NCBI GenBank assembly: GCA_964350645.1
Contig: CAYGJY010000002.1
Span: 161,538-225,537 of the forward strand
Direction: 5' to 3'
Origin: an uncultured Candidatus Saccharibacteria bacterium
GTDB taxonomy: Bacteria; Patescibacteriota; Minisyncoccia; Phycocordibacterales; UBA918
DNA length: 64,000 nucleotides
Of this stretch, positions 1 to 64,000 are shown piece by piece. Under the pieces are notes generated by a model, which saw nothing but the letters and a program-made list of their open reading frames with translations, was not told the origin of the DNA and ran no database searches. Position numbers and translations under genes: made by a program. Each line of letters starts with the position of its first letter. Positions within the stretch are counted from its first letter, which is position 1.

Positions 1-49
1 TTTTAATGAAGAAATAAGGTCATCACTTTCAACGTCTCCTTACGCTAAA

Positions 50-1129
50 GTGGAATGGGAAACGGAACGCCTTAATCGCCGCATCGCCGAAGCGCGACTT
101 TTAGCGAGTGAGGGTAAGTTGACTGAAGAAGCAGAAGCTGACGTAGCGGCTGCGGTAAAAGAACACAGTGACGCTGCTCAAAAGGGTATCGCCGAACTTC
201 GCGAAAGCGACCAAGATGAGGCTGCGATTGCTGAGATCGCTTTTGAGTCGGCTCTAATTGTGCAGTCTGAAGTATTAGAAAAAGAACTCGCTAAAGAAGT
301 AGCGGCTAACGTTGGTACTGAAGTTGTCCCGGGTCGATCGGTAGCGATCCTCGCGAGCGCCATTGCTGACGCGCAAGCCAGTGTCACTGAAAACCAAAGT
401 GGAGTAGTGCCATCATACGAAAAACTATCTGTCCGTATCGAGCAAGAAACCACTCGAGCGTATGAATTGTTTGACTCAATCAAGCGCACTGCTTCGGCAG
501 CAGAGGTCAACGATGTAGAACGTCGCCTAGCTGATATCGAACGCAAAATTGTTGAGTCAGCAAGTGTACAGGCGGGTGAGCTAGTGGTTGGAGAGGTTGC
601 CAGCAGTACTCCAGATGAGGTTGTTGTGCCAGCAGAAATCACTATCTTGCGAGGTGCTCTGTCTGACCTGCAGAAACTGATCCGCTTCATGACTGACATT
701 GATGTGCGTACGAGTGTCACGGTAGAAGAGTTGGTGCCGGTCACACTTACCGATGCTGAATTGAAAGATAAGTTTTCAACGGCTCAAGCTGAAGCTGAGC
801 GATTGAAAAAAGTTGTTACGGCTGCTCTTGACGCGGGTGAGGCTGAGGCGGTAGCTGAGAAACTTCAAAATGGTTTGGCTGCTGCCGAAGTAGAAGTAAC
901 CGCTGCCAAGAAAGCAGCGGAGTTGGCTAAACATACTCGAGCGGTGTTGTTGAGTGAAGGGGCACTCGCGCTCTTGAGAGATTTAGAGAGTATGTTGAGC
1001 GATAGGCCTGAGGAAGAAGCACTCGAAGTAGCGCCGGCACTGCCAGTTGAAGTAGTAGCGACAACTTCAAGTTCAACTGCAACATCGACTGAAGTTGAGA
1101 CAGCGGTTGACGTAGAAGCAGAATTCTAA
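50..1129 (+). CDS. Ala/Glu-rich coiled-coil protein of unknown function. No in-frame stop lies upstream, so it may be 5'-partial at the window edge. The C-terminus ends -VEAEF.
   Basis: 359-aa ORF starting at GTG, with a low-complexity acidic heptad-like composition; a strong terminator lies immediately downstream. Confidence 0.5.
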   Translation: MEWETERLNRRIAEARLLASEGKLTEEAEADVAAAVKEHSDAAQKGIAELRESDQDEAAIAEIAFESALIVQSEVLEKELAKEVAANVGTEVVPGRSVAILASAIADAQASVTENQSGVVPSYEKLSVRIEQETTRAYELFDSIKRTASAAEVNDVERRLADIERKIVESASVQAGELVVGEVASSTPDEVVVPAEITILRGALSDLQKLIRFMTDIDVRTSVTVEELVPVTLTDAELKDKFSTAQAEAERLKKVVTAALDAGEAEAVAEKLQNGLAAAEVEVTAAKKAAELAKHTRAVLLSEGALALLRDLESMLSDRPEEEALEVAPALPVEVVATTSSSTATSTEVETAVDVEAEF

Positions 1130-1140
1130 AAATTCTGAAA

Positions 1141-1184
1141 ACAAAAGCCGGGCGGCCCCAACGGGGCCGCCCGGCTTTTGTTTT
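1141..1184 (+). terminator. Rho-independent terminator
   Basis: GC stem gccgggcggcccc/ggggccgcccggc followed by ttttgtttt. Confidence 0.6.
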
Positions 1185-1878
1185 CATCCCCTTCACTACA
1201 AAGACACGAAAATAGCCACCAAGTACACAGTGGATACGTCCGTATTTCTGTGATCCTTGGTGGCTTCTATTTTGGCGCTAAATCTCGCGCAAGAACATTG
1301 AGACCGTACTTCTGGTCTCGGGAAGGGGGCGGCTGTCAGGCCGCCCCGGACAGTTTCGTCAGGCCGCCCTAGCGGATTTACCTAGATCTACCCCAACAAA
1401 GCGTGCCGCCTCGATCAGGATCGGGTCGTCAGGACTGATCCCGATACGCCCGTCACGACGCTGGAGGCAAACCCTGACCATATGCTCCATATGGCAGGCT
1501 GCCGCTAGGTTAAGTGTTGCAACAAGCGTTGCCGCCCGCCGATCACGACACTCATCTCGCCGCATGTTCAGCCCGAGCCGTTTTCGCCCGGCGTTCGATG
1601 CGTTGGTTCCTCCCCCTGCATCTGAGGTTGAGGCGTCCGGCGCTTGTCCGTCGGTAGCTTTTTTGCCCGAAGGGGGATATTCAGCATTCCTTCGTTTGCG
1701 TGATCGGCTGCTTCTGCAGCGCTCATTCCCGTAAATTTCATGTGCGTCTCCCGGTTGGCCGTCTCTTCAGACGACTATTGCTATCGCACCTTTCGATTTA
1801 TTCTCAGGTGCAATTTGGAGTGTACCTTAAAGTTCTTCATAACTCAATAGAAAAAGGTGTTGTCAACAAAGAAACTAA

Positions 1879-1907
1879 TTGACATTTTTTGGTGCCAGGG
1901 CTATATT
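1879..1907 (+). promoter_or_regulatory. Sigma70-like promoter: TTGACA, 17-nt spacer, TATATT
   Basis: Near-consensus -35 (1879-1884) and -10 (1902-1907) with a 17-nt spacer. Confidence 0.5.
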
Positions 1908-1914
1908 CAAAGTA

Positions 1915-2028
1915 ATGCAATTCGCAGATACAACAACCGCGCACGTTGATACGGCTGCCCAGTCACGGGCACTCGTCCTCATTCTTGTGATTCTCGCAAC
2001 CTTAGGCGGGCCGGTTATGAGTATCTAA
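1915..2028 (+). CDS. Possible leaderless 37-aa hydrophobic peptide (MQFADTTTAHVDTAAQSRALVLILVILATLGGPVMSI); alternatively a small RNA
   Basis: The ATG sits about 7 nt after the -10; the unit is bounded by a strong terminator at 2055-2097; it is too short for the ORF track. Confidence 0.25.
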   Translation: MQFADTTTAHVDTAAQSRALVLILVILATLGGPVMSI

Positions 2029-2054
2029 GCACTACGCTACGAAAACTCCTGAAG

Positions 2055-2097
2055 AAAAATGACCGGTTTGCCACAAGCGAACCGGTCATTTTTTTTC
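2055..2097 (+). terminator. Rho-independent terminator
   Basis: Stem atgaccggtt...aaccggtcat followed by a T8 run. Confidence 0.65.
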
Positions 2098-2248
2098 CGG
2101 GGATTCAGTCAGAAATGACAGAACGGAAGATAGTTCTTTTACAATCACCTATAACAGTAAGGGTCACAGCCCGTTGCCGGTAGCTAAAGGAAACTTTGGC
2201 TGCCACCACCGGGCTGTGACAGGCACGGTTTGGAAAAGGGAGAAAAAA

Positions 2249-2539
2249 ATGGCTAGGTACAAGAGGCAGAAGCCAAAGCAGCCACATGCAGCTGAAATGG
2301 CTGCTCTGTGTTGTGCAGCAGGATACAAGCCTTGTGAAGTTGCCTCAGTTAGGGCATTGCGCGGGGTTCATGGTTTTGAACTGACTCTTCATAGAGATGA
2401 TGGGGGAATTCATCAGAAACTTGTTGAAGAGCATCGCGTAAAAGGAGCGCTCAACGGACATGGGGATGATCTTTGTAACCACCAAGGTTTCACCGTAAAT
2501 CCGAACGTTTTTGAGTGGACGGCAGAAGTTTCTCACTGA
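2249..2539 (+). CDS. Hypothetical small protein (96 aa)
   Basis: ORF with an internal ATG preceded by gggagaaaaaa (RBS-like); no recognisable motif. Confidence 0.35.
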   Translation: MARYKRQKPKQPHAAEMAALCCAAGYKPCEVASVRALRGVHGFELTLHRDDGGIHQKLVEEHRVKGALNGHGDDLCNHQGFTVNPNVFEWTAEVSH

Positions 2540-2910
2540 GCCCATTCTCAGTTTTACAAATCAATGCCCAAATGGGTGGGCACAAATTCATCAGGGAGAT
2601 GAAGATGGACGACAGCAATGACGTACCGGTAGAGGTACGTGCCTATCAAAAGGTGTCGGAATTCGTCAGTCAGAAGCTTGGCGTGATACTGTCAATGCTC
2701 GACATTCGACGGACTGAAGAAGGTCTGAAGGTTTCCGCTTTTGAATTTGGCGGTAAACAGATACGTATGCGTGAAAAGCTCGCGCGTCGGATCATCAACA
2801 TGATCTCAAAGGTTCTGGGCTTTGCCGACGAGCTCATCTCCGGGGTCATTCTCGACCAGACTCTCGAGTCTGTCGAGTGTATCTGCAATAACGGGTCAAC
2901 AGCGACCTGA
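2515..2910 (+). CDS. Hypothetical small protein; the true start is probably an internal ATG near 2605 (after an agggag RBS)
   Basis: ORF of 131 aa in the same orientation as its neighbours; no recognisable domain. Confidence 0.3.
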   Translation: MDGRSFSLSPFSVLQINAQMGGHKFIREMKMDDSNDVPVEVRAYQKVSEFVSQKLGVILSMLDIRRTEEGLKVSAFEFGGKQIRMREKLARRIINMISKVLGFADELISGVILDQTLESVECICNNGSTAT

Positions 2911-3140
2911 GGCACGAGCAAACAGGCTTGGGGCGCGGATGAGGAGGTGGCTTTGCAGCCACTTTGACACCGCGCCCCAGTCGCCCAATTTTACTGTTTA
3001 TGTGGTATGTTCTTTAAGATGTCTAAGATTCATCGGTATGAATACTTAGACCTCGATATAAGGAGTTGAGCTTTGATTCGACTGTTTATACCGGGAAAAT
3101 CGTCTCATAGTGAGACGTGCCGGAAATGAGGGAAGAGAGA

Positions 3141-3380
3141 ATGGAGATTAAAGAGTTCGTTGGACACATCGAGGGCTGGCTACCCAACGGTAAAAGCCCG
3201 GAGGCGATCGCCGAAGAAGCCCTGTCGCTGTATTGCCCAACGGAGACTCGTTGGGATCTTGAATTTGATCTCGATGGTATCACCGATGAAGTGGTCGCCT
3301 ATGTCATGGCGACGCGGGTGATGAATCCAAATATCAAGCCTGAGGCGATGCTAAATCGCCTTCTGGACCGGTTCGGATAG
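3141..3380 (+). CDS. Hypothetical small protein (79 aa)
   Basis: ATG preceded by gagggaagagaga; no homology recognised. Confidence 0.3.
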   Translation: MEIKEFVGHIEGWLPNGKSPEAIAEEALSLYCPTETRWDLEFDLDGITDEVVAYVMATRVMNPNIKPEAMLNRLLDRFG

Positions 3381-3391
3381 GGGAGAAAAAG

Positions 3392-3706
3392 ATGAGGGTG
3401 ACGAAAGACTATTTGGATCTGGCCCCCAGACATCCGGAGTGGCCAGCGCGACTGAGGTGGGTGTGTGGACTGTGTGTGGAAGTACCCGCTGATCCACAAG
3501 AGGTGTCTCGTCTAGTGGCACTCCGCGTGGCGAAGCTGTCAGCAGAGCAGGTGTGGCTGATGCTCCGACAACTTGATCGTACACGGGAGCTCGAGCTTTC
3601 GATCGATCGATATGACAAGCAGATGTTGCAGAGGCTTATCATTCGTTCTGTGCTTCACGGAACAGTGTGGACACATATCATCGAGGCGGGCGCCAAGACA
3701 GGCTGA
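3392..3706 (+). CDS. Hypothetical small protein (104 aa)
   Basis: ggggagaaaaag RBS followed by ATG; a hairpin terminator follows at about 3690-3730. Confidence 0.35.
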   Translation: MRVTKDYLDLAPRHPEWPARLRWVCGLCVEVPADPQEVSRLVALRVAKLSAEQVWLMLRQLDRTRELELSIDRYDKQMLQRLIIRSVLHGTVWTHIIEAGAKTG

Positions 3707-3784
3707 CTTCGGTCAGCTGCGCCCGCCTCATTCGCACCCCTACAGCCTGTTCCTTTTGTTCTTTCTTTGTATACTTACGAGACG

Positions 3785-4537
3785 ATGAAACCCCAGATTT
3801 TAGCCATTCAATTTCGAGAAAACGTTGACTCTATTGCTGGTGAGCAAAAGAGTATTGTTCGCGAAATTGGCGAGCACGCTGAAGTAACTTTTATCAGCGC
3901 CTTAAATGAAGCCTTGGCGTGGACAGATCCATACGCAATCCTGCAGCACTACCACGGTGTGATCCTCGGTGGTTCTGGTGAGTTTGATTTTGATGGCAAC
4001 CGTAGCGAAGACGATCGCGCCAAGCAGATGTCGCAGGTGTTTTTGGAACGACTACGACCACTCTTTACGTATATCTTTGAGCAGGATATCCCAACCTTAG
4101 GTATTTGCTATGGACACCAGCTTCTAGGTGCGTTTGCCGGCGCGCAGGTGAGTTACGATGTATCACAGAAAAAGACTAGTTCGCATGAACTAAAGCTGAT
4201 GGTAGATAAAAATGATTACTTTCTTTTTTCCGACTTACCGGATTCTTTTGCTGCACATTATGGACATAAAGATGCGCTGCAGCAGATTCCAGAGGGGGCA
4301 GTGCTTCTGATGAACGGCGGCGAGCAGTGCAAGGTGTCAGCCTTAAAGTATAAAAATAATATCTACACAACCCAGTTTCATCCAGAGCTAAACTTTGCCG
4401 ATATGGTGGACCGGATGAAAAACTCACCGGGCTACTTACCAGAGGGGGTGCTGGCACATGAGATTTTTAAAGATGAACCGCACTCCAACACAATCTTACG
4501 GAATTTTGGGAAGTTTGTAGCGCTGCAAGCGAAATAG
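3785..4537 (+). CDS. Class I glutamine amidotransferase-like protein
   Basis: Nucleophile elbow GICYGHQLL and a downstream QFHPEL His/Glu pair, typical of the GATase1 fold. Confidence 0.7.
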   Translation: MKPQILAIQFRENVDSIAGEQKSIVREIGEHAEVTFISALNEALAWTDPYAILQHYHGVILGGSGEFDFDGNRSEDDRAKQMSQVFLERLRPLFTYIFEQDIPTLGICYGHQLLGAFAGAQVSYDVSQKKTSSHELKLMVDKNDYFLFSDLPDSFAAHYGHKDALQQIPEGAVLLMNGGEQCKVSALKYKNNIYTTQFHPELNFADMVDRMKNSPGYLPEGVLAHEIFKDEPHSNTILRNFGKFVALQAK

Positions 4538-4540
4538 TAA

Positions 4541-4567
4541 CGCCCCCGGCCGTGTAGGTCGGGGGCG
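4541..4567. terminator. GC hairpin between convergent genes
   Basis: Stem cgcccccg...cgggggcg; weak T-run. Confidence 0.4.
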
Positions 4568-4597
4568 TGGTTCGCGAAGGTGCATGGCGCTTCCAGC

Positions 4598-5374
4598 TCA
4601 TTCAAAGTAGAGCTGGTCGCCGGTCTTGATCCCGAGCTTCTCAGCGGCACTTTTACCGTTGAGCACGATCTCGAGAAACTCGTTGCCGAATGGGCCCGAG
4701 CTGCCCGTCACGAGGCCCAGTTTGCCGATAGGCACGTCCGAGAGGCGACGGTAGCGAGGAATTTCTTGATTGCTCACCACCAGTGTCTCGCCTTGAAAGG
4801 ACTGGTCGGTCAGAGTGGTTTTGCAATTGCCGAAGGCATCGACGAAGTAGATGAACTCACCCTGCAACGGACTGATCAGTTCTGGCGTGCTCTTGATCTT
4901 GCTGTGCTCCCAAAGGTAGGCGACCAGGAACGGTAGAACGTGCAGGCTTCGAAACTGTGTCCGGATCGCTCGATGTTGTCGCTCTTCGTTGTCAGGGAAG
5001 AGGGTTGCTGCAATCGCCGGGATGTCGATAACATTCACTGTGTCGCCAAAACCCAAACGGGGAAGCAGTGTCAGTCCAGGGCAGTCGACTGTGCTGACAA
5101 TCAGTGTGCCTTCGTGCTCTAGGTAGCCGAACGGAGAACCGTTGGAGCGTTTTGGAGCGTCTGCATCACCTCTTGGAGCAGCGTTACCAATCACAATCCC
5201 TGGTTCTCCCTCGAGCAAAGCGATGTGAGTGGCTATCGCGCCAGCAGCGGTGAGTTTGTGACTTATCCCCAAAAAGCCAGTTAAGGGAATGCCTGCTCGA
5301 ACGTAGTTGGTGTTCTGGCGAGAACGAGCGTCGCCGTCGCGACAGTCGGTGATAAGGGTTACTGGATGCTTCAT
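4598..5374 (-). CDS. SAM hydroxide adenosyltransferase family (DUF62, SAM hydrolase/halogenase-like)
   Basis: N-terminus MKHPVTLITDCRDGDA and overall ~258-aa architecture resemble DUF62 proteins; the start was moved to the internal ATG, which has an upstream gagagg. Confidence 0.55.
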   Translation of the reverse strand: MKHPVTLITDCRDGDARSRQNTNYVRAGIPLTGFLGISHKLTAAGAIATHIALLEGEPGIVIGNAAPRGDADAPKRSNGSPFGYLEHEGTLIVSTVDCPGLTLLPRLGFGDTVNVIDIPAIAATLFPDNEERQHRAIRTQFRSLHVLPFLVAYLWEHSKIKSTPELISPLQGEFIYFVDAFGNCKTTLTDQSFQGETLVVSNQEIPRYRRLSDVPIGKLGLVTGSSGPFGNEFLEIVLNGKSAAEKLGIKTGDQLYFE

Positions 5375-5711
5375 GTGTCCTGCCTCTCTGTTGGGACATG
5401 GGAATGTAAAGAACGGAGACAAAATAAAAATCCTCAAGCGAGGACTCTGATTTCGTCTGGTTTTGTTTGTGGCTAAACCTCGAAAACTGTCCTCGCAGTT
5501 GAGGACATCATCATCATTTCTGAGATGTTTCGAAACGTAGTCACAAATTAAATCTATCAGAATCCACCAAGGCGTCAAGTCTTGGCTATTTTATAAAGAT
5601 TGTGTATACTTTTTTCAATGCAACTGATACACGCAGCAACATATTTCTGGTTTTGGTTTACCAGCGGGGAAGCCCGGTATGTTTTTGCTGAAGTGTAAGT
5701 AACTCAAAGTA

Positions 5712-5753
5712 GAAAACAGCCGCTGGTTTCCCTGGAAACCAGCGGCTGTTTTT
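5712..5753. terminator. Bidirectional terminator-type hairpin with a 16-bp perfect stem
   Basis: aaaacagccgctggtttcc ctg ggaaaccagcggctgttttt. Confidence 0.6.
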
Positions 5754-5766
5754 GTACAATTTGTAG

Positions 5767-5808
5767 CCGGAGCTTTGCAGTCACAGAGAAGTGACTGCAA
5801 GGCTCCGG
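5767..5808. repeat. Second strong hairpin (18-bp stem with one mismatch) directly after the terminator
   Basis: ccggagctttgcagtcac agagaa gtgactgcaaggctccgg. Confidence 0.45.
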
Positions 5809-5867
5809 ACGCAAGTTCGGAATACAACCGCCGCGATGGTCGCGGGAGGGTAAAGAGGGACATATCC

Positions 5868-6179
5868 ATGTACACCGAAAACCAAGTTGCTGAAGCTTTA
5901 AGGACAGCTGGGATGCACGAGCCTTGGGCTAGTTGGATTGCGTCATCGGTTGCCGGACGCATCCCGGAAGGGAGGCTCGGTGACTTTGCACGTGAATACG
6001 CTAAGTCGCGGGACACCGAAGCTGCTTTTGCCGCGGTTGCAGAAGAAGCAATTTCTGCAGAGGAGGCTTCTCAGCCGCTCTTGAGACGGCGATGGAGTCC
6101 GATCAAGGCCACTATCTTATGGTTCAGGGCTCGTCGAGCCAGGTTGCACCGTGAGGCGGTCAAAAGCTTCAACGCATGA
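5868..6179 (+). CDS. Hypothetical protein (103 aa)
   Basis: gggagggtaaagagggac RBS followed by ATG; ends in gcATGA, overlapping the next ORF start. Confidence 0.35.
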   Translation: MYTENQVAEALRTAGMHEPWASWIASSVAGRIPEGRLGDFAREYAKSRDTEAAFAAVAEEAISAEEASQPLLRRRWSPIKATILWFRARRARLHREAVKSFNA

Positions 6180-6493
6180 TCTTTAAACTCCTCACACTGG
6201 TGAGGTGCGCGGTCCGGCAATTCGGTCGGGACGCGTGGGAAGCGGGGCGATTCGGAACGAATCGCCTTTTTGTATGTTTAAAATGGGTATTGGAAAAGCC
6301 GCGGGCTGAAGATTTTTCGGAGGAAAAATGCTCAGCCCGCGGCTGTTTCCGCGTCTTTGCAAAGGGGAGCAAGCTCCCAAAAGAACTGTTAGTTCGCCCA
6401 AAATACCTCAGGCGAGCGATCATCTTACACCTGCCATTTAAAAGTGCAAAGCGACTGTCTGTGCACATTGAGTCAGACATCAAAACCTGTTAG
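6176..6493 (+). CDS. Questionable basic ORF coupled to the upstream gene by an ATGA overlap; it contains a strong internal hairpin, so it may instead be non-coding
   Basis: ATGA stop/start overlap at 6176-6179; hairpin at 6293-6351. Confidence 0.2.
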   Translation: MIFKLLTLVRCAVRQFGRDAWEAGRFGTNRLFVCLKWVLEKPRAEDFSEEKCSARGCFRVFAKGSKLPKELLVRPKYLRRAIILHLPFKSAKRLSVHIESDIKTC

Positions 6494-6522
6494 GCTCTAG
6501 CTATATTCGTTAAGGTTATTCT

Positions 6523-7632
6523 ATGGATTTTGGACTTTCAGATCGGGTGGCAGGGTATCTGCCAGAGATGGTGTACGCGATGCCGTTCTTAGGCACTATT
6601 GATATTGCTCCCTATGTATTGGCAGCAGTATTGTTTATTGGACTCTCAGTTTTCTTCAAAGTGATTTTAGTGTTGCTGATTGCGCGCTTAAAAGCGCTAT
6701 CTGCTCGGACCACGACAACAATTGATGACACGGTGATTGCTGCACTTGAAGGCGTTCGTACTTGGGTGTATACAGTGATTGCGTTATTTGTGGCGCTGCA
6801 GCCATTTACCTTACCGCACTGGGGAGATATAGGACTGAAAGCAGTATTCTTATTTGCTGTTGTGTGGCAGGGGATTGAGATTGTGGTGAAGTTTATTGAG
6901 TACGCCGTTACACATTTGGTAGAAAAAGATGAGGATGGCGATGGTGTCACTGACCCAAATTCAGCTACTGCGGCCGACATGATTAAATTGCTCGCACGGA
7001 TTGCGCTTTGGGCACTTGGAACACTATTTGTGCTGTCTAATTTAGGGATTGAAGTGACGTCACTCATCGCAGGACTAGGGATTGGGGGGATTGCAATTGC
7101 GTTTGCTCTGCAGGGAATTTTATCAGATTTGTTTGCGTCATTTTCAATTTACTTTGATAAGCCATTTCGGATTGGTGACTATATCACTATCGGAACTGAC
7201 TCAGGGACGGTAGAGAGAATTGGTATCAAATCAACCCGAATTCGAACATTACAGGGAGAAGAGTTGGTGGTAAGTAACGCGGAACTGACTACAGCTCGGG
7301 TAAACAACTTTAAGAAAATGCAGGAACGTCGGATCAGTTTCCAATTTGGGGTAACGTACGAAACGCAGCATGAAAAGGTGAAGCAAATTAACGGCATTGT
7401 TGAACGAATCTTTGAGGCTGTTGAAGGTGGGCGACTCGATCGGGTGCACTTCACCAGCTTTGGTGACTCAGCATTATTGTTTGACGTCGTGTATTACGTT
7501 GAGTCTTCTGACTATGGGGTGTATCTCGATATTCAAGAGCGAGTGAATCACGAAATGATGGAGAAATTTGCTGAAGTAGGGATCGAATTTGCGTATCCAA
7601 CACAGACGGTGTATCACAAGCAGGTGAGTTAG
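6523..7632 (+). CDS. mscS: Small-conductance mechanosensitive channel (MscS family)
   Basis: TM helices followed by a conserved core: GIGGIAIAFALQGILSDLFAS...FRIGDYITIG...GTVERIGIKSTRIRTLQGEELVVSN. Confidence 0.85.
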   Translation: MDFGLSDRVAGYLPEMVYAMPFLGTIDIAPYVLAAVLFIGLSVFFKVILVLLIARLKALSARTTTTIDDTVIAALEGVRTWVYTVIALFVALQPFTLPHWGDIGLKAVFLFAVVWQGIEIVVKFIEYAVTHLVEKDEDGDGVTDPNSATAADMIKLLARIALWALGTLFVLSNLGIEVTSLIAGLGIGGIAIAFALQGILSDLFASFSIYFDKPFRIGDYITIGTDSGTVERIGIKSTRIRTLQGEELVVSNAELTTARVNNFKKMQERRISFQFGVTYETQHEKVKQINGIVERIFEAVEGGRLDRVHFTSFGDSALLFDVVYYVESSDYGVYLDIQERVNHEMMEKFAEVGIEFAYPTQTVYHKQVS

Positions 7633-7642
7633 GCGGAAAGGC

Positions 7643-7677
7643 AAAAAGCCGGCGGGCCGTAGGTCCGCCGGCTTTTT
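7643..7677. terminator. Bidirectional terminator
   Basis: caaaaagccggcgggcc gtag gtccgccggctttttg. Confidence 0.65.
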
Positions 7678-7685
7678 GTCTGCAC

Positions 7686-8777
7686 TTACTCACTCATCTC
7701 AGCGTTAAGTATACGACCGAGGAACGGGGCAATGGTGGTGGTGAATAGTCTGGCCCGGAAAGCGAGTTCACCAGTAGATGTGTCTTCAATACTAAAGCCT
7801 GATTCAGCTTTCATCGAACGGTCAATATATGAGACAGTGAGACCCCGTAAACTGGTCTCGCCATCGCTATCTGATCCCTTGGTACTGATTAAGCCAATCA
7901 CTTCACCGGACGCATTCACAACTGGCCCACCTGAAGCACCGAAGGCGCCAACTGCCGATGGAGCAATCGCCAGTACATCAGCTAGTTGACTATCAAAGGT
8001 AAAGAGGTCAGTGATGGTAGTCTCAGCTCGGACTGGTGTTAGTCTGTTAATAGTTGTACTCGAGAAGGTGCCGACTGGATAACCAGCAACGGTGATGCCA
8101 GTATTGATGGAGCCAGTCGTGAGCGGTGCTAGGTTAAGGGAAAGGAACGGGATTCGCGCCGGTAAAGGATCGTTGCCGACTCCCTTAGTGACGTAGAGGA
8201 GGGCGTAGTCGCGTTCACCGGTACCACGAGGTTGTTTTTCTACAATCTGGGCAGCATATTTTTGAATCCAAGCCGGTGAAATGTACAAGAGTTGTGCTTC
8301 ATATTTTGCTATCGCTGGATTCCCAGTACGGATGACACACTTGGTTTCACCAGTAGGATCAATTTCTTTTAGAAGTAAGAATTGGGCGACGTGAGCGTTA
8401 GTCATGATGACACCATCATCATTGATAAAGAAGCCGCTGCCAGTAGTGGCTCTCGTGGCGGTTTCGGTTTGATAGGTACAAAAAATATTTACCAGAGCAT
8501 CAATGGGGTCACTTTGGTTTTTAGTTCCGCTCGTGCGAGTACCGATTACGGTGGCTTGTTGGTAGCCAGTATTTTGTAAAAGGATACTCGGTATAGAGCT
8601 ACTCTCGCTATAGTCAGATTCGAGACGAGTCAGCTGTGGGTTATCAGACATGGTTGTCACTACAACCTTCGATGAAGGAGTTGGCCCAATAACGTTTTGG
8701 ATCTGGTCAGCCAGGATATTAGTAAAAGCTAAATACGCACCTAAGATAAATCCGACTGTTTCAGCAATAAACTGCAT
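7686..8777 (-). CDS. Trypsin-like serine protease (S1C/HtrA-like) with an N-terminal TM anchor
   Basis: Catalytic motifs TNAHV and GASGGPV; Asp region present; N-terminal hydrophobic segment. Confidence 0.75.
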   Translation of the reverse strand: MQFIAETVGFILGAYLAFTNILADQIQNVIGPTPSSKVVVTTMSDNPQLTRLESDYSESSSIPSILLQNTGYQQATVIGTRTSGTKNQSDPIDALVNIFCTYQTETATRATTGSGFFINDDGVIMTNAHVAQFLLLKEIDPTGETKCVIRTGNPAIAKYEAQLLYISPAWIQKYAAQIVEKQPRGTGERDYALLYVTKGVGNDPLPARIPFLSLNLAPLTTGSINTGITVAGYPVGTFSSTTINRLTPVRAETTITDLFTFDSQLADVLAIAPSAVGAFGASGGPVVNASGEVIGLISTKGSDSDGETSLRGLTVSYIDRSMKAESGFSIEDTSTGELAFRARLFTTTIAPFLGRILNAEMSE

Positions 8778-8855
8778 AGAAGAAGTATACCAGTCAGCTC
8801 TTTTTCATCTGGAAATTCATTTGAATAAGTGCTATGCTATCACCCACAAACGAAC

Positions 8856-8926
8856 GCGGGATTAGTTAAATGGTATAACGACTGCCTTCCAAGCAGTAGT
8901 CAGGAGTTCGATTCCCCTATCCCGCA
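8856..8926 (+). tRNA. tRNA-Gly, anticodon UCC
   Basis: Cloverleaf parts: 7-bp acceptor GCGGGAT/ATCCCGC, D-arm GTTA/TAAC, anticodon stem ACTGC/GCAGT with loop CTTCCAA, T-loop TTCGATT (one A-C mismatch in the T-stem); CCA is not encoded. Confidence 0.7.
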
Positions 8927-8937
8927 CAATGCAATTT

Positions 8938-8957
8938 GCCGCCTCCGGGCGGCTTTT
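8938..8957 (+). terminator. Terminator immediately after the tRNA
   Basis: gccgcc tccg ggcggc followed by tttt. Confidence 0.55.
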
Positions 8958-9089
8958 GTATTGTGCGGGATAGGGGTGCAGCTTTTTGGAGAAAAGCGTT
9001 GCACGAATCGAAAAGCTTTTGCGCTAGATTAAGAGCGAAGCGAAATAATATAGCCAAAAGGTGTACAGGTCCTGTAAGGACCGATTCCC

Positions 9090-9833
9090 CTAATACTCCC
9101 CAAACCGATACTCCACCTTCTCATCATCTTCTAGCCTGCCGGTGAACAACGTCTTAATAATCACCACTGGACTCATAAAAATCCAGGAATACCCGTACTT
9201 CAAAAAACGGCGAGCTGAGGTCAGTACTTTTATATTAATTAGTTTGTACGGTCCAAGCTTAGCAGCTTTAAAGGCGTAATCGACATCTTCGCTAATACGA
9301 AGTGATTCATCGTAGCCGCCAATGGTTTCAAACACGTCTCTACGAGTGATTTGGAAGGCGCCACCAAAGTATGGCTTACCAATCAACAGCAGCAGTTGCA
9401 GGGCAACGTGAGCAACGTAATAGAGTAGGATCTTTTCTACCAAACCACCGTCATACGGAGTAAGTTTACCAGTGGCGATAGTGTAATTGTGCTTCGTGAA
9501 CTCAGAAATAAAGTATTCAAAGTCTTTCTCGCTTGGAGCAATCACGTCAGCGTCACAAAAGAGTAGTATGTCGTGCGTAGCAGCTTTGGCACCAGTGTTA
9601 CGCTGCAGGGCAATACCTCGTTCTGTAAGCGGAATGATCTTCAGGGAATGATTTTCTTTCAGGTAGGCATGTGCTGCTTCAGCAACAACACGAGTGCGGT
9701 CAGTTGAGTTTCCGTCGACAACGATAATTTCTAGGTCAGCTGTGTGGGTACTTAGTGAATGTAATAGGAGAGGTAAGTAGTGTTCTTCATTAAGGGTAGG
9801 AATAATAATGCTGATCCGGGGTGGCGTTGCCAT
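9090..9833 (-). CDS. Family 2 glycosyltransferase
   Basis: ISIIIPTLNEE...IIVVDGNSTDRT, with a D-x-D-like region. Confidence 0.8.
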   Translation of the reverse strand: MATPPRISIIIPTLNEEHYLPLLLHSLSTHTADLEIIVVDGNSTDRTRVVAEAAHAYLKENHSLKIIPLTERGIALQRNTGAKAATHDILLFCDADVIAPSEKDFEYFISEFTKHNYTIATGKLTPYDGGLVEKILLYYVAHVALQLLLLIGKPYFGGAFQITRRDVFETIGGYDESLRISEDVDYAFKAAKLGPYKLINIKVLTSARRFLKYGYSWIFMSPVVIIKTLFTGRLEDDEKVEYRFGEY

Positions 9834-9888
9834 ACTAGAATAGTGTACCTCATTGGCCCGCCATCTATTTATTGCTACACTCAGATCA

Positions 9889-10506
9889 ATGTTTGAGATC
9901 ACTCTGGGTAACGTATTTCTTTTTTCGCTTTTTGTGTTGGCGGTATTTTATAGTGCCCCCTGTCTATCTGCACGTCGGTTTGTCGTACCGCATGTTCCGA
10001 CACTGCTCACCTATGTCAGCCTCTTTTCACTTTTTGGGGTAATTGGGGAGGAGTTTGTGAATACTGCATATGAGTATTTTTTAGGGTCACCCTTGTGGGA
10101 GTACCGTCTTTATCCAGCTCATGATGGAAATATTACCTACTGGTTTTTGTTTATCTGGGGAGCTCTTGGATTTTATTCGTATTTTCGGGATACTGTTTTT
10201 TTAGCTGGGAAACACGTGAGTCATTTCTTGGCAGCAGTTATTTTAGGGGTAGAAGCGATTGCGATTGAATTGTTTTTTAATGTGACCTACTTTTGGGTAT
10301 TCAATGATTACATTTTTTATTATTTCCCAGCAAACTTAGGACCGCTGTCGCACTTTTCCTGCCTGCAAGTGATTCCTTTCTATATGATTGTTGGTTTTGT
10401 GATTAGTATATTAATTGCACAGCACCGCAAGCTGCACTTTAGTCGGGGGTCATATATCGTCCTCAGTTTTTACTGGTTTATTACGCTGACATTTGTCTAT
10501 TTGTAA
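9889..10506 (+). CDS. Polytopic membrane protein of unknown function, divergent from the GT2 gene
   Basis: Multiple hydrophobic helices; Trp/Tyr/Phe-rich. Confidence 0.4.
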   Translation: MFEITLGNVFLFSLFVLAVFYSAPCLSARRFVVPHVPTLLTYVSLFSLFGVIGEEFVNTAYEYFLGSPLWEYRLYPAHDGNITYWFLFIWGALGFYSYFRDTVFLAGKHVSHFLAAVILGVEAIAIELFFNVTYFWVFNDYIFYYFPANLGPLSHFSCLQVIPFYMIVGFVISILIAQHRKLHFSRGSYIVLSFYWFITLTFVYL

Positions 10507-10523
10507 GTTTATCGGCATAAAAC

Positions 10524-10558
10524 AAAACAGCGCCGGCTGGGCGCTGTTTTGCTTTTTG
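10524..10558 (+). terminator. Rho-independent terminator
   Basis: cagcgcc ggctg ggcgctg followed by ttttgcttttt. Confidence 0.6.
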
Positions 10559-10661
10559 TGATGGGAAATAGCGTAGATTTACTCTCTGTATTTCCACATA
10601 GCGTAATACCTCCGCTACCCTCACAGTATATCATGAGCTTTTTGAAAGTAGCTGTGGATTA

Positions 10662-10702
10662 TATACAAAAAGGCCGGCGCTTTGCGCCGGCCTTTTTGTA
10701 TA
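10662..10702. terminator. 41-nt perfect palindromic bidirectional terminator (CCGGCGC-core family)
   Basis: tatacaaaaaggccggcgc ttt gcgccggcctttttgtata. Confidence 0.65.
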
Positions 10703-10714
10703 CCGAGTGGAGAT

Positions 10715-10987
10715 TTATTTAACGGCGTCCTTGAGTGCCTTAGCAGCTCGGAACTTTGGCACGCGCATTGCTGGTACTTCAATTGGCTCACCAGTGCGAG
10801 GGTTTCGCGCAGTTCGAGCGTTTCGCATTTTAGCTGAGAAAATACCGAGGCCTGCGATTGAGACTTCGTTACCGTCTTTGAGTGTATTTACGATACAACC
10901 CATCATAATTTCAACTGCTCGCTCTGCGTCAGCCTTAGTGATTCCAAGGTCTTCGTGCACTTTGTTGATGATATCTGCCTTATTCAT
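10715..10987 (-). CDS. hup: HU family DNA-binding protein
   Basis: MNKADIINKV...GLGIFSAK...RNPRTGEPIEVPA, the classic HU/IHF signature. Confidence 0.85.
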   Translation of the reverse strand: MNKADIINKVHEDLGITKADAERAVEIMMGCIVNTLKDGNEVSIAGLGIFSAKMRNARTARNPRTGEPIEVPAMRVPKFRAAKALKDAVK

Positions 10988-11169
10988 ATGATCTGAATAG
11001 TTATTGTTTAATGGCGTGTAATGTGTGCCGCTAGGACACAGCCCGTAATAAATGGCTAAGAACATTATATATCAAGGTTTTGGTGTCGCAACGTCTTGTA
11101 AAGTGTTTTTTGTGTGTTGTGGTTTTAAGCCGTTTTTTAAAGACCTGGCACTGTGTTACTATTGCGCAC

Positions 11170-11736
11170 ATGAAAATTGGCGTCATGGGGGCACACGGTA
11201 GTTTTTCGGAACAGGCCGGTGAGTTATATAAAGTAAACAAAGGTTTAATTGATGCTGACGTTTTACCACTAATTTCTGCTGAGACAGTACTTACTGAACT
11301 AGAAGCAGGGAATATTGAGTACGGTATTTTTCCGATTGAGAACAGTACTGGCGGGATCGTGATTGAGGCGGTCTACGCGATGGCTGGTCATCGGTTTTTA
11401 CTTCAAGAAATGTTTGGTCTTGATATTCATCATATGCTGCTGGTAAAACGTGGCATGACTACTGCACATATCACTAGAATCACTTCGCACGATCAAGCGC
11501 TGAAGCAGTGTAAAGGGTACTTGAGTCGAGTGTGGCCTGAGGCTGAGGTGGTTGAATTTAAAGATACAGCCGCTGCAGCCGCTGCTCTTCAGGCTGGTGA
11601 GCTGCCAGACACAACCGCAGTGATTGCGCCACGTCAGTGTGCAAAGTTGTATGATCTTGATATCCTTGAAGAATCGATTCAAGATTCAAAAAATAATGTC
11701 ACCACGTTTGTAGTGGCAACTAAGATGGCTGACTAG
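11170..11736 (+). CDS. pheA: Prephenate dehydratase catalytic domain protein, with no ACT domain
   Basis: PDT motifs IENSTGG and NNVTTFVV (TRF-like); about 189 aa. Confidence 0.65.
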   Translation: MKIGVMGAHGSFSEQAGELYKVNKGLIDADVLPLISAETVLTELEAGNIEYGIFPIENSTGGIVIEAVYAMAGHRFLLQEMFGLDIHHMLLVKRGMTTAHITRITSHDQALKQCKGYLSRVWPEAEVVEFKDTAAAAAALQAGELPDTTAVIAPRQCAKLYDLDILEESIQDSKNNVTTFVVATKMAD

Positions 11737-11774
11737 AAAAGGCGAAACCGCGGGGAGAACGTGATGTGTCTGCA

Positions 11775-11951
11775 TCAGCGGTCCTCCTCGCGGCGCTTCT
11801 TGGCCATGTGGACCCGGCCGAAGGGGTCTATCATGGCTTCGGTCCAGAAACCGAACCAGATTCTGACTCCAGCTTCAAGAGCGATTGCATGAGCGTTTTT
11901 CAGGCGCTCCTGCATTGCCATATCGGCGGTCGTTAGATTAAACGGATCCAT
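11775..11951 (-). CDS. Small hypothetical protein (58 aa)
   Basis: Strong RBS aaaggaggtga 4 nt before ATG (MDPFNL...). Confidence 0.35.
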   Translation of the reverse strand: MDPFNLTTADMAMQERLKNAHAIALEAGVRIWFGFWTEAMIDPFGRVHMAKKRREEDR

Positions 11952-12060
11952 CGCATCACCTCCTTTCGGTTGTTGCAACGTAGTTTCACAATACGTTGAC
12001 TGTAAAAAAAGAAAAGGGGAGAGTTTGAATAATGATTATTTTGGTGGGGTGTCAAATTGA

Positions 12061-12106
12061 AAAGCGGCTGATTTCCCGAAGGGAAATCAGCCGCTTTTCT
12101 ATTTTT
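12061..12106. terminator. Bidirectional terminator downstream of rny
   Basis: agcggctgatttccc gaa gggaaatcagccgct flanked by A and T runs. Confidence 0.65.
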
Positions 12107-12117
12107 TGCAAGATAAT

Positions 12118-13647
12118 TTATCGAGCGTAGCTAACTACTCGCGTTTCACGAATGACATGAACTTTAATTTCACCTGGATAGCGCAACTGGGCTTCGATAC
12201 TCGTAGCAACTGTACGAGCAAGATCATGTGTTTGGAGTTCGTTGAGTGAATTTGGATTCACCAAGATTCGCACTTCGCGACCAGCAGCAATGGCAAAGAC
12301 TTTATCAACGCCAGGCAAGGCTGAGGCAATCGCTTCGAGTTCAGTGAGACGCTTGATGTAGTTTTCGATTGAATCACGTCGAGCGCCCGGTCGTGCACCA
12401 GATAGGGAGTCTGCGACTTGTACAATAATCGACTCTGGTGTTTCGTATGGGTATTCTTCATGATGGGCCCGCATCGCTAGGATAACTTTTTCGTCGACAT
12501 TGTATTTCTGTAAAATCCGAATACCAATCTCAACGTGTGTTCCCTGGACTTCGTGGCTGACCGTCTTCCCGATGTCATGTAAGAGTGCGCCAGCACGTGC
12601 TATCGCAACGTCGGCACCAACTTCCTCAGCGATGATCGCCGCGATGTGGGACATCTCAACTGAGTGCCAGAGCACATTCTGTCCATAGCTGGTGCGGAAG
12701 TGCAGGCGACCGAGGATGGTGATAAGATCGGGATGGAGGTTCGGGACGTTAGCTTCATAAGCCGCTTTCTCGCCCATTTTGCGGACGGTACCAGCAACTT
12801 CTTTGCGAGCTTCTTCCACCATCTCTTCGATTTTGGCTGGCTGGATGCGACCGTCTTTGAGTAGCATCTCCAGTGCAACCCGAGCGATCTCACGACGAAT
12901 CGGATCAAACGATGACAAAACAATATAGCCAGGAGTGTCATCGATCAGGACGTCAACTCCAGTGAGACGCTCAAAGGTCCGGACGTTACGGCCTTCTTTC
13001 CCGATGACTTTACCCTTGAGGTCTTCGCTCGGTAGTTCCACGCTGGCGGTCATAACGTTGGTTGGCATGGTGTTGCCGATGCGGTGGATGGCAGCGAGGA
13101 GAATGTTACGCGCTTTGTCTTCGAATTGTTCTTCGCCGAGCATCTCAAGTTTATGGAGGCGAAGCGTCAAATCTTCACCTCGATTTTCAGCGGCATTAGC
13201 GATAATACGTTCAAAAGCTTCGTCATGGGTAAGACCAGCAACTTCTTCGAGTTTCGCATCAAGTTCAGCTTTATGGTTGTCTAAGCGAGCTTTGATATCT
13301 TTCACTTCTTCGATCTTTGCTCGAACGGCTTCTTTTTCTGAATCAAGATTGATTTGGCGGTCATCCAAGAGCTCCTCTTTTTTATCAAGACGAGCTTCTT
13401 TGCTGTTTAATTTTTCTTCACGGTCTTTCGCAACAGTCTTGGCTTCGGTTTCGATGTGGTCAGCTTTTGCTTCGGCCTTTTCGACTATTTTTAACGCTTT
13501 TTCTTCGGCCTCAAGCACTTTTTCCTTGATATCAAGTTCAAGTGATGATTTCTGTGAGAGCGCGCGTAGGTAGCGTAAGTAGTATCCAGCAGCAATTCCA
13601 AATATGATTGCAGCTCCGATAACACCGAGTAGCATGAATGGCGGCAT
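12118..13647 (-). CDS. rny: Ribonuclease Y
   Basis: N-terminal TM, coiled coil, KH domain (GKEGRN) and HD domain (LLHDIGK), about 509 aa. Confidence 0.85.
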   Translation of the reverse strand: MPPFMLLGVIGAAIIFGIAAGYYLRYLRALSQKSSLELDIKEKVLEAEEKALKIVEKAEAKADHIETEAKTVAKDREEKLNSKEARLDKKEELLDDRQINLDSEKEAVRAKIEEVKDIKARLDNHKAELDAKLEEVAGLTHDEAFERIIANAAENRGEDLTLRLHKLEMLGEEQFEDKARNILLAAIHRIGNTMPTNVMTASVELPSEDLKGKVIGKEGRNVRTFERLTGVDVLIDDTPGYIVLSSFDPIRREIARVALEMLLKDGRIQPAKIEEMVEEARKEVAGTVRKMGEKAAYEANVPNLHPDLITILGRLHFRTSYGQNVLWHSVEMSHIAAIIAEEVGADVAIARAGALLHDIGKTVSHEVQGTHVEIGIRILQKYNVDEKVILAMRAHHEEYPYETPESIIVQVADSLSGARPGARRDSIENYIKRLTELEAIASALPGVDKVFAIAAGREVRILVNPNSLNELQTHDLARTVATSIEAQLRYPGEIKVHVIRETRVVSYAR

Positions 13648-13735
13648 AGTGTTCTGTATTACATTATTAAATCAATCATCCGGGTCAGACAGTCAGGTAG
13701 GCCTACGATAGCAAATGCCGGTCGGGTTGTCGATA

Positions 13736-13768
13736 AAGGGCCGGAAAAGCGAAGCTTTTCCGGCCCTT
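13736..13768. terminator. Terminator downstream of clpP
   Basis: aagggccggaaaagc gaa gcttttccggccctt. Confidence 0.6.
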
Positions 13769-13785
13769 TATCATCTGTATAGAAT

Positions 13786-14451
13786 TTACTTGTAAATTCT
13801 ATCAACGATCCCGTATTTCTTTGATTCTTCGGCGTCCATGAAGAAGTCGCGGTCAGTGTCGGTTGCAATCTGTTTAAGTGACTTACCAGTTGCCTTAGCA
13901 AGCATGCCATTGAGTCGGTCACGAGTCTTTAAAATATGTCGCGCGGTGATCTCGATATCACTCGCTTGTCCTTGGGCCCCGCCCCACGGCTGGTGAATCA
14001 TAACTTCAGCGTTTGGGAGAATCGCTCGTTTACCTTTCGCTCCTTGCGAGAGGATAATTGATCCCATAGAAGCCGCCATACCAACACACACGGTCGAAAT
14101 GTCTGGTTTGATATGGTTCATGGTGTCGACGATTGAAAGGCCGGCAGTTACACTTCCTCCTGGTGAGTTCACGTATAGGAAAATATCTTTCTTTGGGTCT
14201 TCTGCCTCAAGAAATAGTAGCTGCGCTACCACTAGGTTAGCCATGTGGTCTTCAATGCCCCCAGTTACAAAGACAATGCGTTCTTTCAGTAAGCGGGAAT
14301 AGATATCAAAGGCGCGCTCGCCTTGTTGGGTTTTTTCGATCACCATCGGGACAAGGAAGTCTTGGATGGCGCTGTTGGTATTATCTTTTCTTTCCATAAA
14401 TTTATTATCCTGTTTGTTTACAGAGTGTTTCATTAATTTAGTATCAGTCAT
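13786..14451 (-). CDS. clpP: ATP-dependent Clp protease proteolytic subunit
   Basis: [14 protein letters not shown]...GMAASMGS...MIHQP; conserved tig-clpP order. Confidence 0.9.
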
Positions 14452-14495
14452 TGTGCAGTATGCTTGCTATCGTAGCAAACTTTCACGTGGAAGGA

Positions 14496-14533
14496 AAACC
14501 GGCCGGAAAAGCGTAGCTTTTCCGGCCGGTTTT
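14496..14533. terminator. Terminator between tig and clpP
   Basis: aaaaccggccggaaaagc gta gcttttccggccggtttt. Confidence 0.6.
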
Positions 14534-14545
14534 CTACAGTGCGGT

Positions 14546-15721
14546 TTATTGTTCCTCAAGGAGTTTCATGACTGCCTCATTAGTCATGACTGACTCGACG
14601 TAGACACGTACGCGAGTCTGATCAGCGTCTTTGTACTGTTCCATGAGTTGATCAACTTGCATATCAACCTGGCCTTTGTCAGCTTCAGTGCCTTCGGCTT
14701 TAGCAATTTCGTTTAACACTAGTTGGAGTTTGGCACGCTTTTCAGCCGCGGGTGTCCATTCAGTCGTTAGTTCTTCTTTGGTTTTCTTAATGTGACCGAG
14801 GTAGTCATCCATCTTGAGATTAGCTCGTTTGAGGTCTTCACTCATTTGAGCAAACATTTGATTGATTTCCGAATCAATCAAGAGCTGTGGCAGCTCCATC
14901 TTGGTTTCATCGATAATGGTGTCAGTGAGTTTTGCTCGATGCGCAGCGACAATTTCTTGTTTCTTTTGGATTTCGAGGTGCTCACGTAGTTTGGTTTTGA
15001 AGTCAGCGACAGTTTCAAATTGACCAGGTTCTCCAAGAGTTTTGACGTATTCATCAGTTAACTCTGGGAGTTCGTCGTCACTCACTGCTTTGACATCAGG
15101 GACTTCGTCGTGCGCCGGCCCGTCGTGGACGGTGCCGTCAGCGTGGGTGTGCGTTTCAGCTGCATCTGGAGTTGGTAATGTAGTCGCGCCGTCAAGATCC
15201 TTCGGAGCAGCTGCTTTTTTTTGCAGTCGTTCATAAGCGACTTTCTGACGAATGATATCTTTCGCTTGTTCCTCAACTTCCTCATCAGTTACGTCATCGG
15301 ACGCCTTGTCCTGGTTTACTTTAGCGGCGAGTTCTTTATAGTCAGGAAGGGTGATTTCTGGTAATACAGGAGCAGTCGCAGTAAAGCCAAGCGGGTTGTT
15401 TGGAGCAATTTTTGTAATTTGAATTTCTGGATGGCCGATTACTTCTAAGTTGTGAGCTTTGACTACTTCTGGGTACACACGAGCGAGGGCGCGTTCAGCC
15501 ATTTCGGTAAGAATAGTAATTTCACCAATTTTTTCGATCAACACTTTTTCGGGGACATGACCTTTACGGAAGCCATCGATCTCTATATTGGCACCAAGAC
15601 GTTTAATTGCTTTAGTGCGCTCTTTTTCTAGTTCAGCAAACGGGATTTCTCCAGTAATTTTTATTTGTGAGCCAGCTTCTTTAGTAATGGTAAAGTCAGT
15701 TTTAAAGTCCATAGATATCAA
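14546..15721 (-). CDS. tig: Trigger factor
   Basis: N-terminal ribosome-binding region GFRKGHVP (FRK signature); PPIase and C-terminal arms. Confidence 0.85.
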   Translation of the reverse strand: MISMDFKTDFTITKEAGSQIKITGEIPFAELEKERTKAIKRLGANIEIDGFRKGHVPEKVLIEKIGEITILTEMAERALARVYPEVVKAHNLEVIGHPEIQITKIAPNNPLGFTATAPVLPEITLPDYKELAAKVNQDKASDDVTDEEVEEQAKDIIRQKVAYERLQKKAAAPKDLDGATTLPTPDAAETHTHADGTVHDGPAHDEVPDVKAVSDDELPELTDEYVKTLGEPGQFETVADFKTKLREHLEIQKKQEIVAAHRAKLTDTIIDETKMELPQLLIDSEINQMFAQMSEDLKRANLKMDDYLGHIKKTKEELTTEWTPAAEKRAKLQLVLNEIAKAEGTEADKGQVDMQVDQLMEQYKDADQTRVRVYVESVMTNEAVMKLLEEQ

Positions 15722-15775
15722 GTTAGTTTTTAGATGTCGGGCTAGTGTACCGATTTGGGATAGAAATGCAAATGA

Positions 15776-15809
15776 AAAACGGCCGGGAGCGAAGCTCCCG
15801 GCCGTTTTT
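15776..15809. terminator. Terminator
   Basis: aaaacggccgggagc gaa gctcccggccgtttt. Confidence 0.6.
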
Positions 15810-15819
15810 CGTACTATGG

Positions 15820-16254
15820 TTAAAACTCAGCTTCTAAGGCTGCCTCAAGCTCAGCATCAATTGCCTCAAGCTCAGCATCAAGTGTTTCCATATTAGTGCT
15901 CTCAAGATCAGCTTCTATCGCATCAATTTCGTCTGATGTGCTGACAGCCGTGGCTGTTTCCACATCTGCTTCAGCGTTGGTGGATTCTGGTTCATTGTTT
16001 TCGGCGGCTGTTGGTCGTTCAATCGCTGGAGTTGGTGCAGGCATATTTTGTAACGTTGTACCCCAGAGGTAGAGACCGCCTAAAATCAACACCAGCACTA
16101 CAATTAGTGCTACCAGGATAGCCCCAACTACCGATGACTTTTCTTCGACTGGTGCTGTACCGAACGTCTGTTCAGGCATTTTCATTTCATCAGCAGTAAT
16201 TTCTGGCGTCGGTGCTGTAGCTGGTGGTGTAGTGTTTGTTTCTTCGTTAGACAT
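15820..16254 (-). CDS. Single-pass membrane protein with an acidic repetitive C-terminal tail ending -EAEF
   Basis: One TM (VVGAILVALIVVLVLILGGLYLW); DAELEAIDAELEAALEAEF repeat tail. Confidence 0.45.
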   Translation of the reverse strand: MSNEETNTTPPATAPTPEITADEMKMPEQTFGTAPVEEKSSVVGAILVALIVVLVLILGGLYLWGTTLQNMPAPTPAIERPTAAENNEPESTNAEADVETATAVSTSDEIDAIEADLESTNMETLDAELEAIDAELEAALEAEF

Positions 16255-16281
16255 ATATAAGTAAGTGTAACATGGGTAAGT

Positions 16282-17040
16282 TTATTCGCTGGTCTCGTTT
16301 GTCCCAGTGGCAGTCTCTTGAGTAGTAGTGACAGCGCTGCTGACACCACGATCTAGATCGGTGTTTGCTACAGCTGTTTTAAGGCTGGCAACAGCAGCAC
16401 GTAGTGAGGTTTGGACAGTATTTAATTCAGTTCGAGCTGCTTGGAAAATAGCGCGAGCTGATTGCCAGGCCTCTCGTGGGTTTTCAGAACCAACTACAGT
16501 AGCGGTAGCGCTATCAAGAGTAGCTAAAATTCCGGCTGCTGCAGCTAAGCCAGCTTCAGCCTCCACTAAATGTGCATCAGCTTCTGCAGTGTCGACCCCG
16601 CGTTCAGCTAATTTTGCACTACGAGATTGGATGCGTTCAATAATCTGATCAAAGCGAACTAGGACAGCATCCATCCGGTTAGCCATATTGGCAGAAAGAT
16701 TAGTGATTCTCTCTTGGGCTCGGGCAGACAGTGCTGCTTGACGCTCAATTCGTTGCTCTTGACGTTGTTCTTGCTGGGCTGCTCGCGCGTCGCTAGTTGA
16801 AGCTCGGACTTCAGCTCGATTTTCACGCAATTCGGCTCGTTCAGCTTGGGCAGCTTCCATCTGCTCTGTTCGTTCAGTTCGAGCGGCAGCTTGCGCTTCG
16901 CGCTGTTCTTCCATTACGGCTCGCTGGTCAGGAGTTTCGGCTGGATCAGTTTCCTGGGCGTTGGCAACAAACGCAAGACATGAAATAGCTAACAAAATTA
17001 ATAAACTAATACATGAATACGATACTTTTAAGCTCTTCAT
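16282..17040 (-). CDS. Secreted Ala/Glu/Arg/Gln-rich coiled-coil protein
   Basis: Signal peptide MKSLKVSYSCISLLILLAISCLAFVANA; long low-complexity helical region. Confidence 0.5.
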   Translation of the reverse strand: MKSLKVSYSCISLLILLAISCLAFVANAQETDPAETPDQRAVMEEQREAQAAARTERTEQMEAAQAERAELRENRAEVRASTSDARAAQQEQRQEQRIERQAALSARAQERITNLSANMANRMDAVLVRFDQIIERIQSRSAKLAERGVDTAEADAHLVEAEAGLAAAAGILATLDSATATVVGSENPREAWQSARAIFQAARTELNTVQTSLRAAVASLKTAVANTDLDRGVSSAVTTTQETATGTNETSE

Positions 17041-17104
17041 AAGACAATGATGTTAAATAAAAATTTCCCAACTAAGCTCGAGTGAGTCAGTTTCTATAAG
17101 TATA

Positions 17105-17133
17105 GCGGGGCGGCACCGTTGGTGCCGCCCCGC
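17105..17133. terminator. GC hairpin downstream of ppaC
   Basis: gcggggcggcacc gtt ggtgccgccccgc. Confidence 0.5.
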
Positions 17134-17156
17134 TTATACACATGTGACTCAAATGA

Positions 17157-18077
17157 TTAGCGCTTTAGCACCGGAATGATTTGCTTCTTGCGTGAAACTA
17201 TTCCTGGCAATATTTCAGTGTCACTTTCAACGGTGACGCCAAAAGATTTTTCGACTACTTCCTTGGTGAGGTCATTGTAGGTGAGCACTGTTGCTTCTTC
17301 TTTTAATATATCAATTATAAAGAAGAGGACGTCATCTACGTCACTTTCTTCCGCAACACAGTCAGCAATTGCTTTGGTTAGTCCATCTTTTCGCTCTAAT
17401 ATAATTGCTGGCGTCGTCGTTTCAAGTACTGAAACCCGAAAGTTTTTGTCACCCACTTCGTACTTTTTACTATCAAGTTTGATCAGGCCGCTGTCGGTGT
17501 AACTTGAGACATCTGACTTGGCCGCAAACATCGCTGTTGCGAATTCAGTAATGTCTACGTCGATCATGGCCGCTAGTTTTTCGGCGACATCTTTGTCGTG
17601 TGGGGTGGTGGTTGGGCTACGGAATTCTAGCGTGTCAGACAAGATGCAAGCCAGCATCAGGCCAGCCATGTCTTTTGGTAGTTCAGCCACAGTCTCGCCC
17701 ATCAGGTCGTACATAACTGTCGCGGTGCAGGCGAGGGGTCGGATGGTGATGTCGGCTGGAGCGTCAGTTTCAAGGCCGGCGACGAGTTTGTGGTGATCGA
17801 TTAGTTGAAGCAGGGTTGCGTTACCAATTGTATCGGGAAGCTCTTGGGGATTGTTGGTGTCAACTACCATTACTTCGTCACCCTCGGCAAGACCTTCGAG
17901 CAATGCAGGTGTCGGAACGTCAAACTGACTTAGAACAAAGCTGGTTTCGGTATTGAGATCGCCAAGGATGTACGGTGTGGCGTTTTTGCCGGTGTGTGTA
18001 CTGACGTACCACGCCCACACAATGGCGGAGCAAACAGTGTCGGTGTCGGGTGAAAGGTGTCCAAAAACTTTGATCAT
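17157..18077 (-). CDS. ppaC: Manganese-dependent inorganic pyrophosphatase (family II, DHH)
   Basis: GHxxPDTDTVCSAI, DHH motif (DHHKL), C-terminal GIVSRKKQIIPVL. Confidence 0.8.
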   Translation of the reverse strand: MIKVFGHLSPDTDTVCSAIVWAWYVSTHTGKNATPYILGDLNTETSFVLSQFDVPTPALLEGLAEGDEVMVVDTNNPQELPDTIGNATLLQLIDHHKLVAGLETDAPADITIRPLACTATVMYDLMGETVAELPKDMAGLMLACILSDTLEFRSPTTTPHDKDVAEKLAAMIDVDITEFATAMFAAKSDVSSYTDSGLIKLDSKKYEVGDKNFRVSVLETTTPAIILERKDGLTKAIADCVAEESDVDDVLFFIIDILKEEATVLTYNDLTKEVVEKSFGVTVESDTEILPGIVSRKKQIIPVLKR

Positions 18078-18141
18078 AGATTAGAAATTAAGCGGTAATG
18101 TCGGTTAGTGTAGATCATTGCGTCAAGGCTCGCAAGAGACG

Positions 18142-18178
18142 AAAAACCGCACGACCCCTTTGGGGTCGTGCGGTTTTT
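18142..18178. terminator. Terminator downstream of nusA
   Basis: aaaaaccgcacgacccc ttt ggggtcgtgcggttttt. Confidence 0.65.
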
Positions 18179-18188
18179 CGCTTGTGAC

Positions 18189-19625
18189 TTATTTCTTTTC
18201 TCCTTCACTTTCTGCTGCAGCAGCTTCAGATTCGGCTTCACCTTTAGCCATTTCTGCTTCAGCTTCTTCCGGGGTATCAACTTCGTTGATCTCATCAGAC
18301 TGATCGGTGTCGACCAGATCGCGATCTTCAGTTGCCTGGTCTTCTTCAACAGGTAACTCCTCCTTTGTTGTGGTGGCATCTTCGTTTTCAAGAACGTCGA
18401 CGTCTTTGCCAGTGGCAGTATCTTCCGGGGCAACAATATCAACGTTACCCTGCTCGTCAGCTTCTGCTAGTTCTTCACCAGTTTGGGCTGAGATAATATC
18501 AATCTTCCAACCAGTCAATTTTGCAGCCAAGCGGACGTTTTGACCGCCACGACCAATTGCGAGGGATTGTTGATCAGGCGCAACTTCAACTACAGCATGA
18601 CCACGAGTTTCAGTCGCTTCGTCTGGTTCTGTCTGAATCGTTACTTCCATTACTTGTGCTGGTGAGAGAGCGTCTTCAATAAACTCAGCAGACTCAGGTG
18701 ACCACTCAATGATGTCGATTTTTTCACCACCAAGTTCACTCATAACAGTCGATACGCGCACACCACGTTGTCCAACGAGTGAACCGACTGGGTCGATATG
18801 AGAATCGTTGGCATGCACCGCAATCTTTGAACGGGCACCAGCTTCACGAGCAATTGACTTCACTTCAACAGCGCCACTTTGAAGCTCAGGAGCTTCAATT
18901 GCAAATAAGGCTTCAAGAAACTCTGGGTGTGAACGAGAGAGCTTCAAGAAAATGCCTCGTGAGGTTTCGTCGACAGTAAGAAGAAGCGCACGAATTCGTT
19001 CACCTGGTCGGTAACGTTCTCCCGGGATTTGTTCGTCGTATGGCATGATAGCGGTCACACGACCAAGGTCGACATAGAGATTGCCGCGCTCAAATCGTTG
19101 TACGTGTCCCATAATAATGTCACCAGCTTTCTGACCAAACTCAGCCAAGGCGGCGTCTTTCTCAGCTTCACGAATCTTCTGAATAATCACTTGCTTAGCA
19201 GTCTGGGCAGCAATGCGACCGAAGTCGTCTTTCATTTCTAGAGGGAAGATTAGTTCTTCAGCGAGCTCGACATCCTTTTTGATTAGTCGCGCGCTGTCGA
19301 TCATGATGTGCTTCTCAGCATCAAAGCGTACTTTACGTTCTTCACCTTCAACAAAGGCTACCTCAGCTTCCTCGCCTTCTTCCTCGCCTTCTTCCTCGTC
19401 GTCTTTCAGCATGCTGGCGTCAACTACAACCTTCACTTGCTCGAAGTTGGTGGTGCCGGTGTTGTTGTCGAACTGGGCGCGAATAATTTGGCCGCGTTTT
19501 CCGTACTCTTTTTTGTACGCGGTAGCGAGGGCTTGTTCAATGGCTTCCAAGAGTCGTTCTCGAGGAATACCGCGCTCGTCCTCCATTTCTTGGAGAGCAG
19601 CGTTTAATACTTTTAGATCTAACAT
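18189..19625 (-). CDS. nusA: Transcription termination/antitermination factor NusA with a long acidic C-terminal extension
   Basis: N-terminal domain, S1 and two KH regions (GRGGQNVRLAAKLTGWKIDI); acidic tail. Confidence 0.85.
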   Translation of the reverse strand: MLDLKVLNAALQEMEDERGIPRERLLEAIEQALATAYKKEYGKRGQIIRAQFDNNTGTTNFEQVKVVVDASMLKDDEEEGEEEGEEAEVAFVEGEERKVRFDAEKHIMIDSARLIKKDVELAEELIFPLEMKDDFGRIAAQTAKQVIIQKIREAEKDAALAEFGQKAGDIIMGHVQRFERGNLYVDLGRVTAIMPYDEQIPGERYRPGERIRALLLTVDETSRGIFLKLSRSHPEFLEALFAIEAPELQSGAVEVKSIAREAGARSKIAVHANDSHIDPVGSLVGQRGVRVSTVMSELGGEKIDIIEWSPESAEFIEDALSPAQVMEVTIQTEPDEATETRGHAVVEVAPDQQSLAIGRGGQNVRLAAKLTGWKIDIISAQTGEELAEADEQGNVDIVAPEDTATGKDVDVLENEDATTTKEELPVEEDQATEDRDLVDTDQSDEINEVDTPEEAEAEMAKGEAESEAAAAESEGEKK

Positions 19626-20126
19626 AGTGATATGTGTGGGGTATACCCCTTAGTTTTAAAATGCAGAAGCAATGGAGCGCGCCCGGTGGGCGCGCTCCAT
19701 ATCTGACAAGAGTACTGTACTCTTTCGTATAAAAATTGTCAAAATGAAATACAGCGTGGGCCGATCCATCTCCTTTTTTAGTGGGGAGTGATCTGGGCTC
19801 ACGCTGCTCGAAGTCTTGCCTATCGCTTCCTCGGGTCTACTGACCTCTTCTGCGCTTTTTGCTGCCTCTGTTTTGGGGAGCACCCATTTTTTTTGCCAAA
19901 AAATTACAGCTAGTTGACTCTGTGCTCTTTTTAGAGATACTCGGCCCTACTTAAGGAAGTATCTCACATTGACTCCATGCCGTGGAGTAGTTGTCCAACA
20001 GTACTCTTATTATTTGAAAAATTCAAGTGGAGGTGTAGTGGAATAAGCCACCCTTGTTTCTAAAAATGAAATGCTACAATACATATATTAGAGCTGTTCC
20101 TTTGCTCGTTGTTTTGAACTTTTACT

Positions 20127-21878
20127 GTGCGAATACAAGATGCACAATTGAAGCGGTTTGTGACTGACTCGGGTCTAGTGCCCAAGAAGGATTTGGCTGC
20201 GGCTGAAAAAACCGCCACTGAAGAAAAACGCACCCTAGCGGAAGCGCTGGTCTCTGGTGGGTATATGAGCGAAGACGATATGCGGCGGGTTGAATCCTAT
20301 GTACTGGGGATTCCCTTTGTATCACTGAAAGATAATAAGATTGATTTTACGGTGCTGTCGCTTATTCCTGAGCCGGTTGCGCGCAATCACAACATTATCG
20401 CGTTCAAACAAAATACTGACAGTCTTGAAGTGGCGATGCTTGATACATCAGACCTGCCGGCGATCGACTTTGTGAAGAAGAAAGTTGGTTTAAAGATTTT
20501 GCCCCGCCTGACCGATACTGAATCAATGCGTGAAGCGTTGCAGCAATATCAAAAAACTCTCAAAGATGAGTTTGGCGATATCATTATGAAAGAAACTTCG
20601 GCGCTTAAGCTGGTGGCTGAAGACAACGGCGAAGAGATGAGCGAGGAGGATTTGAAAAAACTGGCTGAAGATTTACCAGTAGTGCGCATTGTCGATACAC
20701 TTTTACGTCATGCGATTATTCAGGGAGCATCTGATATTCATATTGAGCCGATGGAAGAGTCAGTTTTGGTGCGATACCGGATCGACGGTATTTTGCACGA
20801 TGCGATGACGCTGCCGAAGCGGGCGGCCGGTACGCTGGTGGCTCGTATCAAGGTGCTTTCAAATTTAAAGTTGGACCAAAAACGCCTCCCACAAGATGGT
20901 CGTTTCAAAATGGAGATGGATGGTCAAAAAGTAGCTTTTCGAGTATCGATGCTGCCCATTTTTTACGGTGAAAAGGTCGTAATGCGTTTGTTGCGAGAAA
21001 ATCGCTCCGGTTTTAGTCTTGAAGGTATTGGTTTTCACGGCAGTACGCTTGAGCGCGTCCATGGTGCGATGAAACAAACGACGGGAATTATTTTAGTCAC
21101 TGGACCAACTGGTTCAGGAAAGACTACGACGCTGTACACGGTGCTCGATATTTTAAATACACCGGAAGTTAATATTTCTACCATTGAGGATCCGATTGAA
21201 TATCAGATGCAGCGCATTAATCAAACGCAAGTAAAGGCTGATATTGGTTTCACGTTCTCTTCAGGGTTACGTTCTCTCATGCGTCAGGATCCAGACATTA
21301 TTATGGTGGGGGAGATCCGTGACCAAGAAACTGCTAGTTTGGCAATTAACGCAGCCCTTACCGGGCACTTAGTGCTTGCGACAGTGCACACTAATTCAGC
21401 GGCTGGTACGATTGCGCGTTTGGTAGACATGGGAGTAGAGACGTTCTTGCTTACGTCGACACTGCGGGTTGCCGTCGGACAACGACTAGTACGAAAGCTC
21501 GGTGATGCGCGCGAAGCGTATACTCTTTCTTCAAGTGAAAAGTCTGAGCTTGAAAAACACGTTGACTTAGATGCTGTCTTACAGACGTTAAAAACTGAAG
21601 GGATCGTCAAGGATAATGCTAGCTGGAGTAGTATTCCGTTTTATCATCCGAAGCCGACTCCTGATATGCCCGACGGGTATAAAGGACGAGCTGGTATCCA
21701 TGAAGTAATGGAGATTTCGCCGACGTTGAAAGAAATGATTATGGCAGGTAAAACTTCTGATGAAATTGCCGTTCAATCACGGAAGGAAGGTATGCTCACA
21801 ATGCTTGAAGATGGCATTTACAAAGCTGCACGAGGGATGACGAGTATTGAAGAAGTGTTACGAGTAATTAACGAATAA
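20127..21878 (+). CDS. pilB: Type IV pilus assembly ATPase PilB/GspE
   Basis: Walker A GPTGSGKTTTLY, Walker B DIIMVGEIRD, His box GHLVLATVHTN. Confidence 0.9.
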   Translation: MRIQDAQLKRFVTDSGLVPKKDLAAAEKTATEEKRTLAEALVSGGYMSEDDMRRVESYVLGIPFVSLKDNKIDFTVLSLIPEPVARNHNIIAFKQNTDSLEVAMLDTSDLPAIDFVKKKVGLKILPRLTDTESMREALQQYQKTLKDEFGDIIMKETSALKLVAEDNGEEMSEEDLKKLAEDLPVVRIVDTLLRHAIIQGASDIHIEPMEESVLVRYRIDGILHDAMTLPKRAAGTLVARIKVLSNLKLDQKRLPQDGRFKMEMDGQKVAFRVSMLPIFYGEKVVMRLLRENRSGFSLEGIGFHGSTLERVHGAMKQTTGIILVTGPTGSGKTTTLYTVLDILNTPEVNISTIEDPIEYQMQRINQTQVKADIGFTFSSGLRSLMRQDPDIIMVGEIRDQETASLAINAALTGHLVLATVHTNSAAGTIARLVDMGVETFLLTSTLRVAVGQRLVRKLGDAREAYTLSSSEKSELEKHVDLDAVLQTLKTEGIVKDNASWSSIPFYHPKPTPDMPDGYKGRAGIHEVMEISPTLKEMIMAGKTSDEIAVQSRKEGMLTMLEDGIYKAARGMTSIEEVLRVINE

Positions 21879-21881
21879 TAC

Positions 21882-23108
21882 ATGCCAAAGTTTACCTATC
21901 ATGGAGAAAACCAAGCAGGCGAAGCAGTCGTACAGACTGTCGAGGCTAAGGACCGGTTTGAGGTATATGACATTGCTCGCAAAGACGGTAACACGGTGAG
22001 TAGCATTGCAGCTGCTTCTTCATTCAGTTTTAAGTCGATATTGAATGTCGAAAAAATTGAGTACTACATCAGTCGGGTAAAGTCTGACGAACTAGTGATG
22101 GTGACTAAAAATCTCGGCTCGATGATTGTTGCCGGTTTGCCATTATCACGCGCGCTGTCAGTGATCGAGCGGCAGAGTCGTAACCCGCGTCTCAAAGGAA
22201 TTTTCAAAGTAGTCATTGCTGATATTAACAAAGGGTTGCAGTTCCATGAAGCGCTCGCTAAGTATCCAAAAGTATTTGATAACCTTTTTGTTTCAATGGT
22301 GAAGGCAGGGGAAGAGAGTGGGGGTTTATCTGAAGCATTATCGGTCCTCGGTACTCAGATGGAACGTTCATCAAGTCTCAAGAAGCGCATTAAGGGGGCG
22401 ATGATTTACCCGATTATTGTTTTGATTGTTCTCTTTGGAATCGGAATTTTGATGATGTTGTTTGTTATGCCGTCGATTACAGATACGTTCAAAAGTCTTG
22501 ATGTCGATCTACCAGCTACCACGCAAACTCTGATTGCTATTAGTGATGCACTCAATAACCACACCCTGCTTGTGCTTGGTGGCATGTTTGTATCGGTAAT
22601 GGCCTTTGTATACTTCCTCAAAAGCTCGATTGGCCATGTCGTAACATCATGGGTGGTGGTGCGCTTACCGGTTATTGGGGTGATGGCAAAAGAAACCAAT
22701 GCCGCCAGAACAGCCCGAACGCTGTCCTCACTACTTTCATCTGGAGTGGATGTAATCCGGGCGATTAATATCACTGAGGAGGTAGTGCAAAATGTGTATT
22801 ACAAGAAGATTCTAGCGGAGGCTGCGGCTGATGTGCAAAAAGGAACGGCGTTGTCAGAAACTTTTGTGCGCAATACTAAGCTGTACCCGGTCTTAGTGGG
22901 TGAGATGATTATGGTGGGAGAGGAAACAGGACAAATTTCACAAATGCTGCAGCAGATGGCTGAGTTTTATGAAGGTGAGATTGAACAAAAGACCAAAGAC
23001 CTGTCATCGATTATTGAACCGATGTTGATGGTGCTCATCGGAGGTACGGTTGGGTTCTTCGCTTTAGCGATGATTGCACCAATTTATTCGATTTCAGATA
23101 GTATCTAA
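21882..23108 (+). CDS. pilC: Type IV pilus inner-membrane platform protein PilC/GspF
   Basis: Two GspF repeats and three TM segments. Confidence 0.85.
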   Translation: MPKFTYHGENQAGEAVVQTVEAKDRFEVYDIARKDGNTVSSIAAASSFSFKSILNVEKIEYYISRVKSDELVMVTKNLGSMIVAGLPLSRALSVIERQSRNPRLKGIFKVVIADINKGLQFHEALAKYPKVFDNLFVSMVKAGEESGGLSEALSVLGTQMERSSSLKKRIKGAMIYPIIVLIVLFGIGILMMLFVMPSITDTFKSLDVDLPATTQTLIAISDALNNHTLLVLGGMFVSVMAFVYFLKSSIGHVVTSWVVVRLPVIGVMAKETNAARTARTLSSLLSSGVDVIRAINITEEVVQNVYYKKILAEAAADVQKGTALSETFVRNTKLYPVLVGEMIMVGEETGQISQMLQQMAEFYEGEIEQKTKDLSSIIEPMLMVLIGGTVGFFALAMIAPIYSISDSI

Positions 23109-23115
23109 GATAACC

Positions 23116-24876
23116 ATGCAATGTTTACGCCAGCCGACCGATACACGTGGCTTTACGCTGGTTGAAATTGTCGTGGTGATCGCTTTAGTAGCCCTAGTGT
23201 TTGGCGGTTTATTTGCCAGTGTTAACTCACTTATTCTTGTGATTAACAATTCGAAATCAAAAGCTGCCGCCACTGCTCTTATGACTGAACGACTCGAATA
23301 TATCCGCTCACTTTCATATAACAGTGTCGGTACGATTGGTGCACCACCCTATGGGCCGCTGCCACAGCAGAGGCAGGTAGTGCTCAATGGTGAAACGTAT
23401 TATGAACGGGTAATCATTGATTATGTGGATGACCCGGCAGATGGAAGTGGTGGTAGTGATGAGAATACGATCACGAGTGATTATAAACGGGTCGAGATTG
23501 TCTATGAGTGGGATAATAACGGGGCTACCAGTTCAATCTCTAATGTATCAACTGTCGTTCCTGAAGGGATTGAAACTGACGCTGGTGGTGGGTCGCTTCG
23601 CGTGAATGTATTTAATGCCAATGCCGAAGTGGTTGAGGATGCACGTGTCACTGTTATAAACACAGTGCTGTCGACGACAACTAATACCTTCCGTGACACT
23701 AATGCTGATGGACAGATCTTAATTTCAGGCTTGCCGGGTGGAGGGAACTACGAAATTTACGTTACTAAGACAGGGTACTCGTCTGATCAAACATATGCAG
23801 CTAGTAGTACAAATCCTAATCCGATTACACCGCTCGTAGCGATTGCGACGAGTTCAGTTTCGACAATGAACTTTCAGATTGACGAGTTAAGTGACTTTAC
23901 AATTCAAGTAAACGGAGCCGCCAGCTTCAGCGAATTTTCAGATAGTTTCACCACTGCAGCAGATGTCTTTGAACAGGCAAGCACTACGTTGACTGCTGGA
24001 GCAATTGTCTTGACAGACGTTAGTGGGAGCTACGAGACGCCAGGAACAGTCTTGAGTACTACTACCACTCCAAGTAGTATTGATCGCTGGTACGCTGCCC
24101 AATTTTCTGCCACTACGAGTGCTTCAACATCAGTGGCGGTGTCGGTTTATTATGATGATGCCGGGGCACTTCGTTTAGTGCCAGATAGTGATTTGCCAGG
24201 CAATAGCGTTGGTTTTACTAGTGGACCAATTGATCTTGAGAGTTTGTCAGCGATCACCTATCCCACTTTGGCACTGGGAGCGACGCTGACCACTGTTGAT
24301 ACAAGCTATACTCCTGAGCTTGGTGACTGGAGACTGCGTTATGTGACATCGCAGCCAGCAGTATCTGGCGTGACTGTGCAGATAACTGGTAGTAAAACTA
24401 TCGGTACTGATGCAGGAGGACAGCCAGTGTATAAATTTAATACTTCATATGTGACTGACGGTTCAGGAGAAATTAATCTGACTGATATTGAGTATGATCT
24501 ATATACTTTTGAGCTTGCGAGTGGAGCTAGTGACATTCTTGAAGTCTGTCCACGCAGTCCATATTTCATTACACCTAACACCGATGAAGAGATTAGATAT
24601 TCAATCGCTAACTTAAGTGGGTCGTTTTTACAAGTGTACGTGCAAGATCCGCTTGGAGAAGCAGTGCCTGGAGCAATGGTCCGTCTACAAAATAGTGGTT
24701 ACGATGAAATCGAAGAGACCAGCTTGTGTGGCCAAGTATTCTTTAATGGATCAGGGTTGTACAATGACAGTGACTACACTATGACGGTTTCAGCCAGCGG
24801 TTTTGGAACTGAAGTGGTTGCTTCGACTTCAGTTTCAAACACTGCTTCGACAACCGTAACCATTAATCCTCTATAG
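23116..24876 (+). CDS. Large prepilin-type protein: N-terminal methylation motif followed by two carboxypeptidase-regulatory-like beta-sandwich repeats
   Basis: RGFTLVEIVVVIALV class-III signal; DxxGxxxISGLPxGxYxxxVTKTGY-type repeats. Confidence 0.6.
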   Translation: MQCLRQPTDTRGFTLVEIVVVIALVALVFGGLFASVNSLILVINNSKSKAAATALMTERLEYIRSLSYNSVGTIGAPPYGPLPQQRQVVLNGETYYERVIIDYVDDPADGSGGSDENTITSDYKRVEIVYEWDNNGATSSISNVSTVVPEGIETDAGGGSLRVNVFNANAEVVEDARVTVINTVLSTTTNTFRDTNADGQILISGLPGGGNYEIYVTKTGYSSDQTYAASSTNPNPITPLVAIATSSVSTMNFQIDELSDFTIQVNGAASFSEFSDSFTTAADVFEQASTTLTAGAIVLTDVSGSYETPGTVLSTTTTPSSIDRWYAAQFSATTSASTSVAVSVYYDDAGALRLVPDSDLPGNSVGFTSGPIDLESLSAITYPTLALGATLTTVDTSYTPELGDWRLRYVTSQPAVSGVTVQITGSKTIGTDAGGQPVYKFNTSYVTDGSGEINLTDIEYDLYTFELASGASDILEVCPRSPYFITPNTDEEIRYSIANLSGSFLQVYVQDPLGEAVPGAMVRLQNSGYDEIEETSLCGQVFFNGSGLYNDSDYTMTVSASGFGTEVVASTSVSNTASTTVTINPL

Positions 24877-24878
24877 AT

Positions 24879-25508
24879 ATGCACGTTGTCAGTCACAAAA
24901 AAAAATACCTGTCACATACCGGTTTTACGCTCGTCGAGTCTGTTATGGTGGTGGCGTTGTTTACCCTAATGATGTTTGTGATTGCTAACAGTATTGCTGC
25001 CATGTATCGCTATAATGCTTATACTATCGCTCAGGCGTATCAAGTCCGAAACGCTCGGCAGGGAATCCAGTCGCTTGTCCGTGACATCAGAGAAATGACA
25101 TTTGCTGATAACGGCAGTTTTCCGCTCGTTGAGATGGAAGACCATCTGATAAGTTTTTATAGTGATATTGATCGGGATGACAGTGTTGAGTATGTTGAGT
25201 ACGAATTAATAGCGTCGACGACCTTGTATAAAAGGATTTATAATGCAATTGGTACGCCCCCGACATATAACATGTCGACACCTGATGAAACCTACATTCT
25301 CTCTGAGTATGTGCAGAATATTATTCAGGGTACAAGTACATTCGCATATTACGACAGTTCTGGAACAGAGATAGTGTCGGCAGCGAATTTGGTTGATGTG
25401 CGCTATGTGGAGGCACAGTTAATCATTAACATTGATCCAATTCGCGATCCGGGACAATACATGCTCCGCAGTAGTGCCGCTCTTCGTAACGTAAAAGACA
25501 ACTTATGA
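24879..25508 (+). CDS. Prepilin-type minor pilin
   Basis: HTGFTLVESVMVVALF N-terminal class-III signal. Confidence 0.6.
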   Translation: MHVVSHKKKYLSHTGFTLVESVMVVALFTLMMFVIANSIAAMYRYNAYTIAQAYQVRNARQGIQSLVRDIREMTFADNGSFPLVEMEDHLISFYSDIDRDDSVEYVEYELIASTTLYKRIYNAIGTPPTYNMSTPDETYILSEYVQNIIQGTSTFAYYDSSGTEIVSAANLVDVRYVEAQLIINIDPIRDPGQYMLRSSAALRNVKDNL

Positions 25509-26923
25509 TCAATCAAAACTCACAGCAAAAAGGGATGTTGATTGTACTGGTACTAGTGTTTGGGGCAGTCTTTTTAGTAATCGTTACGGCGTTTACTGGT
25601 TTTGTAGTGACACAGACACAGATACAGAGCGCTCGAGTGATCGAAGAACGTTCCTTGGCAATTGCTGAAGCTGGTCTGAATTATTATCGTTGGTATTTGG
25701 CTCACAATCCTGATGACGCGACGCACGGAACAAATACTGCTGGGCCTTATGTTTTTCCATATATTGATACTTCGTCAACTACTATCGGTTCCTTTTCTTT
25801 AGATATTGCAAGCACCACCTATTGTGGGGTGGTGTCGAGTATTGATATTTCCTCAACGGGTTCAACAGTTGAAGAGCCAGGCACAACACGTACGGTGTAT
25901 GGTCGTTATGCGCGACCGACAGTCGCTGAGTATGCTTACATTATTAATTCCAATGTATGGGCTGGATCAGACCGTACTATTATTGGTCCGTATCATTCAA
26001 ATGGTGGTGTGCGCATGGATGGTTCAAATAATTCTACGGTTACGAGTGGGCAGGAGACTTGGTCATGTACGAACTCGTTCGGTTGTAGTCCGACACAAAC
26101 AGCTGATGGGGTGTTTGGATCAGGACCTAATAGTTCGCTGTGGAATTTTCCCTCGACACCGATTAACTTCACCGGTTTAGCGGTTGATTTATCGACTATG
26201 CGCGATCGGGCTGAAAATGGTGGAGGTATTTATATTCCTGATTCTGGTGATTATGGCTACCGGGTAGATTTTCAGAGTGATGGCACACTCGATGTATATG
26301 TAGTTGATCGTACCTATAATTATTGGGGATATACACTTGATGGTGGCTGGAGTACTGAGCGTAACGTTATTGATGATGATGATTTTTATGCCACGTACAC
26401 CATTGATCCGGATTGTCCGTTAATTTTTGTGGAAGATAAAGTTTGGCTTGAGGGAGAGATAAACCAAAAAGTTTCGATTGCGGCTGCTGATACCGATACC
26501 CCGGGCAATGATTACTCGATTATTTTAAACGGCAATATCACCTACAGTGATCCAGACGCTGGCTTACTAGCCATTGCTGAAGAAGATATTTTGGTTGGTT
26601 TGGTAGTGCCTGATCATATGGACCTTAATGGCATTTTTGTGGCTCAAAATGGTCGGTTTGGACGCAATCACTACACGACGAGTGGTTCGCAGGATGTTCT
26701 TAGTACACATAATTCGTATGTGACGCGTGACACGCTGACGATGAATGGAACGATTGTCTCGAACGGTCGAGTGGGAACCCAGTGGAATAGTGGCGGAGTA
26801 CTTAGTTCAGGTTTTAATACGCGCTTTAATTCATACGACCGAGATTTAGTCGATAATCCACCACCACTAGCGCCTAGGACCTCAGATGACTATAAATTTA
26901 TCGAGTGGCGGCAGGGAGAGTAG
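25505..26923 (+). CDS. PilX-like or large minor pilin
   Basis: N-terminal QKGMLIVLVLVFGAVFLVIVTAF hydrophobic segment resembling the PilX N-terminus; Thr/Ser/Gly-rich. Confidence 0.45.
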   Translation: MINQNSQQKGMLIVLVLVFGAVFLVIVTAFTGFVVTQTQIQSARVIEERSLAIAEAGLNYYRWYLAHNPDDATHGTNTAGPYVFPYIDTSSTTIGSFSLDIASTTYCGVVSSIDISSTGSTVEEPGTTRTVYGRYARPTVAEYAYIINSNVWAGSDRTIIGPYHSNGGVRMDGSNNSTVTSGQETWSCTNSFGCSPTQTADGVFGSGPNSSLWNFPSTPINFTGLAVDLSTMRDRAENGGGIYIPDSGDYGYRVDFQSDGTLDVYVVDRTYNYWGYTLDGGWSTERNVIDDDDFYATYTIDPDCPLIFVEDKVWLEGEINQKVSIAAADTDTPGNDYSIILNGNITYSDPDAGLLAIAEEDILVGLVVPDHMDLNGIFVAQNGRFGRNHYTTSGSQDVLSTHNSYVTRDTLTMNGTIVSNGRVGTQWNSGGVLSSGFNTRFNSYDRDLVDNPPPLAPRTSDDYKFIEWRQGE

Positions 26924-26924
26924 A

Positions 26925-26963
26925 ATAAGCAGGGGCGCGGACGAAGTCCGCGCCCCTGCTTAT
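26925..26963 (+). terminator. Terminator ending the pilus cluster
   Basis: aataagcaggggcgcgg acgaagt ccgcgcccctgcttatt. Confidence 0.6.
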
Positions 26964-26983
26964 TCTCTGTTATAATCGAATTA

Positions 26984-27757
26984 ATGAAAGTAACAAAAAA
27001 ACCGCTTGTGGTCGGAAACTGGAAAATGAATCCAGCGACCATCGGTGATGCTAAGAAGACCTTTATTGAAATTCGTACCGGGATCACCCGCGTTAAAAAT
27101 GATGTTGAAGTTGTGATCGCTGCGCCGTTTCCATATTTGCCAGAATTACAAAAATTAGCGCCGAGTAAGCGAGTATTGTTGGCAGCACAGGATGTATATT
27201 TTGAACCAGCGGGGGCGTTCACAGGTGAAGTATCGTTGTCGATGCTGAAGAGTGTCGGAGTGACGCATGTGATTGTCGGACACTCGGAGCGACGCGCGAT
27301 GGGTGAAACTGATGCGCACGTAGCAGCTAAAGTAGCCGCGGTTAGCAAGCATGGATTGATGGTTGTCGTATGTGTCGGTGAGAAGAAGCGTGATAGTCAA
27401 GGAGATTACTTTTCTTTAATTGAAGCACAAATTCAGGCAGCTATCAGCGGTGTTACTAAAAATAAATTGGCACAGGTAGTGATTGCCTACGAACCGATTT
27501 GGGCAATTGGTACCGGTAAAACTGCAAGCGCGCAGGATGTGCACGAAATGAAATTGTTTATCACTAAGGTGTTGAGCGACGCTGTTGGCAGGAATGCAGC
27601 AACTAAGATGCGGATCATCTATGGTGGTTCAGTCAAAGCCGATAATGCTGAGGAGTTGTTTACTGTTGGTGAAGTTGATGGTTTTTTGCCTGGTGGTGCC
27701 AGCCTAAAACCCAAAGAATTTATAAGTATTATCAAAACTGTTGCCAGTCACATATAG
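26984..27757 (+). CDS. tpiA: Triosephosphate isomerase
   Basis: VVGNWKMN, IAYEPIWAIGTGKTAS, GGSVK. Confidence 0.9.
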   Translation: MKVTKKPLVVGNWKMNPATIGDAKKTFIEIRTGITRVKNDVEVVIAAPFPYLPELQKLAPSKRVLLAAQDVYFEPAGAFTGEVSLSMLKSVGVTHVIVGHSERRAMGETDAHVAAKVAAVSKHGLMVVVCVGEKKRDSQGDYFSLIEAQIQAAISGVTKNKLAQVVIAYEPIWAIGTGKTASAQDVHEMKLFITKVLSDAVGRNAATKMRIIYGGSVKADNAEELFTVGEVDGFLPGGASLKPKEFISIIKTVASHI

Positions 27758-27758
27758 T

Positions 27759-28895
27759 ATGTCGTTACCAAAAATTGCTGACCAAAAAGATTTGGTTGGA
27801 AAAAAAGTGTTTGTCCGCACTAACCTCAACGTGCCGATTGAAGACGGAAAGGTTCTCGACCAGTTTCGGTTGTTACGAGGGTTATCAACCATTACGTATT
27901 TGGTTGAACAGGGAGCCAAAGTCATTCTCGCTGGTCATATTGGTCGCGAGCCAGAAAACACATTATTGCCGGTATATGAAGTACTCCAGGAACATCTCAA
28001 CATTCGATTTTCTGGTGATGTCGGTGGACCAGATACCGCAAATGTTGTTGATGAAATGGAAAACGGTCAGGTAGTGTTAATGGAAAACCTGCGACGCGAT
28101 CCGCGTGAAACTCAAAATGACCCTGAGTTTGTCAGGCAGTTAGCGTCTTTGGCTGATATCTATGTTAATGATGATTTTGCCGTGTCACATCGGGCACATG
28201 CTTCAATGGTTGGATTGCCAGGAGTGCTACCTGCTTTTGTTGGGATTAATTTTGCACATGAAGTAGAGGAGCTGAATAAAGCAATGCAGCCTGCTTCGCC
28301 AAGTCTTTTTCTACTTGGGGGAGCTAAGTTCGAAACCAAGATGCCGCTAGTGGCACGTTATCTTGAAATCTATGATCACGTCTTTGTGGGTGGAGCGCTC
28401 GCCAATGATTTCTTTAAGGCTAAAGGTTTTGAAGTAGGGGAGTCACTTGTATCAGATATTGATCTGACTGGTAACTCAGTTGTAACTCATCCGAAGATTG
28501 TCTTGCCGATTGATGTAACTGTTTCGAGTGGTAGTGGGATTCGTGTTTGTACACCAGAAGATGTGCAGCCTGATGAAAAGATCATGGACGCCGGACCTGC
28601 TACTATCGAGCTCCTCGAAGAAAAACACATCGCTGGAGCCAAAACAATTCTCTGGAATGGGCCATTTGGTGATTACGAACATGGTTTTGGGAAAGAAACT
28701 CGGGCCTGTGCTGTAGCTATTGCTGCTTCGTCCGCGTATTCTGTTATCGGTGGCGGAGATACGGTGGCGGCCATCGAAGAGTTGCATAACCAAGATCAGT
28801 ACAGTTTCTTATCGACGGCAGGGGGAGCGATGCTGACATTTCTCGAACATGGCACCTTGCCAGCTATTGAAGCAATTGAAGTGTCTCAGGCGTAA
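27759..28895 (+). CDS. pgk: Phosphoglycerate kinase
   Basis: KVFVRTNLNVP, VILAGHIGRE, C-terminal GGGDT-type motif VIGGGDTVAA. Confidence 0.9.
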   Translation: MSLPKIADQKDLVGKKVFVRTNLNVPIEDGKVLDQFRLLRGLSTITYLVEQGAKVILAGHIGREPENTLLPVYEVLQEHLNIRFSGDVGGPDTANVVDEMENGQVVLMENLRRDPRETQNDPEFVRQLASLADIYVNDDFAVSHRAHASMVGLPGVLPAFVGINFAHEVEELNKAMQPASPSLFLLGGAKFETKMPLVARYLEIYDHVFVGGALANDFFKAKGFEVGESLVSDIDLTGNSVVTHPKIVLPIDVTVSSGSGIRVCTPEDVQPDEKIMDAGPATIELLEEKHIAGAKTILWNGPFGDYEHGFGKETRACAVAIAASSAYSVIGGGDTVAAIEELHNQDQYSFLSTAGGAMLTFLEHGTLPAIEAIEVSQA

Positions 28896-28898
28896 GTC

Positions 28899-29402
28899 AT
28901 GATTGAGTATCATCCAGTTGTTGAAAAAATAAAACAGCTTCTCGATCAGCATCAGTGTGCATATAGTACATTTGAACATGAAGCGGTTCGGACTAGTGAG
29001 GAAGCAGCAGCGTTACGACCAGAGTATACGCTCGCGCAAGGAGCCAAAGCACTGATTGTACGGATTAAGAGAAAAGGTATGTCGGAAGCAGACGAAAAGC
29101 AATTTGTGCAGATTGTGGTACCGGGTGATGCGAAGTTTGATCCCAAAAAAGCTCGACGGGTTTTAGCTGCAAAAGATATCCGGTTTGCGTTACCCGAAGA
29201 AGTGGCTGAAGTGACTAACGGTGTGCAGCCCGGAGGGGTACCACCATTTGGAAATTTGTTTGGGTTGCCGGTGTATGTCGACGAGACGTTATGTAAAAAT
29301 GATGTGATTATTTTTAACGCTGGAGATCGTCGTTATTCGATTGCGTTAACGTGTGCTGATTATGTACGGGTAGTTGAACCTGAAGTGGTTGATATTGTGT
29401 AA
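28899..29402 (+). CDS. YbaK/ProX-type aminoacyl-tRNA deacylase
   Basis: About 167 aa; GGVPPFG-type motif and overall similarity to YbaK. Confidence 0.65.
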   Translation: MIEYHPVVEKIKQLLDQHQCAYSTFEHEAVRTSEEAAALRPEYTLAQGAKALIVRIKRKGMSEADEKQFVQIVVPGDAKFDPKKARRVLAAKDIRFALPEEVAEVTNGVQPGGVPPFGNLFGLPVYVDETLCKNDVIIFNAGDRRYSIALTCADYVRVVEPEVVDIV

Positions 29403-29410
29403 TACCTATT

Positions 29411-29444
29411 AAAAGACCGGCGCCCTTGGGCGTCGGTCTTTTAT
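29411..29444. terminator. Bidirectional terminator
   Basis: aaaagaccggcgccc ttg ggcgtcggtctttt. Confidence 0.6.
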
Positions 29445-29446
29445 AG

Positions 29447-29860
29447 TTATTCTTCGTCTTCGATGGCTGCTTGAATTTGGGTGGCTATTAGAGAGAGTTC
29501 AGCATCGGGCATTTCTTCACCGAGATGGATTTTTTGACCTAGCGGCCGGTCACTGTCCTGCAGGGGATAAAGCTTTATATGAACGTGGGGGACGTCAAAG
29601 CCTTCCACTACCAAACAAGTACGTACAGTGCCAAGGGCCGCATCTGAAGCTTGGGCGACCTTTTTGGCTACCATGAAGATGTGTTGGTAAGTTTTGTCAT
29701 CGAGCGCAAAAGTGTAGTCAGTTTCCACTTTAGGAATTACGAGTGATTGGCCTTTCACTGTGGGAAACTTGTCTAAAATTGCCACACAGATATCATCTTC
29801 ATAAAAAATATGCCCGGGAATTTCGCGGTTGATGATTTTGGTAAAAATTGAAGCTGCCAT
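29447..29860 (-). CDS. HIT-family hydrolase with a variant triad H-V-H-I-K
   Basis: HINT-like fold motifs; histidine triad region VPHVHIKLYP. Confidence 0.65.
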   Translation of the reverse strand: MAASIFTKIINREIPGHIFYEDDICVAILDKFPTVKGQSLVIPKVETDYTFALDDKTYQHIFMVAKKVAQASDAALGTVRTCLVVEGFDVPHVHIKLYPLQDSDRPLGQKIHLGEEMPDAELSLIATQIQAAIEDEE

Positions 29861-29910
29861 AGTTGTACGCGGTTTACCTGAATAAGTGCTCACATGATAT
29901 CATAGCCACT

Positions 29911-31620
29911 ATGACTCGCTACCGCTTGGCCGATCCGACCCCAACGAGCACTGCAACGGCTCTCGCTCATCTCGATACGCTTACTCAGCAGCTTCTCCAT
30001 AACCGCAATATTACTGAAGCAGCTGGTGCCGACTGGTTTCTTGAGCCGGACTACGAACGTAGTTTGCATGATCCATTTTTACTGCATCAGATGTCGGAAG
30101 CGGTCGAACGAATTCTCTTGGCAATCAAGAACGATGAACGGGTTGCTATCTTTAGTGACTACGATTGTGACGGTATTCCGGGAGCAGTCATCCTTCACGA
30201 CTTCTTCATGGCAATTGGATTTACCAATTTTACGAATTACATTCCTCATCGGCATTTTGAAGGTTTTGGCGTGAGTGAAGCAGCGGTCGAGAAGTTGGCG
30301 GCTGACGGTGTACAGCTCATGATTACTATTGATTGTGGAACGAGTGATGTTGAGGCAACTGCAGTGGCGATAGCAGCTGGTATTGATGTCGTGATTACTG
30401 ATCATCATGAGCCAAAGGCAGTCTTGCCTGCCGCACTGGCGATTGTAAATCCAAAACTTGGCGACACATATCCCTTTGATGGCTTGTGTGGAGCAGGAGT
30501 GATATTTAAGGTCGTGCAAGCGCTGATCGAACGGGGACATGCGGCAAAGCAATTTTCCGTTCCAGTCGGTTATGAGAAATGGTGGCTTGATATGGTTGGG
30601 ATCGCGACGATTGCTGACATGGTGCCATTGCTCGATGAAAATCGTGTTTTTGCCCGCTATGGCTTACAGGTACTGCGGAAGTCACGCCGACCTGGCTTAC
30701 AACAACTACTGCGTAAAAATCGCGCCAGTCAACGACATCTTACAGAAGATGATATTGGTTTTACGATTGGTCCACGTATTAACGCCGCCTCGCGTATGGG
30801 TTCTCCCCAAGAAGCGTTTCAACTACTCTCGACCCGTGATGAGGGGTTGGCCGGTGCCCACGTCGATAGTTTGGAAAAACTCAACAATGAACGAAAAGGA
30901 TTGGTTGCAACGATGACCAAAGAAATTCACGCTAAGATGAAACGACTCGACACCATTCCAGACGTTATTGTGATGGGAAATCCTGATTGGCGACCGTCGC
31001 TCGTTGGTCTTGCTGCTAATAAGTTAGCGGAAGAATACAATAAGCCGGCTTTTCTGTGGGGTCGTGACGGACACGGTGTAATTAAGGGTTCGTGTCGCTC
31101 GAATGGCACTGTGAGTGTGGTGCGATTGATGGAATCGCTCAGCGAGACCCTCTTAGAACATGGCGGACATCATATGTCTGGGGGATTTGCGGTTGCCGAC
31201 GAACATATTCATACCTTTTCAGGACGATTACATGAAGCGTATCAAACACTTGGAGAAGCGGCGTTAATTGATGAAGAGGTGGTGCTCGATGCGACACTGA
31301 CGCTTGAAGATATTAATCGTGATCTCCTTCGGGTACACGCTGCTTTAGCGCCATTTGGACACAGTAACCCAAAGCCGCTGTATGAATTTAAAAATATCAC
31401 ACCAACTGAAGTGCATTTGTTTGGTAAAGGCAAAGAGCATTTAAAATTGAATTTTATGTCACGAACTGGCGCAGTTGAAGCAATCGCTTTTTTTCGAACT
31501 GAAGAAAATTGGACGCGCCGGCCGGAGGCCGGCGCGTCTCTTACTCTCATCGGCCACGTCGAACAATCTTTTTTTATGGGCCGCATGCAAACTCGGATCA
31601 GGATTATCGATATTTTATAA
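29911..31620 (+). CDS. recJ: Single-stranded-DNA-specific exonuclease RecJ
   Basis: DHH motifs (DYDCDG, IDCGTSD, ITDHH) and DHHA1 GGH region. Confidence 0.8.
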   Translation: MTRYRLADPTPTSTATALAHLDTLTQQLLHNRNITEAAGADWFLEPDYERSLHDPFLLHQMSEAVERILLAIKNDERVAIFSDYDCDGIPGAVILHDFFMAIGFTNFTNYIPHRHFEGFGVSEAAVEKLAADGVQLMITIDCGTSDVEATAVAIAAGIDVVITDHHEPKAVLPAALAIVNPKLGDTYPFDGLCGAGVIFKVVQALIERGHAAKQFSVPVGYEKWWLDMVGIATIADMVPLLDENRVFARYGLQVLRKSRRPGLQQLLRKNRASQRHLTEDDIGFTIGPRINAASRMGSPQEAFQLLSTRDEGLAGAHVDSLEKLNNERKGLVATMTKEIHAKMKRLDTIPDVIVMGNPDWRPSLVGLAANKLAEEYNKPAFLWGRDGHGVIKGSCRSNGTVSVVRLMESLSETLLEHGGHHMSGGFAVADEHIHTFSGRLHEAYQTLGEAALIDEEVVLDATLTLEDINRDLLRVHAALAPFGHSNPKPLYEFKNITPTEVHLFGKGKEHLKLNFMSRTGAVEAIAFFRTEENWTRRPEAGASLTLIGHVEQSFFMGRMQTRIRIIDIL

Positions 31621-31641
31621 TCTAATGCTATAGTAATCCCT

Positions 31642-32055
31642 ATGAAAAAAATCACAGTCTTTACTGATGGTGGCGCGCGCGGCAACCCAGGGCCAGCAGC
31701 TATTGGGGTGCAGGTACTTGATGACAGTAACGAAGTTGTGACCGAGGTGTCGCAAACGATCGGTGAAGCGACCAACAATGTCGCTGAGTACACGGCAGTC
31801 AAAGTTGCCATGGAACATTTAAAACAAGTTTTTCCTGACACCAAAGCACTCCAGGTATTATGTAAACTCGATAGTCAGTTAGTCGAGCGTCAGCTAGGTG
31901 GTGCTTATAAAATCAAAGATCAAAATTTGAAGATCTACGTCGACGCGATTAAAGTTTTGGAACATGAATTTTCATCTGTCACCTATGAGCATATTCCCCG
32001 CAGTGAAAACAAAGAAGCTGATCGGTTGGTGAATGAGGCCCTTGACGCAGCATAG
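31642..32055 (+). CDS. rnhA: Ribonuclease HI
   Basis: TDGGARGNPGPA, NNVAEYTA, DSQLV, HIPRSENKEADRL. Confidence 0.85.
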   Translation: MKKITVFTDGGARGNPGPAAIGVQVLDDSNEVVTEVSQTIGEATNNVAEYTAVKVAMEHLKQVFPDTKALQVLCKLDSQLVERQLGGAYKIKDQNLKIYVDAIKVLEHEFSSVTYEHIPRSENKEADRLVNEALDAA

Positions 32056-32118
32056 TTTTGTGACTACCGACCCGGCTTACTTCAGCGCCTGGGCTACACT
32101 TTTTGCTACACTTGGAAT

Positions 32119-33684
32119 ATGCCGGTGTGGTTTTTTTATATAGCAACGCTTAGTTTTGCGCTCGGGATTGCGCTCTGTTCGTTTGTACCGCTTGGTCTAC
32201 CCGATATACTTTTTATACTGATGATGAGTTTTGGGGTGGGGGTTGTAGCGGGCCGGAGAAGCTCTGCTTCCTCGGCCCGCTACGGCTGGTTGATCAGTAT
32301 ATTTTTAGTGGCATTAGCACTGGGTATTTTGCGCATGGACATTGCTACCTGGTCAGCAGTAGAATCTCCGTGGCCAACGTTGGTAGATACTGAAGTATTA
32401 GTCACTGGCATTATAGTTCGTGAACCAGATATTCGTGAGACCAGCGTGCAGCTCTATACACAAGTTGATAATGAATTATTGCTTGTTACTACTGATCGAT
32501 TTCAATCATTTACCTACGGCGATGAAATAACTGTTTCTGGCACACTGACTAAACCAGTAGCCTTCGAAACTGATCTGGGACGTACCTTTAATTATCCTGG
32601 GTATCTTGAAGCTCGTGGTGTGTCGTATATGATCCGATTTGCGGAGGTCACAGGGGTATCAGCTGGGAATGGCAATCCAATATTGGCGACACTTTTAACT
32701 TTTAAATATGAGTTTATGCGTGTTCTTGAAGGCCAACTGCCTGAGCCACAGGTGGGTTTGGCCGAAGGGTTATTGCTTGGTGTGAAGCGTGCTCTTGGCA
32801 CTGAACTTGAGTCTGCGTTTCGCAGTACGGGCATTATTCACATTGTCGTGCTGTCTGGGTACAACGTCATGCTTGTGGTGGCTTTTGTCACGTACATCTT
32901 GGCATTTATTATTCCATTTCGCTACCGAGTCTTTTTTGGTGTTGGAGCTATCATCGCCTTTGCGCTCATGGTTGGTTTGTCTGCAACGGTCGTACGCGCG
33001 AGTATCATGGCCTGTTTAATACTCATTGCCAAAGCCACTAATCGTATTTATATGGTGTTGCGGGCACTTCTGCTTGCTGGAACAGTGATGCTTATCTTGA
33101 ACCCATATCTGCTTATCTACGATACAGGTTTCCAGCTTTCATTTATGGCGACTCTTGGTTTGATCTTGGTTGCGCCATATCTAGAAGAGCGATTAACACT
33201 TATGCCAAAAAGTATCGGACTGCGGGAATTTTTGACAGCTACGCTTGCCACGCAAATCTTTGTATTACCGATATTGTTGTACCAGATCGGTGAGTTTTCA
33301 GTGGTAGCTGTGATAGTAAATGTTCTGGTACTACCACTAGTGCCACTCGCGATGCTACTGACGTTTATTACGGGCTTGCTTGGCTTTGTGTCGAGTGCCC
33401 TAGCTTTGCCGTTTGCGTACGCAGCGTATCTATCGCTTACGTACATAATTACCATTGCTACTTGGTTTGCATCTCTACCATTCGCTTCATTTGCCGTACC
33501 AGCGTTTCCGTTTTGGGTAGTGATTGTTTCGTATGCTGGGATTGGATATGGTTTGTGGCGCTATGCGCATCGAGGAGACGCTCTTTTGGAGGCAGAGCTA
33601 GCTGATTGGGTTATTGAAGAAGGACGGTCAGTTGAGGAAAGTGTTGTTTCGAAAACCCACAACACACCAATTTTCTTTCGTTGA
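32119..33684 (+). CDS. comEC: ComEC/Rec2 DNA internalisation channel (DUF4131 plus competence domain, no MBL domain)
   Basis: TGIIHIVVLSGYNV motif and polytopic membrane architecture. Confidence 0.8.
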   Translation: MPVWFFYIATLSFALGIALCSFVPLGLPDILFILMMSFGVGVVAGRRSSASSARYGWLISIFLVALALGILRMDIATWSAVESPWPTLVDTEVLVTGIIVREPDIRETSVQLYTQVDNELLLVTTDRFQSFTYGDEITVSGTLTKPVAFETDLGRTFNYPGYLEARGVSYMIRFAEVTGVSAGNGNPILATLLTFKYEFMRVLEGQLPEPQVGLAEGLLLGVKRALGTELESAFRSTGIIHIVVLSGYNVMLVVAFVTYILAFIIPFRYRVFFGVGAIIAFALMVGLSATVVRASIMACLILIAKATNRIYMVLRALLLAGTVMLILNPYLLIYDTGFQLSFMATLGLILVAPYLEERLTLMPKSIGLREFLTATLATQIFVLPILLYQIGEFSVVAVIVNVLVLPLVPLAMLLTFITGLLGFVSSALALPFAYAAYLSLTYIITIATWFASLPFASFAVPAFPFWVVIVSYAGIGYGLWRYAHRGDALLEAELADWVIEEGRSVEESVVSKTHNTPIFFR

Positions 33685-33712
33685 GTACCATAGCTTGCGT
33701 TATAATAAAGAC

Positions 33713-34297
33713 ATGAAAAAATTACCAATTTGGGAAACGTTCGAAGCAGGCTTCGAACACTTTACTCGCCGTGGCTGGTATCTCGCCGGCCTTACTGCTG
33801 CGGTATTACCATTATCACTTTTTGTTGTGGGCGACGCTGTTACTACAGCACTCTATAGTATTTTATTCGTAGGATATATTTCACTCTTACTTAAACATGC
33901 CCGCCAAGAGACAATCACCTTCGACGATTTGTTTGTAACTGATAATCGCTGGATTTATTATGCTTTTGGGTCAGTGATAAAAGCATTGTTAGTCATCTTG
34001 GGGTTACTTTTGTTTGTTGTTCCAGGGATCTACTTGTCGATTCGATGGATGTTTAGCGATATGTATATTTTAGATAAAGGCATGCGTCCCATTGAGGCGC
34101 TGAAAGCTAGTAGTGAACTTACTAAACACTATTGGTGGCCGTTGTTTTGGTTCTCAATGTTGACACTGGTGATCATTTTGTTTGGCGTGTTGGCGCTTGG
34201 AGTCGGATTGTTTGTGGCCGTGCCGGTGACTGGGCTTAGTTATATTCTACTGTTTTGGAAACTGCAGGAAATTCAGTATCTCAATAGCCAAGGGTAA
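33713..34297 (+). CDS. Membrane protein of unknown function
   Basis: Four hydrophobic helices; no recognised motif. Confidence 0.4.
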   Translation: MKKLPIWETFEAGFEHFTRRGWYLAGLTAAVLPLSLFVVGDAVTTALYSILFVGYISLLLKHARQETITFDDLFVTDNRWIYYAFGSVIKALLVILGLLLFVVPGIYLSIRWMFSDMYILDKGMRPIEALKASSELTKHYWWPLFWFSMLTLVIILFGVLALGVGLFVAVPVTGLSYILLFWKLQEIQYLNSQG

Positions 34298-34304
34298 ATA
34301 ATAC

Positions 34305-34341
34305 AAAAAACGGCCGGAGCCAAAGGCTCCGGCCGTTTTTT
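34305..34341. terminator. Bidirectional terminator
   Basis: aaaaaacggccggagcc aaa ggctccggccgtttttt. Confidence 0.65.
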
Positions 34342-34348
34342 GTATTAT

Positions 34349-34906
34349 CTATACTCGCGACGCCACAACTTCCCAATTAAGGTTTTTGAAGAAGGCTTCA
34401 ATGTAGTTTTTCTTCTCGCTCGGTGCATAGTCGAGCATATATGAATGTTCCCACATATCGAGTGCCAAGACGAGCTCAACATTAGTTAATTGCCCAAGGT
34501 GTTGCTCATCAACCCAAGTGCAGACAAGTGTATTAGTCGAGCGATCGATACAGCACATTGCCCAACCAACACCACGAGTAGCGGCGATTCCTTTTAGGTG
34601 GTCAATAAAATTATCGAGTGAAGCAAATTGCTGTTCCACCAACGTCAGGAAGGATCCTTCTGGACAGGCAGCTGCTCCTCCTTCAAATTGAGCAAAGTAG
34701 CACTCGTGGTTTTTCATGCCACCAAACTCGAAGCCAAGCCGTCGTTGCATCTCTGCTTTAGCGTATGAATCAGTTACATTCGCTAATTCAGCGTGAATGT
34801 GGTTCACGTGCTTCACGTAACCAGTATAGAGACCAACGTGCTCTTCAATTGTTCGACTTGAGATACCGTCTAGTTCTGGGATAGAAAATGTTTTTGCTTC
34901 GTACAT
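34349..34906 (-). CDS. sod: Fe/Mn superoxide dismutase (divergent)
   Basis: DMWEHSYMLDY (D-x-W-E-H signature); His ligands at HV..HV and KNHE. Confidence 0.75.
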   Translation of the reverse strand: MYEAKTFSIPELDGISSRTIEEHVGLYTGYVKHVNHIHAELANVTDSYAKAEMQRRLGFEFGGMKNHECYFAQFEGGAAACPEGSFLTLVEQQFASLDNFIDHLKGIAATRGVGWAMCCIDRSTNTLVCTWVDEQHLGQLTNVELVLALDMWEHSYMLDYAPSEKKNYIEAFFKNLNWEVVASRV

Positions 34907-34960
34907 ACGTTATGAGAATAAGTCATTATTTTTAAGTACTTACGATTGTATCATAAGCTT

Positions 34961-35824
34961 ATGTCTGATCAGATTATCCGTTTACGGCTCTTGGTGCTCT
35001 TGTTTCTCACTGCTGCTAGCATGGGCACCTGGGTGGTGCTTGCTGCTCCACTTGATGACTCGAGCTCGTTACTGCAGGTGCATTTTTTAGATGTGGGCCA
35101 GGGAGATGCAATTTTTGTTGCTACGCCTGATGGAGTGCACGTACTGATTGATGGTGGTCGGGATGCGAGTGTCTTGCGGGAGTTAGGGCGAGAAATGTCA
35201 GTGGCAGATCGGAGTATTGATATGGTGGTAGCGACGCATCCAGACGCTGATCATATTGGTGGGTTGGTTGCTGTTTTGGAGCGTTATGACATTGCTAGGA
35301 TTCTTATGACTGAAAATCAGTCAGACAGCCAGGTAGCTACTCGATTTAATGAGGAGATTAATAAAGAAGGCGTCGATGTAGTGTTTGCTCGTCGCGGTCA
35401 GGTGTGGCAGCTGGGGGCTTCAACGACGCTTGAAGTTTTGTTTCCTGAGACTGATCCGAAGGATCTAGAAAGCAATACAAGTTCGATTGTACTGCAGCTT
35501 AAGTATGGTGAAGTTGAGTTTATGTTGACGGGAGATTCACCCAAAAGTATTGAAGAATATTTAGTGCTTCGCGATGGTGAGCATTTAGAGAGTGAAGTGC
35601 TTAAAGTTGGTCACCACGGATCCCGAACTTCAACCTCAGAATTGTTTTTGGGAGAAGTAAATCCACGGTATGCTGTAATTTCAGCTAGTGCTGACAATTC
35701 GTACGGTCACCCACATAGTGAGGTGACGGACATGTTATTTAACAACCGAGTGGAAACGCTGAGCACTGCCGAGTCAGGGACGATCACTTTTTATAGTGAT
35801 GGAGAGGAGGTGTGGCTTGAGTAG
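34961..35824 (+). CDS. ComEC-type metallo-beta-lactamase domain protein (stand-alone)
   Basis: VHFLDVGQGDAIFV, HPDADHIGG, VGHHGS; signal/TM N-terminus. Confidence 0.7.
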   Translation: MSDQIIRLRLLVLLFLTAASMGTWVVLAAPLDDSSSLLQVHFLDVGQGDAIFVATPDGVHVLIDGGRDASVLRELGREMSVADRSIDMVVATHPDADHIGGLVAVLERYDIARILMTENQSDSQVATRFNEEINKEGVDVVFARRGQVWQLGASTTLEVLFPETDPKDLESNTSSIVLQLKYGEVEFMLTGDSPKSIEEYLVLRDGEHLESEVLKVGHHGSRTSTSELFLGEVNPRYAVISASADNSYGHPHSEVTDMLFNNRVETLSTAESGTITFYSDGEEVWLE

Positions 35825-35943
35825 TTATACACAGTCTAGCAGGACAAAATAGCGCTGGCGCTATATAAATATATGACAGGAGGCCGGTCCCGCAAGGGAC
35901 CGGCCGTTTCTGTGTCTTTAGTAGTTTAGTAATTAATATACAA

Positions 35944-36651
35944 ATGACGAAACAAGTATTTCGTGCAGAACATATAGCAGCCATTGTGATGGGAGTTGCT
36001 CTATGTCTTGCATTCACTTCAGCAGTTCAGGCTGAAGAAACTAGCGATAATACAGGTGCGGCTATGTCGCAATCTGAAAAGTATGCACAACTCAAAAGCC
36101 TCCAAGAAAAAGTGAAGGCAATGCGAGAGTCTATGCAGGGAGTACGGACAGAAAACCGTGCCATGATAGACGAATTAAAAGAGGAACGTAAAGAAGAAAA
36201 TAAAGCAGTTCGAGTAGAATCGCGCGAAGCTTTTATGGCAGAGATTGCTAATTTAAGTGGCGAAGAGCGGCGAGCTGCGATTATGGCGTATGTCTCAGAA
36301 TTACGTGCACAAGTAGAGGCACGCAAAGCCGAGATGCAAGCCAATCGTGCTGCGTATAAAGAAACCAAAGTAGCTGATCGTGAAGAATTTCAAGCTAGTC
36401 TTGAAGGCCTATCATTGCCAGAGAAGCTGGCGGCGATCCAAGCTCGGTTAGCAGCTATTCGAGCAAATGCCGAAGAGCGAAACGAAAAACTCTCTGATGC
36501 ACTCGATGATGATGCAGAGGATGGTGAAGTAGAAGACGAGTCTGAAGATGAGTCCGATGAAGATTCAGAGGATGAATCTGATGACGAAGAAGACGAAGAA
36601 GGTGAAGACGAGGAAAGTAATGACGATGAGTCAGAGGAAGAGCAGTCATAA
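35944..36651 (+). CDS. Secreted coiled-coil protein with a poly-acidic (D/E/S) C-terminal tail
   Basis: Signal peptide; REAE-rich helices; DEESDEDSEDE tail. Confidence 0.45.
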   Translation: MTKQVFRAEHIAAIVMGVALCLAFTSAVQAEETSDNTGAAMSQSEKYAQLKSLQEKVKAMRESMQGVRTENRAMIDELKEERKEENKAVRVESREAFMAEIANLSGEERRAAIMAYVSELRAQVEARKAEMQANRAAYKETKVADREEFQASLEGLSLPEKLAAIQARLAAIRANAEERNEKLSDALDDDAEDGEVEDESEDESDEDSEDESDDEEDEEGEDEESNDDESEEEQS

Positions 36652-36662
36652 AGACTGAACGT

Positions 36663-36709
36663 ACAAACAAAAAGACCGGCGCCCAAGGGCGCCGGTCTTT
36701 TTGTTTGTC
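36663..36709. terminator. Extended perfect palindromic bidirectional terminator (CCGGCGCC family)
   Basis: acaaacaaaaagaccggcgcc caag ggcgccggtctttttgtttgt. Confidence 0.65.
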
Positions 36710-36952
36710 TTAGATAAGTTTAGCTTTCTTCAGTACTGCGTACGCGCCGTTTTTGGCGATGGTGCGGATTCCCTTGGTAGAAACCTTAACGGTTACATGT
36801 TTATCAATTTCTGGTACGTAAATTCGTTTCTTTTGGAGGTTTGGTGAACGCTTAACTTTGCCACACGGGTTAAACTGCGTCGCACGAGTGCGGTTACTGT
36901 ATCGGCCTCCAATCTGGGTTTTCTTCCCAGTGATGTCGCATTGCTTTGCCAT
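36710..36952 (-). CDS. rpmB: 50S ribosomal protein L28
   Basis: MAKQCDITGKKTQIGGRYSNRTRATQFNP. Confidence 0.9.
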   Translation of the reverse strand: MAKQCDITGKKTQIGGRYSNRTRATQFNPCGKVKRSPNLQKKRIYVPEIDKHVTVKVSTKGIRTIAKNGAYAVLKKAKLI

Positions 36953-37006
36953 ATAAGTATCAAATTAGTGGCGCTATCCTACCACAGCAGTTCATTTTAG
37001 CAAGTC

Positions 37007-37675
37007 ATGACATTCATGCTATGCTATTTTGTATCTATGGAACAAATCATTATCATCATCGCGCTGATCATGTCGATCGTTTTACACGAAATGGCCCATG
37101 GCTACGCAGCCAACTGGCTTGGTGACCCGACCGCTCGGTTACAGGGCAGATTGTCCGGTAACCCGATTGTACACATGGACTTACTTGGTTCAGTGATTAT
37201 CCCAGGACTGCTGTTTTTCTCTCAGGCTGGGATTTTGTTTGGCTGGGCCAAACCAGTCCCGTATAACCCCTATAACCTATCAGATCAAAAATATGGCGAA
37301 GCAAAAGTCGCTGCTGCTGGTCCTGCAGTAAATATACTCCTGGCCTTGATCTTTGCTGGATTAATTCGTCTCGCGCCACTACTTGGATTGCCGGGTTCAT
37401 TTATCGAGATCGCTTCATATATAGTGTATCTCAACATCCTTTTAGCGTTCTTTAACATGATTCCGCTGCCGCCACTTGATGGTTCAAAGATTTTGTTAGC
37501 ATTCTTGCCGTTTGGGGCAGCTATGAAATATCGTGAGCTGATGCGTTTAGTGGAGCGCTATGGTTTGTTTATTACCTTCGCCTTTATCTTCATTTTTATC
37601 AATGTCCTTTGGGGGCCATTTTCAGAGGTGGTTGGAGCAGTATTTACACTGTTCACCGGTTTACGGTTCTTTTGA
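37007..37675 (+). CDS. Site-2 protease family (M50) membrane metalloprotease
   Basis: HEMAHGYAA (HExxH) and NMIPLPPLDGSKIL (N-x-x-P-x-x-x-x-DG). Confidence 0.75.
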   Translation: MTFMLCYFVSMEQIIIIIALIMSIVLHEMAHGYAANWLGDPTARLQGRLSGNPIVHMDLLGSVIIPGLLFFSQAGILFGWAKPVPYNPYNLSDQKYGEAKVAAAGPAVNILLALIFAGLIRLAPLLGLPGSFIEIASYIVYLNILLAFFNMIPLPPLDGSKILLAFLPFGAAMKYRELMRLVERYGLFITFAFIFIFINVLWGPFSEVVGAVFTLFTGLRFF

Positions 37676-37812
37676 TGAATTTTCTATTCATTGTTCTTGG
37701 AATTTGTTTTGTGTAAAGAAACAAATTTGGAACTAAATTCACAATAGTCGTTACTTGCCTTTGTTCATGTATCTTGCAAAATAACCTATTTGTAGTATTC
37801 TTTCGGAGCTTT

Positions 37813-38226
37813 ATGGCAACAATCAATCAATTAACAAAAAATCGTCGACGCGATCCTGAAACGAAATCAAAGCGTGGAGCCCTCCACACTGGTTTCAATA
37901 AGATCAAGAACGCGCCAAACAAATACAACTCACCATTTAAACGTGGTGTGTGTACTCGTGTCACCACGAAGACTCCGCGTAAGCCGAACTCAGCGATTCG
38001 AAAAATCGCTCGTGTGCGTCTCACAAATGGTCAAGAAATTACTGCGTACATTCCTGGTATTGGGCATAGCCTACAGGAGCACTCAGTGGTACTTGTCCGC
38101 GGTGGTCGTGTGAAAGACATTGGAGTCAACTACACAGTTGTACGCGGTAAGTACGATGCTACCGGAGTAGACGCGCGCCGACGAGGCCGCTCACGCTACG
38201 GAGCCAAACGACCAAAGGCTGAATAG
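37813..38226 (+). CDS. rpsL: 30S ribosomal protein S12
   Basis: MATINQL...KPNSAIRK...[18 protein letters not shown]. Confidence 0.95.
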
Positions 38227-38376
38227 AGGCCTCATTATAACTAGTCTATATTCGCTTTAGATTATCGGACGCGGTTCAAGCAGTAATGCTTCGGAACCAA
38301 CGTATGCGAAGAATGAAAAACTGATTTGTCATTTTCTCATTCGCAATCTAACGCATTAGTAACCTAATCATTAGTC

Positions 38377-38850
38377 ATGCGACGACCAATTAAAAAACGA
38401 CCAGTAGTCAATCCAGACATTAAGTTTGCGTCAGTTGATGTGGAACGCCTCATTAACTATGTGATGCTTCGTGGTCAAAAAGAAACAGCTCGCAAAATTG
38501 TGTATGCTGCTTTTGAAGAAATTAAAAATGCCAAGGAAGGTGGTGGTGACCCAATCGAGGTTTTCAACACAGCTCTAAGAAACGCTGGTCCATCAATGGA
38601 AGTTCGCTCACGCCGGGTTGGTGGAGCCAACTATCAAGTGCCTCGTGAAGTTCGCCCTGAACGACGACTGTCACTCTCACTACGATGGCTGATCGGAGCT
38701 GCTCGCGGTGCCAAGGGTATCCCAATGCACAAAGCGCTCGCCAACGAAATTATGCTCGCAGCCAAGGAAGAAGGAGTAGCCGTGAAGAAGAAGGAGGATA
38801 TGCATAAGATGGCGGAGGCTAACCGTGCTTTCGCGCATTTTGCCTGGTAA
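38377..38850 (+). CDS. rpsG: 30S ribosomal protein S7
   Basis: Full-length S7 signature; conserved rpsL-rpsG order. Confidence 0.95.
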
Positions 38851-39056
38851 TTTAGGAGTCGTTAGACGAACTAAATTCCAGTTGCAAATGCGGTGATACC
38901 CCTTGCGGGTGCGCGCACTTCGCTTGGTAAGAAATTCCACAATTGGCGCTGCGCTTCGTTGCCGCACGAAAAATATTCTTCACCGTACCCCAAGTACGAC
39001 TCAGAATATTTTTCGCTAGCGCCTCGCGCAGCATCCAATTCTGAAATTCCTACATG

Positions 39057-39088
39057 AAAAAGCTCGCAGTTAACTGCGAGTTTTTTCG
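39057..39088 (+). terminator. Terminator ending the rpsL-rpsG transcript about 210 nt after rpsG
   Basis: ctcgcag ttaa ctgcgag followed by tttttt. Confidence 0.6.
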
Positions 39089-39238
39089 TGCAAACTTGGT
39101 AGTGCATTCCAAGATAAAATCAATGTTGAGTAACAAGTGTGCTAGAAGTTGTCTTTCTATTTGCCCAATGCTGTAGTTAGGAGTATGTTTTAAATATAAA
39201 CTCAGTCAGCATGAAGTGAGTTCAGAGTAAGAATATAT

Positions 39239-39898
39239 ATGTCAAAAGAAATTATTTTAGATAAAACAAAAAATGAAATTCGAGAAGTAGTCTGCATCAG
39301 ATGTGATAATACTACAAATCATATAGTTTGTGGATCAGTAAAATTAGAATGGCGCAACGAAGATATACAAGGATACGATATCTACGAAACAATACGTTGC
39401 TTAGGGTGTGACAATGTTTCTTTTCGCATTGCATCTGGAAATTCAGAAGACTACTACCACGATGACGAAGGTCATAGCTTTTATCCTGAAACTGAGGAAA
39501 TTTATCCCAGCCGTTTGATGGGTAGAGTGCCTCTTAAAGACATGTATTCTCTACCTGATAAGGTACGATTAATATATAAAGAGACTCATGCGGCATTATG
39601 TACAAAATTGAAAGTTCTAGCTGGAGTCGGCATAAGGGCATTAGTTGAAGCTGTGTGTTCAGAAGAAAAGGCGAAGGGAGGTAATCTTGAGAAAAAGATT
39701 GACGATTTAGTCGAGAAAAATATTCTTACAAAGAAAAATGCTGAAGTATTACATCGTACTCGTCTTTTGGGTAATAAAGCAGCACATGAGAGTAGTGCCC
39801 CCGCAGATTCTGAATTGGATGTTGCTTTTGATATTGTAGAAAATCTTCTTGAAACTGTTTATATTATCCCCAAAAAGGCTGAACGATTAAAATCGTAA
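39239..39898 (+). CDS. Zinc-ribbon plus DUF4145-like protein in a strongly AT-rich segment; defence-island type
   Basis: CIRC...C / CLGC Cys pairs; C-terminal ...LVEKNILTKKNAEVLHRTRLLGNKAAHES...DIVENLLETVY matches the DUF4145 pattern (R.LGN.AAHE); local GC about 30 percent. Confidence 0.55.
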   Translation: MSKEIILDKTKNEIREVVCIRCDNTTNHIVCGSVKLEWRNEDIQGYDIYETIRCLGCDNVSFRIASGNSEDYYHDDEGHSFYPETEEIYPSRLMGRVPLKDMYSLPDKVRLIYKETHAALCTKLKVLAGVGIRALVEAVCSEEKAKGGNLEKKIDDLVEKNILTKKNAEVLHRTRLLGNKAAHESSAPADSELDVAFDIVENLLETVYIIPKKAERLKS

Positions 39899-40014
39899 AT
39901 TTAGAATTATGTGTGCATATTTATACTAATTCTAATTAAAACTATAGGACAATAATCGTATAAAAGTTCTCGTTTGTTCGATAGTAAACTGGTATTTAGT
40001 TTATACTTACAAAT

Positions 40015-40362
40015 ATGAATACTCTTCTCAAGCTCGAAATGATTATACTGATAGTGCTGGCCGTGTGGCTGTTTAGTCTGATGGGTTTTGCCTGGTGGTG
40101 GTTTGCGGTGTTGTTTTTAGTGCCAGATGTTGGGATGATCGGGTATGTTGCTTCACCGAAGGTAGGGGCGTGGACATACAACCTCACGCATCACCTTGGT
40201 CTGGCGACGCTGATAATCATCGCCGGGTCTGAGCTGGCTATTCCGTGGGTAGAGCTCGCGGGCATCATTATGCTCGGGCACTCCGCCTTTGACCGAGTGC
40301 TTGGCTATGGTCTGAAGTACCCCGATGCATTTAAACACACGCATCTAGGTTGGCTTAAGTAG
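40015..40362 (+). CDS. Small polytopic membrane protein
   Basis: Three to four TM helices; Trp-rich. Confidence 0.4.
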   Translation: MNTLLKLEMIILIVLAVWLFSLMGFAWWWFAVLFLVPDVGMIGYVASPKVGAWTYNLTHHLGLATLIIIAGSELAIPWVELAGIIMLGHSAFDRVLGYGLKYPDAFKHTHLGWLK

Positions 40363-40404
40363 TTTTGTCTAAAAAAGAGACCTTTTCGGGTGTATAGTTA
40401 AAGT

Positions 40405-40719
40405 ATGAAAAACCTTATTAAAGAGCACATTGAGTATTTAAAAGATAATCCAGAAGGGTATTGGTTTAAGCGGAAGCTCTATGGCTACGGCTGGACACCA
40501 GCAACTAAAGAGGGTTGGGTGGTGACTCTAGGAGCTATTGCGGTGATTGTTGGTAACGCAGTGCGTTTTGAACGCGGTGGGTATGCCGACGGTGACGTTG
40601 TACTACAGATGTTGGCACCGACGTTCTTAGCTGTCGCCGTTTTGTTGTACTTTTGTTTTACAAAAGGTGAAAAGCCAAAGTGGCAGTGGGGCAGTGACAT
40701 TGCAGAAGATAAAGATTAG
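40405..40719 (+). CDS. Small membrane protein
   Basis: Two TM helices. Confidence 0.35.
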   Translation: MKNLIKEHIEYLKDNPEGYWFKRKLYGYGWTPATKEGWVVTLGAIAVIVGNAVRFERGGYADGDVVLQMLAPTFLAVAVLLYFCFTKGEKPKWQWGSDIAEDKD

Positions 40720-40767
40720 GTTTTTGGTCTTTGTTTTGCTATAAATAATCACCTCAAAAAACAGGAG

Positions 40768-41229
40768 ATGATGATGGATAGGCCATCGTGGTTGCCGCCT
40801 TATCGGTGGAAGTACCTGCTCCTCGCGTGGTTTTTTAACGGGGTAGCAGTGTTCATTATTAACCAAAACGAAGGAGGTGTCGCTGGAGCTAGCATGGCAG
40901 CACTTGTTCAGTTCGGCGTTTCGACTTTGGCTGGATATAGTGTTCCGTTCTGTCAAAAACATGTTTTTGACAGGCCAATTGCCAAAGCATATTTCTACGG
41001 ATCGCTCACTATGGCGTTGGTGATCGCCAGTGCTGGTGCGCTCGCTCACTTTATATTTCAAACGCCTGACTATTGGTCGACCGTCGCTTGGAACTTCTGG
41101 CTCAACCTAGTTGGCGGGTTTGTGTTGGTAAGCTGCAAGCGCTCGAATGCGTTTGTCACCCGTCGCCTACGACATTCAGTGGGTCTAAAGGTGGCAATGA
41201 CTTATTATCGGTTTTGGAAGAGGCTCTAG
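40768..41229 (+). CDS. Membrane protein of unknown function
   Basis: caggaga RBS; four TM helices. Confidence 0.4.
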   Translation: MMMDRPSWLPPYRWKYLLLAWFFNGVAVFIINQNEGGVAGASMAALVQFGVSTLAGYSVPFCQKHVFDRPIAKAYFYGSLTMALVIASAGALAHFIFQTPDYWSTVAWNFWLNLVGGFVLVSCKRSNAFVTRRLRHSVGLKVAMTYYRFWKRL

Positions 41230-41346
41230 TTGCGTGTGTATTCTGCGACTAGAGCCTCTGTGTTTTTGATTATACAAAGTGCAGAAAGCCGCCGGTAGAA
41301 GAGTGGGAGTCTTCATTTCCGACGGCCTTTTTAGTCAATCGTCGAG

Positions 41347-41697
41347 CTAGGTTTTTAGGCCTAACGTGGTGAAGCTAAATCCAATCAGTATTGACCCGCT
41401 TGATCCTGGTATGACGAATTTGATCAGTTGGTGGGTCACCACGCCGTTTGTCTCGGCTTTTCCAACGACTGACTGCCAGACTTTCCTGGCTTCCCCGCCA
41501 ATCGAAGTAATTTGGTGACACCCGTCTGGCAGAGTAAGACTCGATCGATACTGATCAAGCTTTGTCACCAGATCAGTAGCTTGCTCTAAGGTCTGGCAAA
41601 TCGTAGCGCCAGTGATCCATACCCATCTCCCGTCTTCAGCTTTGGCGGGTGAAGCGATACAGCTGAAGCAGAAAAATAACAATACAATCCGTCCCAT
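41347..41697 (-). CDS. Small secreted protein
   Basis: Signal peptide MGRIVLLFFCFSCIASPAKA. Confidence 0.4.
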   Translation of the reverse strand: MGRIVLLFFCFSCIASPAKAEDGRWVWITGATICQTLEQATDLVTKLDQYRSSLTLPDGCHQITSIGGEARKVWQSVVGKAETNGVVTHQLIKFVIPGSSGSILIGFSFTTLGLKT

Positions 41698-41767
41698 TTT
41701 GTCCTCCGGTATTCGTCTGTGGGTGATGAATTAGGTATACCTCTAAATGCTCAAAGCAGCAATACTT

Positions 41768-42853
41768 TTATTGATTAGGCCTTCCGCCAACGCGTTTGGC
41801 AACCTTGAGTAAGATAAAGAGAATCAGGAAGAGGAGGCTGAGTTGTACTAAGACCGGGTGACCAAGATAAAGTGAGAAGATGAGTAAGATGAAGGTGTAG
41901 ATTCGGTCGATGATAGTAACAAAGATGTCAGTGATTTTTTGGAACCAGCCGACAGAAGCCCCTTGTTCTTTTGGTGTGTCTTGGCTACGGGAAACAGAGC
42001 CAAAACCATTTTCGTTGGTTACAGTGTCGAGATTGCTGGCTGTTTCTGAGGTAGTGCTCGACGAGCTGGCTGATTCGCTTGGCGAATCAGCCAGCTCGTC
42101 TTCAGTCGGCGTGAGCACCTCCCCGTCAGTGCTCCGGGCACTGCGGTAGGCATCGATTCTTCTCTTTGTTTCATTGATACTTTCGGTAAAGGTAGACAGA
42201 ATGTTATCGGCCCGACTTTCGGTTAGGTACTGCTCGAGGCCGTCAGGTTCGCTACCGTTTTGATCAACATTCACGTTAGTTTCTTGTGTGGCCTCAGGTG
42301 GATCTTCGTTGTCTGATTCGGTTGCGGTCGTCTCTGGTGGTGCTGGATCGTTTGGATCAAGTGGGTCGGTGCCATCAGCTTTTTCTTTGTTGTCACTTAT
42401 ACCATCGTTGTCGTCGTCTTGATCATCAGTATTGCCGATACCGTCACTATCAGTATCACGATCGACAAAGACTGTGTCCTCAGCCAACGCTGATACAACT
42501 TCAGCAGTCTTGGTGGTGCTGCCGACTTTGCTTAACTCAATTCGTGAGAGTGACGCAGTGATAGTGTGTTCACCAAAGCTTGGCGCCCAGTCTGCCCAGG
42601 TTTCGATAATTCGGTTATCAAGGGCGGATACGTTGGTTCGTTCGATGAGTTCACCATTGTCATAGAATTCCACTCGACCAGATAAATCAGCACCGGTGTT
42701 GTTGCGGATGGCGACGTAGATCCTGGTGGTGTCACCAACAAATAGTACGTCACGGTCATACCACAGACCTTGTACAATCCCGGCATTAAATTCTTGGGCA
42801 GAGACAGCTGAAGCGGATATGATAAATATAAGGACGGCACATAGCCATTTCAT
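41768..42853 (-). CDS. Surface protein with thrombospondin type-3-like Ca-binding repeats and a C-terminal TM anchor
   Basis: Signal peptide; DTDSDGIGNTDDQDDDNDGISDN repeats; Ser-rich linker; C-terminal hydrophobic helices. Confidence 0.55.
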   Translation of the reverse strand: MKWLCAVLIFIISASAVSAQEFNAGIVQGLWYDRDVLFVGDTTRIYVAIRNNTGADLSGRVEFYDNGELIERTNVSALDNRIIETWADWAPSFGEHTITASLSRIELSKVGSTTKTAEVVSALAEDTVFVDRDTDSDGIGNTDDQDDDNDGISDNKEKADGTDPLDPNDPAPPETTATESDNEDPPEATQETNVNVDQNGSEPDGLEQYLTESRADNILSTFTESINETKRRIDAYRSARSTDGEVLTPTEDELADSPSESASSSSTTSETASNLDTVTNENGFGSVSRSQDTPKEQGASVGWFQKITDIFVTIIDRIYTFILLIFSLYLGHPVLVQLSLLFLILFILLKVAKRVGGRPNQ

Positions 42854-42895
42854 ATGATCTTAGTATACCGAAATTTCTCGTAAAATTATGATATT

Positions 42896-43555
42896 GTGAC
42901 CACAATGAAGATTACAGAGATTTATAAAAAATATCCGATCAACCAGGGCTTGCAGCGACATATGGTGCAGGTCGCAGCAGTTGCAAAGCAAATCTGCGAT
43001 CATATCTCAGTACCCGTCGATACTCATTTTGTGGTGAGTGTGTGCTTAGTTCATGACCTTGGTAATCTGGCTAAGATAAAGTTTGGCCTAGGTCATGATT
43101 ACCACTTTGAGCCCGAAGGTCTAACTTACTGGCAAGAGAAACAAACTGAAGTGTGGGAGACGATTAGTCGTGATGAACATGAAGTGACCAATTATTATCT
43201 GGATGATTTGGGTTTGTCACCTGAAATAAAAGCGGCAGTTAATGTAATGGGACTTTCAGAATTATCCGAGACAGCTATACATAGATCGACTGAACACCAG
43301 ATTATTACCTACGCTGATATGCGAGTAGGGTTGCACGGTATTGTCTCTGCCGGAGAGCGTATGGCTGATCTTAAAAGACGCTATGTGCCCGAACGCCATA
43401 CTGGGGCAGAGATCGATGAATGTACAGACGTATTGCTTGCTATGGAAAGGAAGTTGTTTGCTGGGTCAGGTATCAACCCGGCAGATATTACCGATGTTTC
43501 GACCGCTGAGATTCAGAAAGAATTGTTGGAGTGGAAGATTGAGACGGTGCAGTAA
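42896..43555 (+). CDS. HD-domain phosphohydrolase
   Basis: H...HDLGN...D motif set; GTG start at 42896 or ATG at 42905. Confidence 0.6.
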   Translation: MTTMKITEIYKKYPINQGLQRHMVQVAAVAKQICDHISVPVDTHFVVSVCLVHDLGNLAKIKFGLGHDYHFEPEGLTYWQEKQTEVWETISRDEHEVTNYYLDDLGLSPEIKAAVNVMGLSELSETAIHRSTEHQIITYADMRVGLHGIVSAGERMADLKRRYVPERHTGAEIDECTDVLLAMERKLFAGSGINPADITDVSTAEIQKELLEWKIETVQ

Positions 43556-43585
43556 TGGACCGGCGCCGAAGGTGCCGGTCATAGT

Positions 43586-45097
43586 TTATTGCCGCGCCTG
43601 TAACTTCTCAACTGGGGCAAAGTCATCGGTGAGAAGAATTTCAGAAGTTAAATCAAATGTAGTCAGGTCAAGTGCAAGGTTTTGCACAGTGCTTGTTCCG
43701 CCACCAGTGAAGGTAATGTGCTGGTCGGTAAAATTGATAGGAGCACCTCCTTTGCGGGCGACCAATATTACATTCTGCAACTGTGAGAGTTCGTTTTTTT
43801 CAATGGCATAGGCTCGTGTATTTGGAAACACTGCCAGTAGTGTTTTTGTGACTGATCCAAATAGTGATGGGATGCTTGTTTCTGGGATACCGACAAAGTT
43901 TACTAGTAAGACTCCCTCGTCATGTAAGTGTTCTGAAATTCGTTGATAAAACTCAAGAGTGGTCAAATGAAATGGGGCTGCCAAATCCGTCCCAAAGGCA
44001 TCAGCAAAGATGACGTCGTACCTCTTATTCGTCCCCTGTAGAAATACCCGCGCATCCATTGGGTAGTTGGTAATTCGCGAGGTGTCAGATAGATCGAAAT
44101 ATTCCTGAGCCAAATCAAATAAGATTGGCTCAATTTCAACAACGTCGATATTGAGTTCGGGATTTGCTGCGCTGAGCGTGCGCGGGATAGTATACGCTCC
44201 GCCACCGATTAATAAAAAATCCTCAGCTGAGGGTACTAAGATGTTATAGAATTCTGCAAACTGCGTGTAAGCAAACGGTAGTTCTTTTGAGGTAAGGTAG
44301 ATGGCGGAAGAGTTATTAGTATCACGGTTAAGTAGTCGGCCAGCCCGATTGTTTATCAAAACATCTCTGATTTTGATTGAGCTGTAGAGACCATCACTAT
44401 AATACAGATAAGAAGCCTGGTTACGTGTGTGGATGAGGTTGATGCTTCCGAGTAAGAGTATGCTGACACCAATGATTAGTGCTATCCAAATGAGATGTCG
44501 GACCTGTCTGAGATAGAGCGGCATTAGCAGACCAAGAATAATGAGGCAGGCACCTGATGTCATAATTGTATTTTGGACGCCGAGGGTGGGAATGAGCCAA
44601 AAGCCAGTGAGAAGACTACCCAAAATACTACCAGCAGTGCCCCAAAAAAAAGTTTTACCGACAACACTACCGATGTGTTCGGTTGGGGTATTGATTGATT
44701 GAATTTTTATAATGTACGGCGAGACTATTCCCAATAAAAAAGCCGGTACAAAGAATAGGGCTAGGCTAAAGACAAGAGGTCCGAGCTGTGGCCCGAGTTG
44801 TGCAGCGGCTGCGGGTAAGACAAAAAGGGCGACTAGCTCTAAGAGTAAAATCAAAACACCACTGAGGGTGATTATTTTGTACAGCTCAGATATAGATTGC
44901 TTTGAATCAGCCCGTTTACCGCCGTACCAATAACCGCAACTGAGGGCGGCGAGAATGATCGATAACACACTCGAAAAAACATAAAGTGATGAACCGTAAT
45001 AAGGTGAAAGTAGGCGAACCGCTGCAACTTCAAGAATAAGGACAGCTGCACCAGTAATAAATACGCTGACAAACAGGGCAGAATTTAGCTTACGCAT
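43586..45097 (-). CDS. Membrane-anchored spermidine synthase-like (PABS fold) protein
   Basis: N-terminal ~7 TM helices; C-terminal IGGGAYTIP, VDVVEIEP, DVIFADAFG motifs. Confidence 0.7.
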   Translation of the reverse strand: MRKLNSALFVSVFITGAAVLILEVAAVRLLSPYYGSSLYVFSSVLSIILAALSCGYWYGGKRADSKQSISELYKIITLSGVLILLLELVALFVLPAAAAQLGPQLGPLVFSLALFFVPAFLLGIVSPYIIKIQSINTPTEHIGSVVGKTFFWGTAGSILGSLLTGFWLIPTLGVQNTIMTSGACLIILGLLMPLYLRQVRHLIWIALIIGVSILLLGSINLIHTRNQASYLYYSDGLYSSIKIRDVLINNRAGRLLNRDTNNSSAIYLTSKELPFAYTQFAEFYNILVPSAEDFLLIGGGAYTIPRTLSAANPELNIDVVEIEPILFDLAQEYFDLSDTSRITNYPMDARVFLQGTNKRYDVIFADAFGTDLAAPFHLTTLEFYQRISEHLHDEGVLLVNFVGIPETSIPSLFGSVTKTLLAVFPNTRAYAIEKNELSQLQNVILVARKGGAPINFTDQHITFTGGGTSTVQNLALDLTTFDLTSEILLTDDFAPVEKLQARQ

Positions 45098-45177
45098 TGG
45101 CTAATAGTAGCAAACTTTATCGTCAGAGGAACGATGTGTGGTTGAGTTGTGCTGAGAATGCGCTAGGATAGAGCGCT

Positions 45178-46662
45178 ATGACACAGCCGCAAGGACTTAT
45201 TACCTTTAATGACGTATCGTACGAGCACGACGTCACCAAACCAATTTTGATTGAGTCGTCATTTTCGGTGCGCCGGGGCGCTAAGTTTACGTTGATGGGT
45301 CAAAACGGTGCTGGGAAAACTACACTCTTTAAATTGATTACTGGAGAGCATCAGCCAGATGAAGGCATGATCCATATTGCGACGCGTACCAGTATTGCGG
45401 TATCAAGACAAGTTATTCCGCGAGCAGAGCTTGAACTCACGTTGCGAGAATTTTTTGCCAAGTGCTTTACGGAGACCGTGTATGATATCGACCCGAAGAT
45501 TGATGCTATTTTGGAGGTGGTGAATTTAACACCGACAAATCCAGAGGTTGCAAAGAATTTTAAAGAGCGGATTATTGGGAGTTTTTCTGGTGGTCAGCAA
45601 GCGCGACTTCTACTTGCGTCAGCTTTGATTCAAAAACCAGATATTCTACTTCTTGATGAACCGACTAATAACCTCGACTATGAAGGAATTGAACATCTGA
45701 CCCAGTTTCTCAAAGACTACCGTCAGACAGTAATTGTGATTTCTCATGATTCTGATTTCTTGAATGCCTTTACTCACGGTGTGCTCTATCTCAATACCCA
45801 AACAAGAAAGATCGAACAATATAATGGAAACTATCACGACGTGGTTAAAGAAATTGGTGCTCAAGTAGAAAAAGAACGCCGGAAAAATGCGCAGTTAGAA
45901 AAAGAAATTCAAGCCAACAAAGACAAAGCTAACTTCTTTGCGAATAAAGGTGGCGGTATGCGTGCGGTTGCCAAGCGGATGCGTGAGAAAGTCGATGAAT
46001 ATGAAGATAACAAAGTTGAAGTGCGCAAAGAAGATCGAACAATTCGTGACTTCACTATCCCCACTCAGGCAGGTGTACCGCTCGACGTACTGAAGTTGAG
46101 CTCGTATCAAGTGATTAAAAACCATAACCCAAAAGTGGTCGAGTGTGACTTGACCCTTAAGCGTGGTCAGCATTGGCGTATCATTGGTCCAAATGGTATT
46201 GGAAAAACGACATTGCTTGAGTCATTAGCTTCAGGGCATGCGGCCGGTGAACACGTCGCTTCGGGAGTGAAGATTGGCTATTACCGGCAAGATTTTTCTA
46301 ACTTAGATTTTGAAGAAACAGTCGCGGCGTGTCTGATGAAGGCGATGGAGAGTAAGCTTGAGGAGAAAATGCGTAGTGTCGCTGCGGGGTATTTACTTAC
46401 TGGCGACGTGATTAAAACAAAGATCGGGTTACTCTCCGAAGGTCAGAAAGGTTTGGTCGCATTTGCTCGACTACAACTGCTCGAGCCAGGTTTGCTGATT
46501 CTTGATGAGCCGACCAATCACATCAATTTTCGACATATCCCCGTTATCGCTAAAGCGCTTCATGCCTTTGAAGGTGCTATGATAGTAGTCTCGCACGTTG
46601 AAGATTTTGTCGAACAGATTAGAATCGATGAGGTGCTAGATTTAAATAAGAAACATAAATAA
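45178..46662 (+). CDS. ABC-F family ATPase (two ABC domains, no TMD)
   Basis: GQNGAGKTT / LSGGQQARL / LLLDEPTN, then IGPNGIGKTT / LSEGQKGLV / LILDEPTN. Confidence 0.8.
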   Translation: MTQPQGLITFNDVSYEHDVTKPILIESSFSVRRGAKFTLMGQNGAGKTTLFKLITGEHQPDEGMIHIATRTSIAVSRQVIPRAELELTLREFFAKCFTETVYDIDPKIDAILEVVNLTPTNPEVAKNFKERIIGSFSGGQQARLLLASALIQKPDILLLDEPTNNLDYEGIEHLTQFLKDYRQTVIVISHDSDFLNAFTHGVLYLNTQTRKIEQYNGNYHDVVKEIGAQVEKERRKNAQLEKEIQANKDKANFFANKGGGMRAVAKRMREKVDEYEDNKVEVRKEDRTIRDFTIPTQAGVPLDVLKLSSYQVIKNHNPKVVECDLTLKRGQHWRIIGPNGIGKTTLLESLASGHAAGEHVASGVKIGYYRQDFSNLDFEETVAACLMKAMESKLEEKMRSVAAGYLLTGDVIKTKIGLLSEGQKGLVAFARLQLLEPGLLILDEPTNHINFRHIPVIAKALHAFEGAMIVVSHVEDFVEQIRIDEVLDLNKKHK

Positions 46663-46731
46663 TATGGCCAAAGGTCAAGATAAAAAGAAAGAGGTGAAGA
46701 AGCCAAAGAAAGACAAGGTGAAGAAATAAAT

Positions 46732-46768
46732 GAAACAGCGGGGCGCCTATGGCGCCCCGCTGTTTTTG
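46732..46768 (+). terminator. Terminator
   Basis: aaacagcggggcgcc tat ggcgccccgctgttttt. Confidence 0.6.
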
Positions 46769-46805
46769 TTGGCAGTTCATTGATTGTCATTTATACTGTC
46801 GCCCT

Positions 46806-47861
46806 ATGGAACATCGAACATTAGGCACAAGCAATATCAAAGTCCCGGCAATTTGTTTGGGGACCATGACATGGGGCCAGCAAAATACTGAGGCAGAAGC
46901 ACATGAGCAGCTTAGCTATGCCGTTGATGAGCGGGGCTTATATTTTTTAGATACTGCAGAAATTTATCCAATCCCGCCTGAGAAAGAAAAACAGGGTCGA
47001 ACTGAAACGTATATTGGCACGTGGCTTGCAAAGCGGGGAAAGCGTGATGATCTCATCATTGCGAGTAAGGCATGTGTTGCGCCACCAATGATGCGGACTC
47101 GGGATGCAAGTGTGGCAGCGCACTACAGTAAAGAGAGTATTCACAGCGCAATCGACGGCACACTCAAACGATTGCAGACTGATTATATTGATCTGTACCA
47201 AATCCACTGGCCTGAGCGTCCCACCAATTTCTTTGGTCAGCGGGGCTTTGCTGAAGATGTCGAACACGACTCAACACCGATTCGAGAAACCCTCGAAGCG
47301 TTAGCTGAACTCGTAAAATCTGGGAAGGTGCGACACGTTGGTATTTCAAACGAAACTCCTTGGGGGGTTTCGGAGTATCTGCGCCTAGCTCGAGAAGAAG
47401 GATTGCTGAAGATTGTGTCCATTCAAAACCAGTACAGTCTCACAAACCGCACATACGAAATTGGTTTAGCAGAAATCACTATGAAAGAACAGGTGAGTCT
47501 GTTGGCATACTCGGCCCTTAATATGGGAGTGTTGACCGGTAAGTATCTTGATGGAGCACGGCCTGAAGGTGCGCGATTTACCATGTTTGATCGAAATAAA
47601 GAACGTTACAATCCACCGTACGAGCACGCACAGTCAGTGATCAGAATGTACGTTGACTTGGCTAAGAAGTACGATCTTGATCCAGCGACGTTGGCTTTGG
47701 CATTTGCTACCAACCGAGCCTTCACCACCTCGACTATTATCGGTGCGACAACTATGGAACAACTTAAAGTCTGCATTGATGCTGGTGATGTGACATTGTC
47801 CGAAGAGATTATGAGCGAGATTGAACACATTCAAAAAGAACATCCAGACGTAACGACCTAG
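46806..47861 (+). CDS. Aldo/keto reductase (Tas-like)
   Basis: LGTSNIKVPAICLGTMTWG N-terminus and AKR core motifs. Confidence 0.8.
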   Translation: MEHRTLGTSNIKVPAICLGTMTWGQQNTEAEAHEQLSYAVDERGLYFLDTAEIYPIPPEKEKQGRTETYIGTWLAKRGKRDDLIIASKACVAPPMMRTRDASVAAHYSKESIHSAIDGTLKRLQTDYIDLYQIHWPERPTNFFGQRGFAEDVEHDSTPIRETLEALAELVKSGKVRHVGISNETPWGVSEYLRLAREEGLLKIVSIQNQYSLTNRTYEIGLAEITMKEQVSLLAYSALNMGVLTGKYLDGARPEGARFTMFDRNKERYNPPYEHAQSVIRMYVDLAKKYDLDPATLALAFATNRAFTTSTIIGATTMEQLKVCIDAGDVTLSEEIMSEIEHIQKEHPDVTT

Positions 47862-47869
47862 CTTAAAGA

Positions 47870-47908
47870 ACACAAAAACCGGCGAGCAAGGCTTGCCGGT
47901 TTTTGTGT
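47870..47908. terminator. Bidirectional terminator
   Basis: cacaaaaaccggcgagc aag gcttgccggtttttgtg. Confidence 0.65.
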
Positions 47909-47923
47909 TCTTCGCACCAGGGA

Positions 47924-48661
47924 TTAAAAAGCATCTAGTAAGATGCTCAGATCAGCGGTTGAAACCCGGCCGTCAAGGTTGAAATCCGAACGGAGATTGT
48001 TAGTCGCAAGGTGCCGCATAAAAATGCTGACGTCAGCTAGCGATTGGCGGCCATCTTCGTTAAGGTCTGGGCTCGGAGCTTCAGGCACAATTCGTACTGT
48101 TGGTCCAAGCAGGCTTTTCCCAAAGACGGTTTCTGACTGCATGGTTGTTTCATTGGTGATCGCAAAAATAGCGTCTACGGGGCTGGATAGCGGTGCGTCG
48201 GTACCTAAGCCATCGTGCTGAAGAATTCGCGCTTCTTTTAAACTGATAGCCGCGTCACCCGTTTCTTTGGTGGTAAAGATTACCGTTATGAGTGTATCTT
48301 CACCGACAAATCCACCAGATCGTGTGCTACCGCCAATGAAGTTAATTGTGCCTTCACCATTGCTATACCATGGTTCTTCTGCCCAGAGGTCAGCGATTGA
48401 GGTGTTATAGTCAATTTGTTTGACGGCCAGTTTATCTGCGTCAAAAAGAATGTCACCTTTGTATACATTTACTGGGATATCGCTTGCGACTTGGATTCTA
48501 ATTGTAAAGGTCTCGCCAGTTATGGCAGAGCCAGATGCAGGATCAATAAACATACTGGTACTAGGGGCGGTAATAGTGGCACCCATTAGCCAGCCACCAA
48601 CAGCAACTATACTGGCAATTAGGGTTGTAAAGGCTATACGACTCAAAGTAATGCTTGGCAT
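47924..48661 (-). CDS. Secreted protein with a cohesin-like N-terminal domain and a C-terminal dockerin-like pair of Ca-binding repeats
   Basis: Signal peptide; GETFTIRIQVASDIPVNVYKGDILFDADKLAV (cohesin-like); DLNEDGRQSLADVSIF...DFNLDGRVSTADLSILL (dockerin-like). Confidence 0.5.
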   Translation of the reverse strand: MPSITLSRIAFTTLIASIVAVGGWLMGATITAPSTSMFIDPASGSAITGETFTIRIQVASDIPVNVYKGDILFDADKLAVKQIDYNTSIADLWAEEPWYSNGEGTINFIGGSTRSGGFVGEDTLITVIFTTKETGDAAISLKEARILQHDGLGTDAPLSSPVDAIFAITNETTMQSETVFGKSLLGPTVRIVPEAPSPDLNEDGRQSLADVSIFMRHLATNNLRSDFNLDGRVSTADLSILLDAF

Positions 48662-48734
48662 AGATACTATAAGTATGCCATAGCGAAAGAGGCTCTGTCC
48701 GTAGTTTTTCTGAGGGTGTGTTTAGTAGTGATTG

Positions 48735-50804
48735 TTATTTTCGTTTCAGGGTTTTTGAAAGAATGATTGAGACGACGAAAATGAGGGCAGAAAGACCTAA
48801 AAACTTAAGATCAATCACACCACGTGAGATGCCGCCTGTTCGTAATTCTTCAACATCAAGTGAGGCTCCGACCGCCACAAAGGTAGCAATACCAAGTAGC
48901 GTACCGACGAAGTTTGCTAGGACAAACGGAATAAATTTTATCTTGAGAATTCCAGCGGCAAAACTGACTAGGTCAAAAGGAAGAAAAATGAGGCGCGTAA
49001 TCAGGACTGATTCAAAAGGATTGTCTCGCAGCGGTTGTATCCACGAACCGAGAGCTGTCTTTTCTAGCTTGAGATCACCACCAAAGAAGCGTCCAATGCC
49101 ATAGGCAGCAGCAGCTGAGATATTAGCGGCGATAATGGTCAGGAGCGTCCCAACCCAAAAGCCAAAGAAGACACCCGAGAGAATCGTCAGCGCAGTCCCG
49201 GGAAAAAAGACCAGTGGTCGCAGGGTGTACGCTGCGATGTAGATCAGTGCCCCCCATGCTGACAAGGCAATAAAATCAAAAATCACAAAAGCGGTTTCAA
49301 ATGCTGACAGGTTCTGGGCTTGTTGGTACATGTAGAGATAGTACAGACCAACTGCCCAGAGCGCCGCGACGATAACTTTCAAGGCGTGTTTTTTGACGAA
49401 GTGGGTAAGGTCGGTTTTGAGATGAGCGATTTGGGTCGCAAAGAAATAGTCACCGAGTTTTTTGATAATCAGTGAGTAGGTCGGGTAGGCGAAGATAGTG
49501 TTGCGCAGTTTCCACATCGAAATCTTTTGATCGATGGCGAGTGTGAACACGCTGAGGATTTCACCCGCTGCTGGACCAGCAATATGCGCACCAAGTACTC
49601 GGCCGCTGAGACGCTTTGCGATCACGATTGCGATGCCATCAGTAGTGTCTTCGGTTTTGGCCCGATCGTTGGCACTAAAAGGGGCTTCAATGCGAAAAAT
49701 GTTTTCTTCACCATAGTGCTCGAGTGCTTCCGTGTATGAAAGACCGACTTGCGCCACCTCGGGAGTGATATAGGTGACTTTTGGGACGGCTTTGTTGTCA
49801 CGCACTTTGAGAAGGCCTTTGCTGATTACCCGTGTGACCACTTGTCGAGCAATATTATCCGCGGTATGAGTGAACTTGAGACGCTGCGACACGTCCCCAA
49901 GGGCGTAGACTGATGCGTTGGTGGTGCGGTACTGGCTATCAACTTTGATACCGTAGGGTTCGCTCTGAATACCGGCGACTTCAAGACCATTTGGTAGGTT
50001 CGGTACTCGGCCAATCGCGACGAGCACTTTATCAAATTGGACTGACAATGATCCAGTCACTACTTTACCTTCTTTGCGGTCAAAAATCGCGACGCGATTT
50101 TTGACCTCGCTTAGATGCGCGTTCAGCTCAATCCTGATACCCAGTTCTTTAAACTTCCGCTGTACTATTGGACGGATAGCTGGGTCCTCCAGGCGGGCAA
50201 ACTCACTATCGATGGAGGCGATAGTGACGTGGCTACCGAGCATAGCAAACGCTTGACCAAGCTCCATGCCAATTGGTCCAGAGCCAATGACGAGTAGTTT
50301 CTCGGGGATACTTTTGAGGTCAAAGACGTTTTGGTTGGTGAGAACATCAGCGGGGTTGAGTCCGGGTACACTGATCATCCGTGGACTAGATCCAGTGGCG
50401 ATGATAGCTGTTTTAAAGGTGTAGGTAGCGTCGGCAACTTTAATAGTTTTTGTGCCAACAAATTCGGCTTCACCCATGATGACGTCGATGCCGATTTTCT
50501 CAAACACGTCTGGTGTCTCCTCGGCTAAGATCTCATCAATGATGTTACGAACGTAGGCAAACGCGTCGGTGCGAAAAGCTGCGCTTTTCACACCTTCACC
50601 CGCCACCTGCGTCGCCCGATGATACTCTCGCGCGTGATGCAAGAGTGCTTTGCTCGGCACACAGCCAGTGTTGGTACACTCACCGCCCATATGCTCACGT
50701 TCTATAAGAAGTACTTTCTTGCCGACTTTAGAGAAACCGACGGCTGAGGTAAGGCCGCCTGAGCCGGCCCCGATTACTATGACGTCGTAGTGTGTGTCTG
50801 ACAT
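48735..50804 (-). CDS. Fusion protein: class-I pyridine nucleotide-disulfide oxidoreductase (DLD/mercuric-reductase-like) plus a C-terminal DedA/TVP38 membrane domain
   Basis: GAGSGG FAD site, redox-active GGECTNTGCVPSK, second Rossmann GSGPIG; C-terminal about 220 aa with multiple TM helices and DedA-like segments. Confidence 0.7.
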   Translation of the reverse strand: MSDTHYDVIVIGAGSGGLTSAVGFSKVGKKVLLIEREHMGGECTNTGCVPSKALLHHAREYHRATQVAGEGVKSAAFRTDAFAYVRNIIDEILAEETPDVFEKIGIDVIMGEAEFVGTKTIKVADATYTFKTAIIATGSSPRMISVPGLNPADVLTNQNVFDLKSIPEKLLVIGSGPIGMELGQAFAMLGSHVTIASIDSEFARLEDPAIRPIVQRKFKELGIRIELNAHLSEVKNRVAIFDRKEGKVVTGSLSVQFDKVLVAIGRVPNLPNGLEVAGIQSEPYGIKVDSQYRTTNASVYALGDVSQRLKFTHTADNIARQVVTRVISKGLLKVRDNKAVPKVTYITPEVAQVGLSYTEALEHYGEENIFRIEAPFSANDRAKTEDTTDGIAIVIAKRLSGRVLGAHIAGPAAGEILSVFTLAIDQKISMWKLRNTIFAYPTYSLIIKKLGDYFFATQIAHLKTDLTHFVKKHALKVIVAALWAVGLYYLYMYQQAQNLSAFETAFVIFDFIALSAWGALIYIAAYTLRPLVFFPGTALTILSGVFFGFWVGTLLTIIAANISAAAAYGIGRFFGGDLKLEKTALGSWIQPLRDNPFESVLITRLIFLPFDLVSFAAGILKIKFIPFVLANFVGTLLGIATFVAVGASLDVEELRTGGISRGVIDLKFLGLSALIFVVSIILSKTLKRK

Positions 50805-50890
50805 GAAGGAGGAGTAAAGTTATGAATAGTTGCCTTTGATACGAGTATAGCAAGGAATTCTTTCAGATTTTGAGTATAAAAATAGGAAAA

Positions 50891-50920
50891 GCGCTCATCT
50901 AGGGAGGGAGATGAGCGCCA
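50891..50920 (-). terminator. Terminator for the minus-strand secreted-protein gene
   Basis: gcgctcatct agggaggg agatgagcgc, followed on the minus strand by ttttcctattttt. Confidence 0.5.
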
Positions 50921-51006
50921 ATCCGAATGCTTATTCGGTGCGCGACTCCTTTTCTAGTTGAGCGCTGGTGTGCGGCCCCTGCTGGTGCGGGACCGCGCGT
51001 TTTGGT

Positions 51007-51978
51007 TCATTCGGTCTCGGCGTCGATCAGGCCGATCCTGTTTGTCGCCCCGAGCTGCTCACGCAGGTCGAGAACGATTTTCAGGTAGGTCTCGACGAGC
51101 GGTAAGCCGCCTTCTTCTTTCCGACGCAGACCGAAGCGGACGTAGTAGGGGTCCGCGTTCCATCCAAGATGGGCTACTGTCCGCTCCCAACGGGAAGTGA
51201 CGGCACGGACGTCGTCGCTGGCCTGCTCCCAACGTGACTTCGCAAGGTCCCTTTCTTTTTCGGCGGCCTTAATAGCACGATCGCGAGCCATCTCATCGAC
51301 GTACTTGCCATCCCTTGCCACTTGGAGCGCCTCATTCCGCTTATCGTCTGAGGGGTATGTGGCCCGCGCCGCTGCACTGATTGCCTCCGATCGGGCTACT
51401 TCGTCGACATAGATAGCAGCTCCCGCTTCACCCACCTTGTCGATCTCGCTCCGGTACCGGCCATACAGTCGGGTTGAGCGATCTGCTGCCAGAAGCAGTT
51501 CGCTGTATGGCAAAGTGATTTCCGGCTTCATGCCGAGAGTGAGACTGTCCGCCAGAGTGGCGAGATGTTGGACGCAGGATGCGTATCTGTAGTTTTCCAG
51601 AAGGGCCATTTCGGACAGGACACTCTCCCGGTGTTGCTCCCAATAGTCCCAGAGGACAGTCGGGTCAGTCAGGTGATTGCGAGCTTCCTCGCGGAATTCA
51701 TCGATCACGAAATCGACGAATCCGCCCTCTTTGATCTGACGTTGTACGATGCCCTCAGCTTCGTTTGGGCCAGGGCATTGGAGAACGAGTTTTGCGATGA
51801 CCTCGTCCCCAATCATCCAGTTGATCAGCGGACCGATCGCTTTCGGCCAGGGCGATTCTGTTGAAACGGTCGCCGGGGCGTCCGACAGCAAAAAATCGAT
51901 CGTCTCAGCGTTTTGGTCCTGCGCGAAGGCAGTGCTGGCGGCGAATGCAACAACAGCTGCGGCAAGTGCTAATTTCAT
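51007..51978 (-). CDS. Secreted protein of unknown function encoded in a locally GC-rich segment
   Basis: Sec signal MKLALAAAVVAFAASTAFAQDQ; GC clearly above the neighbouring genes. Confidence 0.5.
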   Translation of the reverse strand: MKLALAAAVVAFAASTAFAQDQNAETIDFLLSDAPATVSTESPWPKAIGPLINWMIGDEVIAKLVLQCPGPNEAEGIVQRQIKEGGFVDFVIDEFREEARNHLTDPTVLWDYWEQHRESVLSEMALLENYRYASCVQHLATLADSLTLGMKPEITLPYSELLLAADRSTRLYGRYRSEIDKVGEAGAAIYVDEVARSEAISAAARATYPSDDKRNEALQVARDGKYVDEMARDRAIKAAEKERDLAKSRWEQASDDVRAVTSRWERTVAHLGWNADPYYVRFGLRRKEEGGLPLVETYLKIVLDLREQLGATNRIGLIDAETE

Positions 51979-52157
51979 GGCGTGTCTCCTAATAGCCAAT
52001 GATGAACCTAGTAGTCAAAAAACGTGTTGCGATAGAGAGGTGGTTCATTTGAACCTCTCTACCCTGCTAGTAAAATAGCATAAAAATAGACAAAAGTCAA
52101 TATACATGGCATAAAATAGAGGTTTTTGGTTATGGAGGTGGGGCGGGTGGTGTGGCG

Positions 52158-52196
52158 CTCCAGGCTGGCAAAAGCAACGCTTTTGCCAGCCTGGAG
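52158..52196. repeat. 39-nt perfect hairpin (18-bp stem, 3-nt loop) with no T-tract
   Basis: ctccaggctggcaaaagc aac gcttttgccagcctggag. Confidence 0.55.
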
Positions 52197-52361
52197 CAGC
52201 TGAAGACGGTTGCCATCGCTACTTAAATACCGTATGATAGCGCCGATTAGCCCAATTTGGGCTTGTTTCTATTTTGCGCTGAGTGCCCGGCGCCAAAGGC
52301 GCCGGGCTTCGCTGCATATAGGGAGAATTTATCATTAGTTATACATATATAAGTAAAGTTT

Positions 52362-54542
52362 ATGGCACGAGCATTTCCAATCGCAAAACTACGAAACTTC
52401 GGGATCGTAGCCCACGTTGACGCGGGTAAGACCACCACCTCTGAACGCATCCTTTTCTATACCGGGATGAGTCACAAAATCGGCGAGGTACACGACGGGG
52501 CAACCGTCACCGACTGGATGGAGCAAGAACGTGAGCGCGGTATCACCATCACCGCGGCGGCGATTTCTTGTAACTGGGCAAAAACCCTTGAGACAGATCG
52601 CAAGAACAAGGACAAGCAACACACCTTTAACATCATCGATACTCCAGGGCACATCGACTTTACCGCAGAGGTAAAGCGATCGATGCGTGTACTTGACGGT
52701 GCTGTCGTCGTATTCGACGGCGCGGCTGGTGTAGAGCCACAAACCGAAACCAACTGGGGCTACGCTGATGAAGCTGGTGTACCACGAATTTGTTTTGTAA
52801 ACAAAATGGACAAGCTGGGTGCTGATTACAACGCTTCAGTAAAGTCTATCGAAGAGCGACTCTCTAAAAAAGCTGTCCGGATTCAACTCCCGATCGGGGC
52901 AGAAGACGCACTCTCTGGTGTGGTTGATTTGATCACGATGAAGGCCTATCGGTTTGCTGGTGAGATGGGTATGGAGGTGACTGAAGAAGAGATTCCTGAG
53001 AATATGGTTGAAGACGCTAAGAAGTGGCGCGCTGAAATGATCGAACGCGTTGTTGAACACGACGACACGCTGATGGAAGCGTTTCTTGAAGGGACCGAGC
53101 CAACGCTTGAAGACCTCAAGAAGACCTTGCGAAAGGCGGTATTGGCTAACGAAATTTTTCCAGTCATGACTGGTTCAGCACTGAAGAACATCGGTGTGCA
53201 GCTCGTGCTTGACGCGGTAGTTGATTATCTGCCAGCACCAACTGACCTCCCACCAACGCACGGTCATGATCCAGATGATGAAGAAACTATTATCGAACGA
53301 CTGCCAACAGACGAAGACCCATTCAGCGCTCTTGTATTTAAACTACAGGACGACAAGTTCGTTGGGCAGCTGGCTTTCTTCCGGGTGTATTCAGGTACGG
53401 TGAAGTCTGGTTCATACATTTTGAACTCTTCAACGGGAAACAAGGAACGAATCGGACGAATTGTTCGTCTGATGGCTGACAAGCGAGAAGAAGTAGACGA
53501 AGTATATGCGGGCGAGATTGCGGCCGCTGTAGGGATCAAGGAAGTAAAGACATCGCACACTATTTGTGACGAAGCGAAGCCAATTGTACTCGAGCAAATT
53601 ACGTTCCCAGCCCCAGTCGTTGCTGTGCGTGTTGAGCCAAAGACTAAAAATGACCAAGAAAAAATGGGTGTAGCCTTAAAGCGCCTGTCAGATGAGGATC
53701 CGACGTTTGTCGTATCAACTGACGAAGAAACGCTCGAAACCATCATTGCTGGTATGGGTGAGTTGCACCTCGACATCATTGTTGATCGTATGAAACGAGA
53801 GTTTGGAGTAGAGGCCAACATTGGTCAACCACAAGTAGCGTACCGAGAAACAATCCAACGTGAAGCTGAAGCCGAGCATAAATACATTAAGCAGTCTGGA
53901 GGACGCGGACAGTACGGACACGTCAAGATTCGCATCAAGCCACTGGTGCCGCTCGCGAAAGATGAAAACGGGGAAGATGAGAAGGTTGCTAAGAACGTTA
54001 CTCGCGATGATCACTTTGAATTCATCAACAGCATTAAGGGAGGAGTCATTCCACAGGAATACATTCCAGCTGTCATGAAGGGAGCTAAAGAAGCGATGGG
54101 TCGCGGATTTGTCGCTGGCTATAAAATGGAAGATGTATCAGTTGAACTCTTTGATGGTTCATTCCACGATGTTGACTCGAGTGAAATCGCCTTTAAGTTG
54201 GCTGGTATTAACGCCTTTAAGGATGCAGCTGCAAAGGCGAGTCCGGTTATCCTTGAGCCAATCATGAAGGTTGAAGTACGAACACCAGATGAATACATGG
54301 GAGACATTCAAGGGAATATTTCATCGAAGCGCGGTCAGATTGAAGGCTCAGAAGAAATGGGAGGCAAGACAATCGTCAACGCCAAGGTGCCACTATCAGA
54401 AATGTTTGGTTACACCAACTCACTGCGTTCAATGACTCAAGGTCGTGCGAGTATGACGATGGAGTTTGATCACTATGAAGTGGTCCCACCAAACGTGGCT
54501 GAAGAGATTAAGAAGGCGAGAGGGGTGAAAGCAGAGGCATAA
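52362..54542 (+). CDS. fusA: Elongation factor G
   Basis: [15 protein letters not shown]...; full-length EF-G. Confidence 0.95.
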
Positions 54543-54553
54543 TCTCTGTGCTC

Positions 54554-54600
54554 TGAACATACAAAAGGCCGGCGCTTCGCGCCGGCCTTTTGTATGTTCA
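54554..54600. terminator. 47-nt perfect palindromic terminator between fusA and tuf
   Basis: tgaacatacaaaaggccggcgc ttc gcgccggccttttgtatgttca. Confidence 0.7.
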
Positions 54601-54826
54601 GTTTCTCGATCTAGCTTGCAAAAATCAGCCGGTTTGCTAAGATTGCCCCACCGCACCGGCATCTGGCTGGGTCGGAGTATACATATTGTTTGCTCTTTCA
54701 CACTCACGTGTACTAAGAGATAGCGTAACTGTTCTCGTGACGCTTTCCCTCAGTGCTCGTGCATGGCTTTTCATATGAAAAGCAGCCGTGTGCGGATTAT
54801 TAATTAACTAAATTTTATTTAGTATT

Positions 54827-56014
54827 ATGGCAGATTTTGATCGATCAAAGCCGCACATTAACGTAGGTACTATTGGTCACGTTGACCACGGTAAGACTAC
54901 GCTTACGGCTGCGATCCTAACAACCCTTAAAGCGAAGGGAAATGGCTATGACGCAAACGTCAAGGCAGTAGAAGATATTGATAAAGCGCCAGAAGAAAAG
55001 GCGCGCGGTATTACTATTTCACTTTCACATAGTGAGTACGAAAGTCCAAACCGACACTACGCACACATCGATGCGCCAGGTCACGCCGACTATATTAAGA
55101 ACATGATTACTGGTGCTGCCCAAATGGACGGTGCAGTTCTCGTAGTTGCAGCAACTGACGGAGCAATGCCACAAACTCGTGAGCATGTTCTGCTTGCAAA
55201 GCAGGTTGGTGTACCAAACATCATCGTGTTCCTCAACAAGTGTGACATGGTAGATGACGAAGAAATGCTTATGCTCGTTGAAGAAGAACTTCGTGAACTT
55301 CTCACTAAGAATGGATTCGACGGTGTCAACGCGCCAATCATTCACGGTTCTGGTTTGAAGGCACTTGAAGGTGACGCAGCCTACCAAGAGAAAGTGGTTG
55401 AACTCGTCGATGCGATGGATTCATATTTCCCACTGCCTGAGCGTGAACTCGACAAACCATTCCTTATGCCAGTTGAGGACATCTTCTCAATTGAAGGACG
55501 CGGTACAGTTGTAACTGGTCGTGTAGAACGAGGAGCAGTTAAGGTTGGTGAGGAAATTGAAATCGTCGGCATGAAGCCAACTGCTAAGACTACAGTTACT
55601 GGAGTTGAAATGTTCAACAAGCAACTAGATGCAGCGCAAGCTGGAGACAATGCTGGTATTCTCCTTCGTGGAACGAAGAAAGAAGACGTGCATCGTGGAC
55701 AGGTACTCGCGAAGTCAGGTTCTGTAACTCCACACACTGAGTTCGAAGCTGAGGTGTACGTACTTGGAAAAGAAGAAGGCGGACGACACACCCCATTCTT
55801 CTCAGGCTACAAACCACAGTTCTATATCCGAACCACTGACGTAACTGGAGATGTTACCCTCGCTGAAGGTACTGAAATGGTCATGCCAGGTGATACTGCA
55901 ACTTTCAAAGTGAAACTGGTTGCTCCAGTAGCTCTCGAAGACCAGCAAAACTTTGCGATTCGTGAAGGTGGTAAGACAGTTGGAGCTGGTGTTGTAACTA
56001 AGATCGTTGCGTAA
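54827..56014 (+). CDS. tuf: Elongation factor Tu
   Basis: [14 protein letters not shown]...DCPGHADY...NKCDMV. Confidence 0.95.
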
Positions 56015-56037
56015 GCAATCGCTAACTACACACTATT

Positions 56038-56394
56038 ATGGCTACAAACACATCATCTAAATCAAAGAAAGACGCAGCGGCTGGCGAAATCCAGAAGCTT
56101 CGTATTCGTGTTCGCGCTTATGAGCACAAGATTCTTGACGCTTCAGTCAAGCAGATTACTGACACAGCCGCTCGCTTTGATGCGACTGTTGTTGGACCAA
56201 TTCCGCTACCAACTGAAATCAAGAAGTACACAGTAAACCGTTCAACGTTCGTCCATAAGGATGCGCGAGAACAATTCGAGATGCGCATGCACAAACGTGT
56301 CATCGACATCATGAATCCGAGCGGCAAAGTCATTGAGGCTTTGACCAACCTGTCACTGCCCTCTGGCGTGAACATTGATGTAAAGATGATCTAA
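56038..56394 (+). CDS. rpsJ: 30S ribosomal protein S10
   Basis: KLRIRVRAYEHKILD...GPIPLPT; conserved tuf-rpsJ order. Confidence 0.9.
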   Translation: MATNTSSKSKKDAAAGEIQKLRIRVRAYEHKILDASVKQITDTAARFDATVVGPIPLPTEIKKYTVNRSTFVHKDAREQFEMRMHKRVIDIMNPSGKVIEALTNLSLPSGVNIDVKMI

Positions 56395-56405
56395 GTGTTG
56401 CTATA

Positions 56406-56442
56406 ACAAAAGGCCGGCCCCGTAGGGGCCGGCCTTTTGTGT
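56406..56442. terminator. 37-nt palindromic terminator, identical in sequence to the one at 62166-62202
   Basis: acaaaaggccggcccc gta ggggccggccttttgtgt. Confidence 0.7.
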
Positions 56443-56460
56443 GGTTACTTCACCAGCAAT

Positions 56461-56853
56461 TTACCCAGCGATAAAGACATCTGAGTAGAGAGTAGTGCCA
56501 TCGAATTCGCAGGTAACCAACTTCCACATGTTGTTGGTATTGTATGCAATTGATTCACAAAGTGTACGAGCCTCGGCTTCTGATGCAACTTCGTTTTGAA
56601 GAGTAGTGCCGCCTTCAATCGTGATAGTTACAGTTTTGAGAGCAATCATTTCTTCGCTAGTTTCAAACTGAATACCAGCTACTTCACCAGCTGGACTCAT
56701 ACTTTGTTTGGCAGCATCAAGATTGAGCTGTAAAACTGCTAGGTCAGCTTTGGCTGCGTGTAACTCAGCGAGCAAGTGCTCAACAGTAGACGCCTGGGCT
56801 AACGGAGCTACTAAAAAAGTAGCTAGGGCAAAGATTGAGAAGATAAATTTCAT
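56461..56853 (-). CDS. Small secreted protein
   Basis: Signal peptide MKFIFSIFALATFLVAPLAQA. Confidence 0.45.
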   Translation of the reverse strand: MKFIFSIFALATFLVAPLAQASTVEHLLAELHAAKADLAVLQLNLDAAKQSMSPAGEVAGIQFETSEEMIALKTVTITIEGGTTLQNEVASEAEARTLCESIAYNTNNMWKLVTCEFDGTTLYSDVFIAG

Positions 56854-57332
56854 ACTTTATGTATTAAGATTGAATAGATATTGAAACTAAACTGTAATAA
56901 GTATACTGATTAATTAACTTTTGTCAAGTATTAGCGACTCAAAAAGTAAAGAAAAAACTCGTCACCTGAGGGCTACGAGTTTTTTCTTTACCTCCAACGT
57001 ACAGGTGCCTGTGGACACAAGTGCGTTAGTTTATGTGTGATGGGAAATGCAGTAGCACATTCCCGTGCACTACTGCCTAGTCTAAACAGCGGCTGGCTGC
57101 CTAAACAGATGTGGATCGTGTAGAGCACATCCTACTTACTATGACGCACCAGGTAGCAAAATCTTTCAGAAGTAGTGGCAGCTAGCGCACCCTAGTCAAA
57201 ACTGACTACCTCACTCCCGCACTGCCCCAGCCAAGCCGACCCATTACGAGATCGCTCGCCCGCTAGCTTTGGACAGAGGGGTTTCAAAACTTCTCGTTAT
57301 TATAGTAAGGCAGTCTCAACAACCTAATATTT

Positions 57333-57350
57333 ACTATCATATATGATAGT
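57333..57350. promoter_or_regulatory. Operator-like perfect palindrome ACTATCATATATGATAGT (copy 1), 15 nt after the yerC-like stop
   Basis: 18-bp perfect dyad. Confidence 0.5.
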
Positions 57351-57364
57351 GAGATTACATTGGA

Positions 57365-57781
57365 TTATTTTGATCCGGGAAAGAGTAAGAAGTGCAATGG
57401 ATATTTTTTCTTTAACGCTGCTAGTCCAAATGGATTAGCTTTGATATCTCGCTGGTTTTGTCTCTTTTGTAATTCAGACTCAAGTCCTTTGATGGCGTCC
57501 CGATATCCTGGCATTTGTTTCCGTAGCCATTTCTCGACCTTAACAATTGTATTGGGTCCAACTTCTAACTGTTCACCAATGTCTGCATGAGTATGACCAG
57601 AGAGCAATAGCCTCGCAATCCATATGCGCCTTCCCAGCATGATTCGCTCACTTGGAGTTAAGAGTTCTTTTAAAAATGCTTTAGTAGCATCTCTGCCTTT
57701 CACTGCTCCGGCTGCAGTATAAAGCATATCAAGAGTCTCCATTTGTTGCTGGTTAGTCAGCTGATCTAATTTTTTCTTCAT
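57365..57781 (-). CDS. TrpR-related YerC/YecD-family DNA-binding protein
   Basis: LTPSERIMLGRRIWIARLLLSGHTHADIGEQLEVGPNTIVKV, a Trp_repressor-like HTH. Confidence 0.7.
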   Translation of the reverse strand: MKKKLDQLTNQQQMETLDMLYTAAGAVKGRDATKAFLKELLTPSERIMLGRRIWIARLLLSGHTHADIGEQLEVGPNTIVKVEKWLRKQMPGYRDAIKGLESELQKRQNQRDIKANPFGLAALKKKYPLHFLLFPGSK

Positions 57782-57789
57782 ATATAAAT

Positions 57790-57807
57790 ACTATCATATA
57801 TAATAGT
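57790..57807. promoter_or_regulatory. Operator copy 2 (ACTATCATATATAATAGT, one mismatch), 9 bp upstream of the regulator start codon
   Basis: 17 of 18 identity to copy 1; overlaps the likely promoter. Confidence 0.5.
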
Positions 57808-57856
57808 AAGTTCGTAAGTTACTTTGTGCCATGAAGTGAAAAAATAAAGATTTTTC

Positions 57857-57874
57857 ACTATCATATATGATAGT
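57857..57874. promoter_or_regulatory. Operator copy 3 (perfect ACTATCATATATGATAGT)
   Basis: Perfect dyad about 76 bp upstream of the regulator start. Confidence 0.5.
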
Positions 57875-57906
57875 GAAATAGAGGATGTTGGAATGTTCAA
57901 ATTTAC

Positions 57907-57955
57907 AAATGAAAACACCCCACCGCAATGAGTTATCCCTCCTTTCTTCCGCGCT
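57907..57955. repeat. 49-bp direct repeat, copy A
   Basis: aaatgaaaacaccccaccgcaatgagttatccctcctttcttccgcgct. Confidence 0.6.
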
Positions 57956-57967
57956 CACGATGTACAC

Positions 57968-58978
57968 CTAATCTTGATGAGTAAGTCTTTCAGCTAACGT
58001 AGGTATTTTACTGAAATCAAATTCAGGATTATGTGTCTGTATATAGTCAATAGTGGCGTCAAGTGTTTCTATCATTATTTCTTCGGCTAATGGCTCCCGT
58101 TCTGCTTCCGGTGCTGCATACAGACCCTTAATTTTTTCATTGATGGCTGGTAGGTGTACGCTATTCAGTTCTACTGCACCAGAATCTGTTAATACATCGT
58201 AGTATGTTTGCAGCCTTTCGCTTGCCGACAGATCTTTGTGTGAGTGATATAGACTGCCAAGGAGTAGAAAAGGCGCTAGCTGATAGTAAGTGTTAAGTCC
58301 ATTGCTAATAAAGGCTGCTCGGAAATTCTGCTGCGTCTCTAGATCGGGACTGAATAAGTGCAGTCCGTTACTGGCTGTGAACACTTCTGATGGGATATCT
58401 TTTTTTGCAACAGCGCACAGTAATAACAGATTCGCAACCGCTGAGGTGGTGTGTTCTTGGTCGCCACAGACACCGTGCATAGCTTCGTGGCAAATTAATT
58501 GGAGAAACTCGATCGCTGGGATATCGCCTCGCATCAAAAGTAGGTTCGCCCCCTCAGCGTCAGCTGACTCGTGCATGAATCTACCTAGGAGTGATTTTGG
58601 ATTATCTAATGGCCCAAAGGTCTGCACTGAAGTTTCTTTATCAAACACTACCATAGCAGTAGTTGTGGACATGCCGTCAAATGCTTCTGGAATAGCTTCC
58701 TGGAGTCCATTTTTTCCAGAAACTTGTGAAAAGGCCCATTGTAAAAAATTGACAAATTCTCGCTGCTCTCTTTCTGTCAGGTCTGCCACTATTGTTTCGG
58801 TGTCTTCGAGAAGTGTAAGTAGTTCAGTGGCATCCCAGTCGCCCTCAATTGTTTCAAATTGATGTGCTATGTAGCCAGCTGACTCCTGTGCTTTCAATAT
58901 TTCAGGCAAAGCTGCAGTCCCACCAAGTGCAACGGCACTAGTGATAAATTCCCTTCTGTTTAGTAGTGGTTTTTCCAT
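57968..58978 (-). CDS. Tat-signal protein with an HExxH motif (putative secreted zinc-dependent hydrolase)
   Basis: N-terminus MEKPLLNRREFITSAVALGGTAALP (RRxFI twin-arginine-like); LICHEAMHGVCGDQEH. Confidence 0.5.
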   Translation of the reverse strand: MEKPLLNRREFITSAVALGGTAALPEILKAQESAGYIAHQFETIEGDWDATELLTLLEDTETIVADLTEREQREFVNFLQWAFSQVSGKNGLQEAIPEAFDGMSTTTAMVVFDKETSVQTFGPLDNPKSLLGRFMHESADAEGANLLLMRGDIPAIEFLQLICHEAMHGVCGDQEHTTSAVANLLLLCAVAKKDIPSEVFTASNGLHLFSPDLETQQNFRAAFISNGLNTYYQLAPFLLLGSLYHSHKDLSASERLQTYYDVLTDSGAVELNSVHLPAINEKIKGLYAAPEAEREPLAEEIMIETLDATIDYIQTHNPEFDFSKIPTLAERLTHQD

Positions 58979-59008
58979 ATAACATCAATAATATCGTATC
59001 GATCATAA

Positions 59009-59057
59009 AAATGAAAACACCCCACCGCAATGAGTTATTCCTCCTTTCTTCCGCGCT
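59009..59057. repeat. 49-bp direct repeat, copy B (48 of 49 identical); here it is extended into a complete hairpin
   Basis: aaatgaaaacaccccaccgcaatgagttattcctcctttcttccgcgct, followed by gtgcggtgggggtgttttc. Confidence 0.6.
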
Positions 59058-59074
59058 GTGCGGTGGGGGTGTTT

Positions 59075-59347
59075 TCATTTGGTGGGGATATTTGTGTTCC
59101 TGCTGAGTATCAGCCAGGCGGCGTTACTGCCGCCAATTGGGCATTCTAGTACTCCGATACATCCCAGTTCTTCAGCTGAGACAAGCATTTCAGCTTGCGT
59201 GCCACGTTTAAGTTTTTGATGTTCTCCGTTTTTAAGCAGTGCAAAGAATGCGTTGACGAAGTTGAAAGTTTCTTTATTCAATTCCGTGTGCAGCCTGCAC
59301 CCAAGTTCTGCAAGGATGAGCATGACTGTATTGTGCGGTATCTCCAT
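59075..59347 (-). CDS. Hypothetical small protein (90 aa)
   Basis: ORF in the same orientation as the three other insert genes. Confidence 0.3.
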   Translation of the reverse strand: MEIPHNTVMLILAELGCRLHTELNKETFNFVNAFFALLKNGEHQKLKRGTQAEMLVSAEELGCIGVLECPIGGSNAAWLILSRNTNIPTK

Positions 59348-59475
59348 CGGAGCCTCCTATTTTGCATGTGAACCATAAACCCTTGCAAAGCGCAACAAAA
59401 TCCGTATACTACCGGGAGCTTACTAAAGACCTATGTTCGGTGATGGCTCGCTTGCGAGCTTGAGAACCAATGGGC

Positions 59476-59533
59476 AGAAATCGCGCCGTTTTGCGTGCGA
59501 GCATTCTGCTCGCGTCAAAACGGCGCGATTTCT
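59476..59533. promoter_or_regulatory. Very stable nested hairpin upstream of rplC (18-bp outer stem plus 7-bp inner stem) with no T-tract; candidate leader or regulatory RNA structure
   Basis: agaaatcgcgccgttttg cgtgcgagcattctgctcgcgt caaaacggcgcgatttct. Confidence 0.4.
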
Positions 59534-59575
59534 CATTTGAGGTCTAATAAGCAAATTATTAGATAAGGTTACAGA

Positions 59576-60196
59576 ATGAAATTCATTTTAGGAACCAAGG
59601 CAGGGATGACCCAAGTTTTTGACGAACAAGGAGTCGCTTTCCCAGTAACGCTATTGCGTGTGCCGAAGACCATCGTAACGGCTGTGAAAACAGTTGAGAA
59701 AGATGGTTACGAGGCGGTGCAGGTAGCAGCTGGTGAACAAAAAGAGTCTCGTGTTGCGAAAGCAACTCGAATCGGACTCGGCGGCGCGTACCAATTCGTG
59801 CAAGAATTTCGTCCCCGCAAAACCCAAAGTGAGTCAATCGACGGGATCGAAAAAGGGGCTGAGTTTGACGCTTCAGTTTTTACTGCAGGCGACACGGTTA
59901 CCGTTTCAGCAATCTCGAAAGGAAAAGGCTTCCAAGGGGTAGTAAAGCGTCATAACTTTGCTGGAGACAAGGCGTCACACGGACGCAAACACTCTGGACG
60001 TTCACCAGGTTCAATTGGAGCAACTGGACCAGCTCGAGTTTTCAAAGGAAAGAAGATGGCTGGACGAATGGGAACTGATCGGGTAACGGTCAAGAATCTT
60101 ATGGTTGTCCAAGTTAATCCAGAAGAAAATATTCTGCTTATTAAAGGAGCAGTCCCCGGTCGAAAAGGAACATTAGTAGAGGTTCGTAGCGCATAA
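59576..60196 (+). CDS. rplC: 50S ribosomal protein L3
   Basis: MKFILGTKAGMTQVFDEQG... Confidence 0.95.
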   Translation: MKFILGTKAGMTQVFDEQGVAFPVTLLRVPKTIVTAVKTVEKDGYEAVQVAAGEQKESRVAKATRIGLGGAYQFVQEFRPRKTQSESIDGIEKGAEFDASVFTAGDTVTVSAISKGKGFQGVVKRHNFAGDKASHGRKHSGRSPGSIGATGPARVFKGKKMAGRMGTDRVTVKNLMVVQVNPEENILLIKGAVPGRKGTLVEVRSA

Positions 60197-60198
60197 GT

Positions 60199-60882
60199 AT
60201 GGAAACAACAGTATTCACACAAGCTGGTAAAGAATCAGGCAAAGTCACTCTACCCGAAACGGTATTTGGTGTCGCTTGGAATCCTGATCTAGTTCATGAG
60301 GTCGTTGTTTCTATGACAAGCAACGCACGGACAAGTACTGCTCACACCAAAGATCGAAGTGAAGTACGCGGTGGTGGACGAAAGCCATGGCGACAGAAGG
60401 GAACTGGTCGCGCGCGACATGGTTCTCGACGTTCACCGATTTGGACTGGTGGAGGAGTTACGTTCGGCCCTCGAAACGAAAAAGATTATTCAAAGAAGAT
60501 CAATAAGAAAGTGCGAGCGAAAGCTCTCGCGAGTACATTGTCAAAGAAGCACGCTGACGGGGAAGTTCTTTTCCTCGATGCACTGAACTTTGATGGGCCA
60601 AAAACCGCTGAAGCAAAAGTTGCTATTAAAGCAATTGCAACTGGTAGCAAGCGAGATGATATGGCAACAAAGCGCAAGAACGCTGCTTTGATTGTTCTTT
60701 CAGAACGAAATGAAGCGGTTGAGAAAAGCTTCCAAAACTTTGGCAACGTCCTCGTTGCTCAAGTAAAAGATATCAACCCGGTTGATCTTCTTACCTACAA
60801 GTATGTTGTGGTAACAGAACCAGCAAAGGCCCTAGAAACCCTAGTGTCACGTATTGGTACTACAGCTAAGTCAGAAAAATAA
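60199..60882 (+). CDS. rplD: 50S ribosomal protein L4
   Basis: Conserved L4 core; rplC-rplD order. Confidence 0.9.
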   Translation: METTVFTQAGKESGKVTLPETVFGVAWNPDLVHEVVVSMTSNARTSTAHTKDRSEVRGGGRKPWRQKGTGRARHGSRRSPIWTGGGVTFGPRNEKDYSKKINKKVRAKALASTLSKKHADGEVLFLDALNFDGPKTAEAKVAIKAIATGSKRDDMATKRKNAALIVLSERNEAVEKSFQNFGNVLVAQVKDINPVDLLTYKYVVVTEPAKALETLVSRIGTTAKSEK

Positions 60883-60883
60883 C

Positions 60884-61270
60884 ATGCCTTTATTTGGAAA
60901 AAAGAAAGACGCTGACAGCGCTGCCCCGAAAGAGACTGCAGAGGTAACTAAGAAAGTTGCTCCAAAGAGCACTGCTTTGGTTACTGATCGCAACCTTTCA
61001 TCAGTCATCATCAAACCACGGATAACTGAAAAGGCAGTGAAGCAAGGTGAACGCAATGTGTATACATTTGTCGTTCGCCAAGATGCGACTAAGTTTGACA
61101 TCCGTGACGCCATCAAGGCGCACTATGGAGTCACTCCAGTCAAAGTGCATACCGTGACCCAGACACCCCGACAAGTTATGTCGCGGAGTAAAGGTCGCAA
61201 AATTGCGCAAAAGGGTTTGAAGAAAGCCTATGTGTACTTACAAGCCGGTGACTCAATTGAGCTCGCATAA
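60884..61270 (+). CDS. rplW: 50S ribosomal protein L23 with an N-terminal extension
   Basis: VIIKPRITEKAV...YTFVV... Confidence 0.85.
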   Translation: MPLFGKKKDADSAAPKETAEVTKKVAPKSTALVTDRNLSSVIIKPRITEKAVKQGERNVYTFVVRQDATKFDIRDAIKAHYGVTPVKVHTVTQTPRQVMSRSKGRKIAQKGLKKAYVYLQAGDSIELA

Positions 61271-61284
61271 TCTAACTCAGATAT

Positions 61285-62148
61285 ATGAAAAAACTCAAAC
61301 CAACATCACCAGGCCGACGCGGGATGACCGTGATCGAGTACAAGAAGAAGCTCACGACAAACCAAAGTAACCCACATAAGTCACTTACGAAAGGTAAGCG
61401 CAGTACTGGTGGACGCAACTCACAAGGTCGCATCACTACCTGGTACCGTGGAGCTGGTAACAAGCGAAAGTATCGTGCAGTTGACTTTAAGTTCGACAAG
61501 AAAGATATTCCCGCTAAGATCGAAACAATCGAGTACGATCCATACCGATCAGGTTTTATTGCTCTTGTGTTGTATGCCGATGGTGAACGTCGGTACATCC
61601 TGGTGCCACAAGGTATGAAAGAAGGAGATACCTTCATTGTGTCTGAAACAGCGAAGACAACGACTGGTAACCGTTTGCCACTCGCAAAAATCCCACTCGG
61701 TACTTTTGTGTACGGGATTGAAACGAAGCCAAACGGCGGTGCGCGCATTGCTCGCTCAGCCGGTAACTACGCTGAAGTGGTAGCACATGACGCGGGGTAC
61801 ACCCAAGTCAAGATGCCATCAACTGAAATTCGTAAGATTCTCTCAAGCTGTTGGGCAACCATTGGTGAAGTATCAAACGAAGAACACCGATTGGTAACGA
61901 TTGGTAAAGCGGGGCGCGCTCGGCATATGGGACTTCGACCGAAGACTCGTGGAACTGCCAAGAACCCAGTTGACCACCCTCATGGAGGTGGAGAGCAAAA
62001 ATCCCCACGTGGTCATCGTCGGCAGCGAACCAAGCAAGGTCGCCCGACTGGTAAAGGTCAAAAGACCCGATCACCGAAGAAGTATTCCAACAAGCTTATC
62101 GTCCAACGACGAAAGCCAGGAAAATTGATGCAAGGTAACAAGAAGTAG
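61285..62148 (+). CDS. rplB: 50S ribosomal protein L2
   Basis: MKKLKPTSPGRRG...GGGEQK... Confidence 0.95.
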   Translation: MKKLKPTSPGRRGMTVIEYKKKLTTNQSNPHKSLTKGKRSTGGRNSQGRITTWYRGAGNKRKYRAVDFKFDKKDIPAKIETIEYDPYRSGFIALVLYADGERRYILVPQGMKEGDTFIVSETAKTTTGNRLPLAKIPLGTFVYGIETKPNGGARIARSAGNYAEVVAHDAGYTQVKMPSTEIRKILSSCWATIGEVSNEEHRLVTIGKAGRARHMGLRPKTRGTAKNPVDHPHGGGEQKSPRGHRRQRTKQGRPTGKGQKTRSPKKYSNKLIVQRRKPGKLMQGNKK

Positions 62149-62165
62149 CCAAGCAAAAAATAAAC

Positions 62166-62202
62166 ACAAAAGGCCGGCCCCGTAGGGGCCGGCCTTTTGT
62201 GT
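62166..62202. terminator. 37-nt palindromic terminator identical to 56406-56442
   Basis: acaaaaggccggcccc gta ggggccggccttttgtgt. Confidence 0.7.
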
Positions 62203-62211
62203 TTAATTTAT

Positions 62212-62532
62212 TCAAACCCCGGGCTTTCTGGTTCGTTCTTTGAATTCAAAGAGTTTGAGTTTTTTGTCTTCCTGTAGTTGCTGGAAAATTTGTGGAGCGG
62301 GTGAGGTTGTATGAACAGCGACTTTCTGGGCTGACTGGCCGGAAATGAGAAGCTCCATACCAGCGGTGGTATAGGTGGCCGTAACATGGCGCGCGCCGCC
62401 CCGGCGGCGCGCGCCCGTACGAATTTCACCGGGAGCGATCATTTTTACTCCGGGAAGCTTTTTTAGAACCTGCACCACTAAAGCAGCGGTCTCAGTTAGA
62501 GTAGTATGTTCGTTTCCTCGGGGTTTTGGCAT
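62212..62532 (-). CDS. Questionable 106-aa ORF inside the rplB-rpsS insert. No SD and no recognisable family. It contains a 28-nt all-GC palindrome read as RRRGGAR.
   Basis: ORF length only. Confidence 0.2.
   Translation of the reverse strand: MPKPRGNEHTTLTETAALVVQVLKKLPGVKMIAPGEIRTGARRRGGARHVTATYTTAGMELLISGQSAQKVAVHTTSPAPQIFQQLQEDKKLKLFEFKERTRKPGV
62388..62415. repeat. 28-nt 100%-GC perfect palindrome (12-bp stem, tetraloop)
   Basis: ggcgcgcgccgc cccg gcggcgcgcgcc. Confidence 0.6.
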
Positions 62533-62577
62533 GAGTGAACCTTACCACACTTCTGTATCACGCAGTCTAGAAAACCA

Positions 62578-62612
62578 TTGACACTCCTATATATTTCGCG
62601 TAGTATTTGCGC
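62578..62612 (+). promoter_or_regulatory. Promoter-like TTGACA, 17-nt spacer, TAGTAT, pointing toward rpsS
   Basis: Consensus -35 with an acceptable -10 and a 17-nt spacer. Confidence 0.4.
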
Positions 62613-62859
62613 GTTCCCAACCTCAGTGTTCTAAAAGCCTGGCAGCCGATAGAACACAAACCAAATAAGAAATCCCAGGTAGTTGGCCGTTAACCAGCCC
62701 TGGATCAAAGATTTCGGACAGAAAGCACAATAGTGGTGCTTTTTATTAGTTAATGGAGTTCAGCGAAACGTTAGAGTGCGTGTTCCAGGAATTCGCCCTA
62801 GGAATGGGGCGAATTCGGAACTAAATTCTGAATAGTCGTTACACTCCTTTCATCATTTA

Positions 62860-63189
62860 ATGTCACGATCACTACACAAAGGACCAAACGTTGACGAACG
62901 TCTTCTGAAGAAGATTGCTGGTAAGAAGCCAGTCGATTTCAAGGAGCCGATCAAAGTTTGGAACCGCGCCGCAGTCATCTCTCCAGAAATGGTTGGCTTT
63001 ACCTTTGGCGTGCACAACGGCAAAGAACACAAGCCAGTTACACCATCAGAAGAAATGGTTGGTCATAAACTCGGTGAGTTTTCAGAAACTACCCGATTCT
63101 GGCGTCATGGAGGTAAGATGCAGAAAGAACTTGATCAGAAGAAGAAAGAAGCTGAAATTTCAGCTGCTAAAGCTGCTAAGGCTGCCTAA
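62860..63189 (+). CDS. rpsS: 30S ribosomal protein S19 with a Lys/Ala-rich C-terminal extension
   Basis: MSRSLHKGP...[10 protein letters not shown]... Confidence 0.9.
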
Positions 63190-63194
63190 GTATT

Positions 63195-63512
63195 ATGAAA
63201 GCAGTACTAAAAAATTACCGCCAATCACCTCGTAAAGTCCGCCTTGTGGCTGATCTCGTGCGAGGTAAGAAGGTGAAGGATGCTCTCAACACGTTACGGT
63301 TTGTTGATAAGCGAGCATCAGAGCCGTTTGCGAAGGTTATCAAGTCAGCGCTGGCTAACGCCACTGACAAAGGTGTCAACGCAGATACACTCAAAATTAC
63401 AAAGGTCACTGTCGATAAGGGCCCAACGTACAAGCGCATGATGCCACGAGCTCGTGGTAGCGCTTCACGGATTAATAAGCGTAATAGCCACATCACTGTG
63501 GAACTTGGATAG
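63195..63512 (+). CDS. rplV: 50S ribosomal protein L22
   Basis: [19 protein letters not shown]... Confidence 0.9.
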
Positions 63513-63515
63513 ATA

Positions 63516-64000
63516 TGACACACGTAGCACATCCATACGTTCAGCGTATTGGCATCAACCGAGACTGGCGGAGTCGCTGGTTTGCCGGTGATAAGAAAAA
63601 ATTCCGAGAGTATCTCCGCACCGACGCAGCGATCCGTAAGCTCCTTGAAAAAAAGCTCAAGGGTATGTCGATCGATGCAATTGAAATCGAGCGTGATGAA
63701 AAGGCATTACGCATTCTCGTGAAGACCTCACGACCAGGATTGGTCATTGGTCGGAGCGGAGAAGGGGCGGTTACTCTGAAGAAGGAGGTAGATATGCTTC
63801 TGCGTACTCTCAAGCTTTCAGAGAAGCCTGATATCAAAATCGATATTGAAGAAATTCGTTCACCAGAATCATCAGCCGCGATTGTTGGCCAGATGATTGT
63901 TGAGGGACTTGAGAAACGATTTCCGTTTCGCCGTGTTCTTAAACAAACTGTTGAAAAAGTCATGGCTAACCGTGACGTCGAAGGAGTGCGTATCATTCTT
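63516..64000 (+). CDS. rpsC: 30S ribosomal protein S3, 3'-partial at the window end
   Basis: MTHVAHPYVQRIGINRDWRSRWFA...KH-domain region; the ORF runs off the window. Confidence 0.85.

Follow-up and report, generated by a model that had tools for sequence, protein, structure and literature searches.

A probably old, clade-wide break of the str operon between rpsG and fusA in a Paceibacteria-like lineage of Patescibacteria

We analysed a 64-kb stretch of DNA (the window) in which the str operon is interrupted between rpsG and fusA (Table 1). The best EF-G matches were CPR/Patescibacteria MAGs, and the content of the window, which encodes PilB/PilC, ComEC, RecJ and RNase Y elsewhere, is typical of Patescibacteria. 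Compared to the canonical str operon (rpsL-rpsG-fusA-tuf) followed by the S10 operon, the gene set, order and orientation are identical (rpsL, rpsG, fusA, tuf, rpsJ, rplC, rplD, rplW, rplB, rpsS), but the cluster is cut in at least 3 places, by 13.5 kb at rpsG-fusA, 3.2 kb at rpsJ-rplC and 0.7 kb at rplB-rpsS. It also differs in having a terminator after rpsG and an apparently separate promoter and leader for fusA, and in lacking rpoBC before rpsL in the window, where genes for SOD, MBL, rpmB and an M50 peptidase lie instead; the order M50-rpsL-rpsG is kept in relatives. The rpsG-fusA gap measures 13,511 bp and contains exactly 13 ORFs of at least 100 aa. An earlier, sequence-only reading of this DNA had reported both the split and a terminator after rpsG (39057-39088), and both were borne out, the latter by a hairpin followed by a T-run.

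Table 1. Features of the interrupted str region, in window coordinates.
Feature	Position	Strand	Evidence and remarks
rpsL (S12)	37774..38226	+	Pfam PF00164, E = 5e-31; predicted head of upstream transcription unit
rpsG (S7)	38377..38850	+	Pfam PF00177, E = 4.5e-55; left anchor of split
rpsG 3'-end remnant copy, about 26 nt (..GCGCACTTCGCTTGGTAA)	38905..38930	+	Sequence read directly; alignment with rpsG ends of relatives
114-nt long-hairpin repeat element	38935..39048	+	RNAalifold, covariance model; rpsG 3' region
Bidirectional intrinsic-terminator-like hairpin and T-run	39063..39086		CTCGCAG-TTAA-CTGCGAG, then TTTTTT; within palindrome 39053-39090
i01, RAZR/PD-T7-4-like, Cys4 zinc ribbon and DUF4145 (HEPN)	39239..39898	+	Pfam DUF4145 E = 2.3e-16; PADLOC PD-T7-4 E = 7.9e-9
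i02, DUF4260 protein	40015..40362	+	Pfam PF14079 E = 3e-41; GC3 0.61, z = +2.3
i03, small conserved protein	40405..40719	+	tblastn; clustering
i04, hypothetical, window-specific	40768..41229	+	No family match; singleton in clustering
i05, hypothetical, window-specific	41347..41697	-	No family match; singleton in clustering
i06, TSP3-repeat protein, probably secreted	41768..42853	-	Pfam PF18884
i07, hypothetical, weak HD-domain similarity, window-specific	42896..43555	+	NCBIfam HDIG E = 1e-3; singleton in clustering
i08, fused MFS/spermidine synthase	43586..45097	-	NCBIfam NF037959, 254.6 bits; typical composition
ABC-F ATPase, translation-factor family	45178..46662	+	Two ABC_tran domains; NCBIfam ribosomal-protection-like ABC-F
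Strong bidirectional terminator-like hairpin after ABC-F	46733..46765		15-bp stem, 11 G-C pairs
NADP-dependent aldo-keto reductase (AKR)	46749..47861	+	Pfam PF00248 E = 1e-67; NCBIfam PRK10625 401 bits
i11, dockerin-like protein, probably secreted	47924..48661	-	Pfam PF00404 E = 8.5e-5
PRV, pyridine-nucleotide-disulphide oxidoreductase fused to VTT/DedA membrane domain	48735..50804	-	Pfam PF07992, PF02852, PF09335
i13, strict ORFan with signal peptide, N-terminus MKLALAAAVVAFAASTAFAQ	51007..51978	-	Cluster and HMMER searches
Perfect palindrome, 19-bp arms	52157..52197		Just upstream of fusA promoter-like site
Dedicated fusA promoter-like site TTGCCA-N17-TATGAT	52210..52238	+	Promoter scan; right border of variable DNA
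G+C hairpin with U-tract, attenuator-like, in fusA leader	52249..52272	+	Promoter-proximal; conserved with compensatory changes
Conserved AT-rich motif TTATACATATATAAGTAA	52339..52356	+	5 nt upstream of fusA ATG
fusA (EF-G)	52362..54542	+	Pfam; TIGR00484 1029 bits; right anchor; predicted head of fusA-tuf-rpsJ unit
tuf	54827-56014	+	Pfam; downstream of fusA
rpsJ	56038-56394	+	Pfam; downstream of tuf

The remnant copy of the rpsG 3' end begins 55 nt past the real stop codon and looks like the scar of a recombination or insertion at the rpsG tail. The 114-nt hairpin starts 4 nt after the remnant stop here and 0-5 nt after the rpsG stop in relatives. RNAalifold on 12 copies revealed compensatory changes in 21 of 28 pairs, and a covariance model scored the window copy at 116.8 bits and recovered 34 copies across 22 sources, in whose alignment paired cells amounted to 88.8% compared to 57% after shuffling. 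No Rfam family matches the element, which has just one copy in the window and is a member of an uncatalogued repeat family. Like REP/BIME-type and MITE-like palindromes, this family consists of imperfect long hairpins that are extragenic and, in some genomes, present in several copies (L014 has 5 in 22 kb). They occur inside operons whose genes are highly expressed, or at the ends of such operons, and the copies of a single genome at times cluster with one another. Unlike those palindromes, its copies are nearly always in sense orientation and close to stop codons, starting 0-14 nt past those of ribosomal-protein or elongation-factor genes (0-5 nt; 14 nt for fusA), and they have conserved internal loops; the hairpin is kept, with compensatory changes, at the orthologous post-rpsG site of at least 12 genomes, and no transposase was seen associated with the copies. 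The terminator scan called the terminator-like hairpin that follows on the minus strand only, since its stem is lengthened by the A-run and T-run when read on the plus strand; we propose that it marks the end of the rpsL-rpsG transcript. A terminator-like hairpin was detected behind rpsG in just 14 of 30 split loci, versus 7 of 40 contiguous ones.

At the other end of the gap, we infer from its sequence that the promoter-like site serves fusA. A module of the form TTGCYR-N17-TATAGT precedes fusA by about 120-270 nt in 15 of the 19 loci whose EF-G is at least 76% identical (strict regex; 15-17 of 19 overall) versus 1 of about 70 more distant loci, and in the clade loci promoter and leader are present whatever gene adjoins them upstream. 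Of the 19 clade loci, 12 have the AT-rich motif before the start codon, with up to 2 mismatches allowed; no more distant locus has it.

We compared the rpsG-fusA junction in relatives, with the clade defined by bands of EF-G identity (at least about 76% to the EF-G of the window). The sequence-only reading had held that rpsG and fusA are normally contiguous, which is mostly true of the more distant relatives: the spacer has a median of 89 bp in 68 of them and is below 1 kb in 59. All sampled loci with EF-G at least 76% identical and a visible junction are split. Among 80 metagenome contigs fetched with the ABC-F gene as bait, a sample biased to ABC-F-bearing genomes, 27 have rpsG upstream (19 contigs, 1.6-5.5 kb) and/or fusA downstream (16 contigs, 0.4-8.1 kb); 8 carry both, with gaps of 7.4-14.3 kb, a range that includes the 13.5 kb of the window. 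Many of the 27 also hold the PRV, AKR and i03 genes. The core genes found in the same interval of relatives are those for ABC-F, PRV, AKR, i03, the TSP3 protein and the dockerin-like protein, and frequent companions in the clade are i03, a GIY-YIG protein, a GH15-like protein, PRV, glutamate dehydrogenase and AKR. Gap content is a mosaic that differs among relatives. Two loci count against the account preferred below: in L002 (EF-G 76%) the gap is just 2.2 kb, without ABC-F, and in L001 (EF-G 85%) 5.4 kb of unrelated NAD-synthesis genes lie upstream of fusA. The rpsG-fusA, fusA-tuf, rpsJ-rplC and rplB-rpsS junctions are recurrently enlarged in relatives by unrelated ordinary cargo.

By tblastn, i03 homologues are 41-51% identical in about 17 loci (a cluster of 15 under a stricter clustering criterion) and always adjoin ABC-F. 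Homologues of i06 (38-48% identical) immediately follow rpsG in L002 and L086, the one in L113 being upstream of ABC-F, and a 55% identical i11 homologue occupies the rpsG-fusA interval of L148. The AKR gene, whose true start is probably near 46806 (the gene call in a Logan contig gives 351 aa), comes soon after ABC-F in L108, L124 and L128; in L099 and L118 it is farther downstream, about 6-7 kb from ABC-F. PRV, which is conserved in the clade as the divergently oriented neighbour upstream of fusA, has homologues of 54-64% identity between ABC-F and fusA in 10 loci (L117, L124, L128, L129, L134, L135, L141, L146, L154 and L157) and one of 34% identity downstream of ABC-F in L138. For 7 of the 13 genes (i01, i02, i04, i05, i07, i08 and i13) no same-interval homologue was found in any sampled relative, i02 being also a singleton in clustering. 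Homologues of i08 are at most 60% identical, barring one 99% identical copy from the same population, and the few with names come from Patescibacteria, Kaiserbacteria or Paceibacterota; by these matches, i08 is native to the phylum and located elsewhere in relatives.

The first and last ORFs of the gap, i01 (GC 0.359, GC3 0.25, z = -3.2) and i13 (GC 0.575, GC3 0.64, z = +3.1), are the only outliers in per-gene GC among the 68 genes of the window. Segments 39.1-40.0 kb (GC 31-40% in 300-nt windows, 35.1% over 1 kb) and 50.95-52.0 kb (55-62%) give its lowest and highest 1-kb GC values. An AT-rich start and a GC-rich end had thus been correctly described earlier, although the former is nearer 35% than the 30% GC given; the compositional heterogeneity claimed for the interval holds, by windowed GC and per-gene GC, for i01 and i13, and not for the other 11 genes, which have native GC (|z| ≤ 1.3).

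Both edge genes look like recent, window-specific additions. i13 is a strict ORFan: neither 5.8 billion clusters nor 1.84 billion representatives, the latter scanned exhaustively with HMMER, yielded anything but itself. As for i01, 37 homologues all share residues C19, C22, C54, C57, R175, N179 and H183, and the top fold matches of its AlphaFold2 model (pLDDT 89.5) were HEPN toxins with weak E-values; at the sequence level there was no match in the PDB. RAZR is the PD-T7-4 abortive-infection RNase, with R146/H154 (Nature 2026, PMC13017515). Like RAZR, i01 has an N-terminal Cys4 zinc ribbon and a C-terminal DUF4145 HEPN domain in about 220 aa, and the same R-x7-H spacing of Arg and His (PMC13017515), while its match to the PADLOC PD-T7-4 HMM is modest (33 bits). 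On these features, i01 is a candidate defence gene for an abortive-infection RNase of the RAZR/PD-T7-4-like zinc-ribbon-HEPN type. Other Paceibacteria carry i01 homologues, up to 82% identical, at other loci. In two of those genomes a Ymh (PF09509) gene, which the window lacks, lies directly upstream, and one of the two Ymh-linked homologues adjoins a serine recombinase, a Schlafen-like gene and a methyltransferase.

With just the edge genes looking new, and the rest being mostly ordinary chromosomal genes around a conserved ABC-F, we favour an old rearrangement over a recent island. We consider it probable that the str operon broke long ago across a whole clade of ultra-small, Paceibacteria-like Patescibacteria, and that the gap is now a zone tolerant of gene flux between two transcription units. 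By this account, rpsL-rpsG and fusA-tuf-rpsJ would have become separate units in the ancestor of the clade; the rpsL-rpsG unit would now end in the structured 3' hairpin element and then the intrinsic terminator, and fusA would have gained a sigma-70-type promoter for itself, together with a short leader hairpin resembling a terminator and an AT-rich initiation region that is conserved. With the polarity constraint gone, the interval could host semi-conserved ordinary chromosomal genes, with ABC-F constant and with gain, loss and shuffling by lineage chiefly at both edges, where i01, mobile within Paceibacteria, beside rpsG and the secreted ORFan i13 beside fusA would be the latest additions here. 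Against this account, an NJ tree places the window ABC-F in a diverse set, some of whose genes are linked to typA and not to rpsG or fusA, so that ABC-F has moved at least once. We infer the direction, number and timing of these events, the transcription boundaries and the functions of ABC-F and i01 from sequence comparison, with the clade defined by EF-G identity bands.

A tentative further reading, which we hold to be possible but rather doubtful, is that of an extended translation-factor locus, in which ABC-F was recruited beside the str genes as a partner of the ribosome, EF-G and EF-Tu and held by selection for co-regulation, the other genes being passengers. ABC-F proteins are ribosome-binding factors (EttA, Uup, YbiT, ARE-ABCF), and the ABC-F gene is the sole constant resident of the gap, lying 442 bp upstream of fusA in L159; a different, unrelated subtype sits independently in the rpsG-fusA gap of the distant CPR genome L073, and the same ABC-F shows linkage, in another subgroup, to the gene of a further translational GTPase, typA/bipA. 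However, in the window the gene is kilobases from rpsG and fusA, with opposite-strand genes between and a strong terminator behind, which makes co-transcription with either unlikely, and its position relative to its neighbours varies. Its NCBIfam score (313 bits) is under the curated cutoff of 380. The orthologues in the 80 contigs are 70-79% identical. Linkage of ABC-F to str could be just a matter of history.

We regard as improbable the view that the gap is a recent accessory genomic island, to which horizontal transfers added genes at the rpsG-fusA junction in this genome; the sequence-only reading had suggested an accessory island acquired stepwise. As in classical genomic islands and integrative elements, several genes are inserted here compared with more distant relatives, which mostly have rpsG and fusA adjacent; composition is odd at both ends, and one defence-type gene has mobile contexts elsewhere. 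The mosaic content and the 7 genes absent from the interval of every sampled relative, the two odd edge genes among them, agree with this view. Against it, the core genes are conserved in place in up to 27 related contigs of the clade (neither the edge genes nor the more distant relatives share this pattern), the fusA promoter module is common to the clade, composition is native in 11 of the 13 genes, and the few i08 homologues with names come from Patescibacteria. Our search of the gap for an integrase, transposase, tRNA, att-like repeat or flanking direct repeat found none. For the core genes a recent island is already contradicted by these comparisons.

The old, clade-wide break remains our preferred account. 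That the split is an artefact of assembly or binning, with an rpsL-rpsG fragment, unrelated DNA and fusA fused into a chimeric contig, is very hard to credit. The source is probably a metagenome-assembled genome, and the i13-fusA junction (52103-52362) is seen in its own assembly only, since both Logan assemblies stop at base 52103, about 260 nt short of fusA. However, 8 related contigs hold rpsG, ABC-F and fusA in one piece, PRV adjoins fusA in L117, L134 and L154, and the conserved promoter module is located past 52103, on the fusA side. A 15.2-kb Logan contig from run ERR3534981, made with another assembler, is 100% identical to window 36912-52103 (M50, rpsL, rpsG and all 13 ORFs), and two short contigs from ERR3534985 match 38748-40471 and 50841-52103, so that the rpsG side of the gap is reproduced outside the window's own assembly.

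The str operon of the window is split by a large interval between rpsG and fusA, as the sequence-only reading had claimed, and this interruption is real and unusually large. The gap measures 13,511 bp and contains 13 ORFs of at least 100 aa (i01 to i13), some of them on the opposite strand, with a terminator-like hairpin past rpsG, an AT-rich start and a GC-rich end. With rpsG not immediately upstream of fusA, the combination of the gap, the opposite-strand genes, the terminator, and a putative fusA promoter makes it improbable that the str genes form a single transcription unit here. The positions of all features are collected in the following table.

Positions of the features discussed, in window coordinates
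Feature	Position	Strand	Remarks
tRNA	8856-8927		Sole tRNA of the window
rpsL	37774-38226	+	Pfam
rpsG	38377-38850	+	Pfam
Remnant of rpsG 3' end	38905-38930		About 26 nt including the stop codon, 55 nt past the real stop
Conserved hairpin element	38935-39048	+	About 114 nt
Terminator-like hairpin	39063-39086		CTCGCAG-TTAA-CTGCGAG followed by TTTTTT
ABC-F gene	45178-46662	+	494 aa
Putative fusA promoter	52210-52238		TTGCCA-N17-TATGAT; GGTTGCYG-N17-GTATAGT in the alignment
Attenuator-like hairpin	52249-52272		Small G+C hairpin, then U-tract
AT-rich motif	52339-52356		TTATACATATATAAGTAA, 5-14 nt before the fusA ATG
fusA	52362-54542	+	Pfam; EF-G TIGR00484, 1029 bits
tuf	54827-56014	+	Pfam
rpsJ	56038-56394	+	Pfam
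rpsJ-rplC gap	56395-59575		3.2 kb; four minus-strand ORFs of at least 90 aa
TrpR/YerC-like protein	57365-57781	-	In the rpsJ-rplC gap
rplB-rpsS gap	62149-62859		711 bp
106-aa ORF	62212-62532	-	In the rplB-rpsS gap

A chimeric contig as the main explanation was rejected on the basis of a 15.2-kb Logan contig (run ERR3534981, other assembler) that is 100% identical to positions 36912-52103 of the window, and of related contigs that span the interval. Because this independent contig matches throughout, the left junction and the 13 ORFs are not an artefact of one assembly; the final 260 nt upstream of fusA lie outside it. The Logan contigs of two runs both end at base 52103, a common break that could come from strain heterogeneity or from k-mers common to co-occurring relatives. 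Two short contigs of the second run carry i13 (50841-52103) and i01-i02 (38748-40471) separately, which is compatible with presence/absence variation of both cassettes, or simply with low coverage.

We then considered the proposal that the interval is an accessory island. The regions of the first and last ORFs, with 31-40% and 55-62% GC, respectively, are the extremes of the 64-kb window; the start is sharply AT-rich as described, at about 35% GC and not the 30% first given. Per-gene GC, GC3, and synonymous-codon likelihood were compared across the 68 genes of the window. Only i01 (GC 0.359, z = -3.2) and i13 (GC 0.575, z = +3.1) were outliers for GC, and the other 11 of the 13 interval genes fell within |z| <= 1.3, confining atypical composition to these two genes. 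GC3 was elevated in i02, and the remaining interval genes were typical in composition. Scans with Pfam, NCBIfam, and PADLOC revealed no integrase, recombinase, or transposase among the 13 ORFs, no tRNA/att target was seen in the interval, and a search for boundary-spanning direct or inverted repeats returned nothing above 20 nt at 80% identity, with matches at chance level only.

To compare the same interval in closer relatives, we used the ABC-F gene in the middle of the interval as bait against metagenome contigs, with 10-kb flanks chosen to span the whole interval. This search gave 80 loci with orthologues 70-79% identical to the bait. The rpsG gene was found 1.6-5.5 kb upstream of ABC-F in 19 of the 80, fusA 0.4-8.1 kb downstream in 16, one or both of them in 27, and both in eight, where the total gaps were 7.4-14.3 kb. 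In these str-linked loci, identity to the window was 75-87% for rpsG and 76-87% for EF-G, above most of the genome set. Clustering of all ORFs revealed a recurring order, SOD - MBL - rpmB - M50 - rpsL - rpsG - [variable] - GH15-like - unknown - ABC-F - i03/GIY-YIG - ... - PyrRedox-VTT (minus strand) - glutamate dehydrogenase - fusA. Six of the 13 interval genes recur in the same interval of relatives: ABC-F itself, the small ORF i03 (about 17 loci, by tblastn), the PyrRedox-VTT gene (54-64% identical in 10 loci and more weakly matched in L138), the aldo-keto reductase (five loci), the TSP3 protein (four loci), and the dockerin-like protein (one locus). Rather than being absent from this site in close relatives, as an island should be, the core genes are kept in 27 related contigs. 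The other seven genes (i01, i02, i04, i05, i07, i08, and i13) are specific to the window. The largest of them, i08, encodes a fused MFS/spermidine synthase whose homologues, apart from a same-population copy, are at most 60% identical; horizontal transfer from outside the phylum was rejected because the few named homologues belong to Patescibacteria, and we read i08 as native to the phylum but relocated.

The protein encoded by the window ABC-F gene carries two ABC_tran stretches and no transmembrane domain according to Pfam. Its top NCBIfam matches are all ABC-F families, the best scoring 313 bits against a cutoff of 380 (NF000355). The ABC_tran_Xtn linker was not reported by Pfam for this protein but was reported for the ABC-F of L073, a distant CPR genome (EF-G 58%) in which an ABC-F of another subtype (556 aa, 5508-7178) lies between rpsG and fusA. 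A neighbour-joining tree of 81 ABC-F orthologues resolved two groups, a tight one that is always str-linked and a more diverse one to which the window belongs, together with L086 (likewise after rpsG) and several typA/bipA-linked loci. The orthologue stands 0.6-8 kb from typA/bipA in nine loci (L081, L083, L084, L087, L088, L089, L094, L101, and L114), often with a small GIY-YIG protein downstream, and this proximity is a second, independent link of ABC-F to a translational GTPase. The recurrent proximity of ABC-F to genes for translational GTPases is compatible with a housekeeping function at the ribosome, without proving it. Opposite-strand genes and terminators argue against co-transcription of ABC-F.

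To assess the region directly before fusA, 240 nt upstream of the gene were aligned for the closest loci. Similarity ended to the left of a conserved module made up of a putative promoter, an attenuator-like hairpin with compensatory changes among relatives, and a conserved AT-rich motif, which stands where an obvious Shine-Dalgarno sequence would be. A strict regular expression recovered the putative promoter in 15 of the 19 loci with EF-G at least 76% identical to that of the window (hereafter the clade), compared to one of about 70 loci with EF-G at or below 71%; relaxed matching together with the alignment raised the first count to 17 of 19. Searches of the leader against Rfam gave no credible match at gathering or E-value thresholds. 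The site at 52210-52238 is predicted to work as a promoter. The module was kept irrespective of the upstream gene, also in L002 with its short gap of 2.2 kb. Because it is conserved whatever lies upstream, it is the strongest evidence that the rpsG-fusA break is probably old and common to the clade, and that fusA-tuf-rpsJ may be an autonomous unit.

The two genes at the edges of the interval differ from its core in composition. The first, i01, has a DUF4145 domain at its C-terminus (Pfam, E = 2.3e-16) and a modest match to the PADLOC defence profile PD-T7-4 (PDLC04109; E = 7.9e-9, 33 bits, profile positions 14-169 of 211). PD-T7-4 corresponds to RAZR, a zinc-finger-HEPN RNase that is activated by assembling around phage ring proteins and has catalytic residues R146 and H154 (PMC13017515). 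Across 37 homologues of i01, the cysteines of an N-terminal Cys4 zinc ribbon (C19-x2-C22 and C54-x2-C57) were invariant, as were R175, N179, and H183, and the R-x7-H spacing of R175/H183 is identical to that of RAZR. An AlphaFold2 model (pLDDT 89.5) placed a beta-rich domain in the N-terminal half, and its top Foldseek matches in the PDB were the HEPN toxins 7ae6, 5yep, 6m6u, and 1ylm, with probabilities of 0.87-0.99 and weak E-values of 0.03-0.1; a PDB search by sequence gave no meaningful match. We found 174 homologues of i01, up to 82% identical, the few named ones being from Parcubacteria/Paceibacterota, and in three genomes examined the homologue occupied three different loci. In two of these three, a Hypoth_Ymh (PF09509) gene lies directly upstream with a 1-nt spacer (L165:5247-6657 and L167:5298-6657), suggesting a two-gene module of Ymh and a RAZR-like DUF4145 gene in two other Paceibacteria; one of the paired homologues adjoins a large serine recombinase, a Schlafen-like protein, and a ParB-methyltransferase. 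The Ymh partner is absent beside i01 in the window. Given its defence-family features and the varied loci of its homologues, the best reading of i01 is a predicted RAZR-like defence gene, mobile within the phylum and probably a recent arrival beside rpsG. To our knowledge, phage defence of Parcubacteria is poorly known, and a family of predicted RAZR-like abortive-infection genes widespread in this group is a testable lead. The last gene, i13, has a signal peptide. A search of 5.8 billion clusters and an exhaustive HMMER scan covering 1.84 billion representatives both recovered only the protein itself.

Together, these results are best explained by an old, clade-wide break of the str operon, which would have left two transcription units separated by a permissive zone with ABC-F as its anchor. 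Gene flux may continue at the edges of this zone, where the RAZR-like gene and the ORFan i13 would be the newest layers. The idea of stepwise acquisition is right in spirit; to call most of this content an accessory island is incorrect.

Alignment of the DNA downstream of rpsG also uncovered a conserved hairpin element, directly preceded in the window by a remnant of the rpsG 3' end, which suggests a small scar of past recombination or insertion at the left border. Folding of 12 copies with RNAalifold gave four nested helices with compensatory changes in 21 of 28 pairs. A covariance model retrieved 34 copies from 22 sources, 30 of them in sense orientation. In the alignment of these 34 copies, which is fitted to the model, 88.8% of cells pair, compared to 57% when shuffled and about 40% when slid, and double changes occur in all 28 pairs. 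Against Rfam, no family matched the hairpin at the gathering threshold, a level that one tRNA alone reaches across the window, and the best hits in E-value mode were to generic hairpins or terminators and scored far too low to pass. The 64-kb window has a single copy, L109 has copies at 5108-5220, 5864-5977, and 20484-20597, and L014 has five in one 22-kb locus, including 9111-9227, 12157-12259, 17343-17458, and 18379-18493. When the upstream gene is identifiable as rpsG, rpsL, tuf, rpsJ, or rpmB, copies start 0-5 nt past its stop codon, and the distance is 14 nt for fusA; the exceptions are the copies of the window, L002, and L151, which lie 84-101 nt past the rpsG stop. Since the copies group partly by genome and partly by position, the family appears both to spread within genomes and to persist at orthologous sites. 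The family may consist of REP/MITE-like repeats or of RNA elements in 3'-UTRs. Neither a cognate transposase such as RAYT nor target-site duplications came to attention in the loci inspected. We think it unlikely, if worth stating, that the hairpin is an undescribed structured-RNA family of Paceibacteria serving as 3'-end/processing modules that let str/S10 cistrons be expressed separately, with element-bearing junctions as repeated insertion sites, including the clade-wide placement of ABC-F. The hairpin repeat, which is uncatalogued and associated with 3' ends of translation genes, is a testable lead; together with the fusA leader it most deserves further work, and the overall interest is modest.

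The order of genes in ribosomal-protein clusters ranks with the best conserved in bacteria, and the binning of CPR genomes and their placement with 16 syntenic ribosomal proteins routinely presuppose that these clusters are contiguous. A literature search on str-operon or ribosomal-operon synteny in Patescibacteria/CPR gave nothing on point. In a collection with one genome per species, the best matches to the window EF-G all came from CPR/Patescibacteria MAGs (85%, 76%, then about 70% for Kaiserbacteria-like genomes), and the window also encodes PilB/PilC, ComEC, RecJ, RNase Y, TIM, and PGK, as is typical of these bacteria. Spacers were measured after mapping the window proteins onto 80 genome loci. 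The median was 89 bp for rpsG-fusA (68 loci; at least 1 kb in nine, maximum 7.4 kb), 989 bp for fusA-tuf (51 loci; at least 1 kb in 25, maximum 6.7 kb), 149 bp for rpsJ-rplC (45 loci; at least 1 kb in nine, maximum 4.8 kb), and 2 bp for rplB-rpsS (29 loci; at least 1 kb in two and at least 500 bp in five, maximum 1.7 kb), whereas rpsL-rpsG, tuf-rpsJ, and rplC-D-W-B were tight across the loci. A few junctions are therefore recurrently "soft" in this lineage, and the window shows a second break at rpsJ-rplC and a third at rplB-rpsS. The cargo of expanded junctions is ordinary and differs from genome to genome (NAPRTase with NAD synthase, a giant subtilase, a Mur ligase, a T4SS coupling protein). 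A terminator-like hairpin past rpsG was present in 14 of 30 split and 7 of 40 contiguous genomes, in sequences of unequal length. One Paceibacteria clade thus has a ribosomal cluster cut at several recurrent junctions, with fusA bearing its own promoter-like site and leader and ABC-F apparently long housed between rpsG and fusA, a concrete case of a "frozen" operon dismantled in reduced genomes and a caution that not every interruption of a ribosomal cluster is a recent island.

The most frequently expanded junction in the wider group is fusA-tuf (L006, L011, L017, L024, L029, L035, and others); its spacer in the window is only 284 bp. For the TrpR/YerC-like protein of the rpsJ-rplC gap, the fetched loci gave a single homologue, located upstream of rpsL in L011, and the 106-aa ORF of the rplB-rpsS gap has a homologue in L115 that is 62% identical.

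Follow-up and report, generated by a model that had tools for sequence, protein, structure and literature searches.

A candidate RAZR-type (PD-T7-4) antiphage gene in a strain-variable slot downstream of rpsG in a Patescibacteria genome

A stand-alone candidate defence gene

The window analyzed here (the whole stretch of 64,000 nucleotides) carries an open reading frame for a 219-aa protein (39239-39898). The gene is probably of the RAZR (PD-T7-4) type, acting alone in antiphage defence and acquired horizontally. PD-T7-4 was described as a "Zn finger-HEPN" protein encoded by an ORF of about 220 codons (Vassallo 2022, PMC9519451), was renamed RAZR, for ring-activated zinc-finger RNase, in 2026 (Zhang et al. 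2026, PMC13017515), and has been studied from E. coli UMB1727 and Klebsiella variicola (PMC9519451; PMC13017515). It is a single-gene abortive infection (Abi) system made up of a Cys4 zinc finger, a linker and a DUF4145-HEPN domain (PMC13017515). The reading frame of the window is annotated as a gene in public assemblies of the same organism, and an NCBIfam search returned no name for its product. Coordinates of all features are listed in Table 1.

Table 1. Features of the locus downstream of rpsG (window coordinates)
Feature	Position	Strand	Basis
Strain-variable segment	38850..40393		blastn of L044 against the window
Palindromic hairpin flanked by A-run and T-run, likely bidirectional terminator	39053..39090		inverted repeat, terminator scan
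AT-rich cargo tract (RAZR-like gene and spacers) between the rpsG terminator and DUF4260	39091..40014		composition
RAZR-like gene (zinc ribbon, linker, DUF4145/HEPN RNase domain), 219 aa	39239..39898	+	ORF, Pfam, PADLOC, AF2 model
N-terminal Cys4 zinc-ribbon domain (predicted), residues 1-68	39239..39442	+	invariant Cys, all-beta model
Inter-domain linker, residues 69-106	39443..39556	+	alignment of homologues
DUF4145/HEPN helical domain, residues 107-219	39557..39895	+	model and fold matches
Predicted catalytic motif R175-LLG-N179-KAA-H183 (R-x7-H)	39761..39787	+	invariance, RAZR spacing
DUF4260 membrane protein, 115 aa, native slot flank	40015..40362	+	Pfam E=3e-41, synteny
Two small membrane-protein genes, backbone neighbours	40405..41229	+	retained in L044

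Domain architecture and conserved residues

The initial annotation had described a protein with two Cys pairs and a C-terminal DUF4145 domain, and both parts of that description were borne out. The pairs C19-x2-C22 and C54-x2-C57 (Cys codons at 39293, 39302, 39398 and 39407) are invariant across an alignment of 44 homologues, and the region that contains them is all-beta in the AF2 model (strands between residues 2 and 68; pLDDT of the protein 89); from alignment and model the four residues are predicted to form a zinc ribbon. This is the most variable domain of the protein, with a mean pairwise identity of 47% versus 62% for the HEPN domain. Within the linker, P90, R92 and R96 are invariant among homologues and Y89 and G95 are conserved at 90% or more, and residues 91-100 are the least confident stretch of the model.

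The Pfam search identified DUF4145 (PF13643, HEPN clan) at residues 117-201, covering profile positions 4-88 of 88, with E=2.3e-16 and 60.1 bits against a gathering cutoff of 23.1. The C-terminal domain is modelled as five helices (107-214). Its motif RLLGNKAAHE (residues 175-184) contains R175, N179 and H183, all invariant in the 44 aligned homologues, and the x7 spacing between Arg and His lies beyond the canonical HEPN R-x4-6-H and is identical to that of RAZR. Only 36 residues follow H183, and these are modelled as one helix (190-214). Sequence searches of the PDB (phmmer and profile) gave chance matches only. By Foldseek, the best matches among solved structures were the HEPN toxins 7AE6, 7AE8, 6M6U and 1YLM, with probabilities of 0.9-1.0 but weak E values (at least 0.04). 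HEPN-MNT toxins (7AE6/7AE8, 6M6U, 5YEP) are the closest solved folds, with the catalytic Arg and His on the same helix, and 7AE6 is also the reference HEPN toxin of the RAZR study (PMC13017515). Unlike them, the gene of the window has no MNT antitoxin gene and its product has an additional N-terminal zinc ribbon, a predicted sensor; the spacing is R-x7-H instead of the canonical one, and sequence identity is 11-18%.

Relationship to RAZR

The PADLOC model for PD-T7-4 (PDLC04109) aligned with residues 17-198 of the protein over profile positions 14-169 of 211, a significant match that takes in both domains. As its score is low (E=7.9e-9, 33.3 bits), the protein is best placed in a distant branch outside the core family. 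Ten other relatives were compared with the same model and eight of them scored 22-36 bits, and DUF4145 proteins from enterobacterial plasmids, considered as possible substitutes for RAZR, did no better (0-22 bits). The offset at the end of the alignment (198 to 169, i.e., 29) would put R175 and H183 on profile positions 146 and 154. The catalytic residues of RAZR are R146 and H154, and alanine substitutions of these abolish defence (PMC13017515).

On the one hand, the likeness to RAZR extends to length (219 aa versus about 220 codons), to the order of Cys4 zinc ribbon, linker and DUF4145/HEPN domain, to the R-x7-H spacing, and to a zinc-finger domain that varies more than the HEPN domain, as has been reported for RAZR itself (PMC13017515). 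Both are also single genes with no conserved partner and with variable or mobile contexts. On the other hand, PADLOC profile coordinates give the protein ~26-29 additional residues ahead of the catalytic motif, between the motif and the zinc ribbon, in comparison with RAZR, where the linker (residues 66-79) is short, conserved, packed on the HEPN domain and sensitive to changes in length (PMC13017515). The match ends at profile position 169, so the C-terminal helix-loop-helix of RAZR (profile positions 170-211, the last 42 of the model; residues about 180-219, following the catalytic helix, in PMC13017515) has no matched counterpart, and in the model one long helix ends the protein of the window instead. 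The RAZR chains 9Y9C and 9Y6U were not among the matches listed by Foldseek against the PDB. Finally, the host of this gene belongs to the Patescibacteria (CPR), and no integrase is adjacent.

A variable slot after rpsG

An interval of 388 nt with two hairpins, one of them with terminator features, separates rpsG from the RAZR-like gene downstream, which has the same orientation. The hairpin in Table 1 (inverted repeat I2; 19-nt arms, 89% complementary) is 85% conserved in L044, a sister strain, and, judged by its sequence, likely terminates rpsL-rpsG transcription before the inserted gene. Beyond it, composition changes. A local GC content of about 30% against about 45% for the surroundings had been claimed. 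This was roughly right for the tract 39100-40014, which has 33.9% GC (23-42% in 120-nt windows, with local minima of 23-29%) versus 46.6% for the window; the three small genes have 45-51% GC and a GC3 of 45-61%. AT-richness is confined to the interval of about 39090-40015, which holds the DUF4145 gene with the spacers on either side. With a GC of 35.9% and a GC3 of 24.5%, the gene is compositionally foreign, as had been proposed, and at 30 of 37 homologue loci it is likewise richer in AT than its own flanks.

Comparison with L044, which is 98% identical, revealed that the similarity ends at 38849 and restarts at 40394 (blastn). The segment in between measures 1544 nt here versus 221 nt in L044, a strain without the RAZR-like gene and without DUF4260, and each of the two alleles is present in at least two independent assemblies. 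In two related species (L048 and L049), the slot between rpsG and DUF4260 is filled by unrelated AT-rich ORFans of ~215 aa with an N-terminal membrane helix; Pfam and PADLOC searches with the alternative cargo genes of related genomes returned no informative family. Across eight genomes of the lineage, the gene that follows rpsG is a different one each time. Inverted-repeat arms of 15 nt (38869-38883 / 39987-40001) lie on either side of the slot as a doubtful candidate for cassette ends: ~6% of simulations give such a repeat by chance, and it is absent elsewhere, with no equivalent in L048 or L049. No DNA similarity indicative of conserved cassette ends extends past the coding sequence at any homologue locus. 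Rfam and tRNA scans near the locus found nothing, there is no integration site of the tRNA type, and searches with Pfam, PADLOC and NCBIfam detected no known defence gene or integrase within 10 kb. The sole PADLOC match within that distance, an MBL-fold protein (34946-35824), was rejected as a conserved syntenic gene of the lineage.

Three co-directional genes for small membrane proteins had been noted downstream. The reading frames are real and hydrophobic segments are present in all three products. The DUF4260 gene (GC 51%, GC3 61%) holds a syntenic position in L048 and L049, next after the slot behind rpsG. The next two genes (104 aa, 40405-40719; 153 aa, 40768-41229) have no Pfam or PADLOC match and are kept at 93-100% amino acid identity in L044. 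None of the three occurs next to any of 38 RAZR-like homologue loci. By synteny, these are ordinary neighbours and not partners of the RAZR-like gene.

Homologues and their neighbourhoods

Searches with the family profile across bacteria retrieved 962 clusters (50% identity) at E<=1e-30, and 29 plasmids and a few phages carry relatives. Within Patescibacteria, a clade with 58-82% amino acid identity extends across MAGs labelled Paceibacterota, Nomurabacteria and Saccharibacteria; on this sequence evidence, the distant RAZR-like branch is common in Patescibacteria. The 38 homologue loci from other species share no partner gene. Instead, the context is different in every genome, and several homologues have housekeeping genes on both sides, among them gyrA, ligA and an aaRS. 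Type I restriction-modification (R-M) is the only recurrent neighbour, with specificity and methylase domains in 6 of 130 flanking proteins, the sole neighbour families to recur. Specifically, the homologue begins 3 nt after a fused HsdM-HsdS gene at three loci (L010, L012 and L030, the last with HsdR upstream) and overlaps the end of hsdM at a fourth (L022). What would have spoken against the initial annotation was the lack of a significant DUF4145 match or homologues in consistently housekeeping contexts; the match is significant and the contexts vary.

Alternative explanations

The initial annotation had proposed a candidate defence module of four genes. In such a module the DUF4145 protein would act together with the three small membrane proteins, which might be membrane effectors. 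The genes are indeed co-directional and closely spaced, and DUF4260 and the DUF4145 gene are missing together in the sister strain. The part of the proposal that concerns the DUF4145 gene is supported by its match to the model of a validated defence gene, PD-T7-4/RAZR. A module that includes the small genes is not supported: no homologue locus of the 38 has any of them, they are missing from the recurrent neighbour families, and the validated relative functions on its own. Where the DUF4145 gene is lacking, the second and third genes are still present in L044/L045, and DUF4260 in L048/L049 at the same position after the slot. Moreover, a GC3 of 24.5% in one gene stands against 45-61% in the others, and no membrane gene has a PADLOC match, all of which makes a four-gene module very improbable. 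Still harder to credit is a housekeeping role in RNA processing, with expression coupled to rpsL-rpsG, to which the location 388 nt behind rpsG, the shared strand and the RNase-type domain might point. Two intervening hairpins (one terminator-like), the absence of the gene from a 98%-identical strain, the turnover of the post-rpsG gene across eight lineage genomes and the foreign codon composition all argue against it.

Two further readings are improbable but carry more weight. The gene might be an orphaned accessory of a type I R-M system: DUF4145 proteins of the clade would ordinarily act together with an Hsd complex, for instance as a back-up RNase toxin freed when restriction fails, and the copy in the window would be a solitary remnant deprived of its former R-M partner. 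DUF4145 has been listed as "in operon with R-M", and the DUF4145-type HEPN proteins listed there share the same Pfam domain and include zinc-ribbon fusions (Anantharaman et al. 2013, PMC3710099). The clade members L010, L012, L022 and L030, directly behind or overlapping type I hsdM/hsdS genes, resemble these, and type I domains are the only recurrent neighbours. However, R-M adjoins the homologue at only ~5 of 36 loci, and neither the copy in the window nor most of its close relatives, including the closest (L003-L009, 58-78% identity), has an R-M neighbour. The validated family member also defends as a single gene (PMC13017515). An R-M accessory is thus unlikely. Defence genes often nest within R-M operons without functional dependence, which further counts against this reading. 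A slightly less probable one is a selfish, toxin-type HEPN gene with no antiphage role, for instance the toxin of an unrecognised toxin-antitoxin pair or the addiction gene that a decayed mobile element left behind. The closest solved folds are those of HEPN-MNT toxins, the gene is AT-rich, strain-variable and moves singly, and on an Enterobacter plasmid a second DUF4145 gene adjoins a RelE/Phd pair. Yet no conserved MNT gene or small antitoxin-like ORF is adjacent at the 38 loci, the strict conservation of the zinc ribbon speaks for a sensor domain and against a toxin on its own, and the PD-T7-4 match includes that ribbon.

Proposed mechanism and implications

For the preferred reading, a single-gene RAZR-type defence, we infer trigger, oligomerisation and RNase activity by analogy. 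In RAZR, phage ring proteins activate the RNase, a 24-mer forms around the ring, single-stranded RNA is cleaved and infection is aborted (PMC13017515). If the protein of the window behaves like its E. coli counterpart, the zinc-ribbon domain would serve as the infection sensor and bind a large ring-shaped phage assembly such as the portal. Ring binding would bend pre-formed oligomers so that the HEPN domains of adjacent protomers adopt the active arrangement, and the composite R/H sites would then cut single-stranded RNA (mRNA, tRNA and rRNA) non-specifically. Translation would stop and the infection would be aborted, with no role foreseen for the three downstream membrane-protein genes.

A bolder and rather doubtful extension is that the zinc-ribbon-DUF4145 clade of Patescibacteria is a mechanistically distinct RAZR variant and that the slot after rpsG is a lineage-specific hotspot of single-gene defence. 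With a longer linker and no matched C-terminal helix-loop-helix, the clade could assemble with another geometry or sense another class of trigger in the phages that infect these ultra-small episymbionts. If the slot were a defence hotspot, the AT-rich ORFans of L048 and L049 would be undescribed defence genes.

To our knowledge, few defence systems have been documented in Patescibacteria. At the level of annotation, the analysis corrects a tempting four-gene module call. Within one population, strains differ cleanly in whether the gene is present, and the variable slot behind rpsG could be a place to look for further small defence genes. The clade offers natural variants of zinc finger and linker with which activation by ring geometry may be probed. 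Overall, these results suggest that single-gene abortive-infection RNases of the RAZR type are widespread in Patescibacteria and move between lineages; the mechanism, elucidated in E. coli in 2026, would thereby reach a quite distant branch of the tree.

Results

Domain composition and relation to RAZR

The product of the RAZR-like gene contains two CxxC pairs (C19/C22 and C54/C57), and its residues 117-201 match Pfam DUF4145 (E=2.3e-16) with 60 bits, well over the gathering score of 23. Both features had been proposed in the initial annotation, which cited the motif RLLGNKAAHE (residues 175-184), and both were confirmed. The gene has a GC content of 35.9% (GC3 24.5%) as compared to 46.6% for the window, and lies in an AT-rich tract extending from ~39090 to 40015. 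The three small co-directional genes that follow, each with hydrophobic segments as initially described, have 45-51% GC. Therefore, the foreign composition noted initially is limited to the DUF4145 gene.

Coordinates of the RAZR-like gene, the genes that follow it and the hairpins that precede it
Feature	Coordinates	Strand	Evidence
RAZR-like gene, 219 aa	39239-39898	+	ORF call, Pfam DUF4145, PADLOC PD-T7-4
DUF4260 gene, 115 aa	40015-40362	+	Pfam DUF4260, E=3e-41; hydrophobic segments
104-aa gene	40405-40719	+	No family; hydrophobic segments
153-aa gene	40768-41229	+	No family; hydrophobic segments
Hairpin 1	38967-39015		Past rpsG stop (38850)
Hairpin 2	39053-39090		A-run before, T-run after; 85% conserved in sister strain

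PD-T7-4 was obtained by functional selection in E. coli as a single ORF (contig positions 34-694) and termed 'Zn finger-HEPN' (PMC9519451). In 2026 it was given the new name RAZR, for ring-activated zinc-finger RNase (PMC13017515). According to that description, a conserved linker joins a Cys4 zinc-ribbon domain to a DUF4145 domain of divergent HEPN RNase type, and defence depends on R146 and H154 (PMC13017515). RAZR is arranged in 24 copies around ring-shaped phage proteins (the portal or the putative recombinase Gp77), and once activated it cleaves single-stranded RNA non-specifically, which stops translation and leads to abortive infection (PMC13017515). Its zinc-finger domain is the most variable part and determines trigger specificity (PMC13017515).

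The PADLOC PD-T7-4 model aligned to residues 17-198 of the window protein (E=7.9e-9, 33 bits), a span that takes in the DUF4145 domain as well as the Cys-rich N-terminus. Like RAZR, the window protein has a predicted Cys4 zinc ribbon and a DUF4145/HEPN domain. Residues that show no variation among 44 aligned homologues are the four Cys, R175, N179 and H183, as well as P90, R92 and R96 in the linker. As in RAZR, variation among the homologues is greater in the zinc-ribbon region (47% mean pairwise identity) than in the HEPN region (62%). The eight positions from R175 to H183 equal the distance between R146 and H154 in RAZR and, by the coordinate offset at the alignment end (protein residue 198 on profile position 169), the two residues would fall on profile positions 146/154. 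An AlphaFold2 model (pLDDT 89) predicted an N-terminal domain made up only of beta strands (2-68), followed by a short strand (85-89) and five helices (107-214). Its best solved-structure matches in Foldseek were the HEPN toxins 7AE6, 7AE8, 6M6U and 1YLM, with probabilities of 0.9-1.0 and weak E-values of at least 0.04; 7AE6 is also the HEPN reference structure of the RAZR paper (PMC13017515).

Compared with the PD-T7-4 profile, the stretch from zinc ribbon to putative catalytic motif has ~26-29 extra residues in the window protein. Moreover, the alignment ends at position 169 of 211, and therefore the C-terminal helix-loop-helix of RAZR appears to lack a counterpart. Bit scores of the window protein and its homologues on the PD-T7-4 model were low (22-36), PDB sequence searches for RAZR chains returned chance matches only, and 9Y9C and 9Y6U were absent from the Foldseek matches of the model. 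Compared via the PADLOC profile and the published description, the window protein is thus placed as a distant, not close, member of the RAZR/PD-T7-4 kind. The characterised single-gene system was already known; the distant member is new here.

Distribution and neighbourhoods of the homologues

A profile search against 1.84 billion cluster representatives found 5568 clusters at E<=1e-3, of which 2662 reached E<=1e-10 and 962 reached E<=1e-30. Close relatives derive mostly from Patescibacteria MAGs, with 58-82% amino acid identity and nearly all of 218-222 aa. Further relatives lie on 29 plasmids, and viral examples comprise one deposited phage genome and two predicted structures. On one Enterobacter kobei plasmid (L041), 4.7 kb separate two different DUF4145 genes (601-1943 and 5968-6729); a RelE/Phd toxin-antitoxin pair adjoins one of them, and the second comes after an XRE regulator gene.

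The window proteins between L28 (36710-36952) and EF-Tu (54827-56014), both included, were all queried by tblastn against homologue loci of other species, 38 in total. The RAZR-like gene was recovered in all 38, and DUF4260, the 104-aa and 153-aa genes, S12 and S7 in none; DNA similarity between the window and these loci was restricted to the coding sequence of the RAZR-like gene. In a set of 130 flanking proteins, no families recurred except type I R-M methylase and specificity domains. Specifically, the homologue starts 3 nt past a fused hsdM-hsdS gene in three loci (L010 159-3253, L012 328-3449 and L030 2605-8311, the latter with HsdR upstream) and overlaps the hsdM end in a fourth (L022 7881-10669). 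This R-M-embedded sub-group shares ~55% identity with the window protein. In a Paceibacterota MAG (L005 9247-10657), a homologue with 74% identity starts 2 nt past a Hypoth_Ymh (HEPN-family) gene, so that two HEPN-type genes stand in tandem. In other loci the preceding gene is gyrA, ligA or an aminoacyl-tRNA synthetase gene. The homologue was AT-richer than its own flanks in 30 of 37 loci.

A variable slot after rpsG

S7 groups the window genome with Kaiserbacteria/Paceibacterota. In a sister strain, represented by two independent assemblies, each made from a different run of one project (L044, L045), identity is 98% on both sides (L044 1-2176 to window 36673-38849; L044 2398-8013 to window 40394-46000), and only 221 nt separate rpsG from the 104-aa gene. 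The RAZR-like gene and DUF4260 are therefore missing there, while the 104-aa and 153-aa genes are kept.

Two related species (L048, L049; S7 at 77-79% amino acid identity) have the order L28-M50-S12-S7-[cargo]-DUF4260. Their cargo consists of unrelated AT-rich ORFans of 218 and 213 aa (L048 3660-4316, L049 3946-4587; 33% GC versus 45-49% background), whose N-terminal part includes a hydrophobic segment, and a small ORF; these ORFans are possible cargo or defence genes. Thus, judging from gene order, DUF4260 is a native flank, and the variable part is the slot between the putative rpsG terminator and DUF4260. Four more genomes of the lineage kept L28-M50-S12-S7 with a different gene after rpsG each time, so that among eight lineage genomes overall this block is conserved and the gene next to rpsG is never the same. 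Since the alternative occupants matched no informative Pfam or PADLOC family, the slot can be called variable, though not demonstrably a defence island. PADLOC found no known defence genes within 10 kb in the window. An MBL-fold protein at 34946-35824 (+) matched the LmuA, RT-associated MBL and Avs1a models (E down to 7e-29). Since related genomes have a Lactamase_B gene in the corresponding place upstream of L28, this match probably reflects the fold and not a defence gene.

The second hairpin probably ends the rpsL-rpsG transcript. Since the AT-rich tract starts directly past it, the RAZR-like gene is probably transcribed on its own; a scan for sigma-70-type promoters, which does not cover those of the host phylum, found no convincing candidate upstream. 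The rpsG 3' end looks like a recombination or insertion scar. Its last 8 codons (38826-38850) differ by synonymous changes from those of the sister strain, which is otherwise 98% identical, and a 14-nt exact copy of the sister strain's rpsG 3' terminus (CACTTCGCTTGGTA) lies 66 nt downstream of the window rpsG stop (38916-38929). A 15-nt inverted repeat (38869-38883 / 39987-40001; 14/15 complementary) brackets near-exactly the rpsG stop to the DUF4260 start; it was not found in other loci and is expected by chance in ~6% of Markov simulations. Window 40394-40407 and L044 2397-2410 are mutually reverse complement over 14 nt (ATAGTTAAAGTATG versus CATACTTTAACTAT), a stretch that lies immediately before the 104-aa gene and runs into its ATG, at the exact point where 98% identity restarts. 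A 78-aa ORF called in public assemblies (38871-39107, -) runs across the rpsG relic and both hairpins; the 221-nt spacer of the sister strain holds no counterpart, and the ORF is unlikely to be a real gene.

The str operon is split, with rpsL-rpsG (37774-38850) 13.5 kb from fusA-tuf-rpsJ (52362-56394). The gap holds unrelated genes for membrane proteins, a TSP3-repeat protein, an HD protein, an MFS/spermidine-synthase fusion, ABC-F, an aldo-keto reductase and an FAD oxidoreductase. Pfam assigns to a 689-aa protein at 48735-50804 (-) both a pyridine-nucleotide-disulfide oxidoreductase (MerA / lipoamide-dehydrogenase-like) and, at the C-terminus, a VTT/DedA-type membrane domain.

Discussion

Sequence comparison establishes the architecture of the RAZR-like gene, its invariant putative metal ligands and catalytic residues, and its homology to the RAZR model, and indicates a stand-alone, mobile and strain-variable gene. 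By analogy to RAZR, we consider a RAZR-type mechanism probable. The zinc ribbon would bind a ring-shaped phage assembly, upon which pre-formed oligomers would curve and HEPN dimers align; the R175/H183 sites would then cut single-stranded RNA, and this cleavage would abort translation and infection.

The initial call of a defence gene is reasonable for the DUF4145 gene in view of its PD-T7-4 match, and does not extend to the membrane-protein genes. A four-gene module, suggested by their adjacency, is very improbable, as these genes were absent from all homologue loci and the last two persist in the sister strain without the DUF4145 gene. The proposed neighbourhood comparison recovered type I R-M domains instead, which would fit an orphaned type I R-M accessory; R-M adjoins the homologue in only ~5 of 36 loci, and we regard this origin as unlikely. 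The HEPN toxins among the structural matches would suit a toxin or selfish HEPN gene with no defence role, a rather improbable reading beside the homology to an antiphage RNase. A housekeeping RNase of the ribosomal operon would agree with the position after rpsG and is scarcely credible given the absence of the gene from the sister strain.

The value of the RAZR-like gene, for which we favour a RAZR-type role, lies mainly in its occurrence in Patescibacteria, in the clean polymorphism between strains and in the variable slot that follows rpsG.

Follow-up and report, generated by a model that had tools for sequence, protein, structure and literature searches.

The S10 cluster is a textbook case of operon conservation and a phylogenetic marker block. 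In the window analysed here, a 64-kb stretch of DNA from a Paceibacteria (CPR) bacterium with a tiny genome (Patescibacteria), rpsJ (S10; 56038–56394, plus strand; Pfam Ribosomal_S10 E 1.6e-32, ORF coordinates) and rplC (L3; 59576–60196, plus strand; ORF and Pfam), which opens an rplC-rplD-rplW-rplB unit, are separated by 3.18 kb that contain four ORFs on the minus strand. The first-pass annotation had described this separation, at the positions where we find it, and had read it as an acquired, self-regulated four-gene module placed inside an otherwise conserved operon. This raises the question of whether an intact operon was invaded here, or whether the two genes have been parted for longer.

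The rpsJ–rplC junction across the lineage

Synteny in relatives, proposed earlier as a check, was examined and speaks against invasion of an intact operon: the split is lineage-wide, with a conserved promoter and leader before rplC. The rpsJ|rplC gap exceeds 300 bp in 25/25 loci of the nearest-clade species (hereafter leader-clade loci; median 2490, range 348–6846 bp) and also in 27 of the 38 wider relatives. The same threshold is passed at rplB|rpsS (L2|S19) in 14/14 leader-clade loci and in 18 of 25 other relatives. Tight spacing is found at tuf|S10, L3|L4, L4|L23, L23|L2 and S19|L22 (medians –41 to 65 bp), and the cluster of the relatives is broken at exactly two junctions, namely rpsJ|rplC and rplB|rpsS. 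These slots hold pirin, glycosyltransferases, SDR, a DDE transposase, RT+bAvd and many hypotheticals; the cargo is different in almost every species and scarcely any of it is common between species. The rplB|rpsS gap of the window carries a DUF2103 gene (62212–62532, minus strand; Pfam E 4.9e-06), which occupies the same place and strand in 12 relatives (tblastn, 57–70% identity). Most relatives show strong hairpins 3' of both rpsJ and rplB.

Upstream of rplC, a predicted promoter TTGCAA-16-TATACT (59383–59410, plus strand) matches the consensus and is kept in relatives, where the alignment consensus reads TTGC...GTATACT. It is followed by a structured leader RNA, GAGAACCAAUGGGCA (59459–59558, plus strand), identified by fold, alignment and covariation, in which an 11-bp outer and a 5-bp inner helix (59476–59533) precede a U-rich tail. 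Across 26 sequences, 94.6% of cells are paired and 11/16 pairs carry compensatory changes, with 0/500 shuffles and slid controls of 24–50%. A covariance model of the leader gave one match per locus, each time just upstream of rplC, and no Rfam family was matched at E <= 1 other than a chance Tombus_IRE match. Judged from the alignment, the rplC leader is a covariation-supported, conserved structured 5' UTR of the type expected for an autogenous ribosomal-protein leader. Expression of rplC would restart behind this terminator-like leader. The analogy of L4 and the E. coli S10 leader suggests that it probably lets a ribosomal protein control its own synthesis. The binding partner, e.g. L4, is only a guess by that analogy, because a crude motif search for 23S rRNA mimicry gave nothing obvious.

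In E. coli, the S10 operon leader mediates attenuation through L4 (PMC3616713), and this L4-responsive leader combines attenuation with translational repression. The rplC leader is similar in being a structured 5' leader, with a hairpin and a U-rich tail, in front of genes that include rplD (PMC3616713). Unlike its E. coli counterpart, which it resembles neither in sequence nor by Rfam, it precedes rplC in place of rpsJ, and its L4 binding is putative. The operon differs as well, as rpsJ here goes with tuf in a unit closed by a predicted terminator, and a second break follows rplB.

Because rplC is served by a separate, conserved promoter and by a structured leader RNA with covariation support, the split between rpsJ and rplC is, on comparative grounds, ancestral to the lineage. 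We therefore consider it likely that the S10 cluster of this lineage is not one operon and that the 3.18 kb are the current, layered filling of a slot. In the arrangement that we propose, each unit would end at a strong palindromic terminator and then restart from its own promoter. The spaces at rpsJ|rplC and rplB|rpsS would tolerate any content, with rapid turnover of accessory DNA, and the antisense orientation together with the flanking terminators would shield ribosomal-gene expression from the cargo. The exchange mechanism would most likely be allelic replacement by homologous recombination in the conserved flanks. Divergence between strains is uneven, with 0.35% in the non-coding stretch, 0.9% in the right flank and about 2.8% in the left, a pattern that fits recombination but equally selection.

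Flexible genomic islets and chromosomal hotspots occur between conserved core genes. The slots described here share with them a fixed site, conserved flanks and a cargo that varies by species and even between strains that are ~97–99% identical. Unlike these islets, the slots are small (0.3–7 kb), mostly lack integrases and sit between ribosomal-protein genes of the S10 cluster, with a conserved regulatory RNA as the right flank. A comparison can also be drawn with archaea, cyanobacteria and plastids, in which the S10 gene goes with the str/tuf genes and not with rplC. As in that layout, rpsJ lies 23 nt behind tuf, as the final gene of a tuf-rpsJ unit, and apart from rplC; the rplC unit nevertheless remains the next ribosomal unit downstream, with a hypervariable cargo slot in between. 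To our knowledge, such a slot has not been described for the archaeal, cyanobacterial or plastid arrangements.

Layers of the present filling

All promoters and terminators of the region are consensus or fold predictions, and the counts of promoter-like sites equal the shuffle expectation. The tuf-rpsJ unit ends at a 37-nt perfect palindrome (56406–56442), a predicted bidirectional intrinsic terminator based on its repeat and fold (RNA fold –38.6 kcal/mol, z –6.3). An identical copy follows rplB (62166–62202), so that two copies stand against 0 expected by chance, and in a sibling strain the loop of the 56406–56442 copy is flipped. The palindrome had been taken for the left boundary of an insertion. 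Its identity to the copy after rplB holds; as identical rpsJ and rplB terminators were found in no relative, it is a terminator duplicated within the species and not a boundary.

The sibling strain, with ~97–99% identity and identical S10 and L3 proteins, allows the content to be divided. Its contigs L085, L086, L087 and L092 contain 79 unrelated nucleotides in place of a 2225-bp block (57147–59371), which holds the TrpR-like gene, the HExxH protein gene and a 90-aa ORF. The codon scores of these three strain-specific ORFs (0.06–0.22) compare with a genome mean of 0.34 +/- 0.10. Thus, of the proposed acquired module, it stands that part of the content was recently gained or lost, but not that the four genes form a single unit: the fourth, sec130, occurs in the sibling strain without the other three. 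The suggested co-occurrence search, once carried out, found the set of four proteins in no other place, two of the four being orphans. By this comparison, the "cassette" is a composite of a resident part, with sec130 and non-coding DNA, and the strain-specific block.

The resident part begins with sec130 (56461–56853, minus strand), an ORF whose 130-aa product carries a Sec-type signal peptide (by eye). Its codon score of 0.44 is typical for the genome, the protein is common to the sibling strain (95–96% aa identity), and no more than 3 proteins, from one run series, make up its 90% cluster. A promoter-like site for sec130, TTGACA-16-TATACT (56900–56927, minus strand), agrees with the consensus at 11/12 positions. 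Next to it, a 17-bp hairpin followed by UUUUU (56946–56991, minus strand; –31.5 kcal/mol, z –5.2 on the minus strand) is predicted to terminate transcripts from the TrpR-like gene or the non-coding region. A bidirectional terminator of the cassette had been claimed; the hairpin is present, but since only the minus strand has a U-tract it is effectively a minus-strand terminator, and the bidirectional terminators of the region are the 37-nt palindromes. The ORF-free region noted before is also there (56854–57364), and neither a tRNA nor an Rfam match was found in it. Within it, a G+C-richer, strongly structured stretch (56992–57332, minus strand; fold z –5.55) is a candidate ncRNA or long 3' UTR. 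Its portion 56992–57146 is common to the sibling strain and near-invariant (1 substitution/289 nt vs ~2.8% in neighbouring genes). The older layer would then consist of the fast-evolving, secreted sec130 protein, expressed from a separate promoter, and of the structured non-coding RNA region up to the minus-strand terminator.

The younger layer would be the 2.2-kb block, made of a self-contained regulator unit, in which operators O2 and O1 precede the TrpR-like gene and operator O3 follows it, and of two orphan ORFs. The larger ORF (57968–58978, minus strand; codon score 0.22) encodes a 336-aa orphan protein with a HEAMH motif of the HExxH type sought in zincin metalloproteases and a Tat-like RREF N-terminus, where N-R-R-E-F-I-T precedes a hydrophobic stretch (twin-arginine consensus S/T-R-R-x-F-L-K; Pfam TAT_signal E 0.064, 13.7 vs a cut-off of 22.7 bits). 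It has no significant Pfam, NCBIfam or PDB match, and its AF2 model is unusable (pLDDT 48.6). The 90-aa orphan ORF (59075–59347, minus strand) is of uncertain coding status. Its codon score of 0.06 is the top of the six frames, yet under the genome range. A perfect AGGAGG-5 nt-ATG stands at its start, in a genome with few Shine-Dalgarno sites (3/53). Searches of 5.8 billion clusters and 1.84 billion representatives gave no homologue of either protein.

Direct repeats had been noted as 49 bp; they are present and measure 52 nt at 96% identity. Copy A (57904–57955) lies just 3' of the HExxH gene, with no partner arm and no stable fold (z +1.0). Copy B (59006–59057) forms with its partner arm a hairpin of ~22 bp followed by U5 (59006–59081, minus strand; –36 kcal/mol, z –4.7), which is the predicted terminator of the 90-aa ORF and whose 3' part holds a promoter-like site for the HExxH gene. 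As this gene is framed by the 52-nt duplication, the block appears to have been built stepwise. These repeats are the only ones in the block; transposase or integrase domains, terminal inverted repeats and a target-site duplication were not found (junctions 57146/57147 and 59371/59372), and PADLOC and PHROG searches for anti-phage defence and prophage cargo gave no match better than E 0.01.

The TrpR-like gene and its predicted operators

The third gene of the block encodes a 138-aa TrpR/HisR(YerC)-like HTH protein with a C-terminal extension (57365–57781, minus strand). Its assignment to Pfam Trp_repressor (PF01371; E 4.5e-12, 46.3 bits vs a cut-off of 27) is clear of the threshold, and it scores under the NCBIfam YerC (TIGR02531) cut-off (25.3 vs 42.2 bits). 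The closest solved structures are of the HisR type (3FRW, 3G1C and 3KOR; E 4e-5 to 7e-4). With 990 homologues at 52–86% identity, it belongs to a large conserved family, the members of which stand single in other contexts and never near S10 or L3. A TrpR-like gene of the sibling strain was found neither in the contigs nor in the homologue searches, which is odd for so conserved a family and may reflect only fragmentary assemblies.

Three operator palindromes had been reported, and all three are present. The 18-bp palindrome ACTATCATATATGATAGT has 3 copies in 64 kb, all around this gene, and 0/100 shuffles gave three matches. The predicted operator O3 (57333–57350) lies 15 nt past the stop codon, O1 (57790–57807; 1 mismatch) ends 9 nt before the ATG, and O2 (57857–57874) lies within a 26-bp perfect palindrome. 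An O1-type site is found at –9 from the ATG in all close homologues, and at this position O1 should cover part of the promoter or the transcription start of the gene. In 49/63 unique homologous loci the same palindromic 14-mer occurs both upstream and downstream. The operator core follows a residue of the recognition helix, as Asn goes with TCATATATGA in 21/22, Asp with TGATATATCA in 32/32 and Ala with CCATATATGG in 3/3; expressed as core by residue, N corresponds to CATATATG, D to GATATATC and A to CCATATATGG. Self-regulation, which had also been proposed, is well supported at the sequence level for the TrpR-like gene, because the palindrome that brackets it, here and in homologous loci, co-varies with the recognition-helix residue.

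We thus picture a TrpR-like dimer that would bind the 18-bp palindromes, with O1 overlapping its own promoter and probably leading to negative autoregulation. The downstream O3 could loop to the upstream sites or act as a roadblock or terminator. In many loci a long G+C-ended hairpin carries the downstream operator at its top, and the operator could then be simply a terminator.

TrpR-family proteins bind palindromes of ~20 bp and many of them autoregulate, and the HisR/YerC operator consensus cacTTTAnnnnnnTAAAgtg precedes histidine biosynthesis or transport genes (PMC9413887). The present gene agrees with HisR and TrpR repressors in the Trp_repressor domain and in a palindromic operator of ~18–20 bp before its own gene (PMC9413887). 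It differs in length (138 aa with a conserved C-terminal extension vs <100 aa), in its operator (ACTATCATATATGATAGT vs cacTTTAnnnnnnTAAAgtg), which is found only around the regulator gene itself, in having no his or trp genes nearby, and in the second identical site directly past the stop codon in most loci. With regard to that second operator, we know of no report of one directly after the stop codon for HisR or TrpR.

Alternative readings and implications

Unrelated DNA might have come between rpsJ and rplC through a chimeric assembly, either at 59550 or at the 37-nt palindrome; the second copy of the palindrome 5.7 kb away and the short-read contigs that break there would be compatible with this. 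We regard such an artefact as refuted and its probability as negligible: Logan contigs L089, L002, L001 and L093 tile 55045–62195, every internal junction is bridged by overlapping contigs from separate sequencing runs at 100% identity, and the sibling-strain contigs L085 and L086 run unbroken from tuf through rpsJ and the palindrome to sec130, and into rplC-rplD. The assembly error that the first-pass annotation had kept as an alternative is therefore excluded. Horizontal acquisition of one self-regulated four-gene module by an intact operon, with the TrpR-like protein controlling the HExxH protein, the 90-aa ORF and sec130 as a set, is largely refuted by synteny and appears improbable to us, as the split predates it: every close relative has a divided operon and its own rplC promoter and leader. 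The common minus-strand orientation with operators between the ORFs, the 2.2 kb missing from the sibling strain and the codon scores below the genome mean agree with it, and the HExxH gene, without a terminator of its own, could read into the TrpR-like gene. Yet the sibling strain keeps sec130 alone, the four proteins co-occur nowhere else, the TrpR-like homologues are single-gene units with the same bracketing operators in unrelated contexts, and the palindromes flank the regulator gene only, with none at the promoters of sec130 or the 90-aa ORF.

Another possibility is a small integrated mobile cassette with attL/attR-like repeats and a recombinase encoded elsewhere, comprising either the whole strain-specific block or its 1.1-kb HExxH segment alone. 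The repeats frame the orphan HExxH gene exactly and have no further copy in the window or in 180 loci, the imperfect long hairpin of copy B is loosely reminiscent of folded recombination sites, and the same slot of relatives holds a DDE transposase and a retroelement. We give this possibility little weight, as the block lacks the enzymes and junction features of such an element, the short allele consists of 79 unrelated bases and is not an empty site, no allele without the HExxH segment alone was found, and duplication of a terminator or promoter segment would explain the repeats just as well. The four-gene "cassette" is on our reading an ordinary composite slot filling.

In a broader and tentative view, Paceibacteria would use the two fixed breaks of the S10 cluster as dedicated exchange sites, with a new leader RNA and the TrpR-like device travelling along. 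Recombination within the ultra-conserved ribosomal flanks may exchange strain-specific genes at these sites. The rplC leader may be a new autogenous attenuator unrelated to the L4 leader of E. coli, and the TrpR-like gene may represent a CPR-wide operator-gene-operator unit in which a single helix residue sets DNA specificity; both devices may be previously undescribed. Movement of this unit among rRNA, RNA-polymerase and r-protein neighbourhoods hints at a semi-autonomous, possibly mobile, growth-related regulator.

Two precise breaks that serve a major bacterial lineage as fast-turnover cargo slots bear on models of operon evolution. They matter for binning and for synteny-based quality control of CPR genomes, and they are useful for locating strain-specific genes in episymbionts. 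We know of no ribosomal-protein autoregulation in the phylum of the host, for which the conserved rplC leader provides a new candidate that can be tested. Organisms of this type have very few transcription factors, and the operator-gene-operator TrpR-like unit, with its predicted one-residue recognition code, offers a simple and experimentally tractable regulator.

Occupation and integrity of the rpsJ-rplC interval

In the window, tuf (54827-56014) is followed by rpsJ (56038-56394), and rplC (59576-60196) lies 3181 bases past rpsJ and precedes rplD, rplW and rplB. The interval carries four minus-strand ORFs: sec130 (56461-56853), encoding a 130-aa protein with a classical signal peptide; a TrpR-like ORF of 138 aa (57365-57781; Pfam Trp_repressor, E 4.5e-12); a 336-aa ORF with an NRREFIT N-terminus and a HEAMH motif (57968-58978), here called the HExxH protein; and orf90, of 90 aa (59075-59347). 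The observation made in the first-pass annotation, that four minus-strand genes and a set of repeats split rpsJ from rplC, was confirmed, and all the repeats named in it are present. A 37-nt palindrome (56406-56442) has an identical second copy at 62166-62202. An 18-bp palindrome, ACTATCATATATGATAGT, occurs at 57333, 57790 (one mismatch) and 57857, with no further copy in the 64 kb, and a direct repeat of 52 nt lies on both sides of the 336-aa gene. Among the cargo proteins, searches of Pfam, NCBIfam, PHROG and PADLOC gave significant family matches for the TrpR domain and DUF2103 only.

To judge the integrity of the locus, we used contigs recovered via exact-protein look-ups, which are short and were independently assembled from a series of sequencing runs. 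Four of these contigs (L089, L002, L001 and L093) together cover 55045-62195 at 100% identity and overlap at every internal junction, which excludes the assembly error that had been considered as a possible source of the arrangement.

A variable slot between predicted ribosomal transcription units

Its S10 protein places the organism in the Paceibacteria (Parcubacteria, CPR). All junctions of the S10 cluster were measured in 80 species-level relatives, with a closest group of 25-27 species. A gap of more than 300 bp between rpsJ and rplC was found in 25/25 of the closest species (median 2.5 kb, range 0.35-6.8 kb) and in 27 of the 38 remaining relatives. The same holds between rplB and rpsS (14/14 and 18/25, respectively), whereas both groups have tight junctions at tuf|rpsJ, rplC|rplD, rplD|rplW, rplW|rplB and rpsS|rplV. 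The rplB|rpsS gap keeps a resident antisense DUF2103 gene (here 62212-62532, minus strand; same place in 12 relatives). In the case of rpsJ|rplC, the cargo is unrelated from species to species: pirins, glycosyltransferases, a dehydrogenase and large beta-helix proteins occur, besides many hypotheticals; nothing in the relatives' slots resembles the four proteins of this locus. One relative carries a DDE transposase and another a reverse transcriptase with a bAvd-like protein (L037 and L052 are among the examples), indicating that mobile DNA enters the slot in some species. The latter pair is the signature of a diversity-generating retroelement. An enrichment of the slots in secreted or membrane proteins was looked for and not found (28% vs 25%, p 0.66).

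The start of the rplC unit is likewise conserved. Across about 20 species, the 200 bases upstream of rplC are 70-85% conserved, independently of what lies further upstream, and their alignment contains a predicted promoter, TTGC...(17)...TATACT, and an invariant segment, GA(A/G)ACCAAUGGGCA. Together, this conserved start and the lineage-wide gap show that the split is ancestral and argue against the earlier proposal that a cassette had invaded an intact operon. A shared arrangement in close relatives had been named as evidence against that proposal; the gap is indeed common to them, but the genes within it differ, so that this expectation is borne out in spirit.

A sibling strain (L085, L086, L087 and L092), whose S10 and L3 proteins are identical and whose flanks have 97-99% nucleotide identity, gives a finer view. 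Its contigs match 55100-57146, continue with 79 unrelated bases and resume the match at 59372. Both strains thus share sec130 and the left part of the ORF-free stretch, while 57147-59371 (2225 bp; TrpR-like gene, HExxH gene and orf90) is strain-specific, and the idea of a single module is not supported. The junctions of this block show neither a target duplication nor inverted repeats, and the short allele of the sibling is a replacement rather than an empty site. Other copies of its 79-nt filler and of the 52-nt repeat were searched for and none was found; nor did the searches find a TrpR-like gene of the sibling's own, perhaps owing to fragmentary assemblies. Divergence between the strains is about 2.8% in tuf/rpsJ, 2.7% in sec130 (5-6 amino-acid changes) and 0.9% to the right of the strain-specific block. 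Judged from these sequence comparisons, the earlier interpretation is supported in part, and the locus is best described as a layered filling, the present one, of a variable slot that exists throughout the lineage between ribosomal units predicted to be transcribed independently.

The codon score of the HExxH gene is 0.22, that of the TrpR-like gene 0.19 and that of orf90 0.06, whereas resident genes score 0.34 +/- 0.10 and sec130 scores 0.44. Shine-Dalgarno sites are scarce in this genome (3 of the 53 long ORFs of the window); orf90 has a perfect AGGAGG at ideal spacing (59349-59362), and AAGGAGG lies inside both copies of the 52-nt repeat (57925-57935 and 59027-59037), possibly a trace of foreign origin. 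The predicted terminator of orf90 consists of repeat copy B and a partner arm, while copy A, after the HExxH gene, has neither arm nor fold, suggesting an addition of the HExxH segment through duplication or recombination at this terminator. No homologues of orf90 were found in the searched resources, and none of the HExxH protein in a 5.8-billion-cluster search, a full HMMER scan of 1.84 billion representatives or the PDB. As the AF2 model of the latter is also too poor for a fold search (pLDDT 48.6), a secreted metalloprotease is a guess at the level of the motif.

Hairpins after rpsJ and rplB are strong in most relatives. Identical terminators at both sites were rejected as a lineage trait, being confined to this species among the relatives compared. 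Here they belong to a palindromic terminator family with arms AAAGGCCGGC/GCCGGCCTTT, found at 10669-10695, 54564-54590 (after fusA), 56409-56437 and 62169-62197. The rpsJ terminator of the sibling strain has its loop in the opposite orientation (GTA to TAC), a change that points to gene conversion or to inversion of the hairpin.

Some neighboring features were also recorded. Upstream of rpsS (62533-62859) there is a promoter-like site, TTGACA-17-TAGTAT, and a leader of roughly 250 nt with hairpins. Between fusA and tuf (54548-54640) lie a predicted terminator and a predicted promoter, TTGCAA-17-TAAGAT. In place of rpsL-rpsG, minus-strand genes (48735-52362) lie upstream of fusA, indicating that the str operon, too, is broken up. 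Typical Paceibacteria S10 clusters (L004, L017) occur in MAGs named Patiriisocius sp. and Bacteriovorax sp., probably as binning contaminants.

Candidate RNAs of the interval

The rplC leader (59459-59558, plus strand) folds into a two-tier hairpin at 59476-59533, followed by a U-rich tract. In relatives (L004-L046) it lies directly 5' of rplC and is confined to one Paceibacteria sub-clade. The fold has strong covariation support: of the alignment cells, 94.6% are paired, with compensatory changes in 11 of 16 pairs; these values were reached by 0 of 500 shuffles, and slid controls gave 24-50%. A covariance model found a single match per locus, always directly 5' of rplC, at 27 loci (26 related ones and the window), of which one lay outside the training set and one was weak (L014, E 0.085). 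In 1.08 Mb the model had no other match on the same strand, and its weak matches on the reverse strand overlap these hairpins. The leader has no Rfam family match, and mimicry of 23S rRNA was looked for with none obvious. We regard this element as a candidate for a new ribosomal-protein leader or attenuator. By analogy with the E. coli S10 leader, which is under L4 control (PMC3616713), it probably acts as an autogenous attenuator.

On the minus strand, 57332-56940 folds far beyond shuffles (z -5.55) and has a terminal hairpin with a U5 tract. This ORF-free region contains no tRNA and no Rfam match even under lax filters, and blastn and tblastx against 180 related loci returned the operator palindrome only. 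Its shared non-coding part, 56858-57146, has one inter-strain change in 289 bases, vs about 2.8% in adjoining genes. The ORF-free stretch (56992-57332, minus strand) may represent an ncRNA or a long 3'UTR.

The TrpR-like regulator and its predicted operators

About 1000 homologues of the TrpR-like protein were found at 52-86% identity; every one comes from a Patescibacteria-type source, and the label YerC is frequent among them. Bacillus YerC is HisR, a TrpR-family histidine repressor that binds a 20-bp palindrome (PMC9413887). An orthologue of HisR was rejected, as the protein scores below the YerC model cut-off, is 40 residues longer, has another operator and has no his genes nearby. Contexts of the homologues vary (beside the 3' end of 23S-5S rRNA, between dnaG and rpoC, elsewhere), and 0 of 80 loci lie near S10 or L3.

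These genes are nearly always bracketed by the same palindrome (57333-57874 in the window; loci L095-L181), whose upstream copy ends about 9 nt 5' of the start codon and whose downstream copy lies directly past the stop codon. An identical palindromic 14-mer was found on both sides in 49 of 63 unique loci. The operator core changes between lineages together with one residue that starts the recognition helix: G-x-N-T goes with TCATATATGA (21/22 loci; palindrome core CATATATG), G-x-D-T with TGATATATCA (32/32; GATATATC) and G-R-A-T with CCATATATGG (3/3; likewise the palindrome core), counts that are inflated by shared ancestry. Asn-type and Asp-type proteins cover the same 52-100% identity range. 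Altogether, these comparisons strongly support binding of the bracketing palindromes by the protein, and the earlier description of the locus as self-regulated is thereby supported for the TrpR-like gene. Terminal inverted repeats around the unit were also considered; the 36-nt match consists of the palindrome core plus about 10/16 flanking matches and was judged to be chance. In many cases the downstream palindrome continues into a long G+C-ended hairpin, so it may have a second role, whether in termination, in looping or as a roadblock to convergent transcription.

We consider noteworthy the two fixed S10-cluster breakpoints in Paceibacteria, the candidate rplC leader RNA, and the operator-gene-operator architecture with its putative recognition code in the CPR TrpR-like family; nothing on these, or on S10 operon splitting in CPR, was found in the literature, which is incompletely searchable. 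In several loci (L116, L127 and L130 among them) TrpR-like genes adjoin rRNA operons. Two 23S rRNA genes of related Paceibacteria (L095, 7079-10585; L097, 7241-10786) measure about 3.5 kb against a 2.9-kb model and thus carry insertions; gene callers place small ORFs inside them.
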